From a virus: a stretch of 64,000 nt of DNA. The notes beneath the pieces are model-generated. The model made no database searches, was not told the DNA's origin, and worked only from the letters and a program-made list of their open reading frames with translations. A program made the position numbers and the translations under genes. Positions 1 to 64,000 of the stretch are shown here, piece by piece. Within the stretch, counting starts at the first letter, position 1. Each line of letters opens with the position of its first letter. The stretch lies in IMG/VR virus record IMGVR_UViG_3300034072_000514, positions 1 through 64,000 of that record; one strand, given 5' to 3'.

Positions 1-2
1 AG

Positions 3-753
3 CCGTACGCTACTATTGAGGAGCAGGTGATTTCTGGTGTACACCCGGTAGTGGCGGAATATATGCTACCTACGACCAAACCTCTGGCCCAGGGTGCCCG
101 CCTTGTGGTGCCCCATGTCCTACCCCCTCCCCCGCCCGCCCGGCCCCTACTTGGTACCGTTCTGGCCCAGGGTGAGGCCCTCTGGCCCGACCACCCGTAC
201 CTCCCCTACGTAGGTGGTCTAATTGAGCATGAAAGCTGCATTTCTCTGACTCATTCAAGGTGCTGGAGCCCTACGTCTCGTCTTAAGACAGAAAAGGAGG
301 AAGGCGCAGGCCTTGGGCAATTTCACCAGAGCTTGGAACCCTAAGACGGGTCAGCTAAGGTTTGATGTAGTCCAAGAGCTTATGGAGAGGTACCCTAAAG
401 AGCTTGGAGAGCTTTCATGGAGTAATATCTATCAGAGACCTGACCTTCAGATCATAGGTATCTATCTTAAGCTTAAAGAAAACTATGATCAATACAAATT
501 TACCAGAGAGCCTCTAGCGTTTGCTGATGCTGCCTACAACGGAGGTAATGCTGATGTTCGTAGGGAGATTCGCGCTTGTAAGTTAGGGAAGGACTGCGAC
601 CCTACAATCTGGTTTAATAATGTTGAACGCTTTTGCGTCAAGAAACCGGGCGCACATACTGGCGGTAGGTCAGCGTGTGAGATCAATAGATACCATGTTA
701 GAGATGTATTTAATCGTGCGGAGAAATACCGTGCAAGCTTAGGTAATAAATAA
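3..753 (+). CDS. SLT-domain lytic transglycosylase, 5'-truncated by the window edge. The reading frame breaks once, from the frame of 27..344 to the frame of 313..753.
   Basis: GGLIEHES (catalytic Glu) and GLGQF lie in the first frame and AAYNGG lies in the second. These three SLT signatures are therefore split over two overlapping ORFs. The first frame stays open back to nt 3. Confidence 0.7.
61..220 (+). repeat. GC-rich element, copy E1. It is a divergent copy embedded in the open SLT reading frame.
   Basis: G+C-rich island sharing ccccatg/tacccc/ttggtacc blocks with 42331..42468. A perfect 14-nt direct repeat tctggcccagggtg occurs at 83..96 and 161..174, exactly 78 nt apart. Confidence 0.6.
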
Positions 754-763
754 TATTACTTAC

Positions 764-804
764 TGGCCACTGATTCCTTAATTGGAGTTGGTGGCCAATT
801 TTTT
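764..804 (+). terminator. Rho-independent terminator after the SLT gene
   Basis: tggccac (764..770) pairs with gtggcca (791..797) and is followed by a run of six T. Confidence 0.6.
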
Positions 805-810
805 CGTATA

Positions 811-854
811 AAAAGTGAGAAAAATCATGTATCTATAATAGAAGAATCTTTTAA
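811..854 (+). promoter_or_regulatory. Conserved 44-nt early-region repeat, copy A (candidate phage-specific promoter)
   Basis: aaaagtgagaaaaatcatgtatctataatagaagaatcttttaa matches 1395..1438 at 42 of 44 positions. It lies directly upstream of an RBS and ATG. Confidence 0.5.
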
Positions 855-870
855 GAAGGAGTGATTCTCT

Positions 871-1089
871 ATGAGTTACGCTAATATCCCTGCTATCTTT
901 GCTGCTGTTTATTCTACTGACGCAAGCAACGAACAGTTCTTTAGCCTTAAAGACGCTAGTGGTAACTTGATGCCTGCTGCTTATCTTAAGGAAGCTCTAG
1001 CATTTGTCGGAGCAAATTCGGTTAATGAGCTCGCCTCAATTATCTCCGTGGTGACCACTACAGATATTGAACTCGAACTGCATGAATAG
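871..1089 (+). CDS. Hypothetical early protein (72 aa)
   Basis: ORF with an aaggag RBS 8 nt upstream. It ends in TAG, and the same frame stays open to 1317. Confidence 0.55.
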   Translation: MSYANIPAIFAAVYSTDASNEQFFSLKDASGNLMPAAYLKEALAFVGANSVNELASIISVVTTTDIELELHE

Positions 1090-1394
1090 ATTTGGGATAG
1101 CACGGAAGTCTGTGCTGTTGAAGGTATCAAAAGAGACGTGTCTACCTGCGACTTTACTTGGGTAGACCTATTTACAGGATATATAAATCTTGGAGACAAG
1201 ACTGTTCCGGTATTCTACACACAAAACGCGTGTCCGATTGCGATATACCTTAGCAACAAACATTTACCTGATTTAAAGGAATTGGCTGACTTCAATACGG
1301 TACTTAAACAATTTTAAATTTAACCAATTAGAAGTCGCTATGGGACTCGAGATTACCTCTCATAATAGACCACCTGCGCAGGAAATTGGGTCTA

Positions 1395-1438
1395 AAAACT
1401 GAGAAAAATCACGTATCTATAATAGAAGAATCTTTTAA
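1395..1438 (+). promoter_or_regulatory. Conserved 44-nt early-region repeat, copy B
   Basis: Differs from 811..854 at 2 positions. It is followed by aaggag and the ATG at 1452. Confidence 0.5.
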
Positions 1439-1451
1439 CCAAGGAGTTACT

Positions 1452-1781
1452 ATGACTGTGTCTATCATTATCGTTTTCGCTATTTTAGCCGTTGCCATGC
1501 TTGTTCTTGTTTTGGTTGGTTACTATCTTATTGTTAAGCTTACCAAACGTGTTAATGAGCTTACCGTGCTGTCTGCAAGTTTGGTTAAGTCAAAAGCAGA
1601 TCAGGACGCTTTGAATGAGATGTTGTCTGCTAGGATGGAAACCTATGGAGAGCGTATCAACTCTTTGCTCGAGAATATGCACAAAGTAGAAAATAGCATC
1701 TTGTCGATTAAATCGGCTTCCGCTACAGTTTCCATTATTAGAAAGCAAAAATCCTTAATCGACCGTGTGTTCAGCCGCTAA
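1452..1781 (+). CDS. Membrane-anchored coiled-coil protein
   Basis: ATG at 1452 follows an aaggag RBS. The N-terminal hydrophobic helix is VSIIIVFAILAVAMLVLVLVGYYLIV. Confidence 0.65.
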   Translation: MTVSIIIVFAILAVAMLVLVLVGYYLIVKLTKRVNELTVLSASLVKSKADQDALNEMLSARMETYGERINSLLENMHKVENSILSIKSASATVSIIRKQKSLIDRVFSR

Positions 1782-1842
1782 TATTTAGCATTTAGTATTT
1801 AATTTCCCTCTCTAAACCTTTTTAAACCAACTGGAGTAAATC

Positions 1843-2145
1843 ATGACTTTCACTATTATCTTCCTGATCGTCGCCCTCTTCGCGCTCATCTCTATCTGGC
1901 TCAGCTTGGATGCCTTCAAGAAAGGCCAGACCGTCTTGACTGCTGTCTACATGTTCTGTGGTATTACGTATACAACTATCGTAATGACTAATAACATCAT
2001 TGCGGCGGTAGCTGCAGTCAATGCAATCGGATACGCCCTTGTCGGGTGTGCCATAGGTGCCATTCTGGGCTTTGCAGTGATGTTCGCTATTGACTGGATT
2101 AAGGAAATGAAGAACAAGCAGCAGGGTCTTGTATATGAAGTGTAG
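1843..2145 (+). CDS. Small multi-pass membrane protein
   Basis: 100-aa ORF that is hydrophobic throughout. RBS is ctggag. Confidence 0.65.
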   Translation: MTFTIIFLIVALFALISIWLSLDAFKKGQTVLTAVYMFCGITYTTIVMTNNIIAAVAAVNAIGYALVGCAIGAILGFAVMFAIDWIKEMKNKQQGLVYEV

Positions 2146-2284
2146 GCTAGCGCGCTGACTATTACAGTCTGTGCAATTATAGTGGGTGTCTTGTTTACTT
2201 AGCAGTAGCAAGATACTCTCATAAGTTAACAAACCTTATCCCTTATTTGTTTAGTCTAATCAACCAATTTATTAGGAACCAATC

Positions 2285-2632
2285 ATGACTATCATTATCG
2301 CTCTGCAAATTGCCTGCATCATTGTGGCTCTGTTCTTCGGCTTTCGCGCACTCCTTGGGGTTATCACAAAGAGGTCTCTCCTTGCTAAGACCACCTCGTT
2401 GGTGATTAATAGCTCTATTGCTGCTGCCGGGGTTTATGTGGCAAAGGCTGGCATGCTTACCTGGATGTCTTGGTATGCCGGTATAAGCGTGGCTCTGTTT
2501 CTTGCAGCACCACTGATTATATTTGTGTCTACCATTGTGATCCTGTTGGTGTACGCCAGCATTAAACTAGGGCGTAAGTTAGAACCAAAGGTTTATGGGT
2601 ATGCTAGACCAGAGTATACTACAGCTTTCTGA
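2285..2632 (+). CDS. Small multi-pass membrane protein
   Basis: 115-aa ORF with three or more hydrophobic segments. Confidence 0.65.
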   Translation: MTIIIALQIACIIVALFFGFRALLGVITKRSLLAKTTSLVINSSIAAAGVYVAKAGMLTWMSWYAGISVALFLAAPLIIFVSTIVILLVYASIKLGRKLEPKVYGYARPEYTTAF

Positions 2633-2697
2633 CACTTAGCGACACCGCGGGCTGCTGAGAGGCGGCCTGCTATTATATCAACTCAATTTTAAAAATT

Positions 2698-3771
2698 ATG
2701 AGCACTGCCACCGCTAAAAAGCCTTTAATCAATTTGAATGCTTACCACTCTAACCTTGGAGTATTTATCCATCCTGTTTCTACTTACCAATCATTTGTTA
2801 AGTGGCCTGATAGTGTTCGGATAAATGGTGTACTTGTAACTGAGTACCCAAAGTTTGGTATTAATAATAACATCATCAAACTGGAATCTATTGATAATCT
2901 CAAGGTAGAAATTCTTACTCCGGGTAGAGATACTCAAGTAGGCTGGCAGCTTATGGATGAGTCCCTTGCGTCAGATAAGATACCGCTGACTTTGACCATG
3001 GAGGAGCTGCACAAGTCATGGTGTGAGGAAGATGACGACTACTTGCTATCTGGCCCAAAACAAAAGCTAGGTGCTCTTTATAAGGAAGCTTACACAAGGT
3101 CAGAGGATGCTTATGTTGAAGCAGAGATCTCTATAACAAACAAAGGAGCTTATCAGATCGATAACTTGTACTCCTCTAACTTCTCAATTAAGCTCGCAAC
3201 TAGCCAGCCTGGGGCTACAGTAGTACAACTGAAAGATATCGCTACTTTTGAAGAGATAGCTAAGATGCTGGTTCCTGAGCTTCTTATTGCAAATGCGCCA
3301 TGCAGGTTATCCGGTACGTTCTTGTTTAATATTATTAGAGCTTACATTCGAGATAACATAAACTCTAAGTATGCAAAGATAACAGCAGATTCAAACAATT
3401 ACTTTATAGTAGCTAGGCGAGTGATAACTCAACCAACACCCTTTAGGAAAGAAGTATTAACTAGAGGAGGTAATAGCTATAGGCCGCCGAGGTTTCAGTC
3501 ATCCTTCGCTAATGAGAAGTATGTGCAGATATTCTCTATGGCATCGCCAGACGCTTACGGTAGCTACCACTCATACGGGCTAGTAAGCGGCTTGGAAGCG
3601 AATAGCCTAGTAGACCTCTATGAGAAGCTAGGAGAAATGTTAAACTTCATTATTCGAGAAATCAACCTGTCAGTATCGAATTGCCCTCACTGCGAAGGGA
3701 CTGGTTTGGTAGAGGCAGGTAATGCGTATACATGGGCAGAAGTCAAGGAAAAGCTCATGAAAAGTGAGTAA
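2698..3771 (+). CDS. Hypothetical protein with a C-terminal DnaJ-type CxxCxGxG motif
   Basis: 357-aa ORF. NCPHCEGTGLVE lies near the C-terminus. Confidence 0.7.
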   Translation: MSTATAKKPLINLNAYHSNLGVFIHPVSTYQSFVKWPDSVRINGVLVTEYPKFGINNNIIKLESIDNLKVEILTPGRDTQVGWQLMDESLASDKIPLTLTMEELHKSWCEEDDDYLLSGPKQKLGALYKEAYTRSEDAYVEAEISITNKGAYQIDNLYSSNFSIKLATSQPGATVVQLKDIATFEEIAKMLVPELLIANAPCRLSGTFLFNIIRAYIRDNINSKYAKITADSNNYFIVARRVITQPTPFRKEVLTRGGNSYRPPRFQSSFANEKYVQIFSMASPDAYGSYHSYGLVSGLEANSLVDLYEKLGEMLNFIIREINLSVSNCPHCEGTGLVEAGNAYTWAEVKEKLMKSE

Positions 3772-3800
3772 ATCTTTGTATCTATAACAGAAGACTTAAT
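3760..3800 (+). promoter_or_regulatory. Early-region repeat, degenerate copy C
   Basis: aaaagtgagtaaatctttgtatctataacagaagactta aligns with copies A and B. It overlaps the stop codon of the upstream gene. Confidence 0.35.
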
Positions 3801-3845
3801 AAAGCTTCTATCTTTTTTGTTAATTATCTTAAATCAGGAGTGATT

Positions 3846-4349
3846 ATGCGTATTGATGAAATTAAGTTGGGTCGTGCTTATCGTGACATCCTGTCGGGTA
3901 TCTCTGGCTACGCAGTAGGTTTCATGGAAACAATGAACGGCAACAAGCAGGTTGAGATTCGTCCATTTCCCACGAAAGAATCGATACAAGAAGGTAAGAT
4001 GTTGGATGGTTATTACATTGATACCCAGACTCTTGTAGACGCACAATATGCCCCGCTTGTATCTACAGAGCCTCAGGTGCTTAACGATATCCAGGTAGGG
4101 GACCGGGTAGAAGACATTGCTACAGGCATCATAGGTACAGCTACTGCAAGGATTATCTCTTTGAATGGCTGCATTGGATTTAATGTTCCTGTTAAGAATC
4201 TACAAACAGATATTTTTGAGTCTTACTATGTAGACCAAGTCCGCTTGGTAGTTGTTAAGCGTATGGAGACCCCTTTGAAGACTACAACAAAGGTAAATGG
4301 GTGTAACCCTGGAGGGCTATCCTCTATTGCTCGTCGCAAAGAAGTCTAG
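3846..4349 (+). CDS. Hypothetical protein
   Basis: ATG at 3846 follows an aggagtg RBS, in the frame of ORF 3840..4349. Confidence 0.65.
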   Translation: MRIDEIKLGRAYRDILSGISGYAVGFMETMNGNKQVEIRPFPTKESIQEGKMLDGYYIDTQTLVDAQYAPLVSTEPQVLNDIQVGDRVEDIATGIIGTATARIISLNGCIGFNVPVKNLQTDIFESYYVDQVRLVVVKRMETPLKTTTKVNGCNPGGLSSIARRKEV

Positions 4350-4386
4350 TCAGATCTGTCAATAAATTTTTAAATTAGGAGCAATT

Positions 4387-4770
4387 ATGCTTGAACATGC
4401 TAATGTGTATGAAGATATCATCTCTGGTATTGCTGATCTCATTGTAACAGCAGGTAATGCCGTTAGAGAGCGAACAGCGGTGGCTCAGTCAAAGAACGTA
4501 GGGTACGAAGCATCGGCCTACTGCAATTACGTAGTTGCCGCCTCTTTAGCTATTGACTTGACTAAGCCGCATACGCCAATTAAGCAGCCACCTAGTATTC
4601 CGGCTCAAATCCAGAAGGATATTAGAGTAATTGACTCTAGTGAAATTGCTAAGGATTGGGATGCGGGTCTGCTAGAGATGCTGGATATGTACACACAGTT
4701 GTGCGAGACTCATGCTGAGATCCTGGAAAGACATCGGCTGATGAGTTCTATTGCTGCTAAAGCTGATTAG
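4387..4770 (+). CDS. Hypothetical protein
   Basis: 127-aa ORF with a taggag RBS. Confidence 0.6.
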   Translation: MLEHANVYEDIISGIADLIVTAGNAVRERTAVAQSKNVGYEASAYCNYVVAASLAIDLTKPHTPIKQPPSIPAQIQKDIRVIDSSEIAKDWDAGLLEMLDMYTQLCETHAEILERHRLMSSIAAKAD

Positions 4771-4855
4771 TAAAGGCTTATAAGTGAGGCTTCTATGAGG
4801 CCTTACTTGTGATGGTTTTGTTTAGTGTTAGTTCAACTTTAACTAGGAGTAAATT

Positions 4856-5170
4856 ATGATCGACCGTATTTTGTCGGCTATTGAATCGTTTGCAAAAAGC
4901 TTTGTGTTCGTTGAGAAGCTGTGCATTCGCTGGGAGTTGTTTGAATGTGCAATGGAAGAAAAAGATTGCGAGCGTTTAGAAAAGTATTTGCGATCTGTTT
5001 GTGTTTCGGAAGAGTCTATCGCTAAACTCTCCAACCCCATTAGGCGTAACGTGGAGAAATACCGCGCTAGCCTCATTGAAAGATGGAATATTATTAACCC
5101 ACAAAAACCCTTAAACCAAAGGAGCGTAAGCTATGAAAACCGCAATGATAGTGTTGAGGTCTCTAACTAA
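4856..5170 (+). CDS. Hypothetical protein
   Basis: 104-aa ORF with a taggag RBS. Confidence 0.55.
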   Translation: MIDRILSAIESFAKSFVFVEKLCIRWELFECAMEEKDCERLEKYLRSVCVSEESIAKLSNPIRRNVEKYRASLIERWNIINPQKPLNQRSVSYENRNDSVEVSN

Positions 5171-5401
5171 AGGAATTGATCCTGTAGACGTGGAGTCTCA
5201 TTCTGCTTGGGTTGATTAGAACAAAGCGGTAGAAAGCCACCGCAAACACCCGTCCACAACATCTGAGAGAGCGCTTAGACAATCAGTTACAAGGCTACAC
5301 TTGGCTATTGGTAAGCGTACTCAAAGAGAAACAAGTAGAGAAAAGCAAGTCAGTGAAGATAGTGGGCTTTCCTTTCTTTAACACACTAAGGAGCCAATGC
5401 T

Positions 5402-5536
5402 ATGGTACTACTCGCGATATTTCTAGTATTTTTGTTGGGTCTTCGTATCTCTTATTTATTAGGAGGAGCGAGGATGGTGCTTATAATTGGAGATATAGAT
5501 AATGCTGGTCATCTTAATCGTGGCGATGCTGCTTAA
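5402..5536 (+). CDS. Small membrane peptide (44 aa)
   Basis: AAGGAG at 5388..5393 lies 8 nt before the ATG. The N-terminus is hydrophobic (VLLAIFLVFLLGL). The ORF is below the track size cutoff. Confidence 0.4.
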   Translation: MVLLAIFLVFLLGLRISYLLGGARMVLIIGDIDNAGHLNRGDAA

Positions 5537-5603
5537 AGCTGCTCTAACAGTGTTTCTTGTTCGATCATTTCTTAAAAATCGTCCAGTGAAGTCTGGTAGC
5601 TAA
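5502..5603 (+). CDS. Small membrane peptide (33 aa)
   Basis: GGAG lies 8 nt upstream. The peptide contains LVILIVAMLLKAALTVFLV. Confidence 0.35.
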   Translation: MLVILIVAMLLKAALTVFLVRSFLKNRPVKSGS

Positions 5604-5634
5604 ACATTCGGTTAGAACAACAGAGGGAGTTGAC

Positions 5635-5811
5635 ATGGTGCTATTATTATTAGTTATGTTTCTGATAGTTCTCGCTTTAGGTGCGAAACTTGTGATTCAA
5701 CAGGCAAGGATAAGTGAGCAACTAAAAGAAGTAGCTAAGAATGTGGAGAATGTTTCTGCAGCTACCAAAGAAACAAAGGACCACGTAACGTCTTGGGAGG
5801 TAGAAAGTTAG
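5635..5811 (+). CDS. Small membrane-anchored protein (58 aa)
   Basis: RBS is gagggag. An N-terminal TM segment (VLLLLVMFLIVLALGA) is followed by a charged tail. Confidence 0.5.
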   Translation: MVLLLLVMFLIVLALGAKLVIQQARISEQLKEVAKNVENVSAATKETKDHVTSWEVES

Positions 5812-5855
5812 TTTAACCTCAAGGCCGGTGGATTGTAGATTAATAGGAGTATTAT

Positions 5856-6068
5856 ATGACCGTTACTTTTGCAATACTTATCGGTGTCGCTATTTTTGCT
5901 TTTCTGACTAACATTACATTTTTCGGTACTGTTATCTATATTGCAAAAATATTTAGCAATGTCATAGCGTGGACGATTGTCGCGCTTATTGGCTTGGGTG
6001 TCTTCAAGACGTTCAAGTGTTCTAGGAAGGCAGTTAACCATGCTGGCGCTGATCAAAGCCCAAATTAA
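5856..6068 (+). CDS. Small membrane protein (70 aa)
   Basis: ORF with a taggag RBS and two hydrophobic segments. Confidence 0.55.
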   Translation: MTVTFAILIGVAIFAFLTNITFFGTVIYIAKIFSNVIAWTIVALIGLGVFKTFKCSRKAVNHAGADQSPN

Positions 6069-6198
6069 CAAATTTTGGGGCTTTATGCTATTGTTCCTTA
6101 TGGTGACAATAGTTTTTAGCAAGGTAATATTTGTGCTACTCATCATGATTGGCCTACTTTATCTTGCTTGTGTGTTTTTTGAAGTTCTGACTTTTTAA
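6040..6198 (+). CDS. Small membrane protein (52 aa)
   Basis: In-frame ATG within ORF 5977..6198. The sequence after KFW is hydrophobic. Confidence 0.45.
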   Translation: MLALIKAQINKFWGFMLLFLMVTIVFSKVIFVLLIMIGLLYLACVFFEVLTF

Positions 6199-6204
6199 AC
6201 CAAC

Positions 6205-6246
6205 GCCCTCTGCCGAAAGGTGGAGGGCTTCTCTCTTTTATTTTTT
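6205..6246 (+). terminator. Rho-independent terminator
   Basis: 10-bp stem gccctctgcc/ggtggagggc with a GAAA loop, followed by a T-rich tail ttctctcttttatttttt. Confidence 0.7.
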
Positions 6247-6355
6247 CTATGAATACATATACGGAGAATTGTTATTACAGCCGCTATTGCAATCATTGGA
6301 GGTATTATTGCAAAATTCATTATCCGTGAGCTATGGAATTGGCTCAAAGTAATCA

Positions 6356-8020
6356 TTGATCGAAAACTCCATAATTTCTAATATAATGTTATCTGAAGAG
6401 CAACAAATACTAGCTGAATCAGACGCAAGCCCTCAAGAGCAAGAACCTGTCACTATTTTGGACTGCTTAGTTGCTGATCTTGCTAAACGGCTTTCAGAGC
6501 TGCGAGCAGACAGACAACGGTATACGCACTACCTAAAAGGTACCGATCCAGCCCATCTTATGGAGCTTGGCTATGTATCTCTGCTTGCTGGTATCCAAAA
6601 GAAGGGCACTCTAGTCGAAGTCTGCAGCTCTATTGGTCGGCAGGTTATGGCTATGAAGAAGATGCCGCTAGAATCAGTAGTGGAAGTACATACTGGTTGG
6701 TTTATTCTGATTAGCTTTCTAGAATTAGATATCATCCACTTCTACACAAAGAAGTCATACCACAACAACCGAGCAAGCCAGTACCCTACTTATCACATCT
6801 CAGTGAAGGATTGGGCAGCTATTGGTCAGTTGATGACTATGATTAACAAGGAGCGTGTAGGAGCAATCTTACCCTCTACTAAAGTTCCTGATCCTTGGAC
6901 TTCTGTTTATCACAGCTCGGGAGCTACTATCGTAAAGAAGATTCACTCTTCGATACGTGGGCAACTATCTCCAGAAAAGCAGCCTATACTGTTTAACAAT
7001 CTAAACAAGCTACAGGCAACCGGCTGGCGAATTAATCCTGAAACCTTTTCTGTTTATGAGCAATGTTTGAAGCAGGCTAGCGGGAAGAAGCCTCCGGTGG
7101 ATTCCCCGTTTAAGTTCAGTTCTGAGGAAGACCCGAACCGTAGAGAATCTTTGTTCAGAGAGGCAGAAACAATTAGCAACATCGCTAAGTTGTTCTTGCA
7201 TGAGCCATTCTACCATATGTACAACTATGATTTTCGGTATCGGTTGTATGTTATGACCGCTTACTTACATGAGCAGTCATCTGACAATGCCAAGGGTCTG
7301 CTATTATTTAATGAAGGCGTCCCGTTAGGTAAGGATGGTTTGTATTGGTTAAAGATTCATTGTAGCAACACCTGGGGTCACGACAAGGACACTAAGGAAG
7401 GTCGTGCAAACTTTACATCCAATAATATCAAAGTTTGGATTGAGTACGCTAAAAATCCGCTGATTAACCGTGGTTGGATGAAAGCAGATGCTCCATTTTC
7501 TTTCCTAAGCTGCTGCTTTGAGCTCAAGAAGCTTAGGGACTGGCTCATAGCTGGAAAGAGTATTGAAACATTTGTTAGTCATCTACCTTGCTATATCGAC
7601 GGCTCAACCAATGGTACTCAGCATCTGACAGCGATGTCTAAGGATGAGTCGATTGCACATCTTGTCAACCTGGTTCCGACGGAGCTTCCAGGTGATCTTT
7701 ATATGTACATCGCGGGGCATACCTGGAATACTATTAAGGAGGCGTATGATCGAACACCAAAAGAGATTGTAGCTAAGTTTCAATCTGTCTGGGATGAAGG
7801 CCGCCGATTGCATTCGCTATATGCATCTGCTCCGCCAAAGTCAGAACAGCGTGTTGCGGCTTATGCTAAAGTTTCAGAGTGGCGTAACCATAATCGGGAC
7901 ATCCGAGAAGCTCTCTTTCCGGTATACTGGATGGGCGTTGACAACCCTAAAGACCAGCGTAAAGCAGTTAAGCGCCCTGTGATGACTCTCGGTTACGGAG
8001 GCACAGCCTACGGCATGGGT
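6356..8020 (+). CDS. T7-like single-subunit RNA polymerase, exon 1
   Basis: DFRYRLY (T/DxxGR region), YIDGSTNGTQH (motif A) and KRPVMTLGYGG (motif B). The start is uncertain (TTG 6356 or ATG about 6386). The exon ends at the U at 8020. Confidence 0.9.
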
Positions 8021-8800
8021 TAATATAGGCTCATGTAAAATCTCGTGAATTCGGTGAACAGCCTCTTAGAGGCCAATACCGAGCCAAGCTTAACCGATAA
8101 GGTTTTGAAGGTGTAACGACTATTCCGAAAGGAAGTACATCCAAGTGGATGGAAGCGCGAGACAGCGTTAAAGCTGAAGAGATAGTCTGATCTATACAGT
8201 AATGTATAGCGGTTGCGTCGCTGTAACCGGAGAATATATGGAAGAGATTTGGAAGAGTGTAGATAATTACGAAGGGGCGTATGAAGTCTCTTCTTTAGGT
8301 AGAATTAGAAGTTTAGATAGAGTAGCCGTAGACGGCTCTAATATTAAAGGTAGATTACTAAAGTTTTCATATGATGGGTCAGGATACCATAAAGTGAACT
8401 TATTTAAATTTGGTGAAAATCAATATTTAAAAGTCCATAGGTTAGTAGCTATTGCATTTGTTCCTAATCCTGAAGGTTTACCACAAGTGAACCATAATGA
8501 TGGTAACAAAGAAAATAATTTCTATAAGAATTTAATTTGGTGCACTAATCAAACAAGTACGATCCATGCATACGAGAATAAGTTAACTACCAATCAAGGC
8601 GAAACACATTATAAAGCTAAGTTAGATAAAGAAAAAGTTTTATTTATTAGAGCTTCTACTTTAAGTGTAGCTGAGCTTTCTGATAAATTAGGCGTATCTA
8701 GCTCCAGTATAAGAGATGTGATTAATCGTAGGTATTGGAAATCTGTGTAAATTAAGCGACGCAACGGTGTTAGCCTAACAAACTGACATGAACATAAATG
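8021..8800 (+). mobile_element. Group I intron in the RNAP gene
   Basis: It interrupts motif B. Joining 8020 to 8801 gives ...YGMG|QQVNDDT in frame. The core gaattcggtgaa..gtaacgactat..gatagtctgatctata is shared with the intron at 17650..18433, and the intron ends in ...cataaatG. Confidence 0.8.
8238..8750 (+). CDS. Intron-encoded HNH homing endonuclease (NUMOD4 + HNH + C-terminal HTH-like)
   Basis: WKSVDNYEGAYEVSSLGRIRS, then HRLVAIAFVPNP..VNHNDGNKENN..NLIW. The ORF is looped out between complementary segments ggttgcgtcgc and gcgacgcaac. Confidence 0.85.
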   Translation: MEEIWKSVDNYEGAYEVSSLGRIRSLDRVAVDGSNIKGRLLKFSYDGSGYHKVNLFKFGENQYLKVHRLVAIAFVPNPEGLPQVNHNDGNKENNFYKNLIWCTNQTSTIHAYENKLTTNQGETHYKAKLDKEKVLFIRASTLSVAELSDKLGVSSSSIRDVINRRYWKSV

Positions 8801-9415
8801 CAACAAGTGAATGATGATACCAAAGGTATGTCTGAATACTTGCGGGATAAGGAACCAATGTGGGGTACTATGCTTGGCAAGCTAGTCTATAAAACCTGTT
8901 ACGAAAAGCTACCTGGACCTGCGCGGATGCTTGCACTGTTTAAGCACCTTGCGGACATCTCTAATGCTCGCGGTGAGTATCTGAGCTGGACAGTACCTAT
9001 CACCAATGCTCCGGTTGTGCAAGCGTATCGGATGCCTGTAGCTAAGCGAACTAAGCTTACTTATGGGGAAGAAGAGTTGAAAGTGCAGATCGAAGCCTGG
9101 GATGAAGCAAGGCTGAATGAGTCTGCGTCTAGCACTGGTGCAGCTCCAAATATCGTCCATAGCTTTGACGCGGCTCATCTTGCTATGGTGCTTGACTCAG
9201 CAGATTTCCCTATGTCTGTTATTCATGACTCATTTGGTTGTCATGCGGGTAATATGGATAAGCTTTTTGTGTTAGCTCGAAAGGAGTTCGTAGAATTTTA
9301 TGAAGTAGACCCACTCGCTCTGTTACTTGAGGAACTGATGGTTCCAGAGCTAATGCCTGAACGAGGTAACTTAGACATTTCTAAAATTATGGAAAGCGAC
9401 TATGCATTTCTCTGA
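8801..9415 (+). CDS. T7-like single-subunit RNA polymerase, exon 2
   Basis: Contains SVIHDSFGCH (motif C) and ends in ...DYAFL. Confidence 0.9.
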   Translation, partial: QQVNDDTKGMSEYLRDKEPMWGTMLGKLVYKTCYEKLPGPARMLALFKHLADISNARGEYLSWTVPITNAPVVQAYRMPVAKRTKLTYGEEELKVQIEAWDEARLNESASSTGAAPNIVHSFDAAHLAMVLDSADFPMSVIHDSFGCHAGNMDKLFVLARKEFVEFYEVDPLALLLEELMVPELMPERGNLDISKIMESDYAFL

Positions 9416-9635
9416 AGACGCTGCCGAGCGTAGACTTTCTTTATCTAAGTGTGTTAACAGAATTCGTGAAATTGTTAATGGTCAAGCTGATGAGCTAGTA
9501 AAGGCAATTTTACCGGAGGTATACAAAGGTATCTCTAGAATGATGGATGAAGGTGAGCTATCTACTGTAGTGCGCGTAGATTGGGAAAGTAATCACTTAA
9601 ACGCAACTGCACATAATAACTCAGGCGCTGCTTAA
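9402..9635 (+). CDS. Hypothetical protein
   Basis: 77-aa ORF overlapping the end of the RNAP gene. Confidence 0.5.
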   Translation: MHFSEDAAERRLSLSKCVNRIREIVNGQADELVKAILPEVYKGISRMMDEGELSTVVRVDWESNHLNATAHNNSGAA

Positions 9636-9706
9636 AGTAAACTATCACCTATTAGGACATTTTTTAGTTAAAGATCTACACACTTACAGCAACGTAATTT
9701 CACTAC

Positions 9707-10078
9707 ATGTTTTTACACGAGATGACTACAAATAATTCTATGGATAAACAGTGGTTGGCAGAGATTGCAGGAGAGATTAAGCGCAGCAAGAAGGTGTACC
9801 ATAGCTGCGCAGTAGCTGCGATACTAAAAGAAGCCAAAGCTGCATTAACCACTATGCAGAGCACTCTTGTGAAGGAGGTCAATTTCTCAGTAACTTTGCC
9901 CGATAAACCAAGTAAAGACTTAGAGGTTAGCTATAGAGAAATCTTGTCGGCTGCGAATGAAGCGGTATCACCTAACTTTAGAATTGTGTGCTTGCAAGAT
10001 ATCAGGGGTAAGACACTAGAGGCTCCAGGTCACTCCGTATCTATAGGCTGTAAGGTTTATCTTGTTGATAGTTTGTGA
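9707..10078 (+). CDS. Hypothetical protein
   Basis: 123-aa ORF. The start codon is uncertain. Confidence 0.55.
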   Translation: MFLHEMTTNNSMDKQWLAEIAGEIKRSKKVYHSCAVAAILKEAKAALTTMQSTLVKEVNFSVTLPDKPSKDLEVSYREILSAANEAVSPNFRIVCLQDIRGKTLEAPGHSVSIGCKVYLVDSL

Positions 10079-10089
10079 TAGAGGTGTAA

Positions 10090-10425
10090 ATGCCATTTGA
10101 GTATTACACAGCTTTGGAAGTCGCGGAGAAGCACAACAGATTCAAGGCGCAGCAACAAAAGATTGCGCTAAGGAAATTGCTTAGTACTATTCATACGGAT
10201 AATGCAGTCTTAGTACTTACATATGTGCTTGACGCTATTGAGCGGTTAGTAGCCTGTGAGGCCTTCTCCGCGGAAGAGAACTATGAGTATGTGCTTATCT
10301 ACGAATGGGCGGACATCTCAGCAGAAGAGCTGGATACGGCTATAAAGTCCCTTAATACTCTAGGCTACTCCACTAGCATAGAATCACACTCATCGATAGT
10401 AAGATTAAAAGTATCTTGGAGCTAA
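10090..10425 (+). CDS. Hypothetical protein
   Basis: 111-aa ORF with a gaggtg RBS. Confidence 0.6.
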   Translation: MPFEYYTALEVAEKHNRFKAQQQKIALRKLLSTIHTDNAVLVLTYVLDAIERLVACEAFSAEENYEYVLIYEWADISAEELDTAIKSLNTLGYSTSIESHSSIVRLKVSWS

Positions 10426-10427
10426 TA

Positions 10428-10709
10428 ATGCATCTTAGCGAACTCAAAGAGCTAAATGAGAGCTTGTTTAAGAATATACCTTCAGCAAAAACTGCAAGAT
10501 TTAAAGAGTTTGAAGAGCGTGTATACGTAAAGATACGTGAAATGTCTTTCCGTGGGGCTCAGGTGGGATTCGTTAAATCACATGATATCGATTGTGGTAC
10601 TGCAATTGAATTCAGAGATCTTGTGAATAGCATCCATATGAGCCTACTGCCATACTTTAAACTAACCCAAGTTAGGTCGGATGTCCGCATTGACGCTATA
10701 CAAATCTGA
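10428..10709 (+). CDS. Hypothetical protein
   Basis: ATG at 10428 lies just after the upstream stop codon. Confidence 0.55.
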   Translation: MHLSELKELNESLFKNIPSAKTARFKEFEERVYVKIREMSFRGAQVGFVKSHDIDCGTAIEFRDLVNSIHMSLLPYFKLTQVRSDVRIDAIQI

Positions 10710-10881
10710 GAAAGATCGCTATGAAGACCTGCTTAAGAATTTTGACTGGCAATTCGAATTTAGCAGTGAGCACTCAGTATGGCGGGAATACAAAGACAAG
10801 CTGGCAGAGCTTAAGAGGCTACAGCCGAAAGTAGATCCAGACCGCACTATCTGGAATAAATATTACCAATCGATGTTTTAA
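10681..10881 (+). CDS. Hypothetical protein
   Basis: 66-aa ORF overlapping the end of the previous gene. Confidence 0.5.
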   Translation: MSALTLYKSEKDRYEDLLKNFDWQFEFSSEHSVWREYKDKLAELKRLQPKVDPDRTIWNKYYQSMF

Positions 10882-10883
10882 TA

Positions 10884-11267
10884 ATGCAAATTTCTGAAAT
10901 TATCCCTAATGTGGCTGAACTGCAAGACGCCTTAACACGCAGCTTCAAGGAAGGGCGCGAAAAGATCATTAAATCCGCTGAGGAGAGTCTCGCTAACCAA
11001 ATCATGTTTAGGTTGTTCGCTGCGGCACAACAATGTAAGCGCTCAGTAGATATCGACTGGCAATCAATGCTAGAAGATTACCCGACAGTATTCCAGAGAA
11101 AAGCTATTAGATCGGTGCACGAGGTACTGCTGCAAAAGGGATATCTTGTATATGCTGAAGGTATGAAAGGTGTTGCTTGGAGGCTGAGATCTAGTAAGCA
11201 TGCAAGCAGTATGACCATTATTGTGCCTGGTCAAGTAGAAATTGAAGAGCCGGAAAATAAAGAGTAA
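10884..11267 (+). CDS. Hypothetical protein, last gene of the early block
   Basis: 127-aa ORF. Confidence 0.6.
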   Translation: MQISEIIPNVAELQDALTRSFKEGREKIIKSAEESLANQIMFRLFAAAQQCKRSVDIDWQSMLEDYPTVFQRKAIRSVHEVLLQKGYLVYAEGMKGVAWRLRSSKHASSMTIIVPGQVEIEEPENKE

Positions 11268-11350
11268 ACATGACAAAGACCTTGATAGCCTTTAATTTAG
11301 GCGTAATGTGGGTGCTTTAATAGCGAGCCTAACAGTAAAATACCTACTTT

Positions 11351-11520
11351 AGCGAGTCTGCTCGGTGGCGGCGACCTCAGGGGTGACCCGCCTGGTACCC
11401 AGGTTGGTCCAGCTAGGTACCCCGGCGCGGGTGGGATGGGGGTACCCATGGGCCGGGTCAACGGCTCGCCCTAGGCCCAACCACCAGGGGACGCTAAAGC
11501 CCCAGTGGCCTCCCCCGGTT
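11351..11520 (-). repeat. GC-rich element, copy E2, inverted relative to E1 and E3
   Basis: Hand count gives about 70% G+C over 11381..11440. 11433..11451 is the exact reverse complement of 42358..42376 (19/19). 11391..11417 is the reverse complement of 42392..42418 (25/27). It contains three GGTACC palindromes. Confidence 0.65.
11481..11510 (+). promoter_or_regulatory. GACGCTAAAGC motif, copy A (candidate phage-RNAP promoter ahead of the replication block)
   Basis: caccaggggacgctaaagc is identical over 19 nt to the copy near 20207..20225. The 11-nt core recurs at 42612..42622. All copies are followed by agtggc or aggtggc. Confidence 0.4.
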
Positions 11521-11742
11521 AATAATAGTATTATTATATTATTGTTAACCATATCTCTTAGTGGTACATACAGTTCCCTGTAGTATCCCTCTCTTGTTAG
11601 CTGTTAGTTTACTTACTAATAACTTACTATGTAGAGCTTACCTGCTGTTAGCTTGCAGTAGGTATTATTCTCATCTAACCTCCCTAATTGCTGTTTTAGA
11701 AGGATAATTTATGTTTAAGTTCTAATAAGGTTTATAAAGCAT

Positions 11743-12303
11743 ATGGCAATTCTCAAGAACATTGAAGGTCGTTGGTTCAAGCTGTCTCCTAATCGTCCAG
11801 CTCCTGCATTTGGTGATTCAGGCCCTAAATGGGAGTTTCAAGCAATTGCTCGTACTAAAGAGCAAATGCAAGAATGGAAAGACCTCGGCATCAATGTCAA
11901 GCCAGTTGAGGAAGATGGTAAAATTGTCTATAAGGCCCGCTTTCAGCGCCCAACTCACAAGCGCCCAAAAGACGGCAAACCTGCTGAGCCTAATGAGCCA
12001 GTGGAAGTTGTGAGTGGCCAGTTGACTCCACTTGATCCTCAGCTCATTGGTAACGGCAGTATTGTTAATATCGTGATCTTTCAATATGATTACGAAGTTA
12101 AGAGCAAGGATGGCAGGTCGAGCAAGAAGGGTAAGGGTACCATGCTCAAGAAGGTTCAAGTAAAGAAGCTTGTTCGTTATGAAGGAACGCCAGAGGAAGA
12201 CTTTGAAGAAGAAGACTTTGAAGAAGTTGAAGTCGCTGAAAAGGCAGAGAGCACTGCTACTAGCGGCAGCGGTGACGCTTCTTCTGAGGATGCAGACTTC
12301 TGA
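11743..12303 (+). CDS. T7 gp2.5-like single-stranded DNA-binding protein
   Basis: LIGNGSIVNIVIFQYDY resembles the gp2.5 OB-fold strand. The long acidic tail has a 15-nt tandem duplication (EEDFEEEDFEE) and the protein ends in ...EDADF. Confidence 0.65.
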   Translation: MAILKNIEGRWFKLSPNRPAPAFGDSGPKWEFQAIARTKEQMQEWKDLGINVKPVEEDGKIVYKARFQRPTHKRPKDGKPAEPNEPVEVVSGQLTPLDPQLIGNGSIVNIVIFQYDYEVKSKDGRSSKKGKGTMLKKVQVKKLVRYEGTPEEDFEEEDFEEVEVAEKAESTATSGSGDASSEDADF

Positions 12304-12372
12304 AAGAAGTTAGTGTCATTTAATAGGGAGGATCAGAAATGGTCTTCCCTTATTTTTCTAATAAACTACGAA

Positions 12373-12717
12373 ATGACAAAACTCTCTATTACAGTTCCGG
12401 CTAATGTTACTCTTAATGAGGAAGCCCTTAAATTAGCTATGCTGCGCGCAAACAGTGCTAGGAAGCGTATCGTGCTGTTTGACTCTAACCAGCCGTTCGG
12501 TAGCTTTGGTATCTGCGCTTATGTTGTGCCTATCAATCACACCGACTCCCTTAGGGTCACAAATAACAAGGGAGCAATTACCAGTAAGGTCTTGGTTGTC
12601 TGTGCAAAATTGATAGATAACACGCCGCGCTTGTTTTATGGTAACGTTAATATCGATACAAATACATTGTATTTCGAAACTAAAAACTCTATTTATGTCC
12701 CAGCAACAAGAAAGTAA
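12373..12717 (+). CDS. Hypothetical protein
   Basis: In-frame ATG within ORF 12313..12717. The start codon is uncertain. Confidence 0.5.
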   Translation: MTKLSITVPANVTLNEEALKLAMLRANSARKRIVLFDSNQPFGSFGICAYVVPINHTDSLRVTNNKGAITSKVLVVCAKLIDNTPRLFYGNVNIDTNTLYFETKNSIYVPATRK

Positions 12718-12778
12718 ACTTTCGGTTATACGTGCAGCTGCTTAAGGTTCTTAATAATCTAATTTAATTAAACGCATC

Positions 12779-13324
12779 ATGAAACTAATTATTGCAGGCG
12801 GAAGAGACTTTAATAACGCCAACATCACCAAGCTTGGTGTTAAAATGATGTCAAAGCTTATGACTGAGCGGAATAAGCTAAGCACACCCTGGCTACCTAG
12901 TTGCATCGTATCTGGAGGCGCTAAAGGTGCTGACTACCAAGGGCAAGTATGGTCTGCAAACAATAATGTTCCGGTTCAAATTTACCCTGCAGATTGGAAG
13001 GCTCATGGAGCTGGTGCAGGAATGATTCGCAACAAAGAGATGAGTAAGCATGCTGATGCACTGCTTGCCTTCTGGGATGGTAAATCGACTGGAACATTCC
13101 ATATGATCAACACTATGGTTGCTAATAATTCACCAGTTATGGTTATCAGTTACGTGTGGCATGCTGCAAAATACTCCAAAGAGCGCGGATATGAAGCGCC
13201 TTTCTGCACGTTAGGCAAAGAGCATACTGCAAAGAATATAAAGGAAGGAGCTAAGAATTTCCTATTCAGAATCAATAACGGAGAGCTCGTCGCTCCCCAC
13301 GAACAGGAGGATTCTGCAGTCTGA
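12779..13324 (+). CDS. SLOG/DUF2493-family protein (Rossmann-like, DprA/LOG-related)
   Basis: MKLIIAGGRDF...SGGAKGADYQG...MIRNKEM...ADALLAFWDGKSTGTFHMI. Confidence 0.6.
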   Translation: MKLIIAGGRDFNNANITKLGVKMMSKLMTERNKLSTPWLPSCIVSGGAKGADYQGQVWSANNNVPVQIYPADWKAHGAGAGMIRNKEMSKHADALLAFWDGKSTGTFHMINTMVANNSPVMVISYVWHAAKYSKERGYEAPFCTLGKEHTAKNIKEGAKNFLFRINNGELVAPHEQEDSAV

Positions 13325-13443
13325 GCTGCATCCTAACGGCCCGAGCAAAGAATACATTAAGCGTCATCTAGAGTCCATAGGTTCTAATTTCAGCCAAGTT
13401 ACTGGTAAAACCGGTAACACGTATGATATATGGAAAGTAGGTG

Positions 13444-13917
13444 ATGCTTACTTCTCATCTCTGGTCCCTAAAAGAGGTTAATGTGGAAACTGCAGTATTA
13501 ATAACGCTAGATTACAAGCAGGTAGTCAATACTAAGGATAGGGTACTCTATTACGGGAGCCCTCCTCCGATATTCACAGATAGCGAAGATTGTTTACATA
13601 CTACACCAGAAATTAAAGCTGAGCTAAAAGAAGCTGAAATCTTTAAGGTATCCCTAAATAATGAAGATGCACTAGATTTTGCTAAGCAAGAGCTAGGCGT
13701 GTCTAAGACTTATTTTGTTGCGTTACCTGAGGATGTTTATACCCTGCTAGCTCCTATTTTCTCAAGCAAACTTGGAGAGTCGGCTATAGATGCTGCTTTC
13801 TACAAGCATGAGCTTCATAGGAGTGAAGCTGTGGTTAGAGATCTCAAAGAAAGAGATTACAAGCGTAGGCTTATACCGTGGTATATGAGAGTGTACCGCG
13901 CACTGCTAAATAAGTAA
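13444..13917 (+). CDS. Hypothetical protein
   Basis: ORF 13441..13917. An alternative start is GTG 13483, preceded by aagagg. Confidence 0.5.
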   Translation: MLTSHLWSLKEVNVETAVLITLDYKQVVNTKDRVLYYGSPPPIFTDSEDCLHTTPEIKAELKEAEIFKVSLNNEDALDFAKQELGVSKTYFVALPEDVYTLLAPIFSSKLGESAIDAAFYKHELHRSEAVVRDLKERDYKRRLIPWYMRVYRALLNK

Positions 13918-13942
13918 CTGTTAATTTACCGATTGAAATACC

Positions 13943-14173
13943 ATGAACAAGACTGTCAAAAGTACCGTTAAGAACACCAACTCTGTAGCTGATCTGGTCG
14001 CAGATCTCAACTCTATTCGTGAGTCTCTGCAAGAAACTTACGATAAAAATCGTGAGATGATTAATAAGCAAGAAGACATTATTGCTCGGGCAAAAGCAAT
14101 CATTGAACAGCACACCGCTGAAATGGAAAAAGCTAAGTTTCTCGCTAAAAACATTAACATGACCCTGAAGTAA
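13943..14173 (+). CDS. Small coiled-coil protein
   Basis: 76-aa ORF rich in charged heptad-like sequence. Confidence 0.55.
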   Translation: MNKTVKSTVKNTNSVADLVADLNSIRESLQETYDKNREMINKQEDIIARAKAIIEQHTAEMEKAKFLAKNINMTLK

Positions 14174-14175
14174 TC

Positions 14176-14883
14176 ATGCCTGTAAATATCTCTAGACTTA
14201 GCCAACCTAACCTGGCCAGCTCGGATTATCCAGCCGCCTTTCCTAGTAACTACACAAACAAGCGAATTAAAGATGAGCCTATGCTGTTCAGCGCATCATG
14301 GGACTTTGCTAGAAAGGTAGGAGGGCCTATCACTCATGGATTTCTTAACGCGATTGAAACTACCCCTAGCTTTAAGGCTAACCTAACTCTACACGGAAAC
14401 CCTATCATTGATAGCCGTGTACATATGCTGATGCCGGGGTGGTACCCTTGTATACCTGGCTGGCACCATGACGATGTAGACAGAGGGGGCCTTAGTAATC
14501 AGCCTATGTATCAATCTATTAATGGTGTTCTTGAGGCACCAGAGCGAGAACACTATTTAGGCTTGGTTAACGCGGAGGTTGCGCCAACTGAATTTATCGT
14601 TGGACGTCTTAACTTGTCAGACCCGTCTAATAGCTCTTCTGTCTACTCAGACTGGCATGAGCAAGTTGAGCAACAGCTGAAGCTTAACCCTTCAATGTTG
14701 CGTAGGGCAGAAAGCGGTCGTATCTACAACTTTGATGAGATGTCTATGCATCGTGGAACCCCTGCTGTAAAGGAGGGCTGGCGGTGGTTCATCCGTATTA
14801 CTTTCAATAGTAATCGTAAGTTCTTCGATGAAACCCGTAATCAAGTTCAAGTGTATCTTCCGGTTGTTAATCAAGGTTGGTAA
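14176..14883 (+). CDS. Putative Fe(II)/2-oxoglutarate-dependent dioxygenase-like protein
   Basis: PGWHHDDVDR (HxD), a distal MHRGTPA (His) and RWFIRITF (Arg). This spacing is typical of the 2OG-oxygenase facial triad. Confidence 0.45.
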   Translation: MPVNISRLSQPNLASSDYPAAFPSNYTNKRIKDEPMLFSASWDFARKVGGPITHGFLNAIETTPSFKANLTLHGNPIIDSRVHMLMPGWYPCIPGWHHDDVDRGGLSNQPMYQSINGVLEAPEREHYLGLVNAEVAPTEFIVGRLNLSDPSNSSSVYSDWHEQVEQQLKLNPSMLRRAESGRIYNFDEMSMHRGTPAVKEGWRWFIRITFNSNRKFFDETRNQVQVYLPVVNQGW

Positions 14884-15248
14884 TGAAAACTATTGCTAAA
14901 TTAAGCGAAGCAGACTCAGCGGGTATTCCCAGTAGTGTAATTGAAAAATTCCTTGATTTCGTTAGTAGCTATTGGAGTGATTTTAGTGCTGAGCTTAGCC
15001 TTATCGAGCAGCTAGGCGGTACCCTCAACCTATGCGAAAGCTTTGAGGACCTCTCCAGCATCACTGCCAATGGTGTACCTGTGCTTAATTTGGAGCACGG
15101 TGTGGATGTACTGTGCATGCTTCCTGATGAAGAGCACTACGTTTTAATATTCATGTCCAACAACGCTGGTGGTAATATTTATTTGATTCCGCGCTCTATC
15201 GTACAAGACTCTGGCGAATTCCGCCGTCTCTACGATTTGTCTAACTAA
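14883..15248 (+). CDS. Hypothetical acidic protein
   Basis: ATG at 14883 overlaps the upstream stop (TAATG). Confidence 0.6.
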   Translation: MKTIAKLSEADSAGIPSSVIEKFLDFVSSYWSDFSAELSLIEQLGGTLNLCESFEDLSSITANGVPVLNLEHGVDVLCMLPDEEHYVLIFMSNNAGGNIYLIPRSIVQDSGEFRRLYDLSN

Positions 15249-15266
15249 TTTGTTTGTGAGTAAATA

Positions 15267-15782
15267 ATGAAAAACACAGTTTATATTGCAGGCCCTATGG
15301 AAGGCCTTTCTCAAAGTGAAATGACAGGCTGGCGAAAAGAATTTACAGAGCTTGCTAATGATCTTCATGTTGTGGACGTTAAAGACCCTACTCGCCGAAT
15401 CCCATTTCGATCAGATGACACGATTAACCAAGCTCGTATGGTGTTTCGTGCAGATCTAATGGATATTAACAACTCAGCAGTAGTCTTTCTTGATTTGCGG
15501 AAGGGTAAAGGCTACGCTTGGGGCACTGCTATGGAAGCTATGTATGCTTGGCAAGCTAATAAACCTTTGATTATCTGGACAAACCAAGAAGACCCCCGCC
15601 ATCCTTTTATTGAATCCATGGCTACAGCAGTAGTGCACAGTCTTCAAGATGGAGTTGAAAAAGTAATTGCGTTGATTGAGCCTCCTAAGCGAGAGGTACC
15701 TGACAGCGGATCTGCTGCCGAAGCTGTAGCAGCAATTTCTCCGAGCTTCTGGCCAAGTCTTTACCATACAAAGGTGCAGTGA
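15267..15782 (+). CDS. Nucleoside 2-deoxyribosyltransferase-like protein
   Basis: VYIAGPMEG...SAVVFLDL...GTAMEAMYAWQANKPLIIW pattern of the NDT/Rcl fold. Confidence 0.6.
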   Translation: MKNTVYIAGPMEGLSQSEMTGWRKEFTELANDLHVVDVKDPTRRIPFRSDDTINQARMVFRADLMDINNSAVVFLDLRKGKGYAWGTAMEAMYAWQANKPLIIWTNQEDPRHPFIESMATAVVHSLQDGVEKVIALIEPPKREVPDSGSAAEAVAAISPSFWPSLYHTKVQ

Positions 15783-16063
15783 TGCCATACATTCCACAAG
15801 AAAATCGAACAGCTATTTGTGAGCATCTAAAGAAAGCCTCACGTAGCATTTCTAACCCAGGTGAGCTTAACTACGCTATTACGAAGTTGGCTGACAACTA
15901 TCTAGCTGACGCACCTAAATCTTACAACACTCTTAACGAAGTTATTGGTGCGATGGAGGCGGCTAAGCTCGAGCTTTACCGCAGAATTGCTGTACCATAC
16001 GAAAATGCGAAAATTGCTATTAATGGGGATGCGTATGAGACCGTTGACAAGTACCGCTCTTGA
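15779..16063 (+). CDS. Hypothetical protein
   Basis: 94-aa ORF with a 4-nt overlap with the upstream gene. Confidence 0.55.
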   Translation: MMPYIPQENRTAICEHLKKASRSISNPGELNYAITKLADNYLADAPKSYNTLNEVIGAMEAAKLELYRRIAVPYENAKIAINGDAYETVDKYRS

Positions 16064-16292
16064 ATATGAGTTTGTTATGTACGAGGGTGGCTCTACGGTA
16101 CCTGAACGGTTCTACCAAGTAGAGAAGTTGATTATTGCTTTTAAGGCCGTTTCTAAGAAGGCATCTGAGAGTAATACAGAGCCTCCTAAAGTGGTAATTC
16201 ATCAACCAATCACTATTCGTAACCCCGCGACTCTATATAACTTGATGCTAGAAATGGGATTCAATAGTACTCAACTAAAGGGTCTAGCTTAG
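16035..16292 (+). CDS. Hypothetical protein
   Basis: In-frame ATG within ORF 15945..16292. Confidence 0.45.
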   Translation: MRPLTSTALEYEFVMYEGGSTVPERFYQVEKLIIAFKAVSKKASESNTEPPKVVIHQPITIRNPATLYNLMLEMGFNSTQLKGLA

Positions 16293-17649
16293 ATGACTAG
16301 ATTAGTGTTCGACATTGAGGCGAATGGGCTTCTTAAGGATGTCTCAAAAATATGGATGCTTTGTGCGGAAGATCTGGACACAGGAGTTAAATACGATTTT
16401 TGTGACTATGACTCTTCCTGCTATCCTCTTAAGGAGTACAAAGATCTGTTAGCGGAAGCTGATGAGTGTATCGGTCACTTTGTGCTAGGCTACGACTTTC
16501 CTGCACTCGCTAAAGTAGACGGCTTCGTTCTACCTAAAGGGGTTAAGGTTAAGGATACGTTGCTGATGTCGCAGGTGTTAGACTATATGCGATTCGGCTA
16601 CGATGGTCATAGCTTAGATCGGTGGGGTGAATATCTTGGAATCCCTAAACCTGAGCATAAAGTCTGGACTGAGTACTCTCCTGAAATGTTGCACCGCTGT
16701 CGGGAAGATAGGAGGATTAACGTTGAAACCTACAAACTTTTAGTTAATGAGTTCAAGAAGCTACACAGCAAAAAGCCGGTAATTGCCCAGTCACTGCGTA
16801 ATGAGCATAAATGTTTACAGTTTGTAACCCAAGCTGAAATCCTTGGTTGGCCTTTTGATGTACCGGCTGCTGAGAAGCTATTGTTGGAGATCGAGGAGGA
16901 AGAAAGAAAGGTAGCACAAAAAGTTGAACCACTTTTACCTCCATTAATTCGTCTTGCAGACAAGGAAATTAAGGAGCCTAAATGGACAGCTTCCGGTAAG
17001 TACCATAGTCATATTGCTAAGTATTTCGAGATCGACCCTGAAGACGGTCTTCGTGACTTTCCTACAGTAGTAGGCCCGTACATGAAGATTGATCTTATCA
17101 AACCTGATATGGGCTCGATCGAAGCAGTTAAGCAGCTGTTATACTCTATTAATTGGGAACCAGATGATTGGACTTGGAAAAAGGAAGGACGGTCTCTTAC
17201 TAAGAAAGCCCCTAAGCTCTCCACAAGTTCTCTTTTGCCGCTTGGAGAAATAGGAGAGGCAATCGACAAGTTCTATACGCTTAGAAGTAGGGCTTCAATG
17301 GTCCGCGGACTTCTTGAAGAAGTTGATGATAATGGAAGAGTTCACGGTAGCTGCTTTCTTATTGGAACACCCACAGGACGCTCCACCCACAAAGGAATTG
17401 TTAACATACCAGGTGGTGAAGCTCTATATGGCGAAGCAATTCGGAAACTATTCATAGCTAGACCTGGTCACAAAGTTATTGGTGCGGACTCGTCTGGTAA
17501 TCAGATGCGTGCTTTTTGCCATTATCTGCGTAACGATGAGTACACGAATGAGGTGATCAACGGGGATGTCCATACTAAAAATATGGAGGTTCTGCAAGAG
17601 ATTGTCCCGTCTACCACACGGAAAAAGGCTAAGCCATTTTTGTATGCGT
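16293..17649 (+). CDS. Family A DNA polymerase, exon 1
   Basis: VFDIEANGL (Exo I), GADSSGNQMR (motif A) and RKKAKPFLYA (first half of motif B). Confidence 0.9.
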
Positions 17650-18433
17650 CGAATGAGAGCGCAGTTTAAACCGGGAGAATTCGGTGAATCCCCGCTAGGG
17701 CAATACCGAGCCGAGCTTAAGTAGCAATACTTTTGAAGGTGTAACGACTATCCCGAAAGGGAGTACACTCAAGCGAGTGGAAGCACCCGGCATGAGAAAT
17801 CATGATGATATAGTCTGATCTATATAGTAATATATAGCTGTTGCCGCACAACAGAGAAATAAATGGAAGAAGTTTTTGTACCAATAACAAATTACGAAGG
17901 TATTTATGAAATATCGAATTTAGGTAGAGTCAAGAGTTTAGCCAGGGTATCTGCAAGCGGAGCTAAACTAGCACCAAAGATCTTAAAGACATCAGTCAAT
18001 GGCGCTGGTTACCTTAGCGTTTCGCTGTATAAAGGCGAAGGTAAGTGGACAACAAGAGTTCATTGCTTGGTAGCCGCTGCTTTTGTAGAAAATAAGAACC
18101 CCGCTAAATTCAATATAATAAACCACCTTGATGGAGACAAACTCAACCCTGCTAGCACAAACTTAGAGTGGAGCGACCACTCAGGCAACGCACTGCACAG
18201 CTACGCTAGCGGTTTAAGTAGTAACCAAGGTATAACTCACCGATCGAACAAGCTAACTGAAGATGAAGTTAGGTATATTAGATCACAAAAGGGATTGGTA
18301 CATATAGATGAGCTAACTAGTAAATTCAACGTACACCGCCAGACCATTTACGGTATTTGGCAAGGTAAGTACTGGAAGAGTTTGAAATAAGCGGCAACGG
18401 TAGTAATCTAGCGAATTACTGCGAACACAAATG
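17650..18433 (+). mobile_element. Group I intron in the DNA polymerase gene
   Basis: Joining 17649 to 18434 gives KPFLYA|FLFGGGADK, a complete Pol A motif B. The core is highly similar to the intron at 8021..8800, and the intron ends in ...cacaaatG. Confidence 0.8.
17863..18390 (+). CDS. Intron-encoded HNH homing endonuclease (NUMOD4 + HNH)
   Basis: ITNYEGIYEISNLGRVKS, then HCLVAAAFVENKNP..INHLDGDKLN..NLEW. Confidence 0.85.
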   Translation: MEEVFVPITNYEGIYEISNLGRVKSLARVSASGAKLAPKILKTSVNGAGYLSVSLYKGEGKWTTRVHCLVAAAFVENKNPAKFNIINHLDGDKLNPASTNLEWSDHSGNALHSYASGLSSNQGITHRSNKLTEDEVRYIRSQKGLVHIDELTSKFNVHRQTIYGIWQGKYWKSLK

Positions 18434-18927
18434 TTTTATTCGGAGGAGGCGCTGACAAGCTTGCGCTGATTCTTGTTGGAAAGCGTGAAACCAAAATTGG
18501 TAAGGCTGCAAAGGAAGTCTTTATTAAGAAGACTCCTGGATTGGAGACTTTGCTGACTAAGGTTAACAACGCATTTGATGCAAGTGCCGAGCGTAATAAC
18601 GGGCAGGGCACTATCCCCTGTATTGATGGTAGGAAGATCTATGTAGACTCTAAACATAAGGCGCTCAACTACCTCCTTCAGAGTTGCGAAGCAGTCACCT
18701 GTAAAGCTGCAGTTGCAATGTTGATGGATGAGCTTGATAAGGCAGGTATCCCATATGAGCCTAGAATCTTCTATCACGACGAGGTCCAATTTGATGTGCC
18801 GGAGGCTCATGCAGAACAAGCCGCAGCAATTGCTAAGATGTGTTTTAAAGAAGCCCCAAAACAGTTTGGTGTAATGATTATGGATGGAGAAGCTAAAATT
18901 GGAAACAACTGGTACGAATGCCATTAA
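18434..18927 (+). CDS. Family A DNA polymerase, exon 2
   Basis: YHDEVQFDV (motif C) and a C-terminal ...NNWYECH. Confidence 0.9.
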
Positions 18928-19372
18928 CCATAGCTATTATGTTTATATACACTTAGAAAATAATATACCTGTATATGTAGGTCAGGGTCAGAATTATAGA
19001 GCATGGAATTCAGGGAGAGATAAGAATCTTTTACATTCAGAATGGATGAAAAACAGTCTAAAATGGATGGATAAGACCCATAACATCTCTATAGTAGAAA
19101 ATTTGTCTCATGAAGACTCATTAAAGTTAGAAAAAGAGTTAATCGCTAAGCATCTACCTAGATTTAACGCTACTCCTATTAGGCTTGAAGAACAAAGAAG
19201 AGAAGCAATAGCTAACCGCATAGCTAATGGTAAGAATGCAGCTGTATGCTCTGTATCAGTAGCTAATCGTAATCTTAAACGGGCGGTGTGCCCTACATGT
19301 GGTAAAGAAGGCGGGATGATGGCCATGGCTAGATGGCACGGTCTAGATGGCAGTAAATGTAATTATCGGTGA
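18884..19372 (+). CDS. Free-standing GIY-YIG-type endonuclease
   Basis: YYVYIHLENNIPVYVGQGQNYRAW plus a C-terminal CPTCG. It overlaps the last 44 nt of DNAP exon 2. Confidence 0.6.
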   Translation: MEKLKLETTGTNAINHSYYVYIHLENNIPVYVGQGQNYRAWNSGRDKNLLHSEWMKNSLKWMDKTHNISIVENLSHEDSLKLEKELIAKHLPRFNATPIRLEEQRREAIANRIANGKNAAVCSVSVANRNLKRAVCPTCGKEGGMMAMARWHGLDGSKCNYR

Positions 19373-19380
19373 CAACTACT

Positions 19381-19653
19381 ATGACGTCCACTAAGATTGT
19401 GATTCTTGAAGTTCGTAGATATTTCCTTAAGACCTCTGATAGGATATTCGTTACTAAAAGTGGGGTCACTCGCGATCCTAGAAAGGCCTTGATGGAGGAG
19501 GTACCTAAATCTAACGGAAAGCGACCAGTAGCGCTTGCTATAAAAACTAAGATGCTATCTTTGCATAAAGGTACTATTTCTGAAAACATGGTTAAAATTA
19601 CTGATTTAGCTGAGGTCACTCAAGATGAGCCAATTATTGCAGAAGCCGCCTAA
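19381..19653 (+). CDS. Hypothetical protein
   Basis: ATG at 19381 within ORF 19369..19653. Confidence 0.5.
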   Translation: MTSTKIVILEVRRYFLKTSDRIFVTKSGVTRDPRKALMEEVPKSNGKRPVALAIKTKMLSLHKGTISENMVKITDLAEVTQDEPIIAEAA

Positions 19654-20155
19654 TAACATATTAAGAGCTTATCGAGGATGTAACTTATTCGAAGAGCTAA
19701 CTCAAACACAAAAAGAAGCGCGGTATAATGCGTTCTATATGCGATGTGCATTTAATGCTGCAGAGCTATCTTTCGCTACTAGGCGTAAGGTAGGCGCAAT
19801 TGCAGTTAGGCACGGTAACATTGTGGGTTTTGGTTTTAACGGCACTCCCGCTGGTGCTGCTAACCAATGTGAAGACGAATGTGGTAACACTTTGCCATCT
19901 GTTATACATGCAGAAGCCAACTTGATATCTAAGCTAAATATGCTGGGTATCATACTTTCTGAAGTTAGTATCTACGTAACTAAGGAGCCTTGTAAGAGTT
20001 GTGCTGGCCTAATAGTTAATGAGTTGGAGTATCTTGACAGCTCTAGCTTTAAACTATTTTTTGCGGAAAGCTCAAAAACTAAACCACAAGAAGGGTTGGA
20101 ACACTTATACCATCTAACAAAAGCACAAATTTTTAAGGTAGAAAAACCATGCTAG
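19625..20155 (+). CDS. dCMP (deoxycytidylate) deaminase
   Basis: Zinc-binding motifs HAEANLI and PCKSCAGLI. Confidence 0.8.
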   Translation: MSQLLQKPPNNILRAYRGCNLFEELTQTQKEARYNAFYMRCAFNAAELSFATRRKVGAIAVRHGNIVGFGFNGTPAGAANQCEDECGNTLPSVIHAEANLISKLNMLGIILSEVSIYVTKEPCKSCAGLIVNELEYLDSSSFKLFFAESSKTKPQEGLEHLYHLTKAQIFKVEKPC

Positions 20156-20868
20156 CTCTGATAGACGGCGACCCTCTCGTGTACACCGCGAGCTGGGGCA
20201 AGGCCACACCAGGGGACGCTAAAGCACACCTCAGGTGGCTGGTGAACGATGCGATTGAGACTACTATGGCTGAGGACTATCTTATAGCAATAGGTAACAG
20301 GGATAGCTCACGTAATTTCAGGTGTGAGCTGTTTCCTTTCTATAAGAAGTCTGCTACACGGCAAGGCTCTAAGGAGAAGTTGCAAGACTGGTTTCCTAAG
20401 ATCAAAGACTGTCTTGCCGGGATGCTTAATGTTTATGAGTGCGATGGGTACGAGGCTGACGATCAGCTGCGTATCTGGGCAGGTGAAGCTGAAAGAAGCT
20501 CTGACCCTTTTGTGATACACTCTATTGATAAAGATCTGGACGCTATTGTTGGATTACACTACAACTCTAAGCGGAAGGAATTTTACAAAGTACCGCAGGA
20601 ATACGCTGATTGGTTCTTTTGGAAGCAATGTCTTATGGGAGACTCCATTGACAATATTCCAGGGATACCTCGCGTAGGTCCTGTTACCGCAGATAACATT
20701 TTAGCTCCCGGCAAGAACTGGGATGACTGGGAACGACTCACAGTAACTGCCTACAAAGGTAAATACGGTGATCAGTGGTGGGAGTACCTTATGGCAAATG
20801 CTAGATTGCTTCATATCTGGCGCTTTCATAATGACCACTTCCAACTTGACAAGGCTAAGTACGACTAA
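20149..20868 (+). CDS. 5'-3' exonuclease / flap endonuclease
   Basis: LIDGDPLVY, YEADDQL, IDKDL and the H3TH segment GDSIDNIPGIPRVGPVTA. Confidence 0.85.
   Translation: MLALIDGDPLVYTASWGKATPGDAKAHLRWLVNDAIETTMAEDYLIAIGNRDSSRNFRCELFPFYKKSATRQGSKEKLQDWFPKIKDCLAGMLNVYECDGYEADDQLRIWAGEAERSSDPFVIHSIDKDLDAIVGLHYNSKRKEFYKVPQEYADWFFWKQCLMGDSIDNIPGIPRVGPVTADNILAPGKNWDDWERLTVTAYKGKYGDQWWEYLMANARLLHIWRFHNDHFQLDKAKYD
20205..20240 (+). promoter_or_regulatory. GACGCTAAAGC motif, copy B, located inside the FEN coding sequence
   Basis: 19-nt identity with the intergenic copy A, followed by tcaggtggc. Confidence 0.3.
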
Positions 20869-20919
20869 GCCTTAATTGCGTTAGCTATTTAATCAATCAA
20901 CTTATTTTACTGGTACATC

Positions 20920-21513
20920 ATGACAAACCAAACTCAAGCTCAAAACACTGTTGAAACTTCTGACGTTGCCGCTCACACCGAGCTGGCCGTACCTGCTACT
21001 GTAGTTAAGGATAAAAAGGTTAAGCCTGATCCTAAGTCTCTTACTCAAGAGCAGTTGAAGGCAGTGCTCGAGCTTCGAGATGACGGCTACTTCTACTATG
21101 TGCAAGACTCTCGTTTCCACCTTAAGGGTGACTTCGCTGGATCTATTCGTGCACACGACGGTTACTACAGCCTCACCCTCAATGGTAACCTGTATAGCGG
21201 TAAGATGCTTGCCCACTTCTACAACACAAACGAATGGGTGAACTTTACAAAGGGAGCTCGACTCGATAAGGATGGTAACCCTATCGCTAAGACTCCTAAG
21301 AAAGAGAAGACAGAGCGTGCTCCACGCACACCTCCCGTGTTCACACCTGAGCAGATTGAAGCTGCAAAGGCTGCGGCTGCGGCTAAGCGGGAGGCTGCTA
21401 AGAAAAAGGCTGAAGCTGCGAATGAAGTAACTTCAGAAGAACCTACCGAAACCAATCAAGCTGTGGCTAACCCGGCTATTGAAACCGAAGTTGAAACTGA
21501 TCCAGATTTCTGA
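20920..21513 (+). CDS. Hypothetical protein, paralog 1, with a Lys/Ala-rich region and an acidic tail ending in Phe
   Basis: LTQEQLKAVLELRDDGYFYYV..GDFAGSI aligns with the next gene. Ends in ...ETDPDF. Confidence 0.65.
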   Translation: MTNQTQAQNTVETSDVAAHTELAVPATVVKDKKVKPDPKSLTQEQLKAVLELRDDGYFYYVQDSRFHLKGDFAGSIRAHDGYYSLTLNGNLYSGKMLAHFYNTNEWVNFTKGARLDKDGNPIAKTPKKEKTERAPRTPPVFTPEQIEAAKAAAAAKREAAKKKAEAANEVTSEEPTETNQAVANPAIETEVETDPDF

Positions 21514-21571
21514 ATTAGTTTTTTAGCTTAACCTGACTTTTAATTGCAATTTTATAGTTTTAAGGATTAAT

Positions 21572-22147
21572 ATGACCGATTTCAACTCTAACACTTCCGA
21601 CATTACTGCTGAATCCGCTGGCGGCGCTCCAACTACCGAAGTGGTGGCTACTGTTAAGAAGACTAGCAAGCCGAAGGACTACGTTACTAAGGAGAACCTG
21701 ACGCAAGAGCTGCTGAAGGAATGGTTGGTGCTGGGTGAAGATAACTATTTCTACTGGGTCAAGCCTACTGTGCGTTCGCTGGCCGGTGACTTCGCTGGTA
21801 CTATCAACATCGCTACTGACAAGTACACTGTTGTGTTCAAGGGTACCACCTATAATGGCGTGGCTCTGCGCCAGTTCTATAACGAAGGTACATGGCCTGC
21901 TACAGCAGTTCGTCAGCCCAAGCTGGATGAGAATGGTAACCCAATTGTGAAGGCTGCACCTGTTCCTCGTGTTCAACGTGTTGCTCCTACCTTCACTCCC
22001 GAACAGCGTGAAGCTGCTAAGAAGGCTCACCAAGACAAGCTGGCGGCTCTGGCTGCAAGTAAGGCTGCTAAGAAGGCTGCAGAAGCCACTAAGGTTTCAG
22101 AAACTGAAGTGGTGCAGCAAGCTCAGGCAGAATCTGGCGAGTTCTAA
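21572..22147 (+). CDS. Hypothetical protein, paralog 2
   Basis: LTQELLKEWLVLGEDNYFYWV..GDFAGTI. Ends in ...AESGEF. Confidence 0.65.
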   Translation: MTDFNSNTSDITAESAGGAPTTEVVATVKKTSKPKDYVTKENLTQELLKEWLVLGEDNYFYWVKPTVRSLAGDFAGTINIATDKYTVVFKGTTYNGVALRQFYNEGTWPATAVRQPKLDENGNPIVKAAPVPRVQRVAPTFTPEQREAAKKAHQDKLAALAASKAAKKAAEATKVSETEVVQQAQAESGEF

Positions 22148-22158
22148 GTTAAACACAC

Positions 22159-22596
22159 ATGGCTACTGTCAAGAAAATTGACAATGGCCACTGGATGTTC
22201 CCTGAACAGCTAGACTTTAAAAAGGCCCAAGGATTCATCTACGTTATTCGTAGAGTTTCTACGGGCCAAATTTATATAGGCAAAAAGAACTTTCGTAGTG
22301 GCGCTAAAAAAGATTTTGGGCGTCAATCAAACTGGAGATCATATACCAGCTCATCAAAAGATGTAAATACGCTTATAGAAACGTTTGGTAAAGAGGACTT
22401 CCGGTTCTTTGTTGTAGAACAATACTACACCAAAGGTGGCTTAGGCTGGGCCGAAACGTGGTCCCAATGCTATGCTGAAGTAGCATCAAATCACGTGAAA
22501 TACCTAAACAGGTTAATTGAGAAAGTCAGCTGGAAATCTACAGAGAAGGTTACAGACAGACACAAAGATAGATTAACTAAACTCATGAATCTATAA
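22159..22596 (+). CDS. Free-standing GIY-YIG homing endonuclease (Seg-like)
   Basis: GFIYVIRRVSTGQIYIGKKNFRSG near the N-terminus. Confidence 0.65.
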   Translation: MATVKKIDNGHWMFPEQLDFKKAQGFIYVIRRVSTGQIYIGKKNFRSGAKKDFGRQSNWRSYTSSSKDVNTLIETFGKEDFRFFVVEQYYTKGGLGWAETWSQCYAEVASNHVKYLNRLIEKVSWKSTEKVTDRHKDRLTKLMNL

Positions 22597-24302
22597 TGGG
22601 AAAAGTAGTCAAAGCACATGTAGCTTGCTACGACACAGAAGGTTGCGGCAGCAGTGATGCGATGAGCATTTATGACGATGGTTTTGCTCACTGCTTTGCC
22701 TGCAACAAAAACTTTAAATCACGTGAGGACGGTGACGAACCAAGTCATACTCATGTGGAACGGAGTCAAAATAAATTGACAACAAAAAACAACGTACCTA
22801 GTATTTTAGAAATCGGTGAGTACGGTGTTCGTGGGTTCCAGAGTCGACAAATTAAAAAGGCTACCTGCGAGCATTTTGGAGTTAAAGTTAGTATTGATAG
22901 CTCCACTGGAGAGTTCGATGCTCATTATTATCCGTATACATCAAAGGGTAATGATGAGATTCATGGCTACAAAATCAGAAGGATGCCTAAAGAGTTTATT
23001 GTGTCAGGTAAGCAAAAAGGCTTATTTGGCGCTAATAAAGTAGACGGTTCCTCGGACAAAATGATTGTAATTGCCGAGGGCGAAATTGATGCTATGTCAA
23101 TTGCGCAAGCTTGGTTTAATAAATACGCAAAGTGGTACCCTGTTGTCACAATGGGTAGCGCGTCAAATGTAAAGGAGCTTCTAAACCACCGAGAGTGGAT
23201 TCGCTCATTTGATAAGGTAGTTTTATGGTTTGACAATGATGAGCCAGGCCGAAAAGCAGTATCTGAAGCTGCGCGCATTATCGGCTATGACAAGTGCTAT
23301 GATGTGCAGTCAGCTTTTAAGGATGCTAATGAAGCACTCTTATCAGACCCGAAAGACCCATCAGTAATCCTAAACCCGATTTACTCGGCTAAGCCATTCA
23401 GCCCGGTTGGGATTGTGTCTTCAGCATCTACTTGGGATATCTACAAGAAGAGCTCAAGCGCACAGTATGTCCCTTACCCTCCGTTCATGGAAACCCTTAA
23501 CGCTAAGAATTACGGCAGGCGTATGGGTAGTATCACGCTGTTAACATCTGGTACTGGTATGGGTAAGACATCTTGGGTGAAAGAGGATCAGTTCTTCCTG
23601 CACAAAACCCGACCAGCGGATGAGCGTATTGGTGTGCTGTCTCTTGAAGAGTCGGTAGCAGAAGCGGTTCAGAATCTTATGGCGCTAGAAGCTAATAAGC
23701 GTATTCAACTGCCAGATGTAGGTATGACAGATGAGGAAGAGCGTGCTTATTGGGAAGCTACTATGGGTAGTGACCGCTTTATGTTCCTGGACCACCAAGG
23801 CTCTATGGAGGACTCCTCGCTGGTAGATAAGATGGAGTACATGTGTCTCTCCGGTTGTAAGTTCTTGTATTTGGACCACATTACTATTGCTGTTAGTGAG
23901 TCTGCTAGTGCAGGTGCTGGTGACACTAATACTGCTATTGACAGCCTTATGTCTGACTTGCTTAAGCTAGCAAAAAGGCATGATGTATGGATTTGCGTTA
24001 TCTCGCATCTGCGCAAGACACCAAATGGTCAAAAATCATTTGAAGAAGGTGCAGTTCCTAGCGAAGATGATCTTAAGGGCTCAGGGTCTCTTAAGCAAAT
24101 CCCTATGCAAACATTTGCCATCTCTCGCAATAAGATGGACAAAGACCCTATTAAACAAAATACATCCATGTTCTGGGTGTTGAAAGACCGATTCACTGGA
24201 CGTACAGGATACGTAGACTCCTACCGATTTGATGAAGTAGATGGTCGATGCCATCGTGTAGATGCGGTGGAAGAGTCTTTTGAAGCGCTGGATTCAGAAT
24301 GA
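22596..24302 (+). CDS. Bifunctional primase-helicase (T7 gp4-like)
   Basis: N-terminal Cys4 zinc finger (CYDTEGC...HCFAC), TOPRIM (IAEGEIDAMS, LWFDNDEPG), and DnaB-type Walker A SGTGMGKT and Walker B FLYLDHI. Confidence 0.85.
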   Translation: MGKVVKAHVACYDTEGCGSSDAMSIYDDGFAHCFACNKNFKSREDGDEPSHTHVERSQNKLTTKNNVPSILEIGEYGVRGFQSRQIKKATCEHFGVKVSIDSSTGEFDAHYYPYTSKGNDEIHGYKIRRMPKEFIVSGKQKGLFGANKVDGSSDKMIVIAEGEIDAMSIAQAWFNKYAKWYPVVTMGSASNVKELLNHREWIRSFDKVVLWFDNDEPGRKAVSEAARIIGYDKCYDVQSAFKDANEALLSDPKDPSVILNPIYSAKPFSPVGIVSSASTWDIYKKSSSAQYVPYPPFMETLNAKNYGRRMGSITLLTSGTGMGKTSWVKEDQFFLHKTRPADERIGVLSLEESVAEAVQNLMALEANKRIQLPDVGMTDEEERAYWEATMGSDRFMFLDHQGSMEDSSLVDKMEYMCLSGCKFLYLDHITIAVSESASAGAGDTNTAIDSLMSDLLKLAKRHDVWICVISHLRKTPNGQKSFEEGAVPSEDDLKGSGSLKQIPMQTFAISRNKMDKDPIKQNTSMFWVLKDRFTGRTGYVDSYRFDEVDGRCHRVDAVEESFEALDSE

Positions 24303-24496
24303 GCTCATTTTCAGAAGCGCTGAATAATTGTACTTGTCCGGAAGAAGCTTACGTGCGTATAATTGGTAGCGAAGAGCACAGTGACTCTTCAAAAGAAGCG
24401 CTATTTCGCTTATGGATGGAACGACATGGTTGGACTGAAGTACCAAATGGTAGTCGCGAAATCCCTAATTACCGCATGATTGTTGTAGAATTTTAA
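24299..24496 (+). CDS. Hypothetical small protein
   Basis: 65-aa ORF with a 4-nt overlap with the helicase stop. Confidence 0.5.
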   Translation: MSSFSEALNNCTCPEEAYVRIIGSEEHSDSSKEALFRLWMERHGWTEVPNGSREIPNYRMIVVEF

Positions 24497-24508
24497 GGAG
24501 CTACTTTT

Positions 24509-26578
24509 TTGATTAACTATTTGGGTATTTGGATTGATACAAACAAGGATAACCAGCTGGAAGGCTACTCGAAAGAAATGCTTGCTAGCTTTTATATGCT
24601 AGGACATGAAACAAGCCCTCAGCATGCCTTTGCTAGAGCTGCAGTTGCTTGGAGTACCTACCGTGGCCGTACAAACTTCAGCATGGCGCAACGGCTTTAT
24701 GATGCTGTGTCTAACAAATGGTTTATGTACGCCTCACCTGTGTTGTCTAACGCATGGGAACACGGTGTCAAAATCAGGGGCTTGCCTATCTCCTGCTTCC
24801 TGTCTTTTGTACCAGACTCTATTGACGGCCTTATTGATCACTCATCGGAAGAGCGCCGCCTCTCTGTAATGGGAGGAGGTGTAGGAGGTCACTGGAGTGC
24901 TGTTAGAACAATCTCTGATATTGCTCCTGGCCCTATTCCGTTTATTCACACAGTAGATGCGGACATGGAAGCCTACAAGCAAGGCGACACTAGGAAGGGC
25001 TCATATGCTGCCTATCTGAGCATTGACCACCCAGACATCGAAGAGTTTATTAATATTCGTGTACCTACTGGAGACGTCAACCGTAAGGCTTTTGCTATTC
25101 ACAACGCTGTCAACATTACTGATGACTTCATGCAGAAGGTTATTAATGGTGAAGACTATGAGCTTATTGACCCGAAGTTGGGACCTACCGGAGAGTTTCG
25201 TAATGCGCGCCGAATGTTCGAGCGTTTGCTAGAAATTCGATTCCGTACAGGCGAACCCTACCTAAACTTTATTGATACTGCAAATGCTGCACTACCTGAA
25301 GTTCAAAAGAAGCTTGGTCTCAAAATCCACGGAAGCAATTTGTGTAATGAGATTCATCTTGCTACTGACGAGACTCGCACTGCTGTTTGTTGCCTTAGCA
25401 GCCTTAATTTGGAGTACTACGATGAGTGGAAGAACACCGATCTAGTTAAAGACTTGATCCGTATGCTAGATAACGTTCTTGAGTATTTTATTGAGAACGC
25501 GCCACCGTCTCTTCACAAAGCAGTACACTCTGCTCGCAGCGAACGCGCGCTTGGACTTGGGCAGATGGGCTTGCACAACCTGCTACAGTCTAAGAACTTG
25601 GTATACGGTAGTAAGGAGGCTCTGGCTCTGGATGATGAGATTAGCAAATTCATCAAGGCTGAAGCAGTAGAAGAAAGTAAAGCGCTCGCAATTCTACGTG
25701 GTGAACCGGATGATATGCGCGGCACCGGCCTGCGTAACAGCCATTTGCTTGCTATTGCGCCAAACGCTAGTAGTGCCCTACTGTTGGCGACTTCTCCTAG
25801 CACAGAGCAAAACAAAGCAAATGCTTACGTGCATCGTACTCGTGGCGGTAGCTTTCTGATCAAGAATCCTTACCTCAAAGCTACTCTCAAGAAGTATGGC
25901 AAGGACAACGATGATACCTGGCTGTCAATCGTGACCAACAAGGGTAGCGTGCAGCACCTAGATTTCTTGACTAATCATGAGAAACTCGTATTCTTGTGTG
26001 CAGCAGAAACTGATCAACACCGCGTTATAGATCACGCAGCTACTCGTCAGAAACACATTTGTCAAGGTCAAAGTGTAAACCTGTTCTTCTATCCAGGAGT
26101 GCAACGCTCTCATGTGAAAGACGTACATATCTATGCTTGGAAAAAGGGTCTGAAAGGTCTCTACTACCTTCGCACAGAATCTAAACAACGCGCTGATAAC
26201 ATTTCTAAAGGGGTTGAATTGAATAAACTTGTAGACGCACATGGTACTGTTATTTATGGCAAGCCAGGGTGCCCTCAGTGCAGTATGGCTAAGAGCCTAA
26301 TGGAATCTCGTGGTATTGAATTCGAGTATGTTGATATCTTAGCAAAATACCCTGGCAAAACTGCAGCAGAAATTACAGGACGGCCTGATGTCCGCAGCTT
26401 GCCTCAGATTTATCTTGATGGTGACTATATTGGCGGCTTTGACGCTTTGTACAAGTTCTTTAAAGATGCTGACGCAGCTGTTGAGGAAGAAGAGGAAGAC
26501 ACTCAAGCGAGCAATACAGCTATCCTAGCTAATGCTCCCCAGCTTGATATGGATACCTGTGTTTCTTGCAGCGGTTAA
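24509..26578 (+). CDS. nrdA: Class I ribonucleotide reductase alpha subunit with a C-terminal glutaredoxin/NrdH-like domain and no ATP-cone
   Basis: LPISCFL, GSNLCNEI, GLYYLR, then VIYGKPGCPQCSMAK...LPQIYLDGDYIGGFD, then the terminal CVSCSG. TTG start follows an aaggag RBS. Confidence 0.9.
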   Translation: MINYLGIWIDTNKDNQLEGYSKEMLASFYMLGHETSPQHAFARAAVAWSTYRGRTNFSMAQRLYDAVSNKWFMYASPVLSNAWEHGVKIRGLPISCFLSFVPDSIDGLIDHSSEERRLSVMGGGVGGHWSAVRTISDIAPGPIPFIHTVDADMEAYKQGDTRKGSYAAYLSIDHPDIEEFINIRVPTGDVNRKAFAIHNAVNITDDFMQKVINGEDYELIDPKLGPTGEFRNARRMFERLLEIRFRTGEPYLNFIDTANAALPEVQKKLGLKIHGSNLCNEIHLATDETRTAVCCLSSLNLEYYDEWKNTDLVKDLIRMLDNVLEYFIENAPPSLHKAVHSARSERALGLGQMGLHNLLQSKNLVYGSKEALALDDEISKFIKAEAVEESKALAILRGEPDDMRGTGLRNSHLLAIAPNASSALLLATSPSTEQNKANAYVHRTRGGSFLIKNPYLKATLKKYGKDNDDTWLSIVTNKGSVQHLDFLTNHEKLVFLCAAETDQHRVIDHAATRQKHICQGQSVNLFFYPGVQRSHVKDVHIYAWKKGLKGLYYLRTESKQRADNISKGVELNKLVDAHGTVIYGKPGCPQCSMAKSLMESRGIEFEYVDILAKYPGKTAAEITGRPDVRSLPQIYLDGDYIGGFDALYKFFKDADAAVEEEEEDTQASNTAILANAPQLDMDTCVSCSG

Positions 26579-26587
26579 GGAGTAATA

Positions 26588-27150
26588 ATGGGTCTCGGTC
26601 ACTTTAGTAAAACATACAAGCCTATGCTTCAACCTTGGGCTTTCGAGCTGTGGGAGAAGCATGAAGATATTCACTGGACGGCTAAAGAAGCGTCTCTTAG
26701 CGATGATGTGGTTGACTGGAAGCGTAAGCTTACACCTCTGGAGAAAGAGTTTGTTATTAATATTCTCCGGCTATTTACTCAATCGGATGTGCAAGTTGGT
26801 AAGAACTACTATGATTTCTTGATTCCCGTATTCAAGAATAACGAAGTTCGAAATATGCTAGGTAGCTTTGCCAACCGTGAAGCTACTCACCAAACAGCAT
26901 ACGCACTTCTTAATGACACCCTAGGTCTACCTGATGAAGAGTTCCATAAGTTCTTGGAATACAAGGAGATGTCAGATAAGATTGACTTTATGGCTGACAA
27001 TAATATCGACACTGAAACAGGTGTTGCGTTAGCTTTGGCTAAGTCGGTATTTTCTGAAGGTGTCTCGCTCTTCTCCTCATTTGCCATGCTGCTCCAGCTG
27101 CAAACGGTAGGTAAAATGAAGGGTATGTGTACCATCGTAGAATGGAGCAT
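26588..27150 (+). CDS. nrdB: Ribonucleotide reductase beta subunit, exon 1
   Basis: NREATHQ (first ExxH) and GKMKGMCTIVEWSI. Confidence 0.9.
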
Positions 27151-27886
27151 TAAATCTGGTGCTCGTAAAATCTATTGAATTGCTGGGATAGCTCTAGTAG
27201 CCAATCAGCAGCCAAGCTTACTGACCTGAAAGAAAGGTCAATATGAAACCACATCCAATTTACACTAAGTACTCTGCTAACGAGTTAGGTAAAATTATTG
27301 GAATTAGAGGCGAGATAACTCCGCACTTCCATAAAAGTACGGGTTACCTGAGATTTTCTATCAGGCATGATGGCAAAATCAAATCTATTGCCGCTCATAG
27401 ATTTATTTGGGAATGTATTAACGGGTTAATTGCCGATGATACACTAGAAATAAATCATAAAGACGGTGATAAGACGCACAATAAGCTAGTAAATTTAGAG
27501 CTGGTTACAGCTTCTGAGAATTGTTTACATAGGTCTACACTTTACTCCGAGACAGGTAGAGGGGAGTCTAATGCAGCTGCTAAACTAAGTGAAATACAGG
27601 CAAAAGAGTTAATATCTCTTCTACCTTATAAACGTAATGTCGAGCTGGGTTTACAATTTGGTCTTCACCCGCAGTATGTTTCTTTAATTAGGACAGGTAA
27701 GCGGTGGAAGCATTTACAATAGTGGTCAGTAAGAAGGTTCAACGACTATCCCTAAGGGGAGTACACCTAAGTAGGTGGAAGCAGTAGATACAGGAAACTG
27801 TAATGATATAGTCTGATCTATATGGCGACATATAGCTGCAAGTAAAGTTGCGGGTATTGATTAACGACCAATACTGAACATAAATG
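27151..27886 (+). mobile_element. Group I intron in nrdB
   Basis: Joining 27150 to 27887 gives WSI|RDETLH (second ExxH iron ligand) in frame. The 5' part (aattgctggga..cagcagccaagctta) resembles the intron at 52628..53392. The intron ends in ...cataaatG. Confidence 0.8.
27243..27722 (+). CDS. Intron-encoded HNH homing endonuclease
   Basis: HRFIWECINGLI...INHKDGDKTHNKLVNLE. The ORF is looped out between tactgacc and ggtcagta. Confidence 0.8.
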   Translation: MKPHPIYTKYSANELGKIIGIRGEITPHFHKSTGYLRFSIRHDGKIKSIAAHRFIWECINGLIADDTLEINHKDGDKTHNKLVNLELVTASENCLHRSTLYSETGRGESNAAAKLSEIQAKELISLLPYKRNVELGLQFGLHPQYVSLIRTGKRWKHLQ

Positions 27887-28295
27887 AAGAGATGAAACCC
27901 TACACGTCCAGGGTAACTCCCGCTTGTTCCGTGAGTGGTGCGCTGAGCACCCAGGGATTGTCACAGATAGCTTAAAGTCCTCTATCTATCTTATGGCAGA
28001 GGATGTAGTTATTAACGAAGATCGTTTTATCGAGCTAGCCTATGGTGAGGAATACGAGTTCGCTAACCTGTCGCGAGATGAGGTTCGTAACTATATTCGC
28101 TACATGACAGATTTCCGACTGAAACAGCTAGGTCTTAAGCCTATTATGGGTGTGTCACAAAACCCGATTCCAGCATTAGATTGGCTGATCAATGGTAGCT
28201 CCCACGACAACTTCTTTGAGAAGCGTGTTACTGAGTACTCAGTTAACGGTATGGAAGGGGATTGGGGATGGCCTACAACGGAAACTAATGAATGA
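27887..28295 (+). CDS. nrdB: Ribonucleotide reductase beta subunit, exon 2
   Basis: RDETLHVQGNSRLFREW... in frame with ORF 27924..28295. Confidence 0.9.
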
Positions 28296-28573
28296 CAAAT
28301 AGTATTAAGGCAACACTGCCGAACATGCAGGCTTATGAAGATCTTAAAGGTATGGTTCGGGTTGCGTCTGTAGCCCGTACCTATCACTATGCTCTCCCAC
28401 CAACAGCAGAACAGCTTTGGGACGAAGTTCAGCAGGTAGTCAACGGTGTTAAGAGTCAGCTGGACCTTAATGGAGAATTAACCAGTGAGCAATCGCAGTA
28501 CTACTGCACACTGGATCAAATCCAATCTGATCTAGCCGAAGAACTCGGTATCGCTACAAATGTCGCATCATAG
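28292..28573 (+). CDS. Hypothetical protein
   Basis: 93-aa ORF with a 4-nt overlap. Confidence 0.55.
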   Translation: MTNSIKATLPNMQAYEDLKGMVRVASVARTYHYALPPTAEQLWDEVQQVVNGVKSQLDLNGELTSEQSQYYCTLDQIQSDLAEELGIATNVAS

Positions 28574-28745
28574 TGAGCATGAATACCGTGAGCTAACCCG
28601 CCGTGACAAACGATTTGGGGACAGCAAACGTACTGTAACACCTTACAAAAGACCACGCAAGGGTGGTAGAACTAACGAAGGAATTGAAAATGACGAATAC
28701 GACGAACGCGCAGACGAGTACGAGTGCCATGAGCGAGTTGCTTAA
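28560..28745 (+). CDS. Hypothetical highly charged small protein
   Basis: 61-aa ORF overlapping both neighbouring genes. Confidence 0.4.
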   Translation: MSHHSEHEYRELTRRDKRFGDSKRTVTPYKRPRKGGRTNEGIENDEYDERADEYECHERVA

Positions 28746-29208
28746 TAGCCTCGGTGATGTAAAAGGTAAGCGCATTTCGATGGACTCAGTGGCAGGTGAA
28801 TATAAAGACCTGGCTATTGAGCTGTTTAAACGTGAGGCGCGGATTGTAGTCGCTGACCGTGACAAGGCTAACGTGCAGGCACTGAACCGCATCTTGTTTG
28901 AGATGTCTGGTAGTGCCGATCGTTACCGCACTGTCCCATTTAGCAATATCATGTTTGAACCTGCAGACCTTTTCCTGTCCATTGACAAACAGTCTGACAG
29001 CGATAAAGACCCGGCCAATGTAGCATTTTCGCGAAAGATCTCTATTAATGAACCAGCAACCAAACCGTCAGCGCAAACAACAACCCAAGCAGCACCCACT
29101 GCGCAAGCATCTGCTCCAGCCCAAGCAGCGCCCGCTCAACCAGCAGCGCAAAAGCAAGCCCCAGCCCCAGCAAAGCCAGCAGGTCAGCCTGCTCCCGCAG
29201 CCAAGTGA
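28690..29208 (+). CDS. Hypothetical protein with an Ala/Pro/Gln-rich low-complexity tail
   Basis: ATG at 28690 follows gaaggaa. The tail reads AQTTTQAAPTAQASAPAQAAPAQPAAQKQAPAPAKPAGQPAPAAK. Confidence 0.55.
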   Translation: MTNTTNAQTSTSAMSELLNSLGDVKGKRISMDSVAGEYKDLAIELFKREARIVVADRDKANVQALNRILFEMSGSADRYRTVPFSNIMFEPADLFLSIDKQSDSDKDPANVAFSRKISINEPATKPSAQTTTQAAPTAQASAPAQAAPAQPAAQKQAPAPAKPAGQPAPAAK

Positions 29209-29215
29209 AACTTTA

Positions 29216-29779
29216 ATGCGGCCTGTATTTGAGAAGCCAGACAATGTGCTTATTGAAAATGGGCTACTTTGGTTGACTGATGACGTATCGGAGGAGACCA
29301 TCCCTCCTTTGGTACGTGCGATATGGGAGATTAATCTTATGCCGCCTGAATTGCAACCTCCAATTATTCGACTGTTTGTTAACAGTTATGGAGGCAGCAT
29401 GACCGACGGTATTGCGCTACTTGATGCAATGAAAATGTCTAAGATTCCAGTAGCCACTATTGTTAGTGGTATGGCTGGCTCGATGGGACAAATCATTGCT
29501 ATGCACGGCTGTAAGGGGCTGCGCTGTATGACACCTAACAGTGTGATTATGGCTCATCAATTTGCAGCTGGTATCGGGACAGCTAAGGAGCACGAGTTGA
29601 AAGCAGTGTTTACACATTTCCAAAACGCAGGCTCTCTGGCTATCCGCTGGTTCAAGGAGTGTACCGGGAAGAGTGAGCATTACATTAGGAAGCACCTGCA
29701 AGGCCCTTCTGATGTGTTTATGACACCGGAAGATGCTCTGAAGCATGGTCTTATCGACATTATTCTGAAAGAAATCTAA
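29216..29779 (+). CDS. clpP: ClpP-family (S14) serine protease
   Basis: NSYGGSMTDGIALLDAM, SGMAGSMGQII (Ser), VIMAHQF (His) and DVFMTPEDALKHGLID. Confidence 0.8.
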   Translation: MRPVFEKPDNVLIENGLLWLTDDVSEETIPPLVRAIWEINLMPPELQPPIIRLFVNSYGGSMTDGIALLDAMKMSKIPVATIVSGMAGSMGQIIAMHGCKGLRCMTPNSVIMAHQFAAGIGTAKEHELKAVFTHFQNAGSLAIRWFKECTGKSEHYIRKHLQGPSDVFMTPEDALKHGLIDIILKEI

Positions 29780-29994
29780 TGCGACAAAATAAAATTAGCT
29801 ACGTAATATTTGCGTCTAGGTTGATTGTTCTTATCTCTATTCTTATGCTGTTCATTTTTGCAGCTATTGGATGGGTTAAAAATATCCTTACTTTAATGAA
29901 ACTGACTTTTGAAGCAAATGCTATTGAAGTTATTTGCCGAATTTTTGGTATCTTTGCAGTACCTGTAGGCAGTGTAATGGGGTGGATTAGTTAG
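29779..29994 (+). CDS. Small two-TM membrane protein
   Basis: 71-aa hydrophobic ORF. Confidence 0.55.
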   Translation: MRQNKISYVIFASRLIVLISILMLFIFAAIGWVKNILTLMKLTFEANAIEVICRIFGIFAVPVGSVMGWIS

Positions 29995-30022
29995 TAGACT
30001 GGTTGTCTTTAATCACCAAACT

Positions 30023-30048
30023 GGATCTCTTCGGGGATCCTTTATTTT
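30023..30048 (+). terminator. Rho-independent terminator
   Basis: Stem ggatctc/gggatcc with a TTCG loop, followed by tttatttt. Confidence 0.6.
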
Positions 30049-30084
30049 GACATTTATCTGTATTGTCTGAAAATAGCATTTACT

Positions 30085-31185
30085 ATGAACTCGAATTTTA
30101 TCGTTTCTGGCTCGGTTGTCCGCGTTGCTGACTCTTCTAACTTAAAGGTATTCCCTGTACTACCGAACAATACTTACGAAGTAAAATTCAATAAGGAGAC
30201 TGGTGAGTTCTTCCTTGAGCAGGTTGACTCCCTAGTCAATCCAACTCAGCTTTACGGCAATATTATTAGTCGCGCTCGTCGGGTAATCGCTACATTTAAT
30301 CATCGTAATCGTAATACAGGTGTTCTGCTTACTGGTATGAAAGGCTCAGGTAAGAGCGCCCTCATGCGTCAGATTTCTATTGAGAGCGGCCTCCCAGTTC
30401 TTCTTGTAAACTCTCCATTCCATGGCCCTGTATTTGCGGGGTTCCTCGCGGGTATTACTCAACCATGTGTGATCCTAATGGATGAGTTTGATAAGGTTTA
30501 TTCTGATGAGGAAGCGCAAGGTGGTATCCTGACTATCCTTGACGGTATGTATAACAGCAATAAGCTGTTTGTAGCAAGTCTCAACAAAATTGAAAAAGTT
30601 GTAGACGCAATGAGGAATCGTCCTGGTCGCTTCTTTTACCATTATGACTACGACACAATTTCCCGCGAAGACTTGCTTGCGTACCTTGAGGCTACACTTC
30701 ATACTGATGCACCAGCACTGAGCCGTAAACGCGCGATTGACTCAGTAGTAGCAGTTTATGACAAGTTCGATTCTATGAACTTTGATATGCTTAAGGCTAT
30801 TGTGGAAGAAATGAACCGCTATAACGAGTTGGCAGACGAAGTTCTCCAGCACTTGAACGTAGCTCCAGAGGATTCTGACGCATTCAATTACGTGTTTACT
30901 GCAACTCGCGAGGGATGGACATGCGTAGAGCAATGGGGCTCTTCAGGTAACCCTCTGGCTCGTAAAGAATTTACACGAACTTTCGTGTTTAATCGTAACG
31001 GCGAAGACGTCCCTGACTTAGACGATAGTGATGCTGCTATTGGCAAATATAATCCTAACCGTGAAAAGGTAGTTGTGTATCTGTCTCAAGACAACTTAGT
31101 GAGCTTTGATTCTGATAAGGGCATCTTTACATTTAAATCACAGGGTATCACTGTCTCTATGTCTCGTATCTCCAAATACCTCTAG
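30085..31185 (+). CDS. AAA+ ATPase
   Basis: Walker A LTGMKGSGKS and Walker B CVILMDEFDK. Confidence 0.75.
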   Translation: MNSNFIVSGSVVRVADSSNLKVFPVLPNNTYEVKFNKETGEFFLEQVDSLVNPTQLYGNIISRARRVIATFNHRNRNTGVLLTGMKGSGKSALMRQISIESGLPVLLVNSPFHGPVFAGFLAGITQPCVILMDEFDKVYSDEEAQGGILTILDGMYNSNKLFVASLNKIEKVVDAMRNRPGRFFYHYDYDTISREDLLAYLEATLHTDAPALSRKRAIDSVVAVYDKFDSMNFDMLKAIVEEMNRYNELADEVLQHLNVAPEDSDAFNYVFTATREGWTCVEQWGSSGNPLARKEFTRTFVFNRNGEDVPDLDDSDAAIGKYNPNREKVVVYLSQDNLVSFDSDKGIFTFKSQGITVSMSRISKYL

Positions 31186-31261
31186 TCTATGCTGCAACTA
31201 TCTGACAATCAAGAAGAGGCGTTAGAGCTGTTCAGGCAACGCCTACCAATAGGACTTAGGC

Positions 31262-31777
31262 ATGAGCTTAATAACATTCTCGATATGGGCAAGGCCAGCA
31301 GTAAGCGCGCTGCTTTGCTTCGCCCTCCTGAATCCAAAGACTCTGCTGGATTTAGGGAAACCAAAAGAGCCCGACATCCGTATGAATTTATCGGAATCGG
31401 AGATTAACTGCATTGCTAAAAATGCTTATCATGAGGCCAGAGGGGAGCCTCAAGAGGGAGTAATCGGTGTCATAGCGGTGACTATAAATCGGATGCTTCA
31501 TCCTAAATTCCCCTTAAACGCCTGTGATGTAGTATACCAGAAGCGTAATAGCGTTTGTCAGTTTAGCTGGCATTGCGCTAACGTAAAACCCCCGAAGGCA
31601 TCTTCGTTAGTAAGGTTTAGGCAGCTTGTGCTTGAATACAATTATAAGATTCATGATGACCCAACGAATGGATCTGTATTTTATCACACACATAGTGTCA
31701 AGCCGACTTGGTCACGTAAAGCAACGCCGGAAGTAATACTAGCAAATCATATATTTTTTAAGGAATTGCACAAATGA
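31262..31777 (+). CDS. SleB-type cell-wall hydrolase with an N-terminal signal-anchor-like segment (candidate SAR endolysin)
   Basis: NAYHEARGEPQEGVIGVIAVTINR..CQFSW..FYHT. The N-terminus ITFSIWARPAVSALLCFALL is weakly hydrophobic. Confidence 0.7.
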   Translation: MSLITFSIWARPAVSALLCFALLNPKTLLDLGKPKEPDIRMNLSESEINCIAKNAYHEARGEPQEGVIGVIAVTINRMLHPKFPLNACDVVYQKRNSVCQFSWHCANVKPPKASSLVRFRQLVLEYNYKIHDDPTNGSVFYHTHSVKPTWSRKATPEVILANHIFFKELHK

Positions 31778-32148
31778 AAGCTCATAACAAATTCACAGTG
31801 TCTGCCCTCCTAGCAGCTGCAGCCGCGTTCATCATTGACAACACTAATGAGAAGACGGGTTCGCACCCTACAGTCCTGACTGCTATCACTGAAGCAGCTT
31901 CGATTAATGGGTTCCGCAAGGAAGTAAGTGTTCGCGCTGTTAAGCTGTTTGAGTTCCTGTCGAATAACGATATCGCAGTACCAAAGACTAAGAAGAAGCG
32001 TAACGTTAAGACCTTTGGTAAGGTTCAGTCTAGCTCTCAAAACAAGTATGCTATTGCAAACGTGATCAAGAACCGTGACGAACGTGTAAATAGCCTCTTG
32101 ATGGCTTCTAAGGTTGCAGAGCAACACCACAGCAAATGGTACAAATGA
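31774..32148 (+). CDS. Hypothetical protein
   Basis: 124-aa ORF with a 4-nt overlap. Confidence 0.55.
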   Translation: MKAHNKFTVSALLAAAAAFIIDNTNEKTGSHPTVLTAITEAASINGFRKEVSVRAVKLFEFLSNNDIAVPKTKKKRNVKTFGKVQSSSQNKYAIANVIKNRDERVNSLLMASKVAEQHHSKWYK

Positions 32149-32294
32149 GCGGCTATCTTTTAGTTGAATCTGGACTAACTGGTGCTAGGGCTGTCTTTAA
32201 ATCTAGATATCACTCACTGACTCTGATTGCTCAATTTGTGTTTGAAGCGTTTAACACAGATCGTTATAAAGTATACCTTATTATTGAGGGATAA
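32145..32294 (+). CDS. Hypothetical small protein (49 aa)
   Basis: ATGA overlap with the upstream stop. It fills an otherwise empty 150-nt gap and is below the track cutoff. Confidence 0.4.
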   Translation: MSGYLLVESGLTGARAVFKSRYHSLTLIAQFVFEAFNTDRYKVYLIIEG

Positions 32295-32295
32295 A

Positions 32296-32583
32296 TTGAA
32301 AAATCAAAACGTAAGTCATGCGGAAATCATAGCTACCTTAGACACCTCTGATGTCGATGTATTTAACCAGATGGTTGCTGCGGCTGAATTCACTGCTGGC
32401 ATGAGTGAGTTTAAGGGTACAGTACTCAACGCGCTTGCCATTTACGAAGAGTACCTATCTGCTGAGCAGAGAATGGCGCTATATGATGCTGCTCGAAACA
32501 AAAGGCGTAATCGATACACAGCGATTAAAGATAAGCGTGCTAAGGTAGCTGCAGCTTGTAAGCTTTTGAAAGGCTTGAAATGA
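32296..32583 (+). CDS. Hypothetical protein
   Basis: TTG start follows gaggg, in the frame of ORF 32227..32583. Confidence 0.45.
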   Translation: MKNQNVSHAEIIATLDTSDVDVFNQMVAAAEFTAGMSEFKGTVLNALAIYEEYLSAEQRMALYDAARNKRRNRYTAIKDKRAKVAAACKLLKGLK

Positions 32584-32864
32584 GTATTAAAATTAAAGAC
32601 AGGAAAGCTAACGCTCTTTTAATGGTAAGGGCTATTTTTAATGAGTATATTGAGTATATTGACTCAAACATTAATAATTGCCAAAAACAAATGAAGGAGT
32701 TTGAAAGCAAAGCCCTCGGTCCTGACACGGGTACTGATGAGTACTTTCAGGATTTAAATAACGCTAAAACGTTCCTTAGAGCGCTATATACCGAGCGCCA
32801 TAAAGTACGTGTGGCGTTGGAAACCACTTGCAAGGCTTTGAAAGGATATGATGCAACAAATTAA
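32580..32864 (+). CDS. Hypothetical protein
   Basis: 94-aa ORF with a 4-nt overlap. Confidence 0.55.
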   Translation: MSIKIKDRKANALLMVRAIFNEYIEYIDSNINNCQKQMKEFESKALGPDTGTDEYFQDLNNAKTFLRALYTERHKVRVALETTCKALKGYDATN

Positions 32865-33099
32865 ATATGAAGTTGTGCTGGAGCGGATACAAGAGTGCGT
32901 AGCTAGTCACCTGTGTGTTGGCAATGACGAGGTACTTCCAGATACAACGTTCGAAAGCTTAGGGGCGGATTCTCTTGACCATGTTGAGATTATTACGGCT
33001 CTTGAAGATACTTTTGGTATTGGAATCCCTGACAACGTAGCTGAGGAGTTTAAAACCTCGCGTCAGGCTGCGGACTGGTTGGCTGACAAAGTACCATAA
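32848..33099 (+). CDS. Acyl carrier protein
   Basis: LGADSLDHVEIITALEDTFGIGIP carries the DSL phosphopantetheine-attachment motif in an ACP-sized protein. Confidence 0.75.
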   Translation: MMQQIKYEVVLERIQECVASHLCVGNDEVLPDTTFESLGADSLDHVEIITALEDTFGIGIPDNVAEEFKTSRQAADWLADKVP

Positions 33100-33620
33100 T
33101 GGAATGGTTTGACCACACAGACATAACACGCGAGAAAGCTATTTCTCATGGGAGGCAGCGTCTGATACAGATCGAAACTTACGATCTTAGCGTGTTGCCT
33201 GGGGTTGTGATGCATCCCGTATTCAAAAATATAACATACTTTATGATTGAGTACGCAAGAGCGTTACAGCTTGATATGGTCAAATACCCAGATAAGTACG
33301 GTAATGTTAGCTTCGACTACATCTACGAAAGGATGGCGACTGCTATAGCGAATAACACCGCAATAGTTCATAAGTCGAAGCCTTTACAGCACGCGTGTAG
33401 AGCTGCCGGTATACCACCAAATAAGTATTGGATACAGACTTATATATGGTATGATCAACCTGTCAAGACTAAGGAGAAGACTAGATTCGTATCAGGTCTT
33501 CGGCGAAGTAAGAGGCAAGGTAACATCATTGTACCGGTAAAAGAATTGGGACAGCATAGAGGTAAGCTAGCTAAAGCAAAGGCTAGGTACAACGAAAGCT
33601 ATCACAGATTATTTAAGTGA
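33099..33620 (+). CDS. Hypothetical protein with a basic C-terminus
   Basis: 173-aa ORF. Confidence 0.6.
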   Translation: MEWFDHTDITREKAISHGRQRLIQIETYDLSVLPGVVMHPVFKNITYFMIEYARALQLDMVKYPDKYGNVSFDYIYERMATAIANNTAIVHKSKPLQHACRAAGIPPNKYWIQTYIWYDQPVKTKEKTRFVSGLRRSKRQGNIIVPVKELGQHRGKLAKAKARYNESYHRLFK

Positions 33621-33628
33621 CACATAAG

Positions 33629-33657
33629 GCTCACCCTAGCGGTGGGCTTTATTTTTC
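33629..33657 (+). terminator. Rho-independent terminator
   Basis: Stem gctcacc/ggtgggc with a 5-nt loop, followed by tttattttt. Confidence 0.65.
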
Positions 33658-33670
33658 GTTCAATGGAGAT

Positions 33671-33829
33671 ATGGCAAAAGTAATAGGATTTTGTAAAGAA
33701 GTCTTTAAAAAGTTTACATGTAGCAATTGCGGAGCTATTGTATAGTATGCTCCACAAGAAGAGCGTACAACTAACCGCACTGATGAGGGTACAAAGATTA
33801 AAGGTCTTAATTGCCCAAATTGCAAATAA
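33671..33829 (+). CDS. Cys4 zinc-ribbon mini-protein interrupted by an in-frame TAG at 33743..33745
   Basis: MAKVIGFCKEVFKKFTCSNCGAIV-TAG-YAPQEERTTNRTDEGTKIKGLNCPNCK-TAA. The two CxxC halves lie on either side of the stop codon. Confidence 0.4.
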
Positions 33830-33846
33830 TTTCACAGAACCAATCC

Positions 33847-34800
33847 ATGACTGCATCCTTCTCCCTGATGTTTGCTTGTGAACCAAAAGACAAGCACCCT
33901 CTTCAATTCCCTGGCTTTGCTAGCTTGAAACTAGATGGTATCCGGGCGGCTGTCCTGCATGGACGTACATGGACACGCTCTAGCAAAGAGATCCCAAATA
34001 AATTTACACGAGCCCGTCTAAATCTATGTGAAGGTATGGATGGTGAATTCATTATCGGCCCTCCTAATGCGCCCGACGTGTTTGATCTAAGCAGCAGCGC
34101 ATTTCGAAGGATTGACGGCTCTCCTGACTTTCGTGTCTACGCTTTTGACCATATCGTACACACTAATCGCAGTGAAGATATTGTTGAAACTCGACTCAAA
34201 CGCCTAGCAGTGGCTATTCCAGAGTACAACTCCGTTATCCGCGCTACTTTTGGTGACACAGTAGATCGAGTAATTCTCTTACCTCAGCGTATTGTGAACA
34301 ATATAGAAGAGCTCGAAGCCTTCTACGAGCAAGCGCTAGCTCAGGGATGCGAAGGCGTTATCTATAAGCCGCTGGGTAAGCTTTATAAGCACGGAAGGTC
34401 TACTTCTTTGTCCCAGGAGCAGATCAAGATTAAACCACTGTCGGACTCTGAAGCGATTGTGCTGGAGGTAATCGAAGGTAAAACGAACCTTAATAAAGCC
34501 TTTATCAATGAGCGTGGACTGCAAGAGCGTAGCAGCCACCAGGAGAACAAGATACCTAGCGGTATGGTGGGTAAACTACGCTGTAAGGATATTTACACTG
34601 GTGTAGAGTTCCTCTGCTCTCCCGGCACAATGTCTCATGCTATGCGCGCACAGGTTCTCCTTGAGAAGGAAAAGTTTACTGGAGCCATCTTTACTTACCT
34701 GTTCTTCCCAGTCGGCACCTATGAGAAGCCGCGTATGAACCGCTTTAAAGGCTGGCGTTCTATTGAGGATATCGACACAACAAAGGCAAAGTTTCTGTAA
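33847..34800 (+). CDS. ATP-dependent DNA ligase
   Basis: Adenylation motif SLKLDGIRA, plus EGVIYKP and QIKIKP. Confidence 0.85.
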   Translation: MTASFSLMFACEPKDKHPLQFPGFASLKLDGIRAAVLHGRTWTRSSKEIPNKFTRARLNLCEGMDGEFIIGPPNAPDVFDLSSSAFRRIDGSPDFRVYAFDHIVHTNRSEDIVETRLKRLAVAIPEYNSVIRATFGDTVDRVILLPQRIVNNIEELEAFYEQALAQGCEGVIYKPLGKLYKHGRSTSLSQEQIKIKPLSDSEAIVLEVIEGKTNLNKAFINERGLQERSSHQENKIPSGMVGKLRCKDIYTGVEFLCSPGTMSHAMRAQVLLEKEKFTGAIFTYLFFPVGTYEKPRMNRFKGWRSIEDIDTTKAKFL

Positions 34801-35180
34801 TGCGCCTCGCTATTCAAACTAACTGGCAGTCTCTTCAAGATCACTTGGGAAAGTCTTTTGAATTCTATCAGGAGCATTTTCCAGAAGTTATCGCAAGCCG
34901 TGTAGACTCTCTGCTAGGCTGCCGATTTATTGTTTACACACCAAAGGGTATTGAAGAGCTTAGCTTTGTAGAGCTACCGGATGAAGAAGACTGCTGGGCT
35001 CAGCTTTGTCATGGAGCCGGAGTAGCTGACGCATTTTATGAAGTAGACGAGTTCGGCTTGTTAGAACTTATATGCGGGGATGCTAAGCTTCATGTGTGGT
35101 TTCCGATAGACCTAGCTGAACAAATCCCTAACTTGAAAGAAACTATAGCTAACACAAAGGAGGCTCAAGGTGAAGTCTGA
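34800..35180 (+). CDS. Hypothetical protein
   Basis: 126-aa ORF, ATG overlapping the ligase stop. Confidence 0.55.
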   Translation: MRLAIQTNWQSLQDHLGKSFEFYQEHFPEVIASRVDSLLGCRFIVYTPKGIEELSFVELPDEEDCWAQLCHGAGVADAFYEVDEFGLLELICGDAKLHVWFPIDLAEQIPNLKETIANTKEAQGEV

Positions 35181-35300
35181 TCAGTTTCTAAAATTCCTCT
35201 CTGATAATGGTTTTGAAGAGGGTCAATATCTGGGAATGGGGGCAATGTCTTTGCGATAAAGACTAGGGCCGATAATTCGTTTAGGTTCGGAGAGCCTTAC

Positions 35301-35780
35301 TTGAACGTGTTTGAAGACAGGTATATTTGGCGGATACAGCTCTCTTTTTACGGGTTGAATATCTACGCTAAGCAGATAGTGCTTGATCTCAATGACGATA
35401 TCAGCCGTATCTGCGGATTAAAGTCTTCAGTCGTTTTCGAAGAGACAAATACTCTATCCGGACACGCTATTTGTTTTAAATGGCGCTTTCCTAAAGTCGT
35501 ATATGACGATATTGAAGCGATCTCTCGCTTCTTTGTTCATAAACTAGCCAAGCTTAACAGAGAGTGTACACTAGCAAAATCAACTAATAAAGCTGCAGAT
35601 AGCTCAGAGATGGTTTCAACCTTGATTATGAGTGATCTAAATAGGGTTGTAGTCAATCGTGTTATGAGCGATAAGGAAGCTAACAAAGTGTTGGAAAGCG
35701 TAGCTAAGCGCAATCCTGGCCGCGAGTATCGTATGTTTAAACAAGTATCAAAATTCGAATATGTTGGACAATCAAGCTAA
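35301..35780 (+). CDS. Hypothetical protein
   Basis: TTG start follows ggagag. See the rejected note on an upstream frame. Confidence 0.5.
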   Translation: MNVFEDRYIWRIQLSFYGLNIYAKQIVLDLNDDISRICGLKSSVVFEETNTLSGHAICFKWRFPKVVYDDIEAISRFFVHKLAKLNRECTLAKSTNKAADSSEMVSTLIMSDLNRVVVNRVMSDKEANKVLESVAKRNPGREYRMFKQVSKFEYVGQSS

Positions 35781-36186
35781 CATCATATTCGGGCCTAATA
35801 AGCTACCTGCAAAGTGTACCAATGGCCCTACAGTGTTTTATAGCGCTGCGTGCTATTCACCGCCTTTTACCGGTTGGTGGGCTTCAACCTTTTCTCCTTA
35901 TCTGTACGGTGCAGACGGCGTGTTCGCTGTTGAACCTGGGTTTGCATGGTACAACAAGGAGACTAATAAGTGGCATAAACGGTATAGTCGTTATGTGTTT
36001 ACACTTGACGAATCGCTTGGTTATGCCAAGAAAGTATTCAAAGACATCCCTGCCAGAGAAGCAGACATCCCTGTTATGGAGTCTTATTCCAGGCTATTCT
36101 TCTGCGACTACTGGCCCTCTGACACTGACGTTAAACGGCCTTATAATGTAATTTCAACAAACAATGGAATCATCATCTCAACCTAA
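35761..36186 (+). CDS. Hypothetical protein
   Basis: 141-aa ORF. Confidence 0.55.
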   Translation: MLDNQANIIFGPNKLPAKCTNGPTVFYSAACYSPPFTGWWASTFSPYLYGADGVFAVEPGFAWYNKETNKWHKRYSRYVFTLDESLGYAKKVFKDIPAREADIPVMESYSRLFFCDYWPSDTDVKRPYNVISTNNGIIIST

Positions 36187-36409
36187 ACTACTCGCCGTGT
36201 ATGCAGGCGCTAAAATAGTTGCTTGTATACATGCTAATAAACCAGTTAATCTTGGGGAGTTCTCTAGAGAACATCTGGAGCTGTTGGAACCTACTTTTGA
36301 GAGGTTGTCTCTATCTCAACTTAAAGAAGCTCCTTACTACGCAGAGGCTCTCCTGCGAATTAGGGCTTACTTGAGAGAACAAAATGTTTCCAGTAGTACT
36401 GCTGTATAA
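36164..36409 (+). CDS. Hypothetical protein
   Basis: 81-aa ORF. Confidence 0.5.
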   Translation: MESSSQPKLLAVYAGAKIVACIHANKPVNLGEFSREHLELLEPTFERLSLSQLKEAPYYAEALLRIRAYLREQNVSSSTAV

Positions 36410-36489
36410 ATCGTACGATGACCGCCAAGCTATCGATCGTATTGTTGATCGTAAATGTGTCTAAGGTGACATAATCGTAGGAGACCTAG

Positions 36490-36759
36490 GTGTTGAATCA
36501 TTTAAACAATTCATTGAAGAGTACCGACTCGGAAAGTACTCAGATGCGACTAATGAGCCAACTGGAAATTCTGACGAATCCAGAAGCTGCACAGAACCAA
36601 ATGATGCAGCTGATGGCGTTCCACAAGCAGATTAAGGTGGATTTACCTCAGGCGCTAGCAAGCAGTACTGAGTTGGAGACTAAGCTGCCAATGGCAGTGG
36701 TCGCGAATGTAATCCGTAAGAAGGTACTTCAAATTGAGCAAAATACCATTAAATCGTAA
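36490..36759 (+). CDS. Hypothetical protein
   Basis: GTG start follows taggag. Confidence 0.45.
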   Translation: MLNHLNNSLKSTDSESTQMRLMSQLEILTNPEAAQNQMMQLMAFHKQIKVDLPQALASSTELETKLPMAVVANVIRKKVLQIEQNTIKS

Positions 36760-36909
36760 GCCCGGTCAGGTAGCTGAGGGTAGCTGCAGTTTTTTGCGGT
36801 AAAAAGTTCGTATTCGGTGATAATGTCTACTCAGAAGCAGGTGCTAGAGAGACATTTATCAGCAGTACTTGCGAGAGCTGTTTTGATGAGATGTTCAAGG
36901 AAACTGAAA

Positions 36910-37269
36910 ATGAAGAATACTAAACTTATTTGCGCTAGCCTTATTGCAATTGCTGCAGTAGCTGTTTCCACGCAATCAGTAGCAAATGAAGATGCTAATA
37001 ATGAGCAGCTTCGCGCCATTGTACGCACTTGCTCAGTTGTTGTTGATATTGCGGAGAGCTCTCGCACACTGTTTAACAGAGGCATGTCTCCTGAAGGCAT
37101 TGTAGAAATGCTCAAAGTAGAGGATGAAAATGTACTTGCTAAATGGTTGATTAAAGACACAGTACCGTCGCATATTGTGTCTCAAGATTCACTATCTGTT
37201 AGGCGAGAGCAGTCAATGTTTCGTTGTGTAGGTAGCTACTATGAGTTCAAGCAGAAAGGTGCAAAATGA
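36910..37269 (+). CDS. Secreted/periplasmic protein with a signal peptide
   Basis: MKNTKLICASLIAIAAVAVSTQSVA|NE has a classic n-h-c region with an AxA-like cleavage site. Confidence 0.6.
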   Translation: MKNTKLICASLIAIAAVAVSTQSVANEDANNEQLRAIVRTCSVVVDIAESSRTLFNRGMSPEGIVEMLKVEDENVLAKWLIKDTVPSHIVSQDSLSVRREQSMFRCVGSYYEFKQKGAK

Positions 37270-37592
37270 GTCTCAATCATGAACAGCTATTATTTCTTGT
37301 TTACGGAGAGGAAGCAAGTGAAGTCGCTAAAGAAGCGTCTAAATGCATTCGATTTACACCTACTCACACTCACGTTGATTTTGTAGATAGCAACTATCAG
37401 CGTCTGCTTAAAGAGTGGAATGAGCAGCTCGCTATGATGAGTCTAATCAAAAAGCATATGCGTGAAGAGTATGGTATTGAGTCGGATGCTGCGCAAGAGC
37501 GTATTTGGCAGCGGAATAAAATTAAGCAGTTTGAAAAATATGCTAAGATTTCCGGTGAGATGGGTACCTATACTAAGGGGCAATCAAAATGA
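37266..37592 (+). CDS. Hypothetical protein
   Basis: 108-aa ORF with a 4-nt overlap. Confidence 0.55.
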   Translation: MSLNHEQLLFLVYGEEASEVAKEASKCIRFTPTHTHVDFVDSNYQRLLKEWNEQLAMMSLIKKHMREEYGIESDAAQERIWQRNKIKQFEKYAKISGEMGTYTKGQSK

Positions 37593-38116
37593 AAATAGCT
37601 AATGTTAAGCTGTCTTATGAAGCGAATTCCTATAGTAGGAAAGGTGTTCCAACCAGTATTAAGGACATGATTGTCGGTGCGCTAGTGTTAGAGTCTCTAG
37701 CAACCGCTGAATTTGTACAGTTGTTTAAAGAGAACGCTGCTGAAAGCGGGGTAACTCCTGAAAACGCTGAAAACTGGTTTTCGAACAACTATAATTCATT
37801 TTACGTTAACCTTGACAAACTGTTCGGCACACAAGTATGGAAATTCCTCGAGATCATCTCTGTTCTTGAAAACAGCAGAGAAGAGTACACACTAGCAGAG
37901 TACGCATCTTCGGCAAATGAAGTTAAGAACCCTGGCGTTTACAATGAGATTTGCAATGTAGCCGTTGGCGGTTCGACTATCCACATTACAAATGTAAAAG
38001 TATTTACCGACCTTTGCACAGAAGAGCTCCAAACAAAACTAGATGAAGGTTGGCGTATTGTAGCTGTTTGTGTGCAACCTAACCAGCGTCGCCCTGATTA
38101 CATTCTTGGAAAATAA
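37589..38116 (+). CDS. Hypothetical protein
   Basis: 175-aa ORF with a 4-nt overlap. Confidence 0.6.
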   Translation: MKIANVKLSYEANSYSRKGVPTSIKDMIVGALVLESLATAEFVQLFKENAAESGVTPENAENWFSNNYNSFYVNLDKLFGTQVWKFLEIISVLENSREEYTLAEYASSANEVKNPGVYNEICNVAVGGSTIHITNVKVFTDLCTEELQTKLDEGWRIVAVCVQPNQRRPDYILGK

Positions 38117-38482
38117 ATGACAAATACGACAGAAGCTTCCACTATGGATGCTAGCCAAAATACAGAGTATTGGTATCGATATGTTGACACTGTAGCCCCT
38201 AATGAATCGGGAGAGTACTCTCTGACAGTAAAGGCGCATCAGTTTAAGGTTGCTAGCAAGACCCCGAAAGGGGTTCTACTTAAAGTAGGTAATGAAAAGA
38301 AATTTGTAAGCTACGCTCAAAATAAGAAGTTTGCTCACCCCACTCTTGAGCTAGCGTATAATGCTTTTATTGCTCGCAAGCAATCCCAGATTAAGATCCT
38401 GAACCATCAAATTCAGAGAGCTACTGCAGCTAAAAATAAAATGCTTCGCTTTGAGATTACCCCAGGTGTAGTTACAGGATAA
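38117..38482 (+). CDS. Hypothetical protein
   Basis: 121-aa ORF abutting the upstream stop. Confidence 0.55.
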   Translation: MTNTTEASTMDASQNTEYWYRYVDTVAPNESGEYSLTVKAHQFKVASKTPKGVLLKVGNEKKFVSYAQNKKFAHPTLELAYNAFIARKQSQIKILNHQIQRATAAKNKMLRFEITPGVVTG

Positions 38483-38543
38483 CTATACTTAAACCCTCAT
38501 GCCCACTACCGTGTGGTCTTTAAACCTTTAGCAATAATTTCCG

Positions 38544-38915
38544 ATGTCAAACTCCGATAAGATTACAGATTACCCTGAGGTGTGCAAGCAAATACTTTCA
38601 GACAGATGCTTCAGCCAACTTAAGAAGCACGCTGATGGGCTTGAAGCTATCGCTGGGAAAAAGGCGGCAGATTTTATCTACGTACTAGCGGCTCTGGTGG
38701 CTTTCGATATTGCCGCTGAACCGGAAAGGATAAATGCGTACGCAGATAAGCGCACCGACACTCTCGGAACGCTTGTCAGTGAGAACTGCCTCGTAAAGTT
38801 AGATGGTAAAAACTTCCGATGTGTCTGCGGGGCTAACGTGTTCCAAAGCTATCGAAAAGGCGAAAAGTCTATCTACAAGTGCAATGGGTGCGGTACAACA
38901 TATACAGGAACCTAA
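38544..38915 (+). CDS. Hypothetical protein with a C-terminal zinc ribbon
   Basis: FRCVCGANVF...YKCNGCGTTY. Confidence 0.55.
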   Translation: MSNSDKITDYPEVCKQILSDRCFSQLKKHADGLEAIAGKKAADFIYVLAALVAFDIAAEPERINAYADKRTDTLGTLVSENCLVKLDGKNFRCVCGANVFQSYRKGEKSIYKCNGCGTTYTGT

Positions 38916-39262
38916 TGAAAGATAGTAGCTTAGACGACTTTAACAACTCTATGAGAGCTAATAAGGAGGACGATGTTACAGTAGTCTTGTTCTACAGCTC
39001 TTGGCTACCAGAAAACGCGTCTAAGAATCTTTTAGACAACTTTGATGCAATATCTAGTAGGTTTGTCGGTACGAAGTTTCTGCAGTACTCTGTCAACAAG
39101 CAAACGCATATCCCCATGTCTCTTGGTGTAAAGGCAGTCCCTGCTATTTTTACATTTAGAGGTAACTCTGTGTTTGACTGCAAGTACGGCTTTATGACTG
39201 CAGAGCGTATTATCGAGCTTGTAGAAAACACAATAGCCAACACAGACGATGATGAGTTCTGA
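38915..39262 (+). CDS. Thioredoxin-fold protein lacking the CxxC active site
   Basis: VVLFYSSWLPENASK occupies the position where WCGPC would lie. VPAIFTFRGN resembles the cis-Pro strand. Confidence 0.45.
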   Translation: MKDSSLDDFNNSMRANKEDDVTVVLFYSSWLPENASKNLLDNFDAISSRFVGTKFLQYSVNKQTHIPMSLGVKAVPAIFTFRGNSVFDCKYGFMTAERIIELVENTIANTDDDEF

Positions 39263-39291
39263 ATACGGCTTAACTTAATCAGATAAACCAA

Positions 39292-39762
39292 ATGAATATC
39301 ACTGAAATCACCGCTAGCACATGCCATATGCTTTCTCCAGTTGACTTGGCTAATTGGGCTTTGGCTCAAGTAGTAAAGCAAGGCGCTTTCTCGTACGACC
39401 CAGAACGTGGCTGCCTTTACCGGGGACCTGACAATCTTAAATGTGCGGCCGGCTTCTGTATTTCAGACGCAGAGTACGATGGTAAGCTCATGGAGGGTAT
39501 TCGGCTTAATTCACTGGTTGCTGGGCATCATTTTACTTGTGGTATCACCAATAAGTTTTCTGACGAACAGGTAAAGGCGTTGTGCTATGCCCAGCGCTTG
39601 CATGATGATTACGCAAGAAAACTAGCAAGTGGTATCTCATCCCTGATTCAACAACACGGCGGTGAGCTGCCCATCATCGCGGCTGAAGCTCTCACTAAAT
39701 CGGTATTTGAGGAGTTTGTATCAAAATCTGTTGTAACTGAAGCCCAGATTTTCTGGGGTTAA
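39292..39762 (+). CDS. Hypothetical protein
   Basis: 156-aa ORF. Confidence 0.55.
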   Translation: MNITEITASTCHMLSPVDLANWALAQVVKQGAFSYDPERGCLYRGPDNLKCAAGFCISDAEYDGKLMEGIRLNSLVAGHHFTCGITNKFSDEQVKALCYAQRLHDDYARKLASGISSLIQQHGGELPIIAAEALTKSVFEEFVSKSVVTEAQIFWG

Positions 39763-39818
39763 GCAACAAGAGCAGCACTTTACCCTACTTCAACTGTTAA
39801 TTACATCACTTGACTATT

Positions 39819-40118
39819 ATGATTATCACTATGCCATGCGAGCCTACTCTCTTGATCAGCCTTATTAATGGAAAGCCCGTTGACGTTGATGTATCTATCG
39901 AAGAGTTTTCGGCAGATAGCTACAAGGATTGTGTATTTCTAGTCGATGGCTCTTTGACAGGTAATCAGGTACTGTTCAAGAAGTCTGGGCCTAGTAGCGC
40001 AATTCCGTACGGCTACATTAGCTCCGGTATTGACCGGCTTCATGTTTTTGCTGACGGTGTATACGGTACATATATCGTAAAGAACCCTAACTGGGTGCGA
40101 ATCACTTCTGCAAGCTGA
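39819..40118 (+). CDS. Hypothetical protein
   Basis: ATG within ORF 39810..40118. Confidence 0.5.
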   Translation: MIITMPCEPTLLISLINGKPVDVDVSIEEFSADSYKDCVFLVDGSLTGNQVLFKKSGPSSAIPYGYISSGIDRLHVFADGVYGTYIVKNPNWVRITSAS

Positions 40119-40160
40119 ATTAATCTTATCTAATCTTAACCATAAGCAATAGGAAACATT

Positions 40161-41357
40161 ATGTATACAACTGCTGTTCAACGCAATCGCGGCCTGTCTT
40201 CCCGTTTCTATCCGCAAATCTGTGATAATCTTAAGGATGCAATGGTCATTAACTCTGATATTGTAGACCATATGCGAGCTCAAGGGGTTGACCCACGTGC
40301 AAGTGCTATCTATAAGCTACGTATGCTGACTGTCAAGGAGATGGACGCGGGGGTCAGTCTTGACGGCGTACGCTATGTTGGTATGAGTGTCAACGGGCAT
40401 CTATTACCTGAAGGTATCTCTGCGTCTATTTTTGAATGGGGTGAGGTGCGTCATGCTGTTCTTAACACGCCGATGTATCATGGGTATCTCAATGGTAAAA
40501 CCCCAGATATTCGTATGGTATTCGCTTACGAAGAGAAGCTGAATCCTTCTGACAACTTGAGCTCTAATGTTAAGTCTGGAGTCTCATTCCATGATATGAT
40601 TGCCGATTTTAAGAAACCTAGTAAAGCCAATCCAACCCCTACTCCTGTAAATCAGGCGGACATCTCTCTGAACACTGATGACATCATGCAGCGATTGCAA
40701 AAGGCTATGAGTGATAGCAAGGGTATTGGTAGCAAGGAAGAGTTGGTAAAGCACATCGCTAAGGCGCTTCCAGAGGCAGAAGTCATCTTTGTTGACCCTT
40801 CTAACGGCTATGAGCGCACTCGTAAGCAGATTGAAGAAGAGTATGCGCGGGTACTCCAGCTTGAAGGTCAGGAACTGCAGGAGGAAGTTGAGAAAACTAT
40901 GCAAAATATCTATCCAGAAAGGGCCGAGAGCTACCCAGATAGCAAGGCTAATATCACTGAGTGTAAGGCAGCGAGCTATGAAGAAAAACGCGAGTACATC
41001 TGTGTGACCGATAAAGAGCATGGAAAATACATACCCAAAGGGAATGCGCGATTGATGACACAAGAAGAAGCGGCTACGTGTGCGGATTTCCTTCGTTTCT
41101 GGAGCGAAGAGCCTGTTTCTGTATATAAACTGCTGTCTAAAGAAGAGATTCAGCAGCTCGGTGAGGATGAGGTGGCTTTCAAGCAGGCAGATGCTGACTA
41201 CCGCTTTGTTTGCATGAATCTGGATTCTGCTGAGCCTACGCTCCAGTTTAAAGATTCTGGCCCTACTCGTGCGCATACGGTAATGAGCTTGTGCGTTGAG
41301 CTTAAATCTACGCAGATTCCATCGAATTACTGGCTCTTCAACAAGGTAGATCTGTAA
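40161..41357 (+). CDS. Hypothetical protein (398 aa)
   Basis: Long ORF with a taggaaa RBS. The antisense ORF 40584..41276 is treated as a shadow. Confidence 0.65.
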   Translation: MYTTAVQRNRGLSSRFYPQICDNLKDAMVINSDIVDHMRAQGVDPRASAIYKLRMLTVKEMDAGVSLDGVRYVGMSVNGHLLPEGISASIFEWGEVRHAVLNTPMYHGYLNGKTPDIRMVFAYEEKLNPSDNLSSNVKSGVSFHDMIADFKKPSKANPTPTPVNQADISLNTDDIMQRLQKAMSDSKGIGSKEELVKHIAKALPEAEVIFVDPSNGYERTRKQIEEEYARVLQLEGQELQEEVEKTMQNIYPERAESYPDSKANITECKAASYEEKREYICVTDKEHGKYIPKGNARLMTQEEAATCADFLRFWSEEPVSVYKLLSKEEIQQLGEDEVAFKQADADYRFVCMNLDSAEPTLQFKDSGPTRAHTVMSLCVELKSTQIPSNYWLFNKVDL

Positions 41358-41692
41358 TGCATAGCTTTATGGATTCTGCATTAGGAGTTGAGAAGTATTC
41401 AGTTATGTATGCTCCTAACCATAAATCCTTGCAGGAGGTTCTGGCCCATAATAGCTCATTGACTAATGAGGAAGGTATTATCCCACTCGATTGTAGGAGC
41501 AATCTCTTTATGTCTGATGGCTCACCAGTTATCTTTGATGACGTGGTTAACGCCTCTAAGTACGCGGCATCTTTAGCTAGAACATCTGCTGCGAATTCTC
41601 AATTGTCATCTGCGCTACACTCTAAACCTTCTATGATTTATGACTACTTTGTTGTGTCCCTGCGAAGGCTGTCTGGCCCTGCCTGGCTGTAG
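41357..41692 (+). CDS. Hypothetical protein
   Basis: 111-aa ORF, ATG overlapping the upstream stop. Confidence 0.5.
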   Translation: MHSFMDSALGVEKYSVMYAPNHKSLQEVLAHNSSLTNEEGIIPLDCRSNLFMSDGSPVIFDDVVNASKYAASLARTSAANSQLSSALHSKPSMIYDYFVVSLRRLSGPAWL

Positions 41693-41780
41693 CTTAACTG
41701 ATTGGTTGTCACTCCCCAACGGCTATCTAACGGTATTGGGCCGGAGATAGCCTTTAATACTTAAATGGCCCTATGGGCCG

Positions 41781-41857
41781 CCCTCTTATACGCTTGCTGG
41801 GTACCTTCGGGTGCCTGGTGGGTGTATAAGAGGGGTATTTCTCTTCTATTTTTTTTG
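41781..41857 (+). terminator. Strong compound hairpin terminator closing the replication block
   Basis: 11-bp outer stem ccctcttatac (41781..41791) / gtataagaggg (41824..41834), an inner ggtacc-ttcg-ggtgcc hairpin, then a T-rich tail ending in tttttttt. A further 8-bp hairpin lies at 41731..41762. Confidence 0.65.
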
Positions 41858-41885
41858 CTTTTATTTTGCTATATTTTGGAGGCCT

Positions 41886-42302
41886 ATGAGCTTACTCGAT
41901 AGAAAAGGTCCGGTATTCTATGTATATTTACACTATGAAATCGTAAATGGTAATAGGGAAATTGTGTATGTAGGTAAGGGTTCAGGCGGTAGGGCATGGG
42001 ATGCTAGACCTACTACTAGAGGTAATAACGGAGGGCATAATGACCATTGTGGGTGGATATGCGATAAGATCCTTAATGATGTACCGTTTGTCCAGCTATT
42101 CGCTACTAAAATCCTGAGTAGTGAGGCACTAGAAATTGAAAAGAGGTTGAGAGAACAGTATAAGCCTCGGTTTAATGTCTCTAGTGGTAACTCAAATCTA
42201 AGTAACTCAAATCTAAGTAACTCAAATCTAAGTAACTCAAATCTAAGCGCTAGGGGCATGACTGTTGGCGATCTGAAGGCTTCTGCTTTGACGGTGAGCT
42301 AG
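41886..42302 (+). CDS. Free-standing GIY-YIG-type endonuclease with a C-terminal pentapeptide repeat
   Basis: VFYVYLHYEIVNGNREIVYVGKGSGGRAW, with (SNSNL)x4 near the C-terminus. Confidence 0.6.
   Translation: MSLLDRKGPVFYVYLHYEIVNGNREIVYVGKGSGGRAWDARPTTRGNNGGHNDHCGWICDKILNDVPFVQLFATKILSSEALEIEKRLREQYKPRFNVSSGNSNLSNSNLSNSNLSNSNLSARGMTVGDLKASALTVS
42187..42246 (+). repeat. Perfect 15-bp tandem repeat x4 (gtaactcaaatctaa)
   Basis: Read directly from the sequence. It is in frame inside the GIY-YIG ORF. Confidence 0.95.
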
Positions 42303-42330
42303 CTTTACAGTGGATAGCTCGCCTAAGGTT

Positions 42331-42468
42331 GCTCCACCTTGGGCCTGGGAGCCCTCCCCATGGGTACCCCCATCCCGACCCCACAAGGGTGCCTAGCCGG
42401 ACCAACCTGGGTACCAGACGGGCACACCGTGGGTTCTGGCAGGTGACAGGCGGCTGCGGGGTGACAAA
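42331..42468 (+). repeat. GC-rich element, copy E3
   Basis: Shares 19/19 and 25/27 blocks (inverted) with E2 and is collinear with E1. It is intergenic. Confidence 0.65.
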
Positions 42469-42529
42469 TGGTAATAAGAGAAGTAGCAGACAATTAGTAG
42501 TTCTCATCCTCTAAAGTTACCACTGTAGC

Positions 42530-42936
42530 CCTCACACTGACCATCCCTCATAACCACACCATACCCTCACCTTCCATTCCTACTTCCTCACGGGCACCCG
42601 GTACACGAGGTGACGCTAAAGCAGAAGTGGCGGGTCTGAGAGGTGGACTGCCGGGAGCATGGACTGGGGACTGTAGGGTGGACTGGACCTGGTAGAAACA
42701 TGCTATGAGACACTACTATTAAAGGTAGGAGGGTAGGGTGGAGGGTTCTCTATAATATTATAATATACCTTAAGGTACCTAATATATCCTTAATATACCT
42801 TTAAGATACCGTAGCGTAAGCTGCTAACCATGATTAATCAAATAATTAAAATCAAATAAATAAATTATAAAGAATTTTATAGTATCTAACAGTACCTAAT
42901 AGATACTATAAGGTTCTCTTTATAGGGTTTTTATAT
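42530..42936 (+). promoter_or_regulatory. Structured non-coding region: C-rich tract, G-rich tract with GGACTG x4, AT-rich repeats and a 10-bp inverted repeat
   Basis: GGACTG starts at 42645, 42661, 42668 and 42680. taatatacct-TAAG-gtacc occurs at 42761..42779 and 42791..42810. tatagtatct (42878..42887) pairs with agatactata (42901..42910). Confidence 0.45.
42603..42635 (+). promoter_or_regulatory. GACGCTAAAGC motif, copy C (candidate promoter ahead of the morphogenesis block)
   Basis: acacgaggtgacgctaaagcagaagtggcggg has the same core and the same downstream agtggc as copy A. Confidence 0.4.
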
Positions 42937-43674
42937 ATGAATGATATTCCTTTAGAAGATCTTGACGAGATCAACAGGGGTTTACCCTCATTTGCTCTTG
43001 GTAACTTTACAGGTCTCATTAAGAGGCCTAAGAAGACTACTGGTGGAGCCTCCTCTATTATTAATGAGGAGACTGCAGGGTTACTCAATGGTTATGCTGC
43101 ACTTAAGAAAGTGATTGCTGCTGGAGAAGCTACTGATGACGATATCAGGGCTATTCATGGTGGATACTCTCTTACCCACTTCAAGATCGATTACGATATG
43201 CTTGGGGATCACTATGTATCTGACTATAGGGCTCTTATAACTCCTGAAGAGTTTGATGTGCTTGTCAACATCTATAAGCGTAGGAATGCTAATAAGGAAA
43301 ATTTTAGGTTCCGTATTAGTAGGTTTACTAAGCTAGAGATTCCTACTGCTGCTTCTGTCAGGGAGTACTTGTACGATTATACTCCTATTCTTGAGGCAGT
43401 CCATAAGAACATTGTGGATGGTGTGTCTTTTGAGACTAGGAAGATGAGCACATCTAATAAGTATAAGTTGTATTTGTTGATGTATAATGATGAGCTGCGT
43501 GCAGGCTCTGAGGAGCACCTTGCTGTTGCTGATCAATTACACCTTGAGGCTATGAATCTTGAGTTAGCAGAAACTAATGCTATCCGTCAGATCATGGGGT
43601 TATCTATGGTGTCTGAGGAAGAGATGCTTGATAGGGTCTCTGGTAGAGTCCGTCATGACTCCAATGCGGTATGA
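42937..43674 (+). CDS. Hypothetical protein, first gene of the late block
   Basis: 245-aa ORF. Confidence 0.6.
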   Translation: MNDIPLEDLDEINRGLPSFALGNFTGLIKRPKKTTGGASSIINEETAGLLNGYAALKKVIAAGEATDDDIRAIHGGYSLTHFKIDYDMLGDHYVSDYRALITPEEFDVLVNIYKRRNANKENFRFRISRFTKLEIPTAASVREYLYDYTPILEAVHKNIVDGVSFETRKMSTSNKYKLYLLMYNDELRAGSEEHLAVADQLHLEAMNLELAETNAIRQIMGLSMVSEEEMLDRVSGRVRHDSNAV

Positions 43675-43773
43675 GTTGATTACTTGATAGCTTCTTGTCA
43701 TGAGTCATATGATCATCAAAAATTTTCATAAGTAGTAGGATTACACTTATTTATTAACTAGGAGGGTTGTGCT

Positions 43774-44430
43774 ATGAGCGCAAAGACTACAGGTCCTGGT
43801 AGGACTATTAAGCGCAAGGCACTTGTAAATATTCAACCCTTGCACTCTTCATCTCGGCTCGGTGAGCTTGGGATGGATCCACTTCAGGCTACTATTGATA
43901 ACATTAGGGCTATGGAGTTGCAACTTTATATGATGAGGCAGTTGCCTAAGCGGACTCTTATTGGTGAGGTAACGCTTCAAGGGCAGATCTCTAAGGCTTT
44001 GCAGAGCTTGATTCCTTATGGTTATCTTACTGCTGCTGAGGCTGAACGGCAATTGGCTATTATGAGGGAGAAGGGTGTAGGGGATGCTGAGGGTGATGAG
44101 GGGATTCAGATCTTTCTCACATCGCAGGACAATGCTGTATCTGCGGAGATTTCGATGGGAAAACACAAGGTGAGTACGTTTCCAGAAAACCCGAATATCG
44201 AAACTAACACTATTGGTGCCCCAGAATCTACATCCACTGGTGCCACTGCATTTGTGCCTGATGCAAATATCCCTGAGGAGTTACGTGGAATGCACTATGC
44301 AGACCGTGTAGATATTGAAGCTGGTATCGCTGTGTACCAGACAGAGGATGGTGAAATTAAGGATCTTAGTAAGACCTCAAGTAGCACTATCGGCTCTGTT
44401 ATGTCTAGTAACGGACCTTCGCATGCCTAA
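43774..44430 (+). CDS. Hypothetical protein, possibly the small terminase subunit (by position only)
   Basis: 218-aa ORF directly upstream of and overlapping TerL. RBS is taggaggg. Confidence 0.4.
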   Translation: MSAKTTGPGRTIKRKALVNIQPLHSSSRLGELGMDPLQATIDNIRAMELQLYMMRQLPKRTLIGEVTLQGQISKALQSLIPYGYLTAAEAERQLAIMREKGVGDAEGDEGIQIFLTSQDNAVSAEISMGKHKVSTFPENPNIETNTIGAPESTSTGATAFVPDANIPEELRGMHYADRVDIEAGIAVYQTEDGEIKDLSKTSSSTIGSVMSSNGPSHA

Positions 44431-45739
44431 GATTGTTCTTCATCCAGGGCAATCAAAGGCTATCGCTCATTTGTTCCCTTCTATTGGTGCTAAATACGTA
44501 AGGTACGCACCTGTAGTAGCCTCTCGGGGTTTCGGTAAGTCTTATGCGGCTGCCTCTGCAAGTATGATGGGTGTTAATGAGCTACTGCGCATGCCTATTA
44601 GTGTTCCTAATAAGAATGTGAGTATCATTGCACCTACATTTGACCAAGTAACAGATATCTACTGGCCCTTGCTGGCTCATGTGATGGGCCTTGAACGGTT
44701 AGCTATTAAGTCCTCTAGAGACCTAGGTAGATTCTGGTTTAAGAACGGCACACAACTACGTTTATGGTCTTATGAGGCTATTGAGCGTATGCGTGGTACA
44801 GGCCAGTTCATGGTGGCGCTTGATGAGGTGACCTCTTGGAGAGGTAAGCCTGGTTTGCAAGACGCATGGGAGTCGATCATTCACCCTGCTATGGTAACCC
44901 GATGGGCTGACAATCATCGTGGACTGATCATCTCAACACCAAGAGGCTACGATTACTTCTATGACATGACTAACATGCAGGAGAAGGATGATCGTTGGAA
45001 GACCTTTCACTACAGCTATCGTGATTCTCCGTACCTTAGTGCTGAGGAGATTGAGCGTATTAAGGCCAACACTGACCCACTTAAGTTTGCTCGTGAGTAT
45101 GAGGCTAACTTTAAGGAATCTGGCTCTGGTGTGTTCTACATGTTCAGCCGCGATGATCATGTTACTCGAAACATTGATGACTGGCAGAATGGTGAGGATG
45201 TGCATGCGTGTATCGACTTTAACGTAGGTATTCAAGCGACCAGTATCTTTGCTCTTAGAAGTAACCAAATGCACTTCTTAGATGAGATGCAAGGGCATCC
45301 CGACACAGACTCTCTTGCGAAGAGACTCAAGCACCAATTCATCGACAAAGGTCATAAGGTGTACGCTTACCCTGACCCATCAGGTAACTCTAGGAAGACG
45401 TCTGCTCCTGTAGGGCAAACAGACTTTAGCATTCTTGAAGCTCATGGTATCTCTGTTAGAGTTAAAGGGCAGGTGCCTTTGGTTGATAGCGCTAATGCTG
45501 TTAACCGCATGCTGATGAACGGTAGTGGGCAAATCAATATGTACTTCCATACAGACCGTGTACCTAACACAATTCGTTCTATTGAGCGCACTGTGTGGGT
45601 GGAGGGTAAGCCTGAGAGTGCCACAATTGACAAATCTATGGGTGTTGAGCACTGGTCAGACGGTATCCGTTACGCTACTCAATACTTGTTTCCTATTATT
45701 CGTTTCCAGTTCAAGTCTGGTCAAGGCCATACATTCTAG
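44423..45739 (+). CDS. Terminase large subunit
   Basis: Walker A-like SRGFGKSYAA, Walker B MVALDEV, and nuclease-domain ACIDFNVG and YPDPSGNSR. ATG at 44423 lies within ORF 44315..45739. Confidence 0.8.
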   Translation: MPKIVLHPGQSKAIAHLFPSIGAKYVRYAPVVASRGFGKSYAAASASMMGVNELLRMPISVPNKNVSIIAPTFDQVTDIYWPLLAHVMGLERLAIKSSRDLGRFWFKNGTQLRLWSYEAIERMRGTGQFMVALDEVTSWRGKPGLQDAWESIIHPAMVTRWADNHRGLIISTPRGYDYFYDMTNMQEKDDRWKTFHYSYRDSPYLSAEEIERIKANTDPLKFAREYEANFKESGSGVFYMFSRDDHVTRNIDDWQNGEDVHACIDFNVGIQATSIFALRSNQMHFLDEMQGHPDTDSLAKRLKHQFIDKGHKVYAYPDPSGNSRKTSAPVGQTDFSILEAHGISVRVKGQVPLVDSANAVNRMLMNGSGQINMYFHTDRVPNTIRSIERTVWVEGKPESATIDKSMGVEHWSDGIRYATQYLFPIIRFQFKSGQGHTF

Positions 45740-45746
45740 GAGGACT

Positions 45747-46154
45747 ATGGTGTTCACTAAACTTAGCTCGTCAGATCACATCTTTAAACCTGTTAGAGGT
45801 AGAATTGAGGGTCGTATTTGCAAAATCATGATGGGCTCTACTAAGCCAGTTGAAAGGCTCTACACAGAGAGCATGGGTGAAGTTAGCGAAGGGTTGCTTC
45901 TTAGCATGTCCAACACTAGCTTGGTTAAGGCTGAGCCTATTCTGCGGATGGCCCTTAAGGAGCTCCAAAGAGAGACTGAGATTCCTTTGATTCATAGCGA
46001 TGTGTTTAAGCACAGCAAGGAATGGCTTATTCACATCGTCCCCAAGAGGGCTCTCCCAGAAGCTACTCTAATGAGGTTTAGCACTGTGATTGTAAACAAA
46101 GCAAGGCGTATCGGCTTTGGTAACCTTGATATCACGGTGGTCGCAGAGGAATAG
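45747..46154 (+). CDS. Hypothetical protein
   Basis: ATG follows taggagg, in the frame of ORF 45525..46154. Confidence 0.55.
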   Translation: MVFTKLSSSDHIFKPVRGRIEGRICKIMMGSTKPVERLYTESMGEVSEGLLLSMSNTSLVKAEPILRMALKELQRETEIPLIHSDVFKHSKEWLIHIVPKRALPEATLMRFSTVIVNKARRIGFGNLDITVVAEE

Positions 46155-46206
46155 CTTCACTCTGTTCTACTTATAGTTTATTAACTTTTCTGAGGATCTT
46201 CAATAC

Positions 46207-46959
46207 ATGCCCAAAGGTACTCCACGCAAGGAACGCACTAACGCTACACGACCTGCTCGCGGTAGCTCTAATTATGCAGCTAAGCATGATCAGTATAGTG
46301 GCGGTAAGTTCCATATCACAGCTAAGAACGTTAAACAACAGTTCTTGCTAGATAGTATTGAAGGCTCGGCTATTACGGTAGCTCTCGGCCCTGCAGGTAC
46401 AGGTAAGACTTATGTGTCTGTAAAGAAGGCTGTGCAGCTATTCATGCAGACAGGTTCAGGCTATAGGAAGATTATCCTTGCTCGCAGTATCATCCCTACA
46501 GGTAAGTCTATGGGCTACCTTCCTGGAGACGTGACTGAGAAGCTTGTACCGTGGGTGCTCCCTATGCTGAGCGTTATTGAGGATTCACTCGGTAAGAGCC
46601 AGATGGAGTATCTGATGGCTACAGATGCGATTGAGATTCAACCTCTTGAGACTATTCGTGGACGCTCATTTGAGAATGCGCTTATCCTTATTGACGAGGC
46701 TCAAAACCTTGACTTTGAGGAGATTAAGGCCATCACTACTCGCCTTGGTGAGGGTAGCAAGATGATTCTTATGGGTGACGCATGGCAGTCTGATATTCGC
46801 GGTGACACACCTTTGCTGGACTTCTGTGCTATGTGCGAACGGGCTAACATTAGCATCCCTGTGGTGCAATTCTCTATCAATGAGATTGTGCGTAGTGATA
46901 TTGTCGGTGCGCTCGTTAAGATGTTTCATCTTGAAGGCCGTATGGGCCATCGGGACTAG
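46207..46959 (+). CDS. phoH: PhoH-like ATPase
   Basis: GPAGTGKTYV, ILIDEAQNL and MGDAWQSD. Confidence 0.85.
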   Translation: MPKGTPRKERTNATRPARGSSNYAAKHDQYSGGKFHITAKNVKQQFLLDSIEGSAITVALGPAGTGKTYVSVKKAVQLFMQTGSGYRKIILARSIIPTGKSMGYLPGDVTEKLVPWVLPMLSVIEDSLGKSQMEYLMATDAIEIQPLETIRGRSFENALILIDEAQNLDFEEIKAITTRLGEGSKMILMGDAWQSDIRGDTPLLDFCAMCERANISIPVVQFSINEIVRSDIVGALVKMFHLEGRMGHRD

Positions 46960-47028
46960 ATATGCGTGATCTCAATCCAATCTCTATCTAACCAATTTAA
47001 TAACTAACGATCTTTGAAAGGATCACTA

Positions 47029-48591
47029 ATGCTGTTTAATGTAACAGGACAAACACGGCGTACTGTGGGTGATCCTAATGAGAAATACACAGCCATGCAG
47101 GAGTCGTGGCGACGTGCTCGTGCTATCATGGGTGGAGAGGCTACAGCTAAGGCTGCGGATTTGATTTTGGACACCACTACATTCTCCAATCTGCTGCTGC
47201 CGTTCAGTACTAATATGACGCAGGCTCAGTACGATTTCTACAAAGCAGAAGCAGAGCTACCTGGGCTTACAGGGCAGTATGCTAGCGCACTAATAGGGGG
47301 CTTGCTGAGGAAGCAACCACAATTCACTTTACCTAAATCGTTAGATAACGAAGAGAACCGTACTTGGCTCAATAACTCTTTTGGTGCTCAGGGACAAAGT
47401 CTGGTTAGCTTCCTTGCTGATGCACTTGCTGAGGAAATGCAGACATCTCGTGCGTGGGTTCTTGTTGAGACTAGTGCTGGTGTGAATGCTGCGGAAGTTA
47501 AACCTTTTGCTGTTAATCTTCCTGCTGAGTCTGTTATTAACTGGCGTAGGGATGAGAATCAGCGGCTTATCAAGCTTACTCTCCGGTACTACACTGAAGA
47601 GTTTGAAGAGGACAACCCGCATCATCCAACCTATGTTGACACTGTTAGCGATTACAACATCGTTAACAACCAGCTTGTTGTAACCAAATACAAGCGTAAA
47701 CGTAAGCAGAACACGGCACCTACTCGCGAGGGTAATGTAGTAGTTTCTCCTCCAATGGAAGCTTCTGCCGAGGAATGGGAACAGTTTGCTACACTAGTAC
47801 CTCTGTTGAGGGGTGAACCTATGACGTTTATCCCTGCATGGCCTCTTAATGGCAGCATTGAGGTTCAGAAGCCTATGAATCAGACGCTGGTTGACCGTGA
47901 GATTTCCCTGTACAACAAGGTATCTCGCCGCAACCACCTACTGTACGGGGCGTGTACGTATACTCCTGTTATTAGCGGTAACTTCCCTGATGATGACAGC
48001 TTTCAACGTATGGTGGTCAATAAGGGTCTTGGCAGTTGGCTTAACATCCCTGAGGGTGCATCAGCTACTATTCTACAGACACCTACAGCTGCTATTAAGG
48101 ATATCAACGAAAGTATCGAGCAGAACGTTGCAGAGATGTCCCGTATGGGTATCCGTATGCTTACCCCTGACGGCACTGCTGCTGAATCGGGTGTAGCTCT
48201 TGAGATCAAGAACGCTTCTCAGACAAGTCAGCTAGGTCTGCTTAACAATAAGGCTAGCAAGTCTCTTGAGATCATCATTAGCATGATGCTTCATATGCGC
48301 TATGACATTGCTTTTAGTGACGCGCAGGAAGAAACCAGCTTTACCCTTAGTGTGGACTTCAATCCTACTCCGCTTGGTGCAGACTGGATGCGGTTGGTTA
48401 CTGAGTGGTATGAAGGCCGCAAGATTCCTCGTAGTGTGTTCTTGCAGATTGCTAAGCAGAATGATATCTTACCTATGGACTATGATGACAAGGTCGGTCA
48501 ACAGGAGATTGAGCAAGACCCTCTGATTATGGACGCTATGCCGTCAGCTAAAGTCGATGTAGAAAACGCTCTTAGAAAGGCTCAACAATGA
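47029..48591 (+). CDS. Probable portal protein
   Basis: 520-aa ORF between the terminase/PhoH genes and the MuF-domain gene. The call rests on size and position only. Confidence 0.6.
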   Translation: MLFNVTGQTRRTVGDPNEKYTAMQESWRRARAIMGGEATAKAADLILDTTTFSNLLLPFSTNMTQAQYDFYKAEAELPGLTGQYASALIGGLLRKQPQFTLPKSLDNEENRTWLNNSFGAQGQSLVSFLADALAEEMQTSRAWVLVETSAGVNAAEVKPFAVNLPAESVINWRRDENQRLIKLTLRYYTEEFEEDNPHHPTYVDTVSDYNIVNNQLVVTKYKRKRKQNTAPTREGNVVVSPPMEASAEEWEQFATLVPLLRGEPMTFIPAWPLNGSIEVQKPMNQTLVDREISLYNKVSRRNHLLYGACTYTPVISGNFPDDDSFQRMVVNKGLGSWLNIPEGASATILQTPTAAIKDINESIEQNVAEMSRMGIRMLTPDGTAAESGVALEIKNASQTSQLGLLNNKASKSLEIIISMMLHMRYDIAFSDAQEETSFTLSVDFNPTPLGADWMRLVTEWYEGRKIPRSVFLQIAKQNDILPMDYDDKVGQQEIEQDPLIMDAMPSAKVDVENALRKAQQ

Positions 48592-48692
48592 GTAATAATC
48601 CATCTCTTATTGGTATTTGGGTTACCGTAGTGGCGGTAATCTCTGCGGTGGTGATCACACTATCTAAGGTGATGTATGCTACAGCGTGCTAA
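48588..48692 (+). CDS. Small membrane peptide (34 aa)
   Basis: ATGA overlap with the portal stop. Contains IGIWVTVVAVISAVVITL. Confidence 0.4.
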   Translation: MSNNPSLIGIWVTVVAVISAVVITLSKVMYATAC

Positions 48693-49173
48693 GCTCTTGG
48701 TTACTGTGCTTGCTGTGACACTCTTGATGGGTTGCTCACAGCTTGTAGGCTTGCTTAAACCTGGAGGCATTAACGCTAATGCTCAGCTAGGTAAAGAGAA
48801 CACACAGCAGGTTGTGGCTAATCAGAAGGTTGAGGAGGTTACTGTAACAGGTAATACCGGTGAAACTTCTGTAGTAAAAGCGGAGTCTGCTGTAGTTGCT
48901 GAAAAGGTAGATAAGGTGGTCACTGCAGCTAGCACAAAAGCTGTAGTGGCTGGTCCTACTGTAGCCCCTAGTGTTGTATCGGAGCATGTAGAGCAGATCA
49001 AAACAAGCAATAAAGCTCAAGAAGTCGTAGCTGGCCCTGGTAGTCAGGTGATTGTTAATCAGACTGACCGCTATCCAGCTTGGCTTATTCTTTTGTTGGT
49101 TATAGGGTGGGTTCTACCTACTCCTGTAGCTATTCTAAATTGGGTTCTAAATAAGTTCCGCAGATCAAACTAA
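48676..49173 (+). CDS. Lipoprotein with a C-terminal transmembrane helix (u-spanin-like topology)
   Basis: Lipobox LLMGC after a signal sequence, and a C-terminal YPAWLILLLVIGWVLPTPVAILNWVL. Confidence 0.6.
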   Translation: MLQRAKLLVTVLAVTLLMGCSQLVGLLKPGGINANAQLGKENTQQVVANQKVEEVTVTGNTGETSVVKAESAVVAEKVDKVVTAASTKAVVAGPTVAPSVVSEHVEQIKTSNKAQEVVAGPGSQVIVNQTDRYPAWLILLLVIGWVLPTPVAILNWVLNKFRRSN

Positions 49174-49183
49174 AGGAAGATAA

Positions 49184-52100
49184 ATGTCATATAACCAAGA
49201 GATTTATGACCGTGTAGTGCAGCATTTAGCTGACACAAGGTTATATGAAGCAGAGACTCAAAGTAACGCTTCAAATGCTATTCAAAGGCATCGCCTGCGC
49301 TTGGCTGATCTCTTGGCTAGAGACATTCGGGCAGATGTCGGACCGGAAGTGAACCGTGCTATGACTGAGGTGAACTCTATTACTAGCACGGCAATCACAG
49401 AGTATGGATCTGCTGCTATTACTTTCAATGTTAATAATCTTAACAAGTCTATTGGCAGCTTCTTCACAGTTCGTAAGCCAACTGGAGTAGACGTGCTGCA
49501 AGAGATTGTGGGTAGTAATATTGGTGTTAGCAAAACGCTGGCTCAGCAGTTTAACTCTATCGGAGAGCATGAGCTTATCAGGCTCCAGCAGATCATTGGT
49601 AGAGGTATTCTTGCTAAGGCCTCTCAGGCTGAGATCATTAAGGAGGCTCTTGGTGCTACCTCAATGACAGAGAATCAAGTGCGAGCTCTTGTGCGAACTT
49701 CGCTTACCCGTACTCAGTCAGTAGCTATAGATCGTGTGATGGAGGCTAATGCTGATGTTGTACAAGGTTATAGGTTCACAGCAGTATTAGACGCTAGGAC
49801 TTCAGCTATCTGCTCAGGTCTTGACGGTAAGGTCTTTCCTCTTTCAGAGAAGAAATACCGACCACCAATGCACTGGAATTGTCGTAGTAGTACCGTACCT
49901 GTTCTGAAGAACAAGGCTGACTTGCTATCTACAGACTCCACACGCATCAATAAGAAGGCTCTTGAAGCGCAAAACATAAAGAATCTACAAGGCGATGTAC
50001 CTAAAGTAGAGGATTATGGCGGATGGCTTCGTAGGCAACCTATGGAGGTCAAACTGCAGCATCTAGGTAGCGAAGAACGGGTATCTCTATTTGAGAAGGG
50101 TACGCTTGCTGTTAAGGAATTCTTTACCAGTACAGGTAACCAGATTAGCCTTGCTACTTTACGTAGGCTGGACAACATGCGCACAACAATCTTTCCTAAT
50201 AGGCAGGTCGCATTGGCTAAGGCTGCAGAGGATGGCTTTATGGTTAAGGCTAGCCGTCCTTATGACGTACTACGGTCTCCTCAAATTCAGAATGAGCTGA
50301 AGGCTATGTATATATCTGATGCGAGCAGTATGAACCAACCTATGTCACTAGTAGACTTCCGAGGTACATCACTTGCAGGTAAGCGGGCTACTCGTATCAG
50401 GTCGAATAACGAGTTCGATGAGCGCAACACATCTTGGGATCCTTTTACTGGAGAAGTAAAGAGTACTTTGTTGTACGACCCTGATTTCAATGTGTATCAG
50501 GAGCGTAAAGACTTCTTGTATGCAAGCAAGATTCTGACTAAAGACCAAAAAGACTTTATTGCTTCCTTTGTAGAGAGTCTCGAGGATTCTATTAGTGTCA
50601 ACCAGCAGTCTGCTGTGCTTGAGAATCTTCGCGTTGTGTTTGAGCGTTATGCTAAGGACAAGAAGCCTTGGACAGACCTGATGAATGTCTTGCGAGCAGA
50701 GTCTCAGTACTCTGTAGTAAACGTAAGCCGTATCTTGGACAGGCGTAGTAGAGAGCGGGCTGACTTGTTTAGTAAATACCTCAGTGGTGAGGAACCTAAG
50801 GTGCAGATCTTCGGTGAGTACTACAACTTTGATCAATTATCTGAGCGGCAGCTCGACAATCAGCGGTATATTGACAACTGGAAAAATACTGTAGGTAGGG
50901 AAAAGGCTAGGGACGCTTACTACAGCAAAACTACACCGCTAAGGCAGTTCTTATTTGATCCAAAAGGTAAGTCTAAGAGTTGGTTAAAACAGCTTAAGTC
51001 TGCGCTAGAGAAAGAGTTCCCTGCAGTTAAGCAGCTTGAAGGGTGGGGTAATCCTACTGAGAGCCTCTTGCAAAAGGCTAGTAGGAATCTGCGGGAGAGC
51101 TATCGTAACATCGTTGACCTTGAGTTCTTGTTTCAGCAGAGTAAGAATTCAACCATAAAGTCGCTGTTTAGCCAAATGTTCTTTGGGACTACTAAGGGTA
51201 AAACTTTCACAGATGCACTACTGTCTGAAGGTCTGAATGACGCTAAGGGTATTGACGTATTTGCAGATGTGATGACCCTTGTTGCAGACGGTAAGAGTAC
51301 TGACTATGACTCGCTTGCTATTAACATTGGCAAGAAGATCAACGAGAAGTGGCCTATCGACTTCCCTTTAAGAGCGGTCACTCTGGCTGACCACCATAAG
51401 GCAGGTAGCCGTATTCTTGAAGCTCTGAGGGACCAGAAGAAGATTCGTGTAGTGTCTCGTGGTGTTGTTCGTAGAGCGGCCATTGATATTGATACAGGAC
51501 GTCCTAGCGGTGCATGGCAAGATACTGTCAGCCGTGAGGTTACCATTCTTGACCCTGATATGCTTGAGCTTCAAAAGAGGAACAGGCAGAATATTATCGC
51601 TCAGCGTCTTGGTGTTGTGAGTGATAGGGATAGACTATACGTACGCCCTGGAGAAAAGACTTATTTCGATGCAAGAGGTAAAAATACAGGGCAATCTATT
51701 ATCACTCGTAGGGCGTCTGCTAACTACGATAAGCTGATTGTAGATCGCGATTTTGCAGACATGCTTAATCATACTATGACGGTTGAGTACGAGACTGACA
51801 AGACCTTTGCTAGCTTCATGGATGATGTTGTTCGTTTTAGAGACCCGCGTGGGCAAGTTCAGAAGTATGACGATCTGAATGATTTTCGTAAACTTATTCT
51901 TCAACGGGGAGACCAAGGTTTTGGTTTTATGCAAACAGTTAAATGGCATACTCAGCGGGGAAAGCCCTTTAAGGTTCTTGCTCAAATTGACGGTCGTGGC
52001 CGGGTCTACTATCAAGGCTATCTAACTCCTACCGGGGGTGAGGTGGTTCGACCTTTCCTGAATAGTGCAGTGGCACGACAATTTGGGCCTGAAGAGCTAC

Positions 52101-52627
52101 AAGAGCTATCCATCCAGCTAGGGGCTATGATCGGTCCTGCTACTGAGGCACTTACTCAAGCAGGCCGTATGGAGATATTTATTCGTAATGAAAAGGACGT
52201 TCTTAGTTTGGGTAGGCTGATGATGAGCACTACTCAGAGAGACCGACGAATTAGAGAGTTCCTTGAGCACCCTCTTATTCGCTCTCATGATGCAGAAGAA
52301 ATTCCTAAGATTTCTCGTATGGCACTTGAATATGCCCGCGTATATGATCATGTTGGAGGTAATTTCGGTGATCTCGCTAAGCTACGTACTTATAACACAA
52401 AGCTAATGATTGAGAACGACGCTTCCTCTTCGGGAGCTCAGATTATTGGGCTCTCTACGGGTGATCGATCTATCTCTATTAATAGTAATGTGCTTGCAAC
52501 TGACAAGAAGAACCGACTGTATGACTTGGTCGCTATGGATACTGCTAGTGACCCAGAGTTCCATGCTATCAAGGCTCTTTCAGGAGCTAACATACAGTGG
52601 ACCGATCTTGCAAAAGCAGCTAAGGCT
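49184..52627 (+). CDS. MuF/SPP1-gp7 head-morphogenesis domain fused to a single-subunit RNA polymerase, exon 1
   Basis: YRFTAVLDARTSAICSGLDGKVF..PPMHWNCRSSTVPV (MuF), AQIDGRGRVYY (T/DxxGR) and MIENDASSSGAQIIG (motif A). Confidence 0.85.
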
Positions 52628-53392
52628 TAACATAATGGGTCTTTTAAAATTCCGTTAATTGCTGGGACACCTCACGAAATGAGGCAATCAGCAGCCAAGC
52701 TTAAGTAGGAATACTTTTGAAGGTTCAACGACTAGAGTGTACAATCCAGGCCGGATTATGAGACTCGTAGGGCGCAAGTGCGTTCGAAACGCGGAACAGG
52801 TAGAAATACTTGAAGATATAGTCTGAACTATATAGTGATATATAGGATTAATTGGGACACAAATATGGAAATAATTTGGAAGAATTTCGAAGATACTGAC
52901 TATATTGTTAGTAATACTGGTATAATTATAAATACAAGAACTAACAAAACTATTAACCAGTTTCCGGGAGGTACTGGTGGGTATATGATGGTCAATATCT
53001 GGCACAATAAAATGAACAGAATTGTTGCTGTACATCGTGTAGTGGCAGAAACATTTATTCCAAATCCGTTAAATAAGAGAACTGTAAATCATATCGATGG
53101 CAATAAGCTTAATAATTTCGTAAATAATTTAGAGTGGTCTACCTATTCTGAAAATTTGAAGCATGCAGTTGATACAGGGCTAAACCATCGAGGTATGGCA
53201 AAGCCTAACGCCAAATTAACTGACGATAAGGTAATTGAAATACGTAAACTCTTCCTTAACGGGGCTACAAATAGTGTAATAGCAAAGTTGTATAATGTTG
53301 CTGACGGAACTATTAGCCAAATTCGTAACGGATTCACATGGAAACATGTACAATTAATCGATAGTAATTAACGCCTACTATTTAACATAATG
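52628..53392 (+). mobile_element. Group I intron in the MuF-RNAP gene
   Basis: Joining 52627 to 53393 gives LAKAAKA|QNMVSFYGAG in frame (motif B K..YG). The core aattgctggga..cagcagccaagcttaagtag..ttgaaggttcaacgact..gatatagtctgaactata is related to the other three introns. The intron ends in ...acataatG. Confidence 0.75.
52865..53371 (+). CDS. Intron-encoded HNH homing endonuclease (NUMOD4 + HNH)
   Basis: WKNFEDTDYIVSNTGIIIN, then HRVVAETFIPNP..VNHIDGNKLNN..NLEW. Confidence 0.8.
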   Translation: MEIIWKNFEDTDYIVSNTGIIINTRTNKTINQFPGGTGGYMMVNIWHNKMNRIVAVHRVVAETFIPNPLNKRTVNHIDGNKLNNFVNNLEWSTYSENLKHAVDTGLNHRGMAKPNAKLTDDKVIEIRKLFLNGATNSVIAKLYNVADGTISQIRNGFTWKHVQLIDSN

Positions 53393-54397
53393 CAAAATAT
53401 GGTTAGCTTCTACGGGGCGGGTAAGGCCACTCAGGCAGCTAATATTGAAGCAAAGTTTGCTAAAGTACTAGAGGGTAAGGGATATACCGTTATCACGAAA
53501 GACTCTCTAAAAGCTGCGATAGCTCCTATTAACAAGGCGATTAAAGACGCGGAGTACTTAGGTGCAAGCGAAACCGCTAGGTCTCTTAAAGAAATTAAGA
53601 AAGAGCTCATAGAAGTAGTTAATGGTGAAACAGACATTGGCTATGACCTTATACAAGCGGCTAGGGATGTACATCCTGATGTTAGTCAGTTTGTAGATGA
53701 GCTAACAAACGTAAAAGTGGGTCTTATTGGGCCTGCACAGTTTAAGCAGGTGTCTGAGATTATGTCGAAGCATCTTGCCGAACGTGCTCCCGTTACTGGT
53801 AAGTTCGTGCAATTCTGGAAGCAAGCGTCTAAAGCGTTTATAAATGAAACAGAGAAGGTAGACATCCCGTGGGTAACCTTTGATGGCAAAGTACTTTATC
53901 AGCGTTATAGGCCTAAAATTCAGGAGAGCATCAACTTTATCGATCCTGTCACAGGTAGACGAGTTCGTAATATCTATCAGGATAGCGTAACAGATAGTAA
54001 TCTTCAGGGTAAGTCTAGCATAATTCGTGCTAGTATTGGCTTTGGAGTTAATGGTAACCACATGAATGATGCAACAATTGTTCGCAGATTTCATTTATGG
54101 GGTAAAAAGAATGGTGTAGGTACAGCTACTATCCACGATGCGTTCTTCACTAATATTGGAGATGCAACTAAGGCTAAGTGGGCTCTTAGAGAGATCTATG
54201 CGGATGCCCTTGATGGGGATACCATCCGGAATACACTAAAGAGGATGCGTGATGAAGGTATGTCTGAGGCTACTTATCAAGAGCTTCTTCGCGTAGCGCG
54301 AGAGGACGGCTTAATTGATCCTCCCAACAAAATTACTAGAGCAGATGTGCTAGCAAAGATTCCAAAAGGAATGGACTGGTATGGTATTGGTCCATAG
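53393..54397 (+). CDS. MuF-RNAP fusion, exon 2
   Basis: FYGAG (motif B Tyr-Gly) and GTATIHDAFFTN (motif C). Confidence 0.85.
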   Translation, partial: QNMVSFYGAGKATQAANIEAKFAKVLEGKGYTVITKDSLKAAIAPINKAIKDAEYLGASETARSLKEIKKELIEVVNGETDIGYDLIQAARDVHPDVSQFVDELTNVKVGLIGPAQFKQVSEIMSKHLAERAPVTGKFVQFWKQASKAFINETEKVDIPWVTFDGKVLYQRYRPKIQESINFIDPVTGRRVRNIYQDSVTDSNLQGKSSIIRASIGFGVNGNHMNDATIVRRFHLWGKKNGVGTATIHDAFFTNIGDATKAKWALREIYADALDGDTIRNTLKRMRDEGMSEATYQELLRVAREDGLIDPPNKITRADVLAKIPKGMDWYGIGP

Positions 54398-54464
54398 TAT
54401 TCAATAGGTGCGGTAGATCTGTGATCATAACCGTTATTTCTGGCTGTGCCAAAAGGAAAATTAA

Positions 54465-55124
54465 ATGAAATTCAAACGTAATGCAGATGGTTCGTTGGTT
54501 CTTGATGATGCTGGTAACCCTATCCTGGAAGATGCAGGAGAAGAGGTAAACAACATCGTTCAGAGCAAGGTGTCGGAAGAGCTTAAGGCGATCAAAGAGA
54601 AGCTTGATAACGCTTATAAAGCTCGTGATGCCGCTGCGGCCAAGGCTGCTGAGCTAGCAGAAGCTCAACGTCTTGCTGATGTCAAGCGTCTTGAAGATGA
54701 AGGTAAGCATGCAGAAGTAGCGCAAATGAAGATCTCCCATATGGAAGGTCAACTGAAGGCTGCTCAAGCACGTATTACCGAACTTACTCGGGATGCTGCT
54801 GTGGATAGTGCTATTGGAGGTTTGAACTTCCAAAGCCCTGCTGCAGCTAAGGCAGCGCGCCGTGAAATTATTGACCAACTGGTCTGTGATGAAAACGGGG
54901 TGTGGATGCATAAGACGGGAGTTTCGATTAAGGACGCTGTTCTGGCTTTCGAGAAGCATGAAGACAATGCTTTCTTGTTTAAGCCTAAGCAAACTACTGG
55001 TACTGGATTTGATGCAAGTGGTAAACCCATTGACACATCGGCTGGTATTGGTGGTCGTAAAATGAGTGATATCCCTGTTGCCGAGATGCTCGCTTTGGCG
55101 GCTCAAGGTAAGATTAAAATGTAA
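54465..55124 (+). CDS. Probable scaffolding protein
   Basis: Ala/Glu/Lys-rich coiled-coil ORF immediately upstream of the capsid gene. Confidence 0.6.
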   Translation: MKFKRNADGSLVLDDAGNPILEDAGEEVNNIVQSKVSEELKAIKEKLDNAYKARDAAAAKAAELAEAQRLADVKRLEDEGKHAEVAQMKISHMEGQLKAAQARITELTRDAAVDSAIGGLNFQSPAAAKAARREIIDQLVCDENGVWMHKTGVSIKDAVLAFEKHEDNAFLFKPKQTTGTGFDASGKPIDTSAGIGGRKMSDIPVAEMLALAAQGKIKM

Positions 55125-55138
55125 AGGATTTTTGAAAA

Positions 55139-56230
55139 ATGATCGATCATACCCTCTTTAAGAACATCGCTGTTGCTATCTCTGCGTACAGCCATGAAGC
55201 CTACACGAACGCTAAGAAGATCAATGGTACCGCCATTGTGTCGACTGACGGTCGTATCTCTGGTGATAACGAAAGCTTTATCGGCCAAATGCGCTGGTAC
55301 AAGCCTCAGGCTCCTGTGATTAACAACGCTAGCCTGACTAACTCCGCTGCTGGTACTTATACCGATCTGTCTACTGAAGTCGCTGACTACATCAAGGCCG
55401 CTCGTACTGTCGGTACTCAGCAAGTTAACCTGCAAAGCCTGATCTCTCAGCAAGATGGCCTGGCTAAGATGTCGCGTGACTACGCTGAACATCGCGCTCA
55501 AGATGAGCACAATGCTATCCTGTCGGTGCTGAAGGGTGTTGCCGCTTACGAAGCTTCTCGTGGTACCGGTATTGACACCTTTGATACTAACGCTGATGGC
55601 GCTACCACCGGCTTCTTTGTGGACATCAACGCTGCTGGTGCTTTTGGGGCTGCTGCTGTGGATGCCGCTACTGAGCGTAAGCTGATTGACAACACCGCTA
55701 CTGGCGCTGCTCGTGGCGAGCGTCTCTTCCGCGCTCTGGGCATGGCTTACAAGGACTACGAAGGTGACTTCATGTACATGGTTACTAGCCCTGAACTGCT
55801 GGCTGACCTGCGTGCTGCTAACCTGGTGGATACGACGGTTACCACAGAAGGTAGCATGACCTTCCAGACCATCTTTGGTGGTAAGTTCCGTCTGCTGCTG
55901 ACTCGTGCTGCTCAAGGTAACGTGTCGGCATCGGCTAACGTAAACGATCGTTCTACCAAGACGACTTTCCTGCTGAAGCCAGGCTGTGTATCGTTTACCG
56001 GTATTGCTGTGCCTACTCCTGTGGAAGTGCAGCGTAACGCTGAAGCCTATGCTGGTGGCGGCTCTACCTCTATCTGGTACCGTTGGTCCTTTATTGCTCA
56101 TCCTCTGGGCTACAACTGGGCTGGCGCTACTAATGCGTTTGCTACTGACGCTGCTTATGGCACTGCTGGTAGCTGGACTCGTAAGATGGATGCGCTGAAT
56201 CTGGGCATTCTGCCTATCTTCCACTCTTAA
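55139..56230 (+). CDS. Probable major capsid protein
   Basis: 363-aa ORF after the scaffold gene, with codon usage biased toward ctg/ggt/gct. The long antisense ORF is treated as a shadow. Confidence 0.7.
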   Translation: MIDHTLFKNIAVAISAYSHEAYTNAKKINGTAIVSTDGRISGDNESFIGQMRWYKPQAPVINNASLTNSAAGTYTDLSTEVADYIKAARTVGTQQVNLQSLISQQDGLAKMSRDYAEHRAQDEHNAILSVLKGVAAYEASRGTGIDTFDTNADGATTGFFVDINAAGAFGAAAVDAATERKLIDNTATGAARGERLFRALGMAYKDYEGDFMYMVTSPELLADLRAANLVDTTVTTEGSMTFQTIFGGKFRLLLTRAAQGNVSASANVNDRSTKTTFLLKPGCVSFTGIAVPTPVEVQRNAEAYAGGGSTSIWYRWSFIAHPLGYNWAGATNAFATDAAYGTAGSWTRKMDALNLGILPIFHS

Positions 56231-56244
56231 TAGTAAGGTGACGT

Positions 56245-56745
56245 ATGGCCCTGGTAGTCGGGACTAACTCCTACGTCACTGTGGCAGAAGCTGTGGCTTA
56301 CCTTGCAGATCGTATTGATACTGATATGTGGGACACAGCTACTCCAGAGGACCAGGCCAAGGCGCTCGTTACTGCAACTCGTATGATCGACGACAAAGCG
56401 TTTGTCGGTCAGATGGTTTCTAATACGCAACCTCTATGCTGGCCTCGCGTCAATGCTACGATCAAAGACCCTAAGTTCGGTGGTACTGTAACGTTCCCTA
56501 CGACTACAGTGCCTGAGCGGCTTAAGCGGGCAGTGATTGAGCAAGCCCTTCATCTTTTGAGTAATGAAAATCTCCTAGAGTCTAGAGCGTTGGAGTTAGA
56601 GAAGATAAAGGTCGGCCCTATTGAAATTGAGGGTTCTGCAGCTAACTATAAGGCTCCTCCAAAAGAGTCTCCAATGGTGCGTGAACTTATTGAGCCTCTG
56701 CTTGCACCGGCTGTTAGTAGTAACGCTGTGTGGAGGGCTTGGTAA
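56245..56745 (+). CDS. Head-tail adaptor (gp6-like connector)
   Basis: The N-terminus NSYVTVAEAVAYLADR...W...QAKALVTATRMID is typical of this family. Confidence 0.55.
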   Translation: MALVVGTNSYVTVAEAVAYLADRIDTDMWDTATPEDQAKALVTATRMIDDKAFVGQMVSNTQPLCWPRVNATIKDPKFGGTVTFPTTTVPERLKRAVIEQALHLLSNENLLESRALELEKIKVGPIEIEGSAANYKAPPKESPMVRELIEPLLAPAVSSNAVWRAW

Positions 56746-57092
56746 TGGCAACACTCAAGGATAAGGCTGTTGCAGCTGTTGATAAAGCCTTTAGAAAAGT
56801 AGACTCTCTTATGATGGATGCTACTTTTACCGCTAAGTCAGCTAGCGATTTTAGCTTAGCAGCAGGTGAAACGGTTGAGGTAGTCAACCCTCCTGTCACT
56901 AAGCGAGTGTATCGTATTGAGAAGCTCATTAGGTCAGCTGAAGGCCCTGTCAAGGTCGAGCAATTTCTGTTTAAGTCAGATGGCAAGGACTATACGGTTT
57001 ACGACAGCTTAATTGTGAATAGTATTTCGTACAGGATTGTCACTGCTGTTGATGACGGCTTCACTGTTACTGCAGAGGTGATCCGTGTATAA
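56745..57092 (+). CDS. Neck/head-closure protein (by position only)
   Basis: ATG at 56745 overlaps the upstream stop. Confidence 0.45.
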   Translation: MATLKDKAVAAVDKAFRKVDSLMMDATFTAKSASDFSLAAGETVEVVNPPVTKRVYRIEKLIRSAEGPVKVEQFLFKSDGKDYTVYDSLIVNSISYRIVTAVDDGFTVTAEVIRV

Positions 57093-57480
57093 AGAAATTC
57101 AAGCTTATGTCTACGAACTGATGGCACTCGTTGAGTCTAAAACAGGCTTACGGGCGTATCCTGCTAATTATCAGGGCAGCATCAATGGAGAGTCTCATAT
57201 TAGATTTTACATCATCGGCCCTAGGGTTAAACGATTGAATTCTAGTAAAGGTAAGCTGTACGAAGGGGTACTCAAGGTATCTCTACTAGTGCCTGCGGGT
57301 GCTGGTGATAAGCTTGCATTTTCTCTAGGAGCTGATGTCGCTTCTGTGTTTAACAACAAGACCTTTGACAATGAGCTATCATTTTCAGTAGGTAGTCTTA
57401 ATACTTACGGCTTAGATTCCGTTTTGAAGTCTCACTGGAGAGTGGACTACACAAATAACTTTTTGATTTCTGGAGAATAA
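57085..57480 (+). CDS. Neck/tail-completion protein (by position only)
   Basis: GTG start overlaps the upstream gene. Confidence 0.4.
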   Translation: MYKEIQAYVYELMALVESKTGLRAYPANYQGSINGESHIRFYIIGPRVKRLNSSKGKLYEGVLKVSLLVPAGAGDKLAFSLGADVASVFNNKTFDNELSFSVGSLNTYGLDSVLKSHWRVDYTNNFLISGE

Positions 57481-57483
57481 AAG

Positions 57484-58035
57484 ATGGCACACATTTCCTC
57501 GATCCAGGCTAGTATCTTTACACAGCTGGCCTTTAACCCTAATGCAGTGGCAACTCTGTCTGATGGTAACACTCAAGCTAAACTGGTAGCTCTGTTTGCT
57601 ACAGCCCCTACTCAAGTAGCTAACATCCGTGAGTTCCCTGAGTTCGGCGCCCCTGCTAACATCGTGAACGTTCCCGTTTACGGTAAGAAGACTTCGGTGC
57701 AGGTGCAAGGTCAATCTGACTCGCCTACGCTTGAATTCACGCTGAACTATGTGCCTGCTGAGCACGCTGCTGTTCAGGCTATGGTCGGTAATGGTCAGCT
57801 GTACGCTTTCCAAATCTCGTTGACCTCTCAAGAACCCGCTAACCTGTTGCAAATCCCTACTACGGGTATTGGTACGCCGGTTGGTAATGTTAACACGAAT
57901 AACACCGTGTTTAACTTCTTGGGCAAGTTTGAGTCGTTCCTGGTCACGCCTTCGCTGACTGACTCGACCCAAGCTAAGATTACGCTGTCGATGCAGACTG
58001 AAATGTTCGGCCCTGCTACGTACGCTAGCGTCTAA
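57484..58035 (+). CDS. Probable major tail tube protein
   Basis: 183-aa ORF upstream of the chaperone/tape-measure genes, with biased codon usage. Confidence 0.6.
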   Translation: MAHISSIQASIFTQLAFNPNAVATLSDGNTQAKLVALFATAPTQVANIREFPEFGAPANIVNVPVYGKKTSVQVQGQSDSPTLEFTLNYVPAEHAAVQAMVGNGQLYAFQISLTSQEPANLLQIPTTGIGTPVGNVNTNNTVFNFLGKFESFLVTPSLTDSTQAKITLSMQTEMFGPATYASV

Positions 58036-58103
58036 TCTGTGGTCTAAATTGTAACCAGATCGGAGGGGTCTTATGGCTCTTCCCTTCTATTTAGGAGTTT
58101 TAT

Positions 58104-58334
58104 ATGTCGAATGTAACACCATTTAGCAAGGCTTATGTCCTTGACACTACGATGAATCATATGCATCGTGCTATCAGTATTAGTGTGAAGAAAACACTTG
58201 GCCGCCTTGCTGAATTTGAAGGTAACGCCGCTAAGGGTACTGAAATTATGGAGACGCTCTCCAACTTGCAAACTATGGGTAAACTGCTTGATAACTTTAA
58301 AGCAAATAACCCTTCGTTGTTTGCAAAAGAATAA
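58104..58334 (+). CDS. Hypothetical protein
   Basis: 76-aa ORF with a taggag RBS. Confidence 0.5.
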   Translation: MSNVTPFSKAYVLDTTMNHMHRAISISVKKTLGRLAEFEGNAAKGTEIMETLSNLQTMGKLLDNFKANNPSLFAKE

Positions 58335-58383
58335 TTTAGTTAGACTCGCACCGTTTTGTTAATTTTTAGTAAGGAATACTATT

Positions 58384-58680
58384 ATGAAGAATCTCGTTGG
58401 TAAGAAACTGACCCAAAAAGCTAAGTTCCTGGGTGAAGAAATTGTGATCAACAAACTGCCACTGGGCAAGGTGTTCGATATCCAAGAAGCTGCAAAGGCT
58501 GCGGGTACGGATGAAAAGGGCCAGATGGGCGTGATGCTTATGACCTTCCAATACGCAGTTGCAGGTGCTGAAGATCTGACTCTGGAAGATATGCTGGGCT
58601 GGCCTCTGGATGAGCTGCAAGAGCTGTCTGAGCAAATCATGACATTCTCCGGCCTGGGAAACGCGAAGAAGGCGGAATAA
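58384..58680 (+). CDS. Tail assembly chaperone (gpG-like)
   Basis: 98-aa acidic ORF upstream of the tape measure gene. It contains the slippery heptamer near its 3' end. Confidence 0.7.
   Translation: MKNLVGKKLTQKAKFLGEEIVINKLPLGKVFDIQEAAKAAGTDEKGQMGVMLMTFQYAVAGAEDLTLEDMLGWPLDELQELSEQIMTFSGLGNAKKAE
58656..58662 (+). promoter_or_regulatory. Programmed -1 frameshift site G_GGA_AAC
   Basis: The heptamer is in the correct X_XXY_YYZ phase of the G frame (ctG GGA AAC). The -1 frame is open from 58632 through 59066. Confidence 0.65.
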
Positions 58681-59066
58681 CTGTCGACCTAGATGTTGAG
58701 GATTTGGAGGTCTATGATATGGCCTTCAAATTAGGGATGACTGTACGTAAAATGCTTCATGAGATGGACTATGAGGAATTCCTCGGTTGGCAGTCTTATT
58801 TCATGAAGAGGCCTCCTGGTTGGGAAGAAGACAACCGTACTTATCTTATGATGAGCGTACAGGGAGTTAAGGCTAAGCCTGAGTCCATATTCCCTAGATT
58901 GAAGACTATGAAAGAGGCTTCTGCTCCTAAATCTCAAGCCAAAGCACTGGTGCAATCTGGGTTCTTGGATCGTTTACTTACTACCGCCAAGAAGAACGGC
59001 GTTGACTGGAATCCGGAGATCAGTGATGAAATTACAGGTAAAAGGGATAAGGTCAATTCTCCCTAG
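58662..59066 (+). CDS. gpT-like extension of the chaperone (G-T fusion, join 58384..58662 with 58662..59066)
   Basis: LGMTVRKMLHEMDYEEFLGWQSYFMKRPPGWEEDN resembles the lambda gpT/DUF4035 motif. Confidence 0.6.
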   Translation, partial: REEGGITVDLDVEDLEVYDMAFKLGMTVRKMLHEMDYEEFLGWQSYFMKRPPGWEEDNRTYLMMSVQGVKAKPESIFPRLKTMKEASAPKSQAKALVQSGFLDRLLTTAKKNGVDWNPEISDEITGKRDKVNSP

Positions 59067-59406
59067 CATAGTTCGGCAGATTGAAAAAGTTACTGAGAAG
59101 GTAGCTGATCAATCTGCTGAGCGTCTGCTAGAAGACCTTGTGTTATCGACACCTATCGATACAGGCTTTGCAAGGAGCCAATGGACGTTGAAAAATACGT
59201 CTGCGCCATTAGGGGTAACTTACTATACTAGTAGGTCAACCCCTTTATTTGGCTTAAATAGAACATATGTGTTCAGCAATAATGCGCCGTATATTGATGT
59301 ACTCAATACAGGATGGTCGCAGCAGGCACCGGCTTTCTTTATTGAATCGACCATCTATAAGAATGGGTACAAAATAACGGGTACTATAGTACCGAAACGT
59401 AAGTAG
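59026..59406 (+). CDS. HK97 gp10-family virion protein
   Basis: STPIDTGFARSQW matches the family's DTG..R.S motif. ATG follows ggag. Confidence 0.5.
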   Translation: MKLQVKGIRSILPSIVRQIEKVTEKVADQSAERLLEDLVLSTPIDTGFARSQWTLKNTSAPLGVTYYTSRSTPLFGLNRTYVFSNNAPYIDVLNTGWSQQAPAFFIESTIYKNGYKITGTIVPKRK

Positions 59407-59414
59407 GAGAGATA

Positions 59415-62400
59415 ATGACTGAAACGAACAATCCGAACATTTCGTTCAAGGTCGTCTCGGACTCTTCGCAAGCGCAGGCGGACTTAAAGCGGGTAGATGC
59501 TTCACTTAATAAAGTAGAGAACAGCGCAAACTCGACTGCTGCAGGCTTAGTTTCCTTGGCGTCAAAATTGGCAACAGCATTTGCTGGGGCCGCTATTATT
59601 ACAGGCATCACGAAGACATCGGATGCTTTTACAAATTTACAGAATAAGCTTAAGCTGGTGACTGAGTCTACCCAGCAGCTTGTTGATCTGCAAGATGATC
59701 TAATTTCGCTTGCAAACACAACTAGGTCTAGTGTAGACTCTACCGCTAGTGTGTACTCCTCTTTCGCAAAATCGGTTAAGGGCTCTCAGAAAGACCTTCT
59801 TGCCGTTAGCCAAACAGTTCAGCAAGCTGTAGCTATGAGTGGTGCAACAGCTGAGGGCGGTCAAGCTGCTATCTTTCAGTTGTCCCAAGGCTTGCAGTCT
59901 GGCGTTCTTCGCGGTGAAGAGCTTAACTCTGTACTTGAGCAGACTCCTGCTTTGGCTAGGGCTATTGCTGCAGGTATGGGTAAGACTCTTGGAGAGCTGC
60001 GTGAAGCCGGTCAAGCAGGTCAGCTTACAACCTCTGTTGTGTATGACGCCTTGCGCAAGCAGGCCTCTGTTGTCAACGAAGAATTTAACAAGACAAGCAT
60101 AACCATTGGGCAAGCTAACGCTAATCTTGCAGGTGCTGGCCGCGCAGTGGCGGGTGAAGTATTTACAACCATAGGGTTATCTAACCGTATGGCGCGTAAT
60201 GTCGATAATCTCAGTAAGAAACTTCTTGCTAATAAGGATGCTATTGTCGCCTCTGCTTCCCTTACTAGCTTGGCGGTTAGAGGGTTTGTTGCTGACACAG
60301 GTAGGGTGATCTCTGCGTTTAACCCGTTGTTCAGCGTGCTAGGCGCTGAATTTGAGCGTATGGTGCCTGTTATCAAGTTCATGCGGTTAAACGTCTCTCA
60401 GATATTTAATATTGAAGCGTTGGTGCAGTACAGTGCCCTTACTCGCTATCTTGCTGACCAGCTTACGCTTGTAGGGGTTAAGGCTAAGAACGCTCTTAGT
60501 TTCTTAGGTGCAGACTTTAAACCTGACTTCTTTAATGCAGCTCGTGAGGTGGTACGTTCTAAGAGCATCCCTCAGCTTGAGGCTAATATTAAGAGCTTGG
60601 CAGATGTAATTGAGACACCTACTGGTCTGGGCTTCTTCAAGGATTTCGGCAAGGCACTCACAGGAGACACTGAGCTAGTGACCGCTATGCTTGACGCTAT
60701 TAGCGTAGGCCCTGATAACAAGTCCTTCAGAGACTTTGTCGATATGGGCCTAGAAGTCAGGCAGATGCTCGCTTCTCTAGGTTTGGTAGAAAATAAGCTA
60801 GTCGTTATTGGCAATGTCCGTACGGATAAGCTTCTGTCTCTAGGGGAGTACTTTAAGGAAATCAGCCGGGTAGCTAGGTCATCCGTTCCTTATGCACTGA
60901 CCGAGTCTATTGAAGCCATTCAACGCTTTACGCTTGCTGTTGGTAGCTATTTCCTTGAGGCTCAGCGAAATACAAGCGGCCTCTTGTCTGTTGTGTTCGG
61001 CGCTCTCGGTAAGGCAGCATTTGCTATGGTGGGGTTCTCTGCGGCTACAGACAGATACGCTCGTGGTATCTACAACACAATGAAGGGCCTTGGACTTCAG
61101 TTCATCCTCACTGGAGCTTTGGCCGGGAAGATTGGTAATCAGATTAAAGGCTTATTTACCAATATAGCAACTAGCTCACAAGCTCTTGAGTCATCTATGC
61201 GAGGGCTTGGTAGTTCATTCCGTGCTCTATCTGATGAAGGTGCTAAACAAATTGCGCAGGATATTGTGGCACTAATAAGTGTAGGCGCCAACTCTTTCTT
61301 ATTCAACCGAATAATAAACCTTACACAAGACGCATCTGACTCCTTTGACAGGCTCCGCAAGAGTGTCGGGTTTAGTGTTAACGACATTACAGGTACTTTC
61401 AGTAGGTTCGAGGCTGTAACCGAGCGCATGTTCCTTGAATCTTTGTTCGATGGTCGTGCTGACAGTATGGCCAAAGTCTTTAATCGTATTAGCCGGGAAA
61501 TCACTCAGGCGACTCCAGCGTTAGAGCGTATGCGTAATGTGCTGGGCAGTGGTCTGGTTGACTCTATGGAGAATGTGTTTGGTGACAAGCTTGTAAAGTC
61601 AAGCGCTCAAGCGGTGTTCTTCTATTATGATTCAGCTGTTAATATGCTGGATAAAATCATTAGCATGACCTCTGTTAAGCTGAGACAAATCTCTGGTGTT
61701 ATAGAGAGGTTTACTACTAAAGTTAAAGCGCTATTCTTTGACGTTTACGATAAAGTTGTTGGAAACTCTTACTGGCCTGATATGATCCAAGGGATTATTG
61801 ACTGGTCTAATAGGCTTGATAAAGATGCATTCACGATTGTAGAGAAGTTTACTAAGAAAACTAAACAGGCTTTTGAGTCTATCTCTGCTATTGATATCAC
61901 TGATCCTTTCGGTAATAAGTCATTCTTTAGTATCGATGAAGAAGGTATTCGTAATGGTGTTCGTATCCTCGCTGGCGCTGTTATTATCGGTATTAGCACC
62001 GCTCTATTCTCCCCGGCATTGTTTGCAGCCATGGGTAGCTTCTTGGCCTTTGAGATTGCCAAATCTGTTGCGGTGTCCACTGATAAAATGCTAGGTAAAG
62101 TCTTTAATGTTAGCGCATTTGAAGAGATCGGTAAGAGTGTAGGTGCTGCCGCAGGCGCTCTGGTTGTGAGCATGCTTAAACAAATCCCTGACATGTTCAG
62201 TGCAATCATGAACTTTGCTAGCGGCTTTCTTACCGAGTTCCTTAACCAGTTCGGTCTGATTGGCGAGGCCATCAAGGGTATCGCAAATCTAGTTACCGGC
62301 GGTAATATCGGTCTGCTCCCAATCATGCTGTTTGGCGCAAGCAAGGCAGACGGTATCTTGAAGAGCTTGTCTTCAATCTTTGGTGAAACAAAGAAAGTAG

Positions 62401-64000
62401 GAGATGCGGCTAAAGCTGCTAGTGGCGGAGCTGGCGCATTACCTAGCATCTTAGGTAAGATTGATACTAAGTTTGCTATGGCTGCAGTTGTAGCTCTTAT
62501 ATCTGCTGTCAGCTCCGAAGTTAGTATCTTTAAGGCGTCTATGACGGCGGCTCCGTTGATGCTGGTTGCATTCTTAGGCACTGATGTGACGGGTAAGCTA
62601 ATCCTCAATACTATTAGTGCTGTGCTTACCAAAGTGACAGCTAGTATTGCTGCAAGTACTGCTGCTGGTGGGTTGATTGGTCGTATTCTTGAGCGTATGT
62701 TCGGGTCTAACGGTGCTGCTATTGGGGCCGTAGCATCCAGTGCAGCTAATCGCGCTAAGAAAGCAGTTGAGACTGTGTTTGGTGTGTTAGCTAAGGTGAC
62801 CGATGAGGAAAACCGTAAGGCATATGTTAATGGCCAAAAGAGCTTCACTGAATTCGCTATGGGTGCCGCAGGCGATAAGAATAAGGCGTCCTCTGCCTCT
62901 TATAAGCCAGGTAATATCATGGGCGCTATGCGGTTTAACGAGGAGCAGCAAGAGCGCAAGAAGACATCAGATGCGATAGCTAGCTGGACTGATAAACTAA
63001 AATCGCAAATCAAGGAAAAGGGTAGTATTCTCAAGGATATGCTCTTTGGGGCTAATTCTGGAGGTATGAAGAGCTCATTTGCAGATGCTGTTGGTAGCGC
63101 CGCTGCTATGGCAAAATCGGCGGTTAATGTAAATCCGGCTGATACAGTTATTAATAAAGCTGTTGGGTTGAATCAGTCAGCGATTGCGGCTAACATGGCT
63201 GCTGTTACAAGCACTATCTCTAGCTCTATGACTACGCTTGCAGCTACGACTACAGCTACGGCAGGGCCAGGCGGGCTTATGAGCAAGCTTATGTTTGGTA
63301 AGGTAGGTACTATTGCTGCTGTTCTGCTGTTGTCTAACCTTGCTGCTAAAACAGCGGAGGCTGGCGTAAAAGACGTTGCGAATAAGGCTATGGACTACAT
63401 TGGTACCGGCCTTGAGTTGGGCTTTATTGGTGCTGCTATTCTTGGTACGGATGCTGGCCGGAAGGCACTTGGCGCAATTGGCGGGTTCATTGGCAAGGCT
63501 ATTGGGTATCTGGCGCAGCTTAAAGGTATAGGCGTAATTGGTAGAGTTCTTATCAGCATCGGTGGCGCGGTGAAATCTGTTGTCGCTGGTATCAGCGCTT
63601 TCATTGGAGGAATCCTCACGGTAAAGGGCGCGCTGCTTAGCCTGGCAGGTTTCAGCTTGTACTCGATCTTCTTCGGGGAGGGTGATGGCTGGCTTGAGCG
63701 TATGAAGAACAACCTTAAGGGTATCCTCAATACGCTAGCTAACATTGCGGGTTTCAACGACATCTGGCCCAATGAAGCCAAGATGAAGCCATTGCGATTT
63801 GCAACTCAGAAATCTACTCTTGACGCTGCGAAGTCTATCGGCATAATCGATAAGGGTCTGTCTAAACAAGTCGAAGAGCGGATTGATAGTATCAACTTCT
63901 CTACGCTCACCCAGACGCAAGCTAAGCAGCTGCAGAGCTATAACAAGATGATCACTGAGCAGGTCACTAAGGCTAAGCTTGAGATCAAAGAGCTCGGTGA
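59415..64000 (+). CDS. Tape measure protein, 3'-truncated by the window edge
   Basis: Frame appears open from the ATG at 59415 to the window end (spot-checked by hand at two stretches; the track lists no competing long + ORF in this interval). QGLQSGVLRGEELNSVLEQTPALARAIAAGMG is a typical TMP core, and Ala/Gly-rich hydrophobic stretches follow later. Confidence 0.85.
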   Translation, partial: MTETNNPNISFKVVSDSSQAQADLKRVDASLNKVENSANSTAAGLVSLASKLATAFAGAAIITGITKTSDAFTNLQNKLKLVTESTQQLVDLQDDLISLANTTRSSVDSTASVYSSFAKSVKGSQKDLLAVSQTVQQAVAMSGATAEGGQAAIFQLSQGLQSGVLRGEELNSVLEQTPALARAIAAGMGKTLGELREAGQAGQLTTSVVYDALRKQASVVNEEFNKTSITIGQANANLAGAGRAVAGEVFTTIGLSNRMARNVDNLSKKLLANKDAIVASASLTSLAVRGFVADTGRVISAFNPLFSVLGAEFERMVPVIKFMRLNVSQIFNIEALVQYSALTRYLADQLTLVGVKAKNALSFLGADFKPDFFNAAREVVRSKSIPQLEANIKSLADVIETPTGLGFFKDFGKALTGDTELVTAMLDAISVGPDNKSFRDFVDMGLEVRQMLASLGLVENKLVVIGNVRTDKLLSLGEYFKEISRVARSSVPYALTESIEAIQRFTLAVGSYFLEAQRNTSGLLSVVFGALGKAAFAMVGFSAATDRYARGIYNTMKGLGLQFILTGALAGKIGNQIKGLFTNIATSSQALESSMRGLGSSFRALSDEGAKQIAQDIVALISVGANSFLFNRIINLTQDASDSFDRLRKSVGFSVNDITGTFSRFEAVTERMFLESLFDGRADSMAKVFNRISREITQATPALERMRNVLGSGLVDSMENVFGDKLVKSSAQAVFFYYDSAVNMLDKIISMTSVKLRQISGVIERFTTKVKALFFDVYDKVVGNSYWPDMIQGIIDWSNRLDKDAFTIVEKFTKKTKQAFESISAIDITDPFGNKSFFSIDEEGIRNGVRILAGAVIIGISTALFSPALFAAMGSFLAFEIAKSVAVSTDKMLGKVFNVSAFEEIGKSVGAAAGALVVSMLKQIPDMFSAIMNFASGFLTEFLNQFGLIGEAIKGIANLVTGGNIGLLPIMLFGASKADGILKSLSSIFGETKKVGDAAKAASGGAGALPSILGKIDTKFAMAAVVALISAVSSEVSIFKASMTAAPLMLVAFLGTDVTGKLILNTISAVLTKVTASIAASTAAGGLIGRILERMFGSNGAAIGAVASSAANRAKKAVETVFGVLAKVTDEENRKAYVNGQKSFTEFAMGAAGDKNKASSASYKPGNIMGAMRFNEEQQERKKTSDAIASWTDKLKSQIKEKGSILKDMLFGANSGGMKSSFADAVGSAAAMAKSAVNVNPADTVINKAVGLNQSAIAANMAAVTSTISSSMTTLAATTTATAGPGGLMSKLMFGKVGTIAAVLLLSNLAAKTAEAGVKDVANKAMDYIGTGLELGFIGAAILGTDAGRKALGAIGGFIGKAIGYLAQLKGIGVIGRVLISIGGAVKSVVAGISAFIGGILTVKGALLSLAGFSLYSIFFGEGDGWLERMKNNLKGILNTLANIAGFNDIWPNEAKMKPLRFATQKSTLDAAKSIGIIDKGLSKQVEERIDSINFSTLTQTQAKQLQSYNKMITEQVTKAKLEIKELG

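Follow-up and report, generated by a model that had tools for sequence, protein, structure and literature searches.

A GC-rich patch in a phage lytic transglycosylase gene is inherited coding sequence and may carry a conserved 17-nt signal

Introduction

How does a patch of 67.7% GC come to lie within a lytic transglycosylase gene of a phage, and was it inserted there or inherited with the gene? The gene stands at the start of the analyzed window, a stretch of 64,000 nt (positions 1 to 64,000 of IMG/VR virus record IMGVR_UViG_3300034072_000514) with an overall GC content of 44.1%. A first-pass annotation, made from the sequence, had interpreted the patch (E1) as a mobile GC cluster inserted in frame, bordered by a duplication and related to two intergenic elements (E2 and E3), and had likened it to the GC clusters of yeast mitochondria. 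The latter are palindromic, their presence or absence is polymorphic between strains, and they occur in many alignable copies. Another known case, the Rickettsia palindromic elements, consists of in-frame insertions within protein genes, which align over their full length and are absent from the orthologs of other species. We report herein that E1 is an old, vertically inherited coding sequence and not a recent mobile insertion, and we propose that a candidate cis-acting signal overlies its protein code.

Results

The locus comprises the following features:

3..344, + strand: upstream reading frame (frame 3), with its N-terminus beyond the window and the zero-frame end GLGQFHQSLEP*
65..225, + strand: GC-rich patch E1 in the transglycosylase gene, with GC of 67.7% and a GC3 excess
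83..96, + strand: direct repeat copy 1, TCTGGCCCAGGGTG, coding for (P)LAQG; at an orthologous position in all lineages, diverging
161..174, + strand: direct repeat copy 2, overlapping a conserved 17-mer
138..182, + strand: first helix of the lytic-transglycosylase domain, ARPLLGTVLAQGEAL, homologous to residues 166-180 (AREHLGTVLAQRVAL) of P0005
213..236, + strand: catalytic motif GGLIEHES, whose E-x-E-S is kept in all homologs
325..753, + strand: downstream frame (frame 1), coding for the remainder of the catalytic domain (TRAWNPKTG...)
764..807, + strand: intrinsic-terminator-like hairpin and T-run, directly 3' of the gene

What the first-pass annotation had observed directly was largely borne out. 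The 14-nt direct repeat occurs twice with a spacing of 78 nt, deletion of 83-160 would remove 26 codons while keeping the frame, the stretch is as rich in G+C as described, and it is flanked by two copies of LAQG, since frame 3 reads ...KPLAQG ARLVVPHVLPPPPPARPLLGTV LAQG EALWPDHPYLPYVGGLIEHES. A direct repeat of at least 14 nt appeared in 4 of 1000 dinucleotide-preserving shuffles of 61-230; the repeat exceeds chance modestly. The "transglycosylase ORF" of the annotation is a transglycosylase gene but comprises more than one ORF: a stop codon closes frame 3 at 342-344, and frame 1 carries the domain on from about 325.

The enzyme sequence had no match in Pfam or PDB, and its family assignment is based on tblastn annotations, motifs and fold. 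When the two frames are joined, the tblastn match to phage endolysins spans the frame break as one piece; the lytic-transglycosylase motifs IEHES and GLGQ(F)T are both seen; and a Foldseek search returned MltF, MltC, Slt and MltE at a probability of 1.00 over ~205 columns, with E-values of only about 3e-3. In relatives, where the upstream ORF is available at full length (232-259 aa), it contains three hydrophobic helices and an AxA motif. The AlphaFold model of P0005, a homolog with an unshifted frame, has a linker of low pLDDT (49-58), and the first helix modelled with high confidence in the catalytic domain follows at residues 166-180 (pLDDT 91-98). This first helix of the lytic-transglycosylase fold is encoded by the 3' half (PPPARPLLGTVLAQ) of what had been taken for an insert, and in generic homologs IPPRAFEHLPTLSAEVSANWP is the aligned counterpart of the segment PPxA..LGTVLAQ..WP. 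E1 can be assigned to two parts of a family-1-like lytic transglycosylase, namely its interdomain linker and its first helix. The linker (about 65-135) is Pro/Ala-rich and variable, keeps its position and length between the hydrophobic/signal region at the N-terminus and the catalytic domain, and is followed by the first helix and loop of that domain (about 138-212).

Megablast found no near relative of this phage among GenBank phages, and its relatives were located only in ENA and Logan assemblies; about eight lineages were available for comparison. The ortholog set comprised nine clade lineages (eight besides this phage) and the unshifted outgroup P0005/L023. The annotation had suggested looking among orthologs for an empty site; instead, the homologous segment was present in all nine lineages and in the outgroup. 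EEQV and LGTVLAQ are 44 or 41 codons apart within the clade and 40 in the outgroup, and given this near-constancy, there is no empty site. The orthologs do not, however, carry the segment with the ordinary codon composition that the annotation had coupled to its universal presence as evidence against insertion: its GC3 is 0.64-0.80. The exact 14-nt repeat is restricted to this lineage; L002 has a 10-nt repeat, and none is present in L004, L005, L007 or L021, the nearest relative. Copy 1 drifts gradually across the orthologs (CCTCTGGCCCAACAAGG in L002, ACACTGCCCCAAGGAGCC in L007) and is lost in L021, hence the repeat is not a target-site duplication, contrary to the duplicated border that had been proposed. 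Rather, an older, weak resemblance between two LAQ(G)-coding spots was sharpened into the repeat in this lineage.

The two intergenic elements, which had been considered relatives of E1, are:

11341..11481, + strand: E2, GC-rich intergenic element immediately 5' of a phage-RNAP promoter motif (11482-11500)
42310..42473, - strand: E3, GC-rich inverted copy of the E2 core, ~130 nt upstream of a promoter motif (42604-42622)

Their kinship with each other holds: E2 (11341-11524) and E3 (42310-42473) share an inverted similarity of 71 nt at 85% (nhmmer E=4e-11). Moreover, both occupy conserved positions in relatives, not variable sites. E2 has a positional ortholog with a conserved core in L122 (where the flanking gene product shares 79% amino-acid identity) and in L026, while the positional homolog of E3 in L025 lies in the E2 orientation. 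A whole-element relationship of either with E1 failed on proper alignment, an outcome that the annotation itself had named as telling against its reading: nhmmer gave E=6.5 for E1 against E3, and an E2/E3 profile missed E1 at E<=100. Smith-Waterman alignment revealed only a weak similarity, in the same orientation, of E1 to E2(-) and E3(+), the observed score being reached by 1 of 300 shuffles for each pair. A degenerate pattern, GGTACC N0-3 GTT N0-2 GGYCCA, occurs in E1 and E2 only, but it was designed post hoc and is not an independent test. The cores of E2 and E3, searched as a 19-mer and a 20-mer, had no matches in IMG/VR.

None of the elements exhibited a distinctive fold. No significant hairpin or palindrome was found in E1 (fold z of -1.7 and -1.6, equalled by 10 and 17 of 200 shuffles), E1, E2 and E3 fold no more stably than shuffles on either strand (z = -1.7 to +1.1), RNAalifold of six orthologs gave no covariation support (covariation term +1.2), and Rfam returned nothing for the three elements at E<=5. 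Elsewhere, Rfam at its gathering threshold identified three group I introns only.

Were E1 a mobile GC cluster brought in by an in-frame insertion, with the 14-nt repeats as its target-site duplication and E2 and E3 as sister copies, it would owe to this event both the exact repeat at its 78-nt spacing and its foreign-looking composition, and the weak Smith-Waterman similarity would find a place as well. The in-frame insertion is nevertheless refuted by the lack of an empty site in nine lineages and the outgroup, by a repeat that even the nearest relative lacks, and by the helix inside the supposed insert, which removal of 83-160 would cut. The absence of significant similarity to E2 or E3 and of a hairpin signal, together with the conserved positions of both elements, also speaks against mobility, and we regard this origin as highly improbable.

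Since E1 is inherited, its composition becomes the feature to be explained. Across the ortholog lineages the patch has 69-77% GC and is the sole GC spike of each ortholog locus; its GC3 range given above compares with 0.38-0.61 for the remaining gene in all lineages. In the window, 33 of the 50 third positions of the patch are G or C, where the codon usage of the window itself would predict 18.0 (z=4.6), and the patch uses the rarest codons of the genome (CCC, 8%, and GCC, 10%, genome-wide). The same 45 codons of generic SLT homologs exhibit no GC spike. Synonymous divergence (pS) is 0.42-0.50 in the patch as opposed to 0.79-0.90 in the remaining gene, that is, about half, while amino acids diverge faster in the patch than in the remaining gene (pN 0.22-0.43). 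The lower pS could reflect a third position reduced to two letters (G/C), and so GC pressure rather than a specific sequence. By these comparisons, the synonymous sites of the patch appear to be conserved beyond the needs of the protein.

An overlapping gene hidden in another frame of the patch, for example an embedded proline-rich lipoprotein of the spanin type, was considered as well. Rz/Rz1 of lambda is a case of an embedded spanin lipoprotein, the host gene here is also a lysis gene, and the +1 frame is open across most of the patch in several lineages. Open frames are, however, expected in GC-rich DNA, L003 and L004 have stops in the alternative frames, and we found no conserved start, no lipobox and no conserved peptide beyond the constraint of the main frame, which makes a hidden gene scarcely credible.

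One segment of the patch stands out at the nucleotide level:

153..169, + strand: 17-mer GGTACCGTTCTGGCCCA, covering the codons G T V L A Q, nucleotide-invariant in most lineages

The 17-mer is exact in 7 of the 8 lineages for which DNA was available, the unshifted outgroup L023 among them; the exception is L022, with CCTACCGTTCTGGCCCA at this position. It is the sole run of four identical codons in the gene alignment, and its invariance contrasts with the saturated synonymous sites found otherwise in the same lineages. The exact 17-mer is also present in intergenic GC-rich elements of the related phages L025, L026 and L124/L127, the last being a more distant relative, and in L024, in all these cases on the coding strand. 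The L026 element is syntenic with the E2 site and that of L025 with the E3 site, and in both phages 45-62 nt separate the 17-mer from the promoter motif CACCAGGGGACGCTAAAG downstream of it. Hence, the same motif appears to recur at non-coding regulatory positions in these phages. The exact 17-mer is absent from E2 and E3 of this window, which contain only a related core, GGTACCCAGGTTGGTCCA, identified post hoc. Of the three-way kinship noted initially, what stands besides the E2-E3 pair is this 17-nt link, made through the elements of related phages. Outside the 17-mer, homology of E1 to the intergenic elements was not significant after multiple testing, either in flank-only Smith-Waterman or in profile searches, and the flank-only profile had no match.

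IMG/VR contains three exact matches to the 17-mer, about the number that we estimate to be expected by chance, and so the argument rests on two of them lying in related, syntenic phages. A host origin of the 17-mer (tRNA, rRNA or att site) was considered as well and rejected: 81 matches were scattered over 185,579 genomes, none of them in an SLT gene, promoter or GC island. These bacterial matches are scattered background.

Alternatively, E1 might be an ordinary low-complexity Pro/Ala linker, with its GC content and invariant codons as by-products of amino-acid composition, of local mutation or repair bias or of pausing rare codons, and with coincidental 17-mer matches. The amino acids of the patch alone predict 56% GC, and the chance estimate for IMG/VR agrees with coincidence. 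The position just past the signal/anchor segment fits a translational pause, as rare-codon clusters have been linked to slowed translation after a membrane segment emerges. The observed GC, however, is 68%, and the GC3 excess is kept in all lineages despite saturated synonymous sites elsewhere. Moreover, two of the three IMG/VR matches and that of L124/L127 are in related phages, on the same strand and in GC-rich islands beside promoters or gene starts, a chance origin of which is very unlikely. We therefore consider a purely protein-level explanation unlikely.

Another possibility is ancient domestication, in which a GC-rich intergenic element, or its 17-mer part, was captured into the 5' coding region of the catalytic domain in the ancestor of the clade (shifted and P0005-like lineages) and was then fixed. 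The GC spike is specific to the clade, the exact 17-mer is common to the gene and the intergenic elements, and, compared with short-linker homologs, the conserved IPPRA motif is preceded in the clade by some 35-40 additional residues. However, the 17-mer part is homologous in protein to LPTLRAE/LPVVKTE of generic homologs, indicating that a pre-existing sequence was re-coded and not inserted, and its flanks lack significant similarity to the intergenic elements; capture thus seems quite improbable.

As a separate observation, a +1 frame change splits the gene at CAR-TTT-C-ACC (321-327), and it is conserved throughout the clade. The features around it are:

286..305, + strand: invariant 20-mer AAGACAGAAAAGGAGGAAGG, holding a Shine-Dalgarno-like AAGGAGG (294-300)
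313-315, + strand: frame-1 TTG, invariant in the shifted clade
321..327, + strand: frame-change site TTT C ACC, a candidate +1 slip of tRNA-Phe from UUU to UUC

The sequence CAR TTT C ACC AGR GC is conserved in 6/6 sequences from different lineages, while unshifted homologs have CAA TTG ACT or CAA ATT ACC at the slip position. The codons of the 20-mer are invariant in the shifted clade but vary freely in unshifted homologs. The zero-frame GLGQ is kept despite synonymous changes, whereas the +1 frame there varies (LGN/LAS/LGS). In the downstream frame, pN (0.13-0.22) is well below pS (0.79-0.90), which indicates purifying selection; both frames are under such selection, with the conserved slip site exactly at the switch. 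No canonical +1 stimulator was found, neither a stop or rare codon in the A site nor an SD-like element ~3 nt upstream: CAC occupies the A site, the stop of the zero frame follows 6-13 codons downstream at a variable distance, and AAGGAGG ends 20 nt before TTT. The pattern of the frameshift region had no matches in JGI metagenomes. Because every lineage of the clade shares the frame change, 321-327 is probably a site of programmed +1 frameshifting. AAGGAGG and TTG313 could alternatively provide an internal start for a separate C-terminal fragment, but this is disfavoured, as the catalytic domain is predicted to be exported behind the three hydrophobic helices and AxA site and the break falls inside a predicted beta-hairpin.

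Discussion

We conclude that what appeared to be a mobile GC cluster with a target duplication is inherited coding sequence, and this correction is the main value of our analysis. Our preferred reading, to which we assign a probability of about 0.6, is that E1 is ancestral coding sequence overlaid by a candidate conserved cis-element. The patch would be translated as an ordinary part of the gene, supplying the Pro/Ala-rich linker that leads from the three-helix membrane/signal region to the catalytic domain as well as the first helix of the latter. On top of this protein code, clade-wide selection at the nucleotide level would keep E1 GC-rich, and GGTACCGTTCTGGCCCA would act as a sequence-specific 17-nt signal, reused by related phages in GC-rich islands upstream of promoters of the phage RNA polymerase. 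The patch may thus be dual-use, encoding protein and a cis-acting DNA or RNA signal at once. Possibly, the signal is read by a phage-encoded factor or by the phage polymerase at the boundaries of transcription units, the boundary in this case being the last late gene, about 600 nt ahead of the terminator and the early region. GC pressure would then account, at least in part, for the Pro/Ala/Gly/Arg bias of the linker, instead of resulting from it. These roles are read from conservation and position, and both recognition of the 17-mer and its action remain putative.

Similarly to yeast mitochondrial GC clusters, the islands described here are short, GC-rich, set in an AT-richer genome and mostly intergenic, with occasional in-frame occurrence in genes; unlike those clusters, E1 lacks an empty site, a significant hairpin and an alignable sister copy in this genome, and it codes for a structural helix. 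E1 also resembles Rickettsia palindromic elements in that sequence of a repeat family is translated in an otherwise normal protein and has intergenic copies, but E1 and the intergenic elements have only a 17-nt core in common, and the segment is present in all orthologs. The location of E1 between a hydrophobic N-terminal region and a catalytic domain is that of the Pro/Ala-rich linkers of membrane-anchored or exported peptidoglycan hydrolases, and like these it is variable in sequence, conserved in length and rich in P, A, G and R. Ordinary linkers, however, use genome-typical codons, while E1 has the rarest codons, a lasting GC3 richness and an invariant 17-mer.

Cis-signals embedded in coding sequence are known from phages and include pac sites in terminase genes, the consensus nick sites of phiKMV-like phages and the sequence-specific class II signal for pausing or termination of T7 RNAP at the concatemer junction. 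Like these, the candidate 17-mer is short, strand-specific and sequence-exact, occurs in few copies per genome in both coding and non-coding positions and is conserved beyond protein needs; its sequence matches none of them. If the proposed role holds, the patch is a natural example of dual use, in which a coding region lets selection at the DNA or RNA level show through, on GC content and on an exact 17-mer, a selection that also seems to drive the composition of the linker peptide, and the 17-mer offers a handle on a candidate regulatory signal of an uncultured phage group. On a wider and more tentative view, which we hold to be possible but rather doubtful, environmental phages with a T7-type RNAP might use GC-rich islands with a GGTACCGTTCTGGCCCA/GGTACCCAGGTTGGTCCA core as border signals of transcription units; one clade would have written the signal into its last late gene, shaping the linker, and the same gene would need a +1 frameshift in the catalytic beta-hairpin for an active enzyme.

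Programmed +1 frameshifting has been described for prfB (CUU_UGA_C) and for cps/tsh of Listeria phage PSA (CCC_UGA), and the review covering these cases makes no mention of a transglycosylase (PMC5009743). The present site differs from prfB and PSA in lacking a zero-frame stop or an obviously slow A-site codon (CAC), and from known +1 sites in the 20-nt instead of 3-nt distance of its SD-like element and in its location inside a catalytic domain. With prfB and PSA it shares two overlapping frames under purifying selection, a conserved slip site and a P-site tRNA that would pair better in the +1 frame (UUU to UUC). The conserved frame break might add a new example of programmed +1 frameshifting, by which the output of a lysis enzyme would be controlled.

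E1 Is an Inherited Part of the Transglycosylase Gene

The first-pass annotation described the GC-rich element E1 as an in-frame 78-nt insertion flanked by 14-nt direct repeats inside a transglycosylase ORF. The patch (65-225) is 67.7% GC. The repeat TCTGGCCCAGGGTG is indeed found at 83-96 and 161-174 (when 61-230 was shuffled with dinucleotides preserved, 4 of 1000 shuffles produced a 14-nt repeat), and frame 3 is open through the patch, reading KPLAQG-ARLVVPHVLPPPPPARPLLGTV-LAQG-EALWPDHPYLPYVGGLIEHES. The enzyme type was also named correctly, but the gene occupies two frames and not one ORF: frame 3 (to 323) joined to frame 1 (from 325) aligned in tblastn as a single piece across the junction with phage endolysins and lytic murein transglycosylases. 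Searches of the enzyme sequence against Pfam and PDB gave no match. The assignment is supported by an AlphaFold model of P0005, an unshifted outgroup homolog (pLDDT 81.6), whose C-terminal ~205 residues matched MltF, MltC, Slt, and MltE at Foldseek probability 1.00, albeit with E-values of only ~3e-3.

Protein searches found the C-terminal ORF in five related lineages (69-79% identity) and the N-terminal ORF as eight clusters (52-68% identity to the relative L002). Their contigs were fetched, and every fetched lineage carries an E1-homologous segment, including:

L007, E1-homologous segment: EYMLPTTPTLPQGAPLVAAHPLPPPKAALPLLGTVLAQQRHLWP
P0123, E1-homologous segment: LLPTTASQPRVAAPDPRHTLPPPPPARPLLGTVLAQGVTLWP
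L002, E1-homologous segment: PTQPLAQQGTPAARPTLTPPRAAQALLGTVLAQGGAVWP

The distance from EEQV to LGTVLAQ is 44 codons in five lineages, 41 in two, and 40 in the unshifted outgroup; thus, no empty site lacking the 78 nt occurs among the fetched orthologs or the outgroup. Since repeat copy 1, which lies at the orthologous position in all lineages, diverges gradually and the repeat is missing from the nearest relative (L021), it is not a target-site duplication; L002 retains a 10-nt repeat with the 78-nt spacing unchanged. Moreover, PPxA..(H)LGTVLAQ....WP aligns to IPPRAFEHLPTLSAEVSANWP and its variants in generic SLT homologs that have no linker, and AREHLGTVLAQRVAL forms helix 166-180 of the P0005 model (pLDDT 91-98), directly after a low-confidence linker. 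Judged from this alignment and model, what was taken for the 3' half of an insert belongs to the enzyme, and removal of 83-160 would cut the first helix of the catalytic domain. The absent empty site, the structural helix, and the non-conserved repeat together refute a mobile in-frame insertion, and show E1 to be inherited coding sequence comprising the linker and the first helix.

The Patch Is Held GC-Rich

The orthologs do not carry the segment with ordinary codon composition; GC-rich codons are found in all lineages. Long ORFs of the window encode proline as CCT (55%; CCC 8%) and alanine as GCT (53%; GCC 10%), and in the patch CCC and GCC predominate. GC3 there is 33/50 where 18.0 would be expected (z=4.6); the amino acids predict a total GC of 56%, and the patch has 68%. 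The homologous 50 codons of all other lineages have 69-77% GC and a GC3 of 0.64-0.80 (0.38-0.61 in the rest of the gene), and the patch is the sole GC spike in each fetched locus; the equivalent 45 codons of generic homologs show no spike. Between lineages, pS is saturated in the C-terminal part (0.79-0.90) but only 0.42-0.50 in the patch, whereas pN is higher in the patch (0.22-0.43 versus 0.13-0.22). Seven of the eight lineages with DNA share the 17-mer GGTACCGTTCTGGCCCA (153-169) exactly; these include the outgroup, whose protein is only 58% identical. L022 differs by two bases, changing Gly to Pro. In the alignment of the whole gene, four consecutive identical codons occur only once, as ACC-GTT-CTG-GCC. 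On this comparison, E1 is held GC-rich and contains a motif under nucleotide-level constraint.

The 17-mer Recurs in Promoter-Proximal GC Islands

The proposed kinship of E1 with the intergenic elements E2 (11341-11481) and E3 (42310-42473) does not hold within the window. E3 is a true inverted copy of E2, but similarity of E1 to either is not significant (nhmmer against E3, E=6.5), and a profile of the two did not recover E1. The link lies instead in related phages. An exact search of IMG/VR for the 17-mer gave three matches, all intergenic. In L026, synteny with the window runs from the RNA polymerase to the gene at 11743, which makes its GC-rich island the counterpart of E2 by position; likewise, the island of L025 stands before homologs of the genes at 43774-46959 and so corresponds in position to E3. 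Both islands carry the 17-mer on the coding strand, with the motif CACCAGGGGACGCTAAAG 45-62 nt downstream of it. Copies of this motif in the window are:

11482-11500, + strand, promoter-like motif
20207-20225, + strand, promoter-like motif
42604-42622, + strand, promoter-like motif with two mismatches

The third match (L024) is in a 38% GC phage with weak protein similarity to the window (one gene product, E ~1e-5), and shares ~24 nt with E1 downstream of the motif (1 of 500 shuffles). A JGI scan also placed the 17-mer within a 72% GC island between genes of a more distant relative (L124/L127; proteins 38-46% identical to those of the window). In the relative L122, whose flanking gene product shares 79% amino acid identity with that of the window, the E2 ortholog retains the core CTGGGTACCAGGTTGGTCCA...GGGATGGGGGTACCCATGGG; neither it nor E2 has the exact 17-mer. 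MAFFT set the L026 17-mer opposite this core. Beyond the 17-mer, the flanks of E1 and of the islands were not significantly similar. Matches in bacterial genomes were scattered, outside any GC-island or promoter context.

In 15 IMG/VR loci, belonging to phages of 36-66% GC, the 18-mer form of CACCAGGGGACGCTAAAG directly precedes genes. Since it resembles the T3 promoter core, CACTAAAG, we read it as a phage-polymerase promoter, probably serving the T7-type single-subunit RNA polymerase encoded in the window (Pfam RNA_pol, found on the Logan copy). AT-rich stretches of ~200 nt (28-35% GC) follow the promoter at both promoter-linked islands (11500-11740 and 42700-42935), and the order of GC island, promoter, and AT-rich stretch recurs in L025, L026, and L122. 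The layout is reminiscent of T7 replication origins, which combine a promoter with AT-rich sequence.

These comparisons show a 17-mer common to E1 and to promoter-proximal GC islands of related phages and, since the islands keep conserved positions, indicate that they act like fixed regulatory features and not like DNA that moved recently. The earlier idea of a GC-rich element related to intergenic ones thus survives in modified form, as a candidate conserved cis-element embedded in the gene. The patch may be a dual-use region, combining protein code with a cis-acting signal, and GC pressure could contribute to the Pro/Ala/Gly/Arg bias of the linker. In T7-like phages, candidate signals include a sequence-specific polymerase pause/termination signal, a regulator binding site, and a nick or recombination site; by analogy, these are candidates for E1. 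Each of the three islands is close to a border between temporal gene classes; E1 is part of the last late gene, and ~600 nt further on come an intrinsic-terminator-like hairpin (764-807) and repeated early-region sequences (family D2).

The ORF at 41811-42302, just upstream of E3, has no Pfam match; its FYVYLHY...IVYVGKGSGG resembles a GIY-YIG motif, and it ends in four tandem 15-nt repeats of GTAACTCAAATCTAA (42187-42246), encoding SNSNL. The ORF is possibly mobile, and it may have to do with the inverted orientation of E3 and with the greater distance of E3 from its promoter, compared with the L025 equivalent.

A Candidate Programmed Frameshift in the Same Gene

The patch is a finding of moderate interest, and the frame break in the same gene, CAR-TTT-C-ACC at 321-327, is maybe the more rewarding lead. 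The zero frame reads ...KTEKEEGAGLGQF HQSLEP* and frame 1 (L)GNF TRAWNPKTG..., while unshifted homologs read REEGAGLGQ(L/I)TRA(W/Y) uninterrupted. The break falls inside the GLGQ-x-T motif in all members of the shifted clade (8 N-terminal and 5 C-terminal ORF clusters); the eight N-terminal clusters end in GLGQFHQ... at variable stop distances, and CAR-TTT-C-ACC-AGR-GC is conserved at the DNA level. Upstream of TTT, zero-frame GLGQ is kept through synonymous changes and frame 1 varies (LGN, LAS, LGS); downstream, strong purifying selection acts on frame 1. This places the switch at TTT_C, where tRNA-Phe would pair better after a +1 slip, from UUU to UUC. Both gene halves are under purifying selection.

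Programmed +1 frameshifting is, on sequence and model, the reading we favour, at somewhat better than even odds. A separately initiated C-terminal fragment, giving a split enzyme, would fit the 20 nt AAGACAGAAAAGGAGGAAGG upstream of the break, which do not vary in the shifted clade but do in unshifted homologs. They include AAGGAGG, a strong Shine-Dalgarno-like sequence, followed 12 nt later by an invariant TTG in frame 1. A split enzyme is less likely, because three N-terminal hydrophobic helices ending in an AxA motif suggest that the catalytic domain is exported, and because the break lies within a predicted beta-hairpin (EEGA-GLGQ-LTRAY); both points favour frameshifting. A 2016 recoding review (PMC5009743) mentions no transglycosylase case, and a literature search on endolysins found no frameshifting case.

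In RNAalifold, the invariant CCUCC of the E1 poly-proline codons (126-130) pairs with the invariant GGAGG (296-300) upstream of the break, both sides being without covariation. Both occur in all shifted lineages and neither in the unshifted outgroup L023 (CCCCTAC and CGGGAAGAAGG). The predicted pairing might provide long-range masking of the internal Shine-Dalgarno-like sequence.

Genome Context

The phage genome has 44% GC, with nearly all long ORFs on the + strand. No near relative was found among the GenBank phages searched; the closest cultured capsid match was roseophage DSS3_VP1 (53%). From position 99 onward, an independent Logan assembly of the same phage (SRR10854512) agrees with the window at every base. 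Its contig SRR10854512_267174 (17.7 kb) starts inside E1 (window 99) and ends at the second-intron repeat (~17838), and several short contigs of relatives begin just upstream of their own GC patch. Poor coverage of GC-rich DNA, linker variation between strains, or a genuine DNA end could each explain such starts.

Three group I introns exceed the Rfam threshold:

7951-8209, group I intron followed by an HNH/NUMOD4 ORF, between two RNA polymerase ORFs
17581-17837, group I intron followed by an HNH/NUMOD4 ORF, directly after the family-A DNA polymerase ORF
52579-52845, group I intron followed by an HNH/NUMOD4 ORF

A fourth, sub-threshold match (~27120-27840; 31.9 bits, E=5e-6), with an HNH ORF at 27243-27722, comes after the N-terminal 196 aa of the ribonucleotide reductase small-subunit gene.

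Small early-region ORFs are preceded by members of a 49-nt repeat family, GTATAAAAAGTGAGAAAAATCATGTATCTATAATAGAAGAATCTTTTAA (806-854, 1390-1438, 3755-3803, and 22564-22612; 94% between the first two). A simple sigma-70 scan did not call these repeats, which are probably early promoter/leader cassettes. The early-region ORF 2698-3771 (357 aa) matches Pfam Gad1 (PF25705; recorded on the Logan copy) and has a homolog at the equivalent place in L002.

Follow-up and report, generated by a model that had tools for sequence, protein, structure and literature searches.

The early region of the 64,000-nt stretch of viral DNA analysed here (the window) carries the gene for a 759-aa T7-type RNA polymerase, RNAP1, split into two exons on the + strand at 6356..8020 (aa 1–555) and 8801..9415 (aa 556–759), which lie in the open reading frames 6356..8023 and 8798..9415. 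Joining the two bears out the spliced gene of about 760 aa proposed in the first-pass annotation, and every motif quoted there is found: DFRYRLY (aa 292), YIDGSTNGTQH (aa 413), KRPVMTLGYGG (aa 539) and VIHDSFGCH (aa 695). The start codon is either TTG 6356 or ATG 6386. Exon 1 contains D292 (T/DxxGR-like DFRYR), D415 (motif A), and K539 and Y547 (motif B); exon 2 contains H675, D698 (motif C) and the C-terminal YAFL. On sequence similarity RNAP1 is a clear member of the T7-type polymerase family: the Pfam RNA_pol profile (PF00940) matches aa 323–734 at E = 6e-72, T7 RNAP matches at E = 3e-47 (163 bits), and the enzymes of Xp10, Ralstonia and Pelagibacter phages are 26–29% identical to it. Residues D415, K539, Y547, G548, H675 and D698 are intact and align with T7 D537, K631, Y639, G640, H784 and D812. 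The T/DxxGR motif reads DFRYR, off consensus in that Y replaces G, with D and both R kept, as is also the case in the closest relative; we count this departure against the two-polymerase cascade proposed below. About 110 nt upstream of RNAP1 lies a terminator-like hairpin with a T-run (6205..6245, + strand), which the relative L274 retains with both arms of the stem changed. It may be an attenuator or an RNA 3′ end inside the early unit.

The second polymerase, RNAP2, is a 1482-aa protein encoded in the head module near the portal gene, with exons at 49184..52627 (aa 1–1148) and 53393..54397 (aa 1149–1482), both on the + strand. The polymerase with distinct motifs that the first-pass annotation had placed in the virion module is thus real: it lies 42.8 kb downstream of RNAP1, and its ENDASSSG (D1079) and IHDAFF (D1397) were both found. 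Exon 1 carries D936 (DGRGR), D1079 (motif A) and K1147 (motif B); exon 2 carries Y1155 and G (motif B), H1371 and D1397 (motif C). The gene order is the portal protein gene (47014..48591, + strand; product 41% identical to the portal protein of the roseophage DSS3_VP1), one 165-aa ORF, RNAP2 at 49184, and then a Clp-type protease family match and the major capsid gene. The usual place of a MuF gene is after the portal gene, and the N terminus of RNAP2 matches Phage_Mu_F (PF04233) at 40.9 bits against a cut-off of 29.6, the domain spanning aa 135–237 (49586..49894, + strand). Neither this MuF/SPP1-gp7 head-protein domain nor the intron in RNAP2 had been noticed in the first-pass annotation. [quoted passage not shown]

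The polymerase module of RNAP2 starts at about aa 688 (51245, + strand). Its sequence similarity to T7 is weak (24 bits); PF00940 matches exon 2 alone at 24.3 bits (cut-off 22), and the same family is precomputed on most full-length RNAP2 homologues. An AlphaFold model of residues 688–1482 (pLDDT 87.9, pTM 0.83) has as its best PDB fold matches in Foldseek T7 RNAP (E = 2e-19, TM 0.6) and mitochondrial RNAPs, over about 800–900 columns, so that a T7-type fold is predicted with high confidence for this part of the protein. The catalytic residues D936-G-R-G-R, D1079, K1147, Y1155-G, H1371 and D1397 are invariant or nearly so in alignments of 27 and 46 sequences, down to 21% identity. A search of 1.84 billion representative proteins places the module at the C terminus of full-length RNAP2-family proteins of 1400–2000 aa. 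Where databases name the protein, across 200 protein clusters and 588 IMG/VR stretches, they say only 'head morphogenesis / minor capsid protein'.

The first-pass annotation had held that recent paralogy of the two enzymes, or a dead one, would undo its proposal. In a profile–profile comparison RNAP1 and RNAP2 are 17% identical, which by this measure makes them ancient paralogs, not recent ones; at the sequence level the catalytic residues are intact in both, and both are predicted to be active polymerases. Neither has significant sequence similarity to N4 gp50 or gp15/16: phmmer against the N4 mini-vRNAP gave a non-significant E = 0.02 with a database of six sequences, no N4 vRNAP in the PDB matched at E ≤ 1, and N4 vRNAP is absent from the top 50 fold matches of the RNAP2 model. 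RNAP1 has no significant match to gp15 or gp16, and is one 759-aa chain after splicing.

Both polymerase genes are interrupted by group I introns. The RNAP1 intron (8021..8800, + strand; RF00028, 71 bits against a gathering score of 50) lies just after motif B and contains a homing endonuclease ORF with NUMOD4 and HNH_3 domains (8202..8750, + strand). Its junction, after U8020 and G8800, lines up exactly with the uninterrupted DSS3_VP1 gene (44019|44020) and also with the family consensus ...GYGGTxYGMGQQV... The RNAP2 intron (52628..53392, + strand; RF00028, 86 bits) lies inside motif B and contains an HNH_3 homing endonuclease ORF (52835..53371, + strand). Here the junction restores the family consensus LAKAAKAQNMVSFYGAG and agrees with the uninterrupted homologue P0001, which is 86% identical. 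Both splices give the family consensus without indels and restore the reading frame. Expression of RNAP1 and RNAP2 would need the introns to be spliced out, and such splicing is assumed in what follows.

The closest sequenced phages are the roseophages DSS3_VP1 and DSS3_PM1 (genus Noahvirus, Naomviridae), siphoviruses with dU-DNA, in which RNAP1 is 47% and RNAP2 46% identical to the proteins of the window. About 30 proteins are shared, at 25–56% identity and in colinear order, among them a homologue of the Dcd deaminase (Dcd-like gene at 19625..20155 in the window) and a MuF–polymerase fusion, gp108 (1463 aa), annotated 'head morphogenesis'. The kinship is nevertheless distant, and the window has no match to the roseophages at the DNA level. 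Both of their RNAP genes are uninterrupted, and no homologue of their HD-type dTMP phosphatase (Dtm) was found in the window. The list of 25 Pfam families for the 95 scanned ORFs contains no thymidylate synthase. DSS3_VP1 is siphovirus-like in appearance according to its describers (PMC8323127), and the siphovirus-type genome that had been proposed for the window is borne out by homologues of the DSS3_VP1 tape measure, tail and major capsid genes. The retained ORFs of the window are all on the + strand. Judged by its proteins, the phage is a distant relative of the Naomviridae; whether it belongs inside or beside that family is a question for taxonomists. The RNAP1/RNAP2 pair is kept in both roseophages and in hundreds of metagenomic contigs. 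At least five IMG/VR contigs appear in the locus lists of both RNAP1 and RNAP2, and for six further pairs of protein matches the longest contig is of equal size. Neither enzyme is mentioned in the DSS3_VP1 and DSS3_PM1 publications.

The early region opens with a promoter-like motif of 30 nt, AAAAAGTGAGAAAA-N8-ATCTATAAT, present in three + strand copies in the window. The first, at 810..839 (AAAAAGTGAGAAAA-ATCATGT-ATCTATAAT), fits the family-wide consensus and is followed by an ATG at 871; directly upstream of it is a terminator-like hairpin with a T-run (764..803, + strand; 14-bp stem, then ATTTTTT), and relatives likewise have a hairpin and T-run abutting the motif (GGCCTTTTTTATCAAAAAAAGTGAGAAAA). 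The second copy is at 1394..1423 (AAAAACTGAGAAAA-ATCACGT-ATCTATAAT). The third, weaker copy, at 3760..3788 (AAAAGTGAGTAAA-TCTTTGT-ATCTATAAC), is 71% identical to the first over 49 nt. DSS3_VP1 and DSS3_PM1 have the motif twice. An exact scan of 2.9 million viral contigs returned 109 stretches with the motif, and 78 of the 80 examined come from the same phage family. Across 65 RNAP1-containing loci, 72 copies lie upstream of RNAP1, with none inside or downstream of it and none on the opposite strand. A covarying hairpin occurs just downstream of TATAAT in 72 of 148 distinct instances gathered (7 of 148 in shuffles), the conserved part being the 30-nt sequence motif itself.

Since a perfect TATAAT closes the motif, with a purine after it, it could be read by the host. 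The host RNA polymerase would then use the early motifs as it uses T7 A1–A3 and make RNAP1, which would do the rest, while RNAP2 in the capsid would have a different job, for instance to pull the genome in, prime replication or boost late transcription. Two to four strong promoters opening the early region, followed by a polymerase gene, is indeed the layout of T7, and in the distant relative Kolga an RNAP1-like gene occurs together with a MuF protein that lacks a polymerase, so that Kolga must start transcription in another way. However, Kolga does not have the early motif either, and the spacing of the motif, read directly from the sequence, departs from that of a sigma-70 site: in all 148 instances AAAAAGTGAGAAAA stands 8 nt from ATCTATAAT, an invariant spacer that puts the conserved upstream block off the −35 position, and an extended −10 TG is missing. 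Nor are sigma-70-like sites enriched in the early region, with 16 found in 1..12000 against 26 expected. The motif is nearly unchanged among phages whose proteins are 40–50% identical, which is easier to reconcile with a conserved phage-encoded reader than with varied host sigma factors. Finally, the invariance of its catalytic residues predicts that RNAP2 is an active polymerase. We consider the host-read scheme unlikely, albeit the most serious competitor to a cascade driven by the two phage enzymes.

In most relatives a second promoter-like motif, ..GACG(C/T)TAAAG.., first occurs just past RNAP1, and further copies extend into the structural genes. There are three exact copies on the + strand of the window, where 0.02 are expected: at 11486..11500 (AGGGGACGCTAAAGC), in a conserved GC-rich noncoding element and followed by an AT-rich stretch; at 20211..20225 (AGGGGACGCTAAAGC), within the 5′–3′ exonuclease ORF; and at 42608..42622 (AGGTGACGCTAAAGC), in a 420-nt gap before the packaging and structural module. 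In DSS3_VP1, 16 copies are spread over the replication and structural genes; in the roseophages the motif has the differing form AGG(G/T)(G/T)(A/G)CGTTAAAGAGGG. Of 38 loci, 33 have their first copy 17–242 nt past the RNAP1 stop codon, much as the T7 promoter phi1.1A lies just past gene 1. The early and second motif classes occupy mutually exclusive positions around RNAP1, which supports a two-polymerase cascade, as this is the arrangement that it predicts. The window itself conforms less well: unlike the copy directly after RNAP1 in most relatives, its first copy is 2 kb further on, and only three convincing copies are present in total, which counts against the cascade. One motif with the AT-rich stretch that follows it resembles the T7 primary origin.

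Position and timing are the sole grounds on which the motifs are assigned to the polymerases, and the roles could be exchanged, with an injected RNAP2 reading GACG(C/T)TAAAG and RNAP1 reading GTGAGAAAA..TATAAT, or shared, with both enzymes reading both. We regard this as very improbable. RNAP1 lies downstream of the early motifs, with no second-class motif between them in most relatives, and so could not switch on its own gene if the roles were exchanged. The early motif never occurs past RNAP1, which would be odd for an enzyme due to express the remaining ~50 kb, and shared specificity is unlikely because the polymerases are so diverged. Least probable of all is that RNAP2 is mainly a structural head protein with a vestigial or non-transcriptionally used polymerase module, a view for which the database names speak and against which stand catalytic residues kept family-wide, a complete predicted T7-type fold, and a module that accounts for over half of the protein and is better conserved than the rest.

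We propose instead, with a probability of roughly 0.6, that transcription in the phage is a two-step programme of its own, carried out by two single-subunit RNA polymerases and passing from a virion RNAP2 to an early-encoded RNAP1. RNAP2 would be made late and placed in the capsid at the portal by its N-terminal MuF/gp7-type domain. Entering the cell together with the DNA, it would initiate at the early motifs (810, 1394 and 3760), just past the terminator that would close the late genes. To judge from position, the early transcripts would span the small early genes, including a Gad1-type anti-defence gene, and RNAP1, whose transcript would first shed its group I intron. From the second motif class (11486, 20211 and 42608), RNAP1 would go on to express the genes for replication and structure, a set that would include the RNAP2 gene, needed for the next generation. 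With every gene in the same orientation and copies of the second motif extending into the structural genes, nothing points to a third late class dependent on the host. What we infer within this scheme is that RNAP2 is packaged and injected, and how the motifs pair with the polymerases. The N4-like cascade of the first-pass annotation is supported in its logic, namely two diverged RNAPs, one in the head module and one downstream of the early block, a conserved pair and two motif classes; it is not supported as N4 homology or in N4 parts, there being no significant sequence similarity to the N4 enzymes, no 3500-aa vRNAP, no heterodimer and, as the putative early promoter, a conserved 30-nt sequence motif with fixed spacing.

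The wider claim, which in our judgement could fall either way, is that two single-subunit enzymes make a large and abundant siphovirus family of marine and fresh waters (Naomviridae and relatives, some of them at least with uracil-DNA) wholly independent of the host RNA polymerase, the first enzyme being of a previously unrecognised, deep-branching T7-type lineage, delivered as MuF cargo and having its own 30-nt promoter. The Naomviridae are reported to be abundant in seawater and under-sampled owing to their unusual DNA (PMC12669031). If the claim is true, MuF fusion would be a general injection route for a phage's transcription starter and not for toxins alone, and both enzymes, each with its promoter, would form a new orthogonal polymerase–promoter pair that may tolerate or prefer dU templates. 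If the link to uracil-DNA holds, it could help to explain how uracil-containing genomes are expressed, in parallel to PBS2/AR9. The 'head morphogenesis' and 'minor capsid protein' labels on RNAP2 homologues could also be corrected. We found no paper describing the arrangement of a MuF–polymerase with an early polymerase.

Cascades that pass from a virion RNA polymerase to a second, phage-encoded one are known in N4, the phiKZ/AR9 jumbo phages, crAss-like phages and P23-45, and each of them brought a new polymerase and a new start of infection. The system proposed here would be a fifth solution, with two T7-type enzymes and a starter delivered through a MuF head-protein fusion. T7 and other Autographiviridae, and the siphovirus Xp10, which have a single T7-type RNAP, share with it the polymerase family of RNAP1, a phage-promoter-like motif right behind the polymerase gene and 5′ hairpins after the motifs, but have no second, virion polymerase, and their early genes are read by the host RNA polymerase. 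The AR9/PBS2 jumbo phages, which have dU-DNA, likewise gain independence from the host RNA polymerase through a virion and a non-virion polymerase (PMC9209446, PMC7598289); their enzymes, however, are multisubunit and related to cellular RNAPs, and their genomes exceed 200 kb. MuF polymorphic toxins and polyvalent MuF fusions (PMC5576092, PMC5512222) have an N-terminal MuF domain, a place beside the portal gene and a C-terminal enzymatic cargo thought to be capsid-borne. The cargoes described are instead toxins or host-modifying enzymes, mostly of temperate phages, and an RNA polymerase cargo is not mentioned in the passages searched.

The logic of the proposed cascade resembles that of N4 (Schitoviridae), in which an injected vRNAP serves the early genes. 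The late genes of N4 are encoded on the opposite strand and depend on the host RNA polymerase (PMC4496689). In both systems, a T7-type virion polymerase would read the early genes from a few early promoters opening the early region, and an early-encoded T7-type second enzyme the next class. The parts differ: vRNAP gp50 is 3500 aa long without a MuF domain, whereas RNAP2 has 1482 aa with one; RNAPII is a gp15/gp16 heterodimer, whereas RNAP1 is a single polypeptide; early promoters in N4 take the form of DNA hairpins ahead of the start site; and N4 is a podovirus. Closer still appears the Thermus phage P23-45, a siphovirus with a tape-measure-fused virion RNAP, gp96, and a non-virion RNAP, gp64 (PMC10770324). 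In P23-45, as proposed here, a virion RNAP fused to a structural protein transcribes the first-expressed genes, including that of the second RNAP, and two distinct promoter motifs serve one enzyme each. Its RNAPs are two-barrel enzymes akin to cellular RNAPs instead of the T7 type, the virion enzyme is joined to the tape measure rather than to MuF, and its late genes are expressed through the host RNA polymerase, so that the phage of the window would follow much the same logic with different parts.

RNAP1, the T7-type polymerase of the early region, is encoded on the + strand by two ORFs, 6356..8023 (555 aa) and 8798..9415 (205 aa), which flank a 182-aa ORF for an intron-borne NUMOD4/HNH_3 homing endonuclease. 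Joining 6356..8020 to 8801..9415 yields a 759-aa protein that contains all four motifs quoted in the first-pass annotation, confirming that reading of a spliced gene to the base, except for the start codon, for which TTG 6356 and ATG 6386 are candidates. A group I intron accounts for the interruption (Rfam RF00028, 71 bits; gathering score 50), and the splice junction falls after U8020 and G8800. This junction is colinear with the uninterrupted gene of roseophage DSS3_VP1 (44019/44020), and the spliced product reproduces the family consensus GYGGTxYGMGQQV across it. RNAP1 matches the Pfam RNA_pol profile (E = 6e-72) and T7 RNAP (E = 3e-47), with equivalents of T7 D537, K631, Y639, H784, D812 and the C-terminal FAFA-type tail all aligned. 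Its T/DxxGR motif reads DFRYRLY (window 7229-7249, aa 292-298), with Tyr replacing the Gly of T7 and most family members (DxRGR, for example DFRGRIY); the closest relative of the window RNAP1 also has Tyr. About 110 nt upstream, at 6205-6245, a strong hairpin with a T-run resembles a terminator and may throttle read-through into the gene. It is retained at about 805-850 in a relative with a 72% identical RNAP1 (L274), where both arms of its stem carry changes.

The second polymerase proposed earlier from its own motifs, RNAP2, is also present and also split: ENDASSSG lies in ORF 49184..52630 (1148 aa) and IHDAFF in ORF 53390..54397, the two being separated by another group I intron (86 bits) with an HNH_3 ORF. 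Splicing at 52627/53393 gives a 1482-aa protein whose junction, LAKAAKA/QNMVSFYGAG, exactly reproduces the 27-homologue consensus and agrees with an uninterrupted homologue (P0001; 1483 aa, 86% identical). The gene follows the portal gene after one small ORF, and the N terminus of its product carries a Phage_Mu_F (MuF) domain (aa 135-237; 40.9 bits, cut-off 29.6). The polymerase half is very divergent: sequence searches gave only 23-24 bits against T7 RNAP and no match to the N4 virion polymerase. Residues D936, D1079, K1147, Y1155, H1371 and D1397 are nevertheless invariant or nearly so in homologues down to 21% identity. An AlphaFold model of aa 688-1482 (pLDDT 87.9, pTM 0.83) matched the RNAPs of T7 and of mitochondria over about 800-900 columns (E = 2e-19, TM 0.6), and N4 vRNAP was not among its top 50 fold matches. 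Among 1.84 billion representative proteins, the polymerase module occurs in only 124 clusters, forming in full-length members the C-terminal part of proteins of 1400-2000 aa; the MuF-fused polymerases look like a self-contained clade.

Profile-profile comparison of the two families gave 17% identity over 623 columns, which rules out a recent duplication and marks RNAP1 and RNAP2 as ancient paralogs. As the key catalytic residues are kept in both, neither polymerase appears to be dead, with one caveat, the Tyr in the T/DxxGR motif of RNAP1. Recent paralogy and loss of catalysis, the two doubts that the first-pass annotation attached to its two-polymerase proposal, thus both fall away.

The closest sequenced phages are the Naomviridae roseophages DSS3_VP1 and DSS3_PM1, whose counterparts of RNAP1 and RNAP2 are 47% and 46% identical, respectively. 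In DSS3_VP1 these are gp080, the RNAP1 homologue, and gp108 (1463 aa, annotated 'head morphogenesis'), which is the same MuF-polymerase fusion. About 30 homologues (25-56% identical) are colinear between the window and DSS3_VP1, spanning replication and metabolism (DNA polymerase, Dcd-type deaminase, exonuclease, primase-helicase, ribonucleotide reductase and PhoH) as well as packaging and structure (terminase, portal, major capsid, tail proteins and tape measure). At the nucleotide level, megablast of 6000..10000 against phage records returned a single 90-nt match, to a Rhizobium phage, which falls within the RNAP1 intron (query 2070-2159). Each polymerase family comprises at least 200 protein clusters; RNAP2 is found on 588 IMG/VR stretches and RNAP1 on 310, with both genes occurring together on contigs. 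No RNAP2 relative was found in 185,579 species-representative bacterial and archaeal genomes, which yields no prophage or host clue and fits a strictly lytic group.

Two more distant phages were also compared. Pelagibacter phage Kolga has an RNAP1-like polymerase (29% identical), a thymidylate synthase and a 633-aa MuF protein without the polymerase module, whose match to RNAP2 is confined to aa 1-334 of RNAP2; it has neither promoter-like motif described below. Kolga is a possible natural 'one-polymerase' relative, too distant to carry much weight as a control. EBPR siphovirus 1 encodes an RNAP2 homologue (30% identical), with no RNAP1 and no motifs in 50 kb of its partial 54-kb record, and was set aside as that record is partial.

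Two promoter-like motifs accompany the polymerases. The early one is a repeat of about 45 nt, present three times in the window (806, 1390 and 3755; 0.03 expected by chance), with the form AAAAAGTGAGAAAA-N8-ATCTATAAT followed by G or A; its 8-nt spacer is invariant across 148 distinct instances. Relatives, DSS3_VP1 included, have 2-4 copies in the few kilobases that precede RNAP1. When 2.9 million viral contigs were scanned for exact matches, 109 stretches were recovered, and 78 of the 80 examined are demonstrably from the family of the window phage. In 65 RNAP1-containing loci, 72 copies lie upstream of RNAP1, with none inside it, none downstream and none on the other strand. Directly before the first copy there is usually a terminator-like hairpin, which ends the tail-gene block (764-803 in the window). 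A short hairpin of variable sequence follows TATAAT in 72/148 instances, against 7/148 shuffles, and is reminiscent of the 5' stem-loops of T7 late transcripts. Between the second and third window copies lies a homologue of the Gabija anti-defence protein Gad1 (2698..3771; Pfam PF25705, E = 9e-35). In some relatives (L176, L190 and L195), no ORF comes directly after a copy of the motif; in its place is a conserved GC-rich stretch of about 70 nt, AGAACCTTAGATTGGGGGGTGTAGC...GGCCAGTCTCGCAGTCCAGAGGTAG, which could be a small RNA. Another relative (L271) carries a pair of tRNA-like stretches downstream of RNAP1, whereas no tRNA is present in the window.

The second motif was first detected in DSS3_VP1, in a genome-wide scan seeded from intergenic sequence only; there, 16 copies of AGG(G/T)(G/T)(A/G)CG(T/C)TAAAGA are spread over the replication and structural genes; many relatives have the form AATA(C/G)CTGACGTTAAAGAA. 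In 33 of 38 loci its first copy lies 17-242 nt past the RNAP1 stop codon, and overall 55 copies are downstream of RNAP1, 7 inside it and 10 upstream, in a flank that also takes in preceding late genes. The common form, ATASSTGACGTTAAAGA, is not found in the window even when 3 mismatches are allowed, and the window variant, AGG(G/T)GACGCTAAAGC, was reached only via closer relatives. Exact + strand copies of this variant (0.02 expected) lie about 2 kb past RNAP1 (11486), within the replication block (20211) and just before the packaging and head genes (42608). They score 22-26 bits in a weight-matrix scan, in which the best - strand match reaches 10.6. Another candidate, GTCTTTAA, was dropped, with 6 copies on the + strand and 7 on the - strand, and the window lacks AATAGTTATCTATAAGGA, which relatives carry upstream of their major capsid gene. 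A GC-rich noncoding element of 71 nt occurs at 11387-11457 and, inverted and 31 kb away, at 42352-42422 (85% complementary); the supposed 'ORFs' within 11365..11707 are probably not real genes. In the + direction, each copy is followed by the second motif and then by a 200-nt AT-rich stretch, a combination of promoter-like motif and AT-rich sequence that recalls the primary replication origin of T7. Two relatives (L271 and L274) have the GC-rich element downstream of RNAP1.

The early motif would be usable only by a polymerase available at time zero, and therefore by the host enzyme or an injected one. A T7-style start, in which the host polymerase reads the early motifs, seems unlikely: the conserved upstream block is not at the sigma-70 -35 position, 1..12000 shows no enrichment of sigma-70-like sites (16 found, 26 expected) and the 30-nt motif is near-invariant across phages whose proteins are only 40-50% identical. 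For these reasons we favour a conserved, phage-encoded reader, for which a capsid-borne RNAP2 is the obvious candidate. We propose that RNAP2, carried in the capsid, would read the early motif at the start of infection; RNAP1 would be made from the unit under the early motifs and would then read the second motif, which in most relatives begins right after its gene. RNAP1 seems to serve middle and late genes alike. We give this full cascade, with packaging, injection, promoter assignment and splicing included, a probability of about 0.6.

The window contains four related group I introns, every one in a conserved enzyme gene. Besides those in the polymerases, there are two with approximate bounds, one interrupting the DNA polymerase gene (17581-18540; Rfam 54.6 bits; NUMOD4/HNH ORF 17863..18390) and one the ribonucleotide reductase small-subunit gene (about 27176-27835). 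The latter scores below threshold (31 bits) because it contains an HNH ORF (27243..27722); its ends are like those of the other window introns. The RNAP1 and RNAP2 introns (8021 and 52628) lie in or adjoin motif B and are about 10 codons apart when aligned, and the RNAP2 homologue of EBPR siphovirus 1 is split at the same site by an HNH gene (gp47/gp48/gp49; L276 24445-25296). Motif B appears to be a repeated target of homing elements. Two ORFs are possible free-standing homing endonucleases: 22159..22596, with a SegE-type GIY-YIG domain (E = 2e-19), and the uncharacterised 41811..42302. In the latter, a 15-nt unit, GTAACTCAAATCTAA, is repeated in four perfect tandem copies (42187-42246) that encode a repeated SNSNL peptide.

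DNA of DSS3_VP1 and DSS3_PM1 has dU in place of dT (PMC8323127), and the enzymes are described in PMC12697855. The window encodes a dCMP/dCTP-deaminase-family protein (19625..20155) 35% identical to DSS3_VP1 Dcd; no homologue of the HD-type dTMP phosphatase of DSS3_VP1 was found in it, and thymidylate synthase and dUTPase are absent from the 25 Pfam families listed for 95 scanned ORFs. Such a gene content would fit, without proving, the presence of a non-canonical pyrimidine in the DNA. A nucleoside 2-deoxyribosyltransferase-family protein (15267..15782) is shared with L271. Naomviridae are abundant in seawater according to a 2025 single-particle study (PMC12669031); neither this study nor the two papers on dU mentions an RNA polymerase. 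We found no prior description of the arrangement in open-access papers and bioRxiv, and an earlier one may exist elsewhere; a preprint mentioning two RNA polymerases concerns an unrelated Endozoicomonas phage.

Several known systems offer comparisons. The proposed cascade matches the N4-like one of the first-pass annotation in its logic, but the window phage does not belong to the N4 system: three features that define that system were looked for and not found, and sequence and fold searches argue against orthology of the polymerases. MuF fusions that carry toxins or host-modifying enzymes have been described (PMC5576092, PMC5512222), and we found no polymerase mentioned as cargo in these papers. 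The dU-DNA jumbo phages AR9 and PBS2 have virion and non-virion RNAPs (PMC7598289, PMC9209446), a suggestive parallel, the chemistry of the window DNA not being readable from its sequence. In T7, promoters begin right after gene 1, as the second motif does after RNAP1 in most relatives, and one polymerase serves middle and late genes, as RNAP1 seems to do. P23-45 is closer than N4, being a siphovirus with a virion RNAP fused to a structural protein and two promoter motifs, and the same reasoning applied to it was then experimentally confirmed (PMC10770324). The parts of the window phage are different: both of its enzymes are T7-type, the carrier is a MuF protein, RNAP1 seems to take on middle as well as late genes, and all genes lie on one strand.

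Follow-up and report, generated by a model that had tools for sequence, protein, structure and literature searches.

A constrained GC-rich non-coding repeat beside a predicted phage-polymerase promoter in a Naomviridae-like phage

The GC-rich island E2 (11351–11520) lies in a 64-kb stretch of DNA from an uncultured phage, which was analysed at its full length (hereafter the window). It is securely a composite, in which a predicted promoter unit adjoins a single member of a constrained GC-rich repeat family that does not code for protein. The transcription signals of Naomviridae-like phages have so far been undescribed. This group includes phages with deoxyuridine DNA: in the Naomviridae, deoxyuridine replaces thymidine (PMC8323127). 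The paper that founded the family treats neither phage promoters nor terminators nor GC-rich elements (PMC8323127).

Results

E2 lies between early and middle genes and is an inverted copy of E3

All long ORFs of the window are on the + strand, and its mean G+C is 44%. A T7-like RNA polymerase gene (6356–9415), with PF00940 matches in public gene calls, is interrupted by a group I intron, its exons being 6356–8023 and 8798–9415. Judged by this polymerase, the nearest isolated phages are DSS3_VP1 and DSS3_PM1, two roseophages of the Naomviridae, and the amino-acid identity to the DSS3_VP1 enzyme is 43.5%. No tRNA or tmRNA genes were found.

The placement of E2 at the early/middle boundary, made in the initial annotation, was confirmed: the element occupies a 475-nt gap that separates the last early ORF from the first conserved middle gene; the polymerase gene lies upstream of it, and the middle gene comes directly after. 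Two further GC-rich elements, E1 and E3, were compared with it (Table 1). E3 lies in a gap of 634 nt that follows a conserved GIY-YIG-like ORF and precedes the packaging and structural genes (terminase, PhoH, portal), and E1 lies upstream of the first early ORF (313–753), which would put it at a late/early junction. The position of the copies in non-coding gaps is suggestive of a boundary role and nothing more; position alone is no proof of such a function, because these gaps are also the only places that would tolerate an insertion.

Table 1. Features of E2, its paralogues and the adjoining transcription unit, in window coordinates
Feature	Position	Strand	Basis or remark
E2 core, copy of the GC-rich repeat	11351–11481	− (relative to E3/E1)	Inverted match to E3; orthologue in L032
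E3 core, E2 paralogue in opposite orientation	42337–42436	+	nhmmer E=2.7e-24
E1 core, diverged member	79–179	+	nhmmer E=3.6e-16, not independent because E1 is part of the four-copy profile; Smith-Waterman z=3.5–6.6
23-nt hairpin ACC-CGCCTGG-TAC-CCAGGT-T-GGT	11386–11408	+	Overlaps the AGGTTGGTCC block (11401–11410) and the first GGTACC
Invariant block GGGATGGGGGTACCCATGGG	11433–11452		Overlapping perfect palindromes GGGTACCC and CCCATGGG
Canonical G-quadruplex motif GGGTGGGATGGGGGTACCCATGGG	11429–11452	+	Non-template strand in E2
Predicted promoter for the phage single-subunit RNA polymerase, CACCAGGGGACGCTAAAGC	11482–11500	+	Three copies in the window, kept in relatives
Second promoter copy, CACGAGGTGACGCTAAAGC	42604–42622	+	Ahead of packaging and structural genes
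Third promoter copy	20207–20225	+	Within the 5'-3' exonuclease gene; no adjoining core
GC-rich initial transcribed segment CCCAGTGGCCTCCCCCGG	11501–11520	+	Part of the promoter unit
AT-rich leader, about 30% G+C	11521–11742	+	Runs up to the start codon of the 186-aa gene
First middle gene, 186 aa	11743–12303	+	Homologues follow the promoter in all relatives examined

E2 is 70.6% G+C (G62 C58 A25 T25) between 200-nt flanks of 39.5% and 31.5%, in agreement with the earlier description of an island of about 70% in AT-leaning sequence. The inverted similarity to E3 was also recovered as described. The exact match of 11433–11451 to the reverse complement of 42358–42376 extends to 20 nt (11433–11452/42357–42376), and 11391–11417 agrees with the reverse complement of 42392–42418 at 25 of 27 positions. 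The full inverted match covers 71–78 nt at 83–85% identity (11380–11457 vs 42352–42428; blastn E=6e-16), and 0.00 chance matches are expected, from shuffles of the window, for a 19-mer taken from it. The three GGTACC palindromes stand at 11394, 11416, and 11441, among 23 in the whole window, and the cctgg-tac-ccagg mini-hairpin is present at 11391–11403.

E1 (about 78–180) was not detected by blastn as a relative of E2 and E3. Smith-Waterman alignment relates it to the reverse complement of E2 (z=3.5), to E3 (z=5.2), and to the copy found in the relative L032 (z=6.6), with 0 of 300 dinucleotide shuffles scoring as high, and it does so only in the E3 orientation. Through this result and the inverted match to E3, the claim that E2 is inverted relative to E1 and E3 holds. 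An nhmmer profile built from the four copies places E2 at 11373–11477 on the minus strand (E=1.9e-21). The ORFs across E2 had been regarded as artefacts of base composition; they lack codon periodicity, and the region is empty in public gene calls.

The right-hand part of E2 is a predicted promoter unit that relatives keep without the core

The 19-mer CACSAGGKGACGCTAAAGC occurs three times in the window (11482, 20207, 42604), always on the + strand; the expected number is 0.03. When both strands were scanned with gaps allowed, these three sites scored 16–18 and the next best site 10.5. The copy at 42604 agrees at 14 of 17 positions (AGGTGAC-N-CTA-N-AG) with ATTTAGGTGACACTATAGAAG, which we take to be the SP6 promoter consensus, and by the SP6 alignment transcription would start at G11499, the G following AAA. 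No sigma-70-like site was found in 10800–12000.

The motif stands upstream of the homologue of the 186-aa gene in the relatives' loci L001, L006, L032, L034, and L035, and the relatives carrying a promoter at this place have 39–79% protein identity. Variants are found in L007–L009 (CCTGACGTTAAAGAAC) and, twice, in DSS3_VP1 (TAGGGTGCGTTAAAGA), and several IMG/VR contigs of relatives hold two or three promoter copies each. The promoter sequence differs by lineage, following the divergence of the polymerase. A recurrent, directional site, a cognate RNA polymerase encoded in the same genome, and a position kept in relatives are the marks of a T7/SP6-type promoter. These sequence comparisons show 11482–11500 to be a predicted promoter of this type for the phage's own RNA polymerase, from which middle transcription would start. 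The likeness to T7/SP6-class promoters applies to 11482–11500 only and consists of a conserved site of about 19 nt, repeated along the direction of transcription, with the cognate polymerase gene upstream. Unlike those promoters, the sequence is particular to this Naomviridae-like group, has only three strong copies in 64 kb, and has its start placed by alignment.

The promoter together with the GC-rich segment behind it is 97% identical to L032. In L053 and L060 the promoter is followed by a ...CCCCCGG... segment and then by an AT-rich run, without the core; L032 likewise has the promoter, a CCCCCGG-containing GC-rich segment, and an AT-rich run, for which the equivalent in E2 is 11501–11560. 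The leader begins with a nearly pure A+T run (11521–11560) and holds a hairpin with a T-rich tail (11639–11664). The leader of L035 contains 12-nt tandem repeats.

Because relatives that have no GC-rich core keep both the promoter and the layout, 11482–11520 is not part of the repeat, and this promoter unit is ancestral in the whole phage group. The initial annotation had treated 11351–11520 as a single unit. Of this, 11351–11481 stands as a non-coding repeat, but the right-hand 40 nt are promoter plus leader.

The same layout could be read as a replication origin formed by the promoter and the A+T run 11521–11560, for which the core would serve as a non-melting clamp or as the side where a factor binds. 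T7 origins are T7 promoters, namely phi1.1A/1.1B, with secondary origins at other promoters (PMC8373140). Here, too, a phage promoter and then an AT-rich stretch come just after the polymerase gene region, a likeness in sequence layout. The order of promoter, GC-rich segment, and 40-nt A+T run is common to L032, L053, and L060, and the tandem repeats in the L035 leader would also fit an origin. We nevertheless regard an origin accessory as quite improbable: the core is dispensable for the unit, since relatives have the promoter and AT-rich run alone, and neither E1 nor E3 has an adjacent promoter-plus-AT-run of the same form. We know of no GC-rich repeat within T7 origins.

The GC-rich core is under constraint

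The orthologue of E2 lies at 705–808 of L032, an ENA scaffold, in the same place and orientation and with the same promoter after it; the 186-aa proteins are 79% identical. As a yardstick for the comparison of the window with L032, the fourfold-degenerate sites of the adjacent gene and the AT-rich leader were taken as neutral. Identity at the fourfold sites is 46%, and no alignment of the two leaders is possible (z=1.5). The core reaches 76% identity (z=10); anchored at the promoter, the two cores run in register, with no gap, over about 95 nt. Two blocks, AGGTTGGTCC and GGGATGGGGGTACCCATGGG, are unchanged in E2, L032, and E3; the palindromic block is degenerate in E1. The variable spacers around them differ at about half of their positions, are fixed in length, and have at least about 70% G+C in both phages. 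Spacing from block to block and from block to promoter is the same in E2 and L032.

A protein-coding gene was rejected as an explanation: sorted by codon phase, the mismatches to the orthologue number 18, 14, and 12, with no third-position bias, and public calls place no gene here. We conclude from these comparisons that the GC-rich core is non-coding and under purifying selection, and that it is likely functional, because it evolves far slower than neutral sites. Frozen blocks, free spacers of fixed length, and a retained composition point to long-term constraint rather than recent spread, because a recently spread repeat would be uniformly similar. Four copies are known, three of them of recent common ancestry, and these conservation statistics rest on few independent comparisons. 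The earlier proposal of a structured, functional element is thus borne out in that the core is non-coding, repeated, and slower than neutral sites, but a conserved fold is only weakly indicated.

The repeat family is confined to one lineage

At the same site the core is absent from L001, L005–L017, L034, L035, and DSS3_VP1; of these, the IMG/VR relatives L006–L017 as well as L001, L034, L035, and DSS3_VP1 carry the promoter or a variant of it and show no GC island. A search of 643 kb of relatives' loci with the four-copy nhmmer profile yielded no additional member. Megablast and blastn searches of E1, E2, and E3 against 50,697 phage genomes gave only one 21-nt chance match. Exact-block scans of IMG/VR, 185,579 representative GTDB genomes, and JGI metagenomes returned chance matches only, with no flanking similarity, and the core 19-mer in particular had three such matches in representative bacterial genomes, again with no similarity in the flanks. 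A host-derived repeat was rejected for want of a match in the bacterial genomes scanned. No orthologue of E3 was found: the 245-aa protein downstream has no relatives, and the relatives found through the terminase are without the upstream gap or are on contigs that start about 2 kb upstream of the terminase. Two TerL relatives have 86% and 78% identity. The repeat family is thus known only from this lineage, with three copies here and one in L032. The core stands about 25 nt from the promoter in E2 and L032 and about 175 nt from it in E3; no promoter adjoining E1 was found.

The genome carries other mobile DNA, in the form of group I introns with HNH genes, and a GIY-YIG-like ORF (41811–42302) lies beside E3. 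L038 has no core but keeps this ORF at the same position, and transport of E3 in a mobile GIY-YIG cassette is unlikely. A diversity-generating retroelement, with a template and a variable repeat as the pair, was set aside: there is no reverse transcriptase among the ORFs scanned, and neither copy lies within a gene. Promoter-like remnants on either side of E2 and E3 had hinted at flanking divergent promoters or terminal inverted repeats, but in the gapped scan they do not exceed background, and this idea was rejected as well.

The copies lie in +, −, + orientation, and the core is present in L032 and absent in L034, L035, L001, and others. No direct repeats flank E2 or E3, and the sole flanking inverted 8-mer, CTTTAGCG/CGCTAAAG, belongs to the ancestral promoter. 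The mobile element that had been suggested earlier would account for a gain limited to one lineage and for both orientations, but it is at odds with the lack of terminal inverted repeats, target duplications, and bacterial copies. A broader form of this idea is a selfish or neutral repeat, that is, a non-autonomous mobile element or a recombination-spread cassette that settled in permissive gaps and has no function for the phage. Beyond the sub-lineage-limited gain and the two orientations, it would draw on the foreign composition (70% G+C in a 44% genome), the large non-coding gaps in which the copies sit, and a genome rich in HNH-bearing introns with a GIY-YIG-like ORF at hand. We judge it rather improbable. 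Invariant blocks between near-randomised spacers of fixed length, where synonymous sites are saturated, indicate long-term constraint; terminal inverted repeats and target-site duplications are missing; the representative genomes, JGI metagenomes, and IMG/VR gave only chance matches and the phage genomes nothing but the 21-nt one; and the GIY-YIG-like ORF is in place in the relative without the core.

E1 contains a 14-nt internal direct repeat, which overlaps the region homologous to E3, E2, and L032.

Folding signals are modest and inconsistent between strands

Folded singly, E1, E2 (both strands), and E3 are not more stable than their dinucleotide shuffles (z=−0.2 to −0.9). The consensus fold of the four sequences modestly exceeds column shuffles, in the E3 sense (z=−2.8) more than in the E2 sense (z=−2.0), and the fold of the E2/L032 pair reaches z=−2.3 to −3.5 on the + strand and −1.8 to −1.9 on the − strand, so that the strand favoured differs between the two comparisons (E3 sense for four sequences vs E2 sense for the pair). 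Column shuffling destroys DNA palindromes too, and this signal cannot separate RNA hairpins from palindromic DNA sites. A modest fold signal above shuffled controls is seen in alignments of two or four palindrome-rich sequences (z=−1.8 to −3.5) but not in single sequences. Seven pairs are changed on both sides, within a structure derived from the same four sequences.

The main stem shared by E2 and E3, GGTACCCC/GGGGTACC, is lost in L032, where GGGTGGGG stands instead. Possible preservation of pairing had been noted between GGTGCC...GGCAC in E3 and GGTACC...GGT(C)ACC in E2; there is indeed one real compensatory exchange from G-C to A-U between the two copies, but the helix is lost in the L032 copy and in E1. 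The 23-nt hairpin at 11386–11408 is kept in E2, in E3 (as the reverse complement), and in L032, with a C-G to U-G change and a loop change from UAC to GUA, and is not in E1. This hairpin lies within a sequence-conserved block. Rfam at the gathering threshold matched only group I introns elsewhere in the window, and at E≤10 nothing in 11200–11750. A conserved RNA fold in E2 is only weakly indicated, and the modest consensus-fold signal would fit a role as an RNA hairpin or a DNA hairpin equally well.

The canonical G-quadruplex (G4) motif occurs five times in 64 kb, four of them within E1, E2, or E3, and the L032 copy also has one, with a G4Hunter score of 2.44. The motif appears as well in 11–47% of dinucleotide shuffles of the elements; because shuffles so often yield it, the excess is a property of composition and is no evidence of selection. 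In E2 and L032 the G-rich strand is non-template; in E1 and E3 it is the template.

These features bear on the terminator role proposed in the initial annotation, which did not hold in its canonical form: no hairpin followed by a T-run was found in 11351–11520, though the early region uses such terminators (764–797, 2647–2670, 4778–4812, 6205–6228). A less conventional stop or insulator, in which GC-rich hairpins, a G-quadruplex, or an RNA:DNA hybrid quadruplex would halt read-through at the end of the early module, much as CSB II arrests mitochondrial and T7 RNA polymerases, is unlikely in our view, though kept as a rival. E2 lies at the end of that module, directly ahead of the middle promoter; four of the five G4 motifs are in the elements; G-runs are retained in the variable spacers; the consensus fold outperforms column shuffles (z=−2.0 to −3.5); the hairpin 11386–11408 is conserved; and T7 RNA polymerase has been reported to terminate at the G-rich CSB II (PMC4176368, PMC3488243). 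Against it stand the missing T-runs where canonical terminators are available to the phage, single-sequence folds and G4 frequencies that shuffles reproduce, and the change of G-rich strand, by which one RNA-level mechanism cannot serve all copies. Moreover, hairpins or G4s need no perfectly conserved blocks of 20 nt.

An RNA-level regulator, either a structured non-coding RNA or E2 and E3 + strand transcripts that pair in trans and lead to cleavage or blocked expression, appears highly improbable. The predicted duplex of E2(+) with E3(+) is strong (−190 kcal/mol vs −115 ± 6.6 in shuffles; z=−11), and with co-directional transcription both RNAs could be made given read-through. This complementarity follows trivially from the inverted repeat, however, and E1 pairs far less well (z=−4.2); the locus also has no Rfam match (E≤10 included), no dedicated small-RNA promoter or terminator, and a fold not kept in the orthologue.

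Discussion

We tentatively favour, with somewhat less than even confidence, a reading in which the core is a DNA-level, orientation-tolerant boundary or putative binding element adjoining phage promoters. The core would act as double-stranded DNA and not as RNA, its palindromic recognition boxes being clustered in a GC-rich spacer that is hard to melt. A sequence-specific factor, of the phage or of the host, may bind these boxes, which would explain the tolerance of either orientation. Standing just upstream of phage promoters at module junctions, the core would form a boundary that insulates or regulates the promoter and its AT-rich region against events in the upstream module, either by acting as a roadblock against read-through or by limiting DNA melting. 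The copies may have arisen within the lineage by duplication and inversion.

This DNA-level reading is favoured because the conserved parts are perfect palindromes, because orientation varies while genes and strong promoters are all on the + strand, because the spacing between blocks and from block to promoter is fixed between orthologues, and because the fold signal is weak, inconsistent between strands, and without an Rfam match. The varying distance between core and promoter, the missing E1 promoter, and the degenerate E1 palindrome count against a boundary.

A bolder extension, for which we see little chance, is that the repeat represents a new kind of boundary signal for phages with single-subunit RNA polymerases, working by a roadblock factor or by CSB II-like G-rich arrest. 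One temporal class of transcripts would then end next to the promoter and AT-rich run from which the following class begins, and the same site would perhaps also start DNA replication. The inversion of E2 would in that case allow the possibility of early and middle transcripts with complementary tails that can pair.

Among known systems the closest analogues are PeSL cassettes and bacterial REP elements, and the element belongs to neither. PeSL cassettes of T4-type phages are likewise small, repeated, and non-coding and combine a promoter with a GC-rich structured part (PMC2839356, PMC4122927); they and E2 both sit where gene modules meet and are linked to module shuffling. PeSLs, however, have sigma-70-type promoters and proven stem-loop terminators, are numerous and fixed in orientation, and flank ORFans, whereas the promoter here is specific to the phage polymerase and older than the repeat, and one copy is inverted. 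Membership was rejected, as 10800–12000 has no sigma-70-like site and E2 no terminator signature.

With bacterial REP/BIME elements the repeat shares a GC-rich, palindromic, intergenic character, either orientation, a place at the 3' ends of transcription units, and a role through structure or bound proteins rather than coding. REPs are units of 20–40 nt with hundreds of chromosomal copies, mobilised by RAYT transposases. The present repeat, in contrast, is about 100 nt long, has three copies, is confined to phage, and lacks a counterpart among representative bacterial genomes. It was not assigned to REP/BIME, as there is no high-copy palindromic unit and the core 19-mer gave only chance matches in bacterial genomes.

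Mitochondrial CSB II offers a third comparison, with a G-rich non-template strand, a T7-like polymerase, and a site close to a replication start region (PMC4176368, PMC3488243). CSB II is strand-specific and has its promoter upstream of it, whereas the core precedes a promoter, has its G-rich strand as the template in two of the three copies, and shows no significant G4 excess.

A testable promoter consensus for the T7-like polymerase comes out of this analysis, along with a map of three transcription units and a small non-coding element under clear purifying selection. Copies of this element precede the early, middle, and late genes, and the databases searched contain nothing comparable. If the core is a boundary or roadblock for a single-subunit polymerase, it would inform the temporal control of transcription in such phages, and T7-style expression systems might gain an orthogonal insulator from it; if it is inert, it would be a tidy case of a lineage-specific repeat. 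The same uncultured phage is also present in public assemblies, including a 79-kb JGI contig.

Group I introns and their endonuclease genes

Three group I introns in the window scored at or above the Rfam gathering score, and each of the three is followed by an ORF for an endonuclease of the HNH/NUMOD4 type. One of the introns interrupts the gene for the T7-like RNA polymerase. The introns share a 3′ repeat (repeat families D1 and D3), a partial fourth copy of which is found at 27729-27842. This region scored below the Rfam threshold for a group I intron; a fourth group I intron is probably located near it.

Introns, endonuclease ORFs and parts of the candidate second RNA polymerase
Feature	Position	Remark
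Group I intron 1	7951-8209	Rfam gathering score reached
HNH/NUMOD4-type endonuclease ORF	8202-8750	after intron 1
Group I intron 2	17581-17837	Rfam gathering score reached
HNH/NUMOD4-type endonuclease ORF	17863-18390	after intron 2
Group I intron 3	52579-52845	Rfam gathering score reached
HNH/NUMOD4-type endonuclease ORF	52835-53371	after intron 3
1148-aa protein with Mu F domain	49184-52630	
335-aa exon	53390-54397	PF00940 (RNA_pol) match, 24.3 bits, cutoff 22

Candidate second RNA polymerase

The ORF of the 1148-aa Mu F-domain protein and the 335-aa exon matching PF00940 are separated by an intron with an HNH gene. If splicing joins the two, the product would be a second RNA polymerase, possibly carried in the virion, in fusion with a domain of a head protein.

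Early region and promoter surroundings

A 49-nt direct repeat carrying TATCTATAATAGAAG (family D2) is present at 806-854, 1390-1438, and 3755-3803, with a weaker copy at 22564-22612. A canonical terminator (764-797) immediately precedes the first copy. The repeats are candidates for early promoters, which either the host polymerase or a second polymerase of the phage would use. The early ORF 2698-3771 matched the anti-Gabija protein Gad1 (PF25705, E=8.6e-35).

The third copy of the T7/SP6-type promoter lies within the first 100 nt of the 5′-3′ exonuclease gene, where G+C rises locally to 66% (20146-20258). Upstream of the late promoter is a C-rich tract nearly devoid of G with three CCCTCA motifs (42530-42590), and the leader downstream of this promoter contains five GGACTG/GGACCTG repeats (42640-42690). 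In the related phage L035, the leader that follows the corresponding promoter harbors three to four tandem copies of the 12-nt repeat CCTATAGATGAT (2100-2150), which resemble iterons.

Repeat E1, contig ends and the vicinity of E3

The GC-rich non-coding repeat E1 contains a 14-nt direct repeat, TCTGGCCCAGGGTG, at 83-96 and 161-174; E1 also has a second copy of CCTCTGGCCC at 179-188, and the stretches concerned are 81-96 and 161-188. One Logan contig of this phage runs from window position 99, within E1, to the intron repeat at 17838. In four relatives (L037-L040), the contigs begin some 1.9-2.1 kb ahead of the terminase gene, near the place that E3, another copy of the GC-rich repeat, occupies in this phage. 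Assemblies may tend to break at the junctions at E1, the intron repeat, and the E3 position.

Near E3, a GIY-YIG-like ORF (41811-42302) includes four tandem copies of the 15-nt unit GTAACTCAAATCTAA (42187-42246), which translate to SNSNL repeats; its homologue in the relative L038 (24-323) lacks this SNSNL-repeat tail. The sole canonical G-quadruplex motif of the window outside the E elements is at 44066-44093, in the region of ORF 43774-44430.
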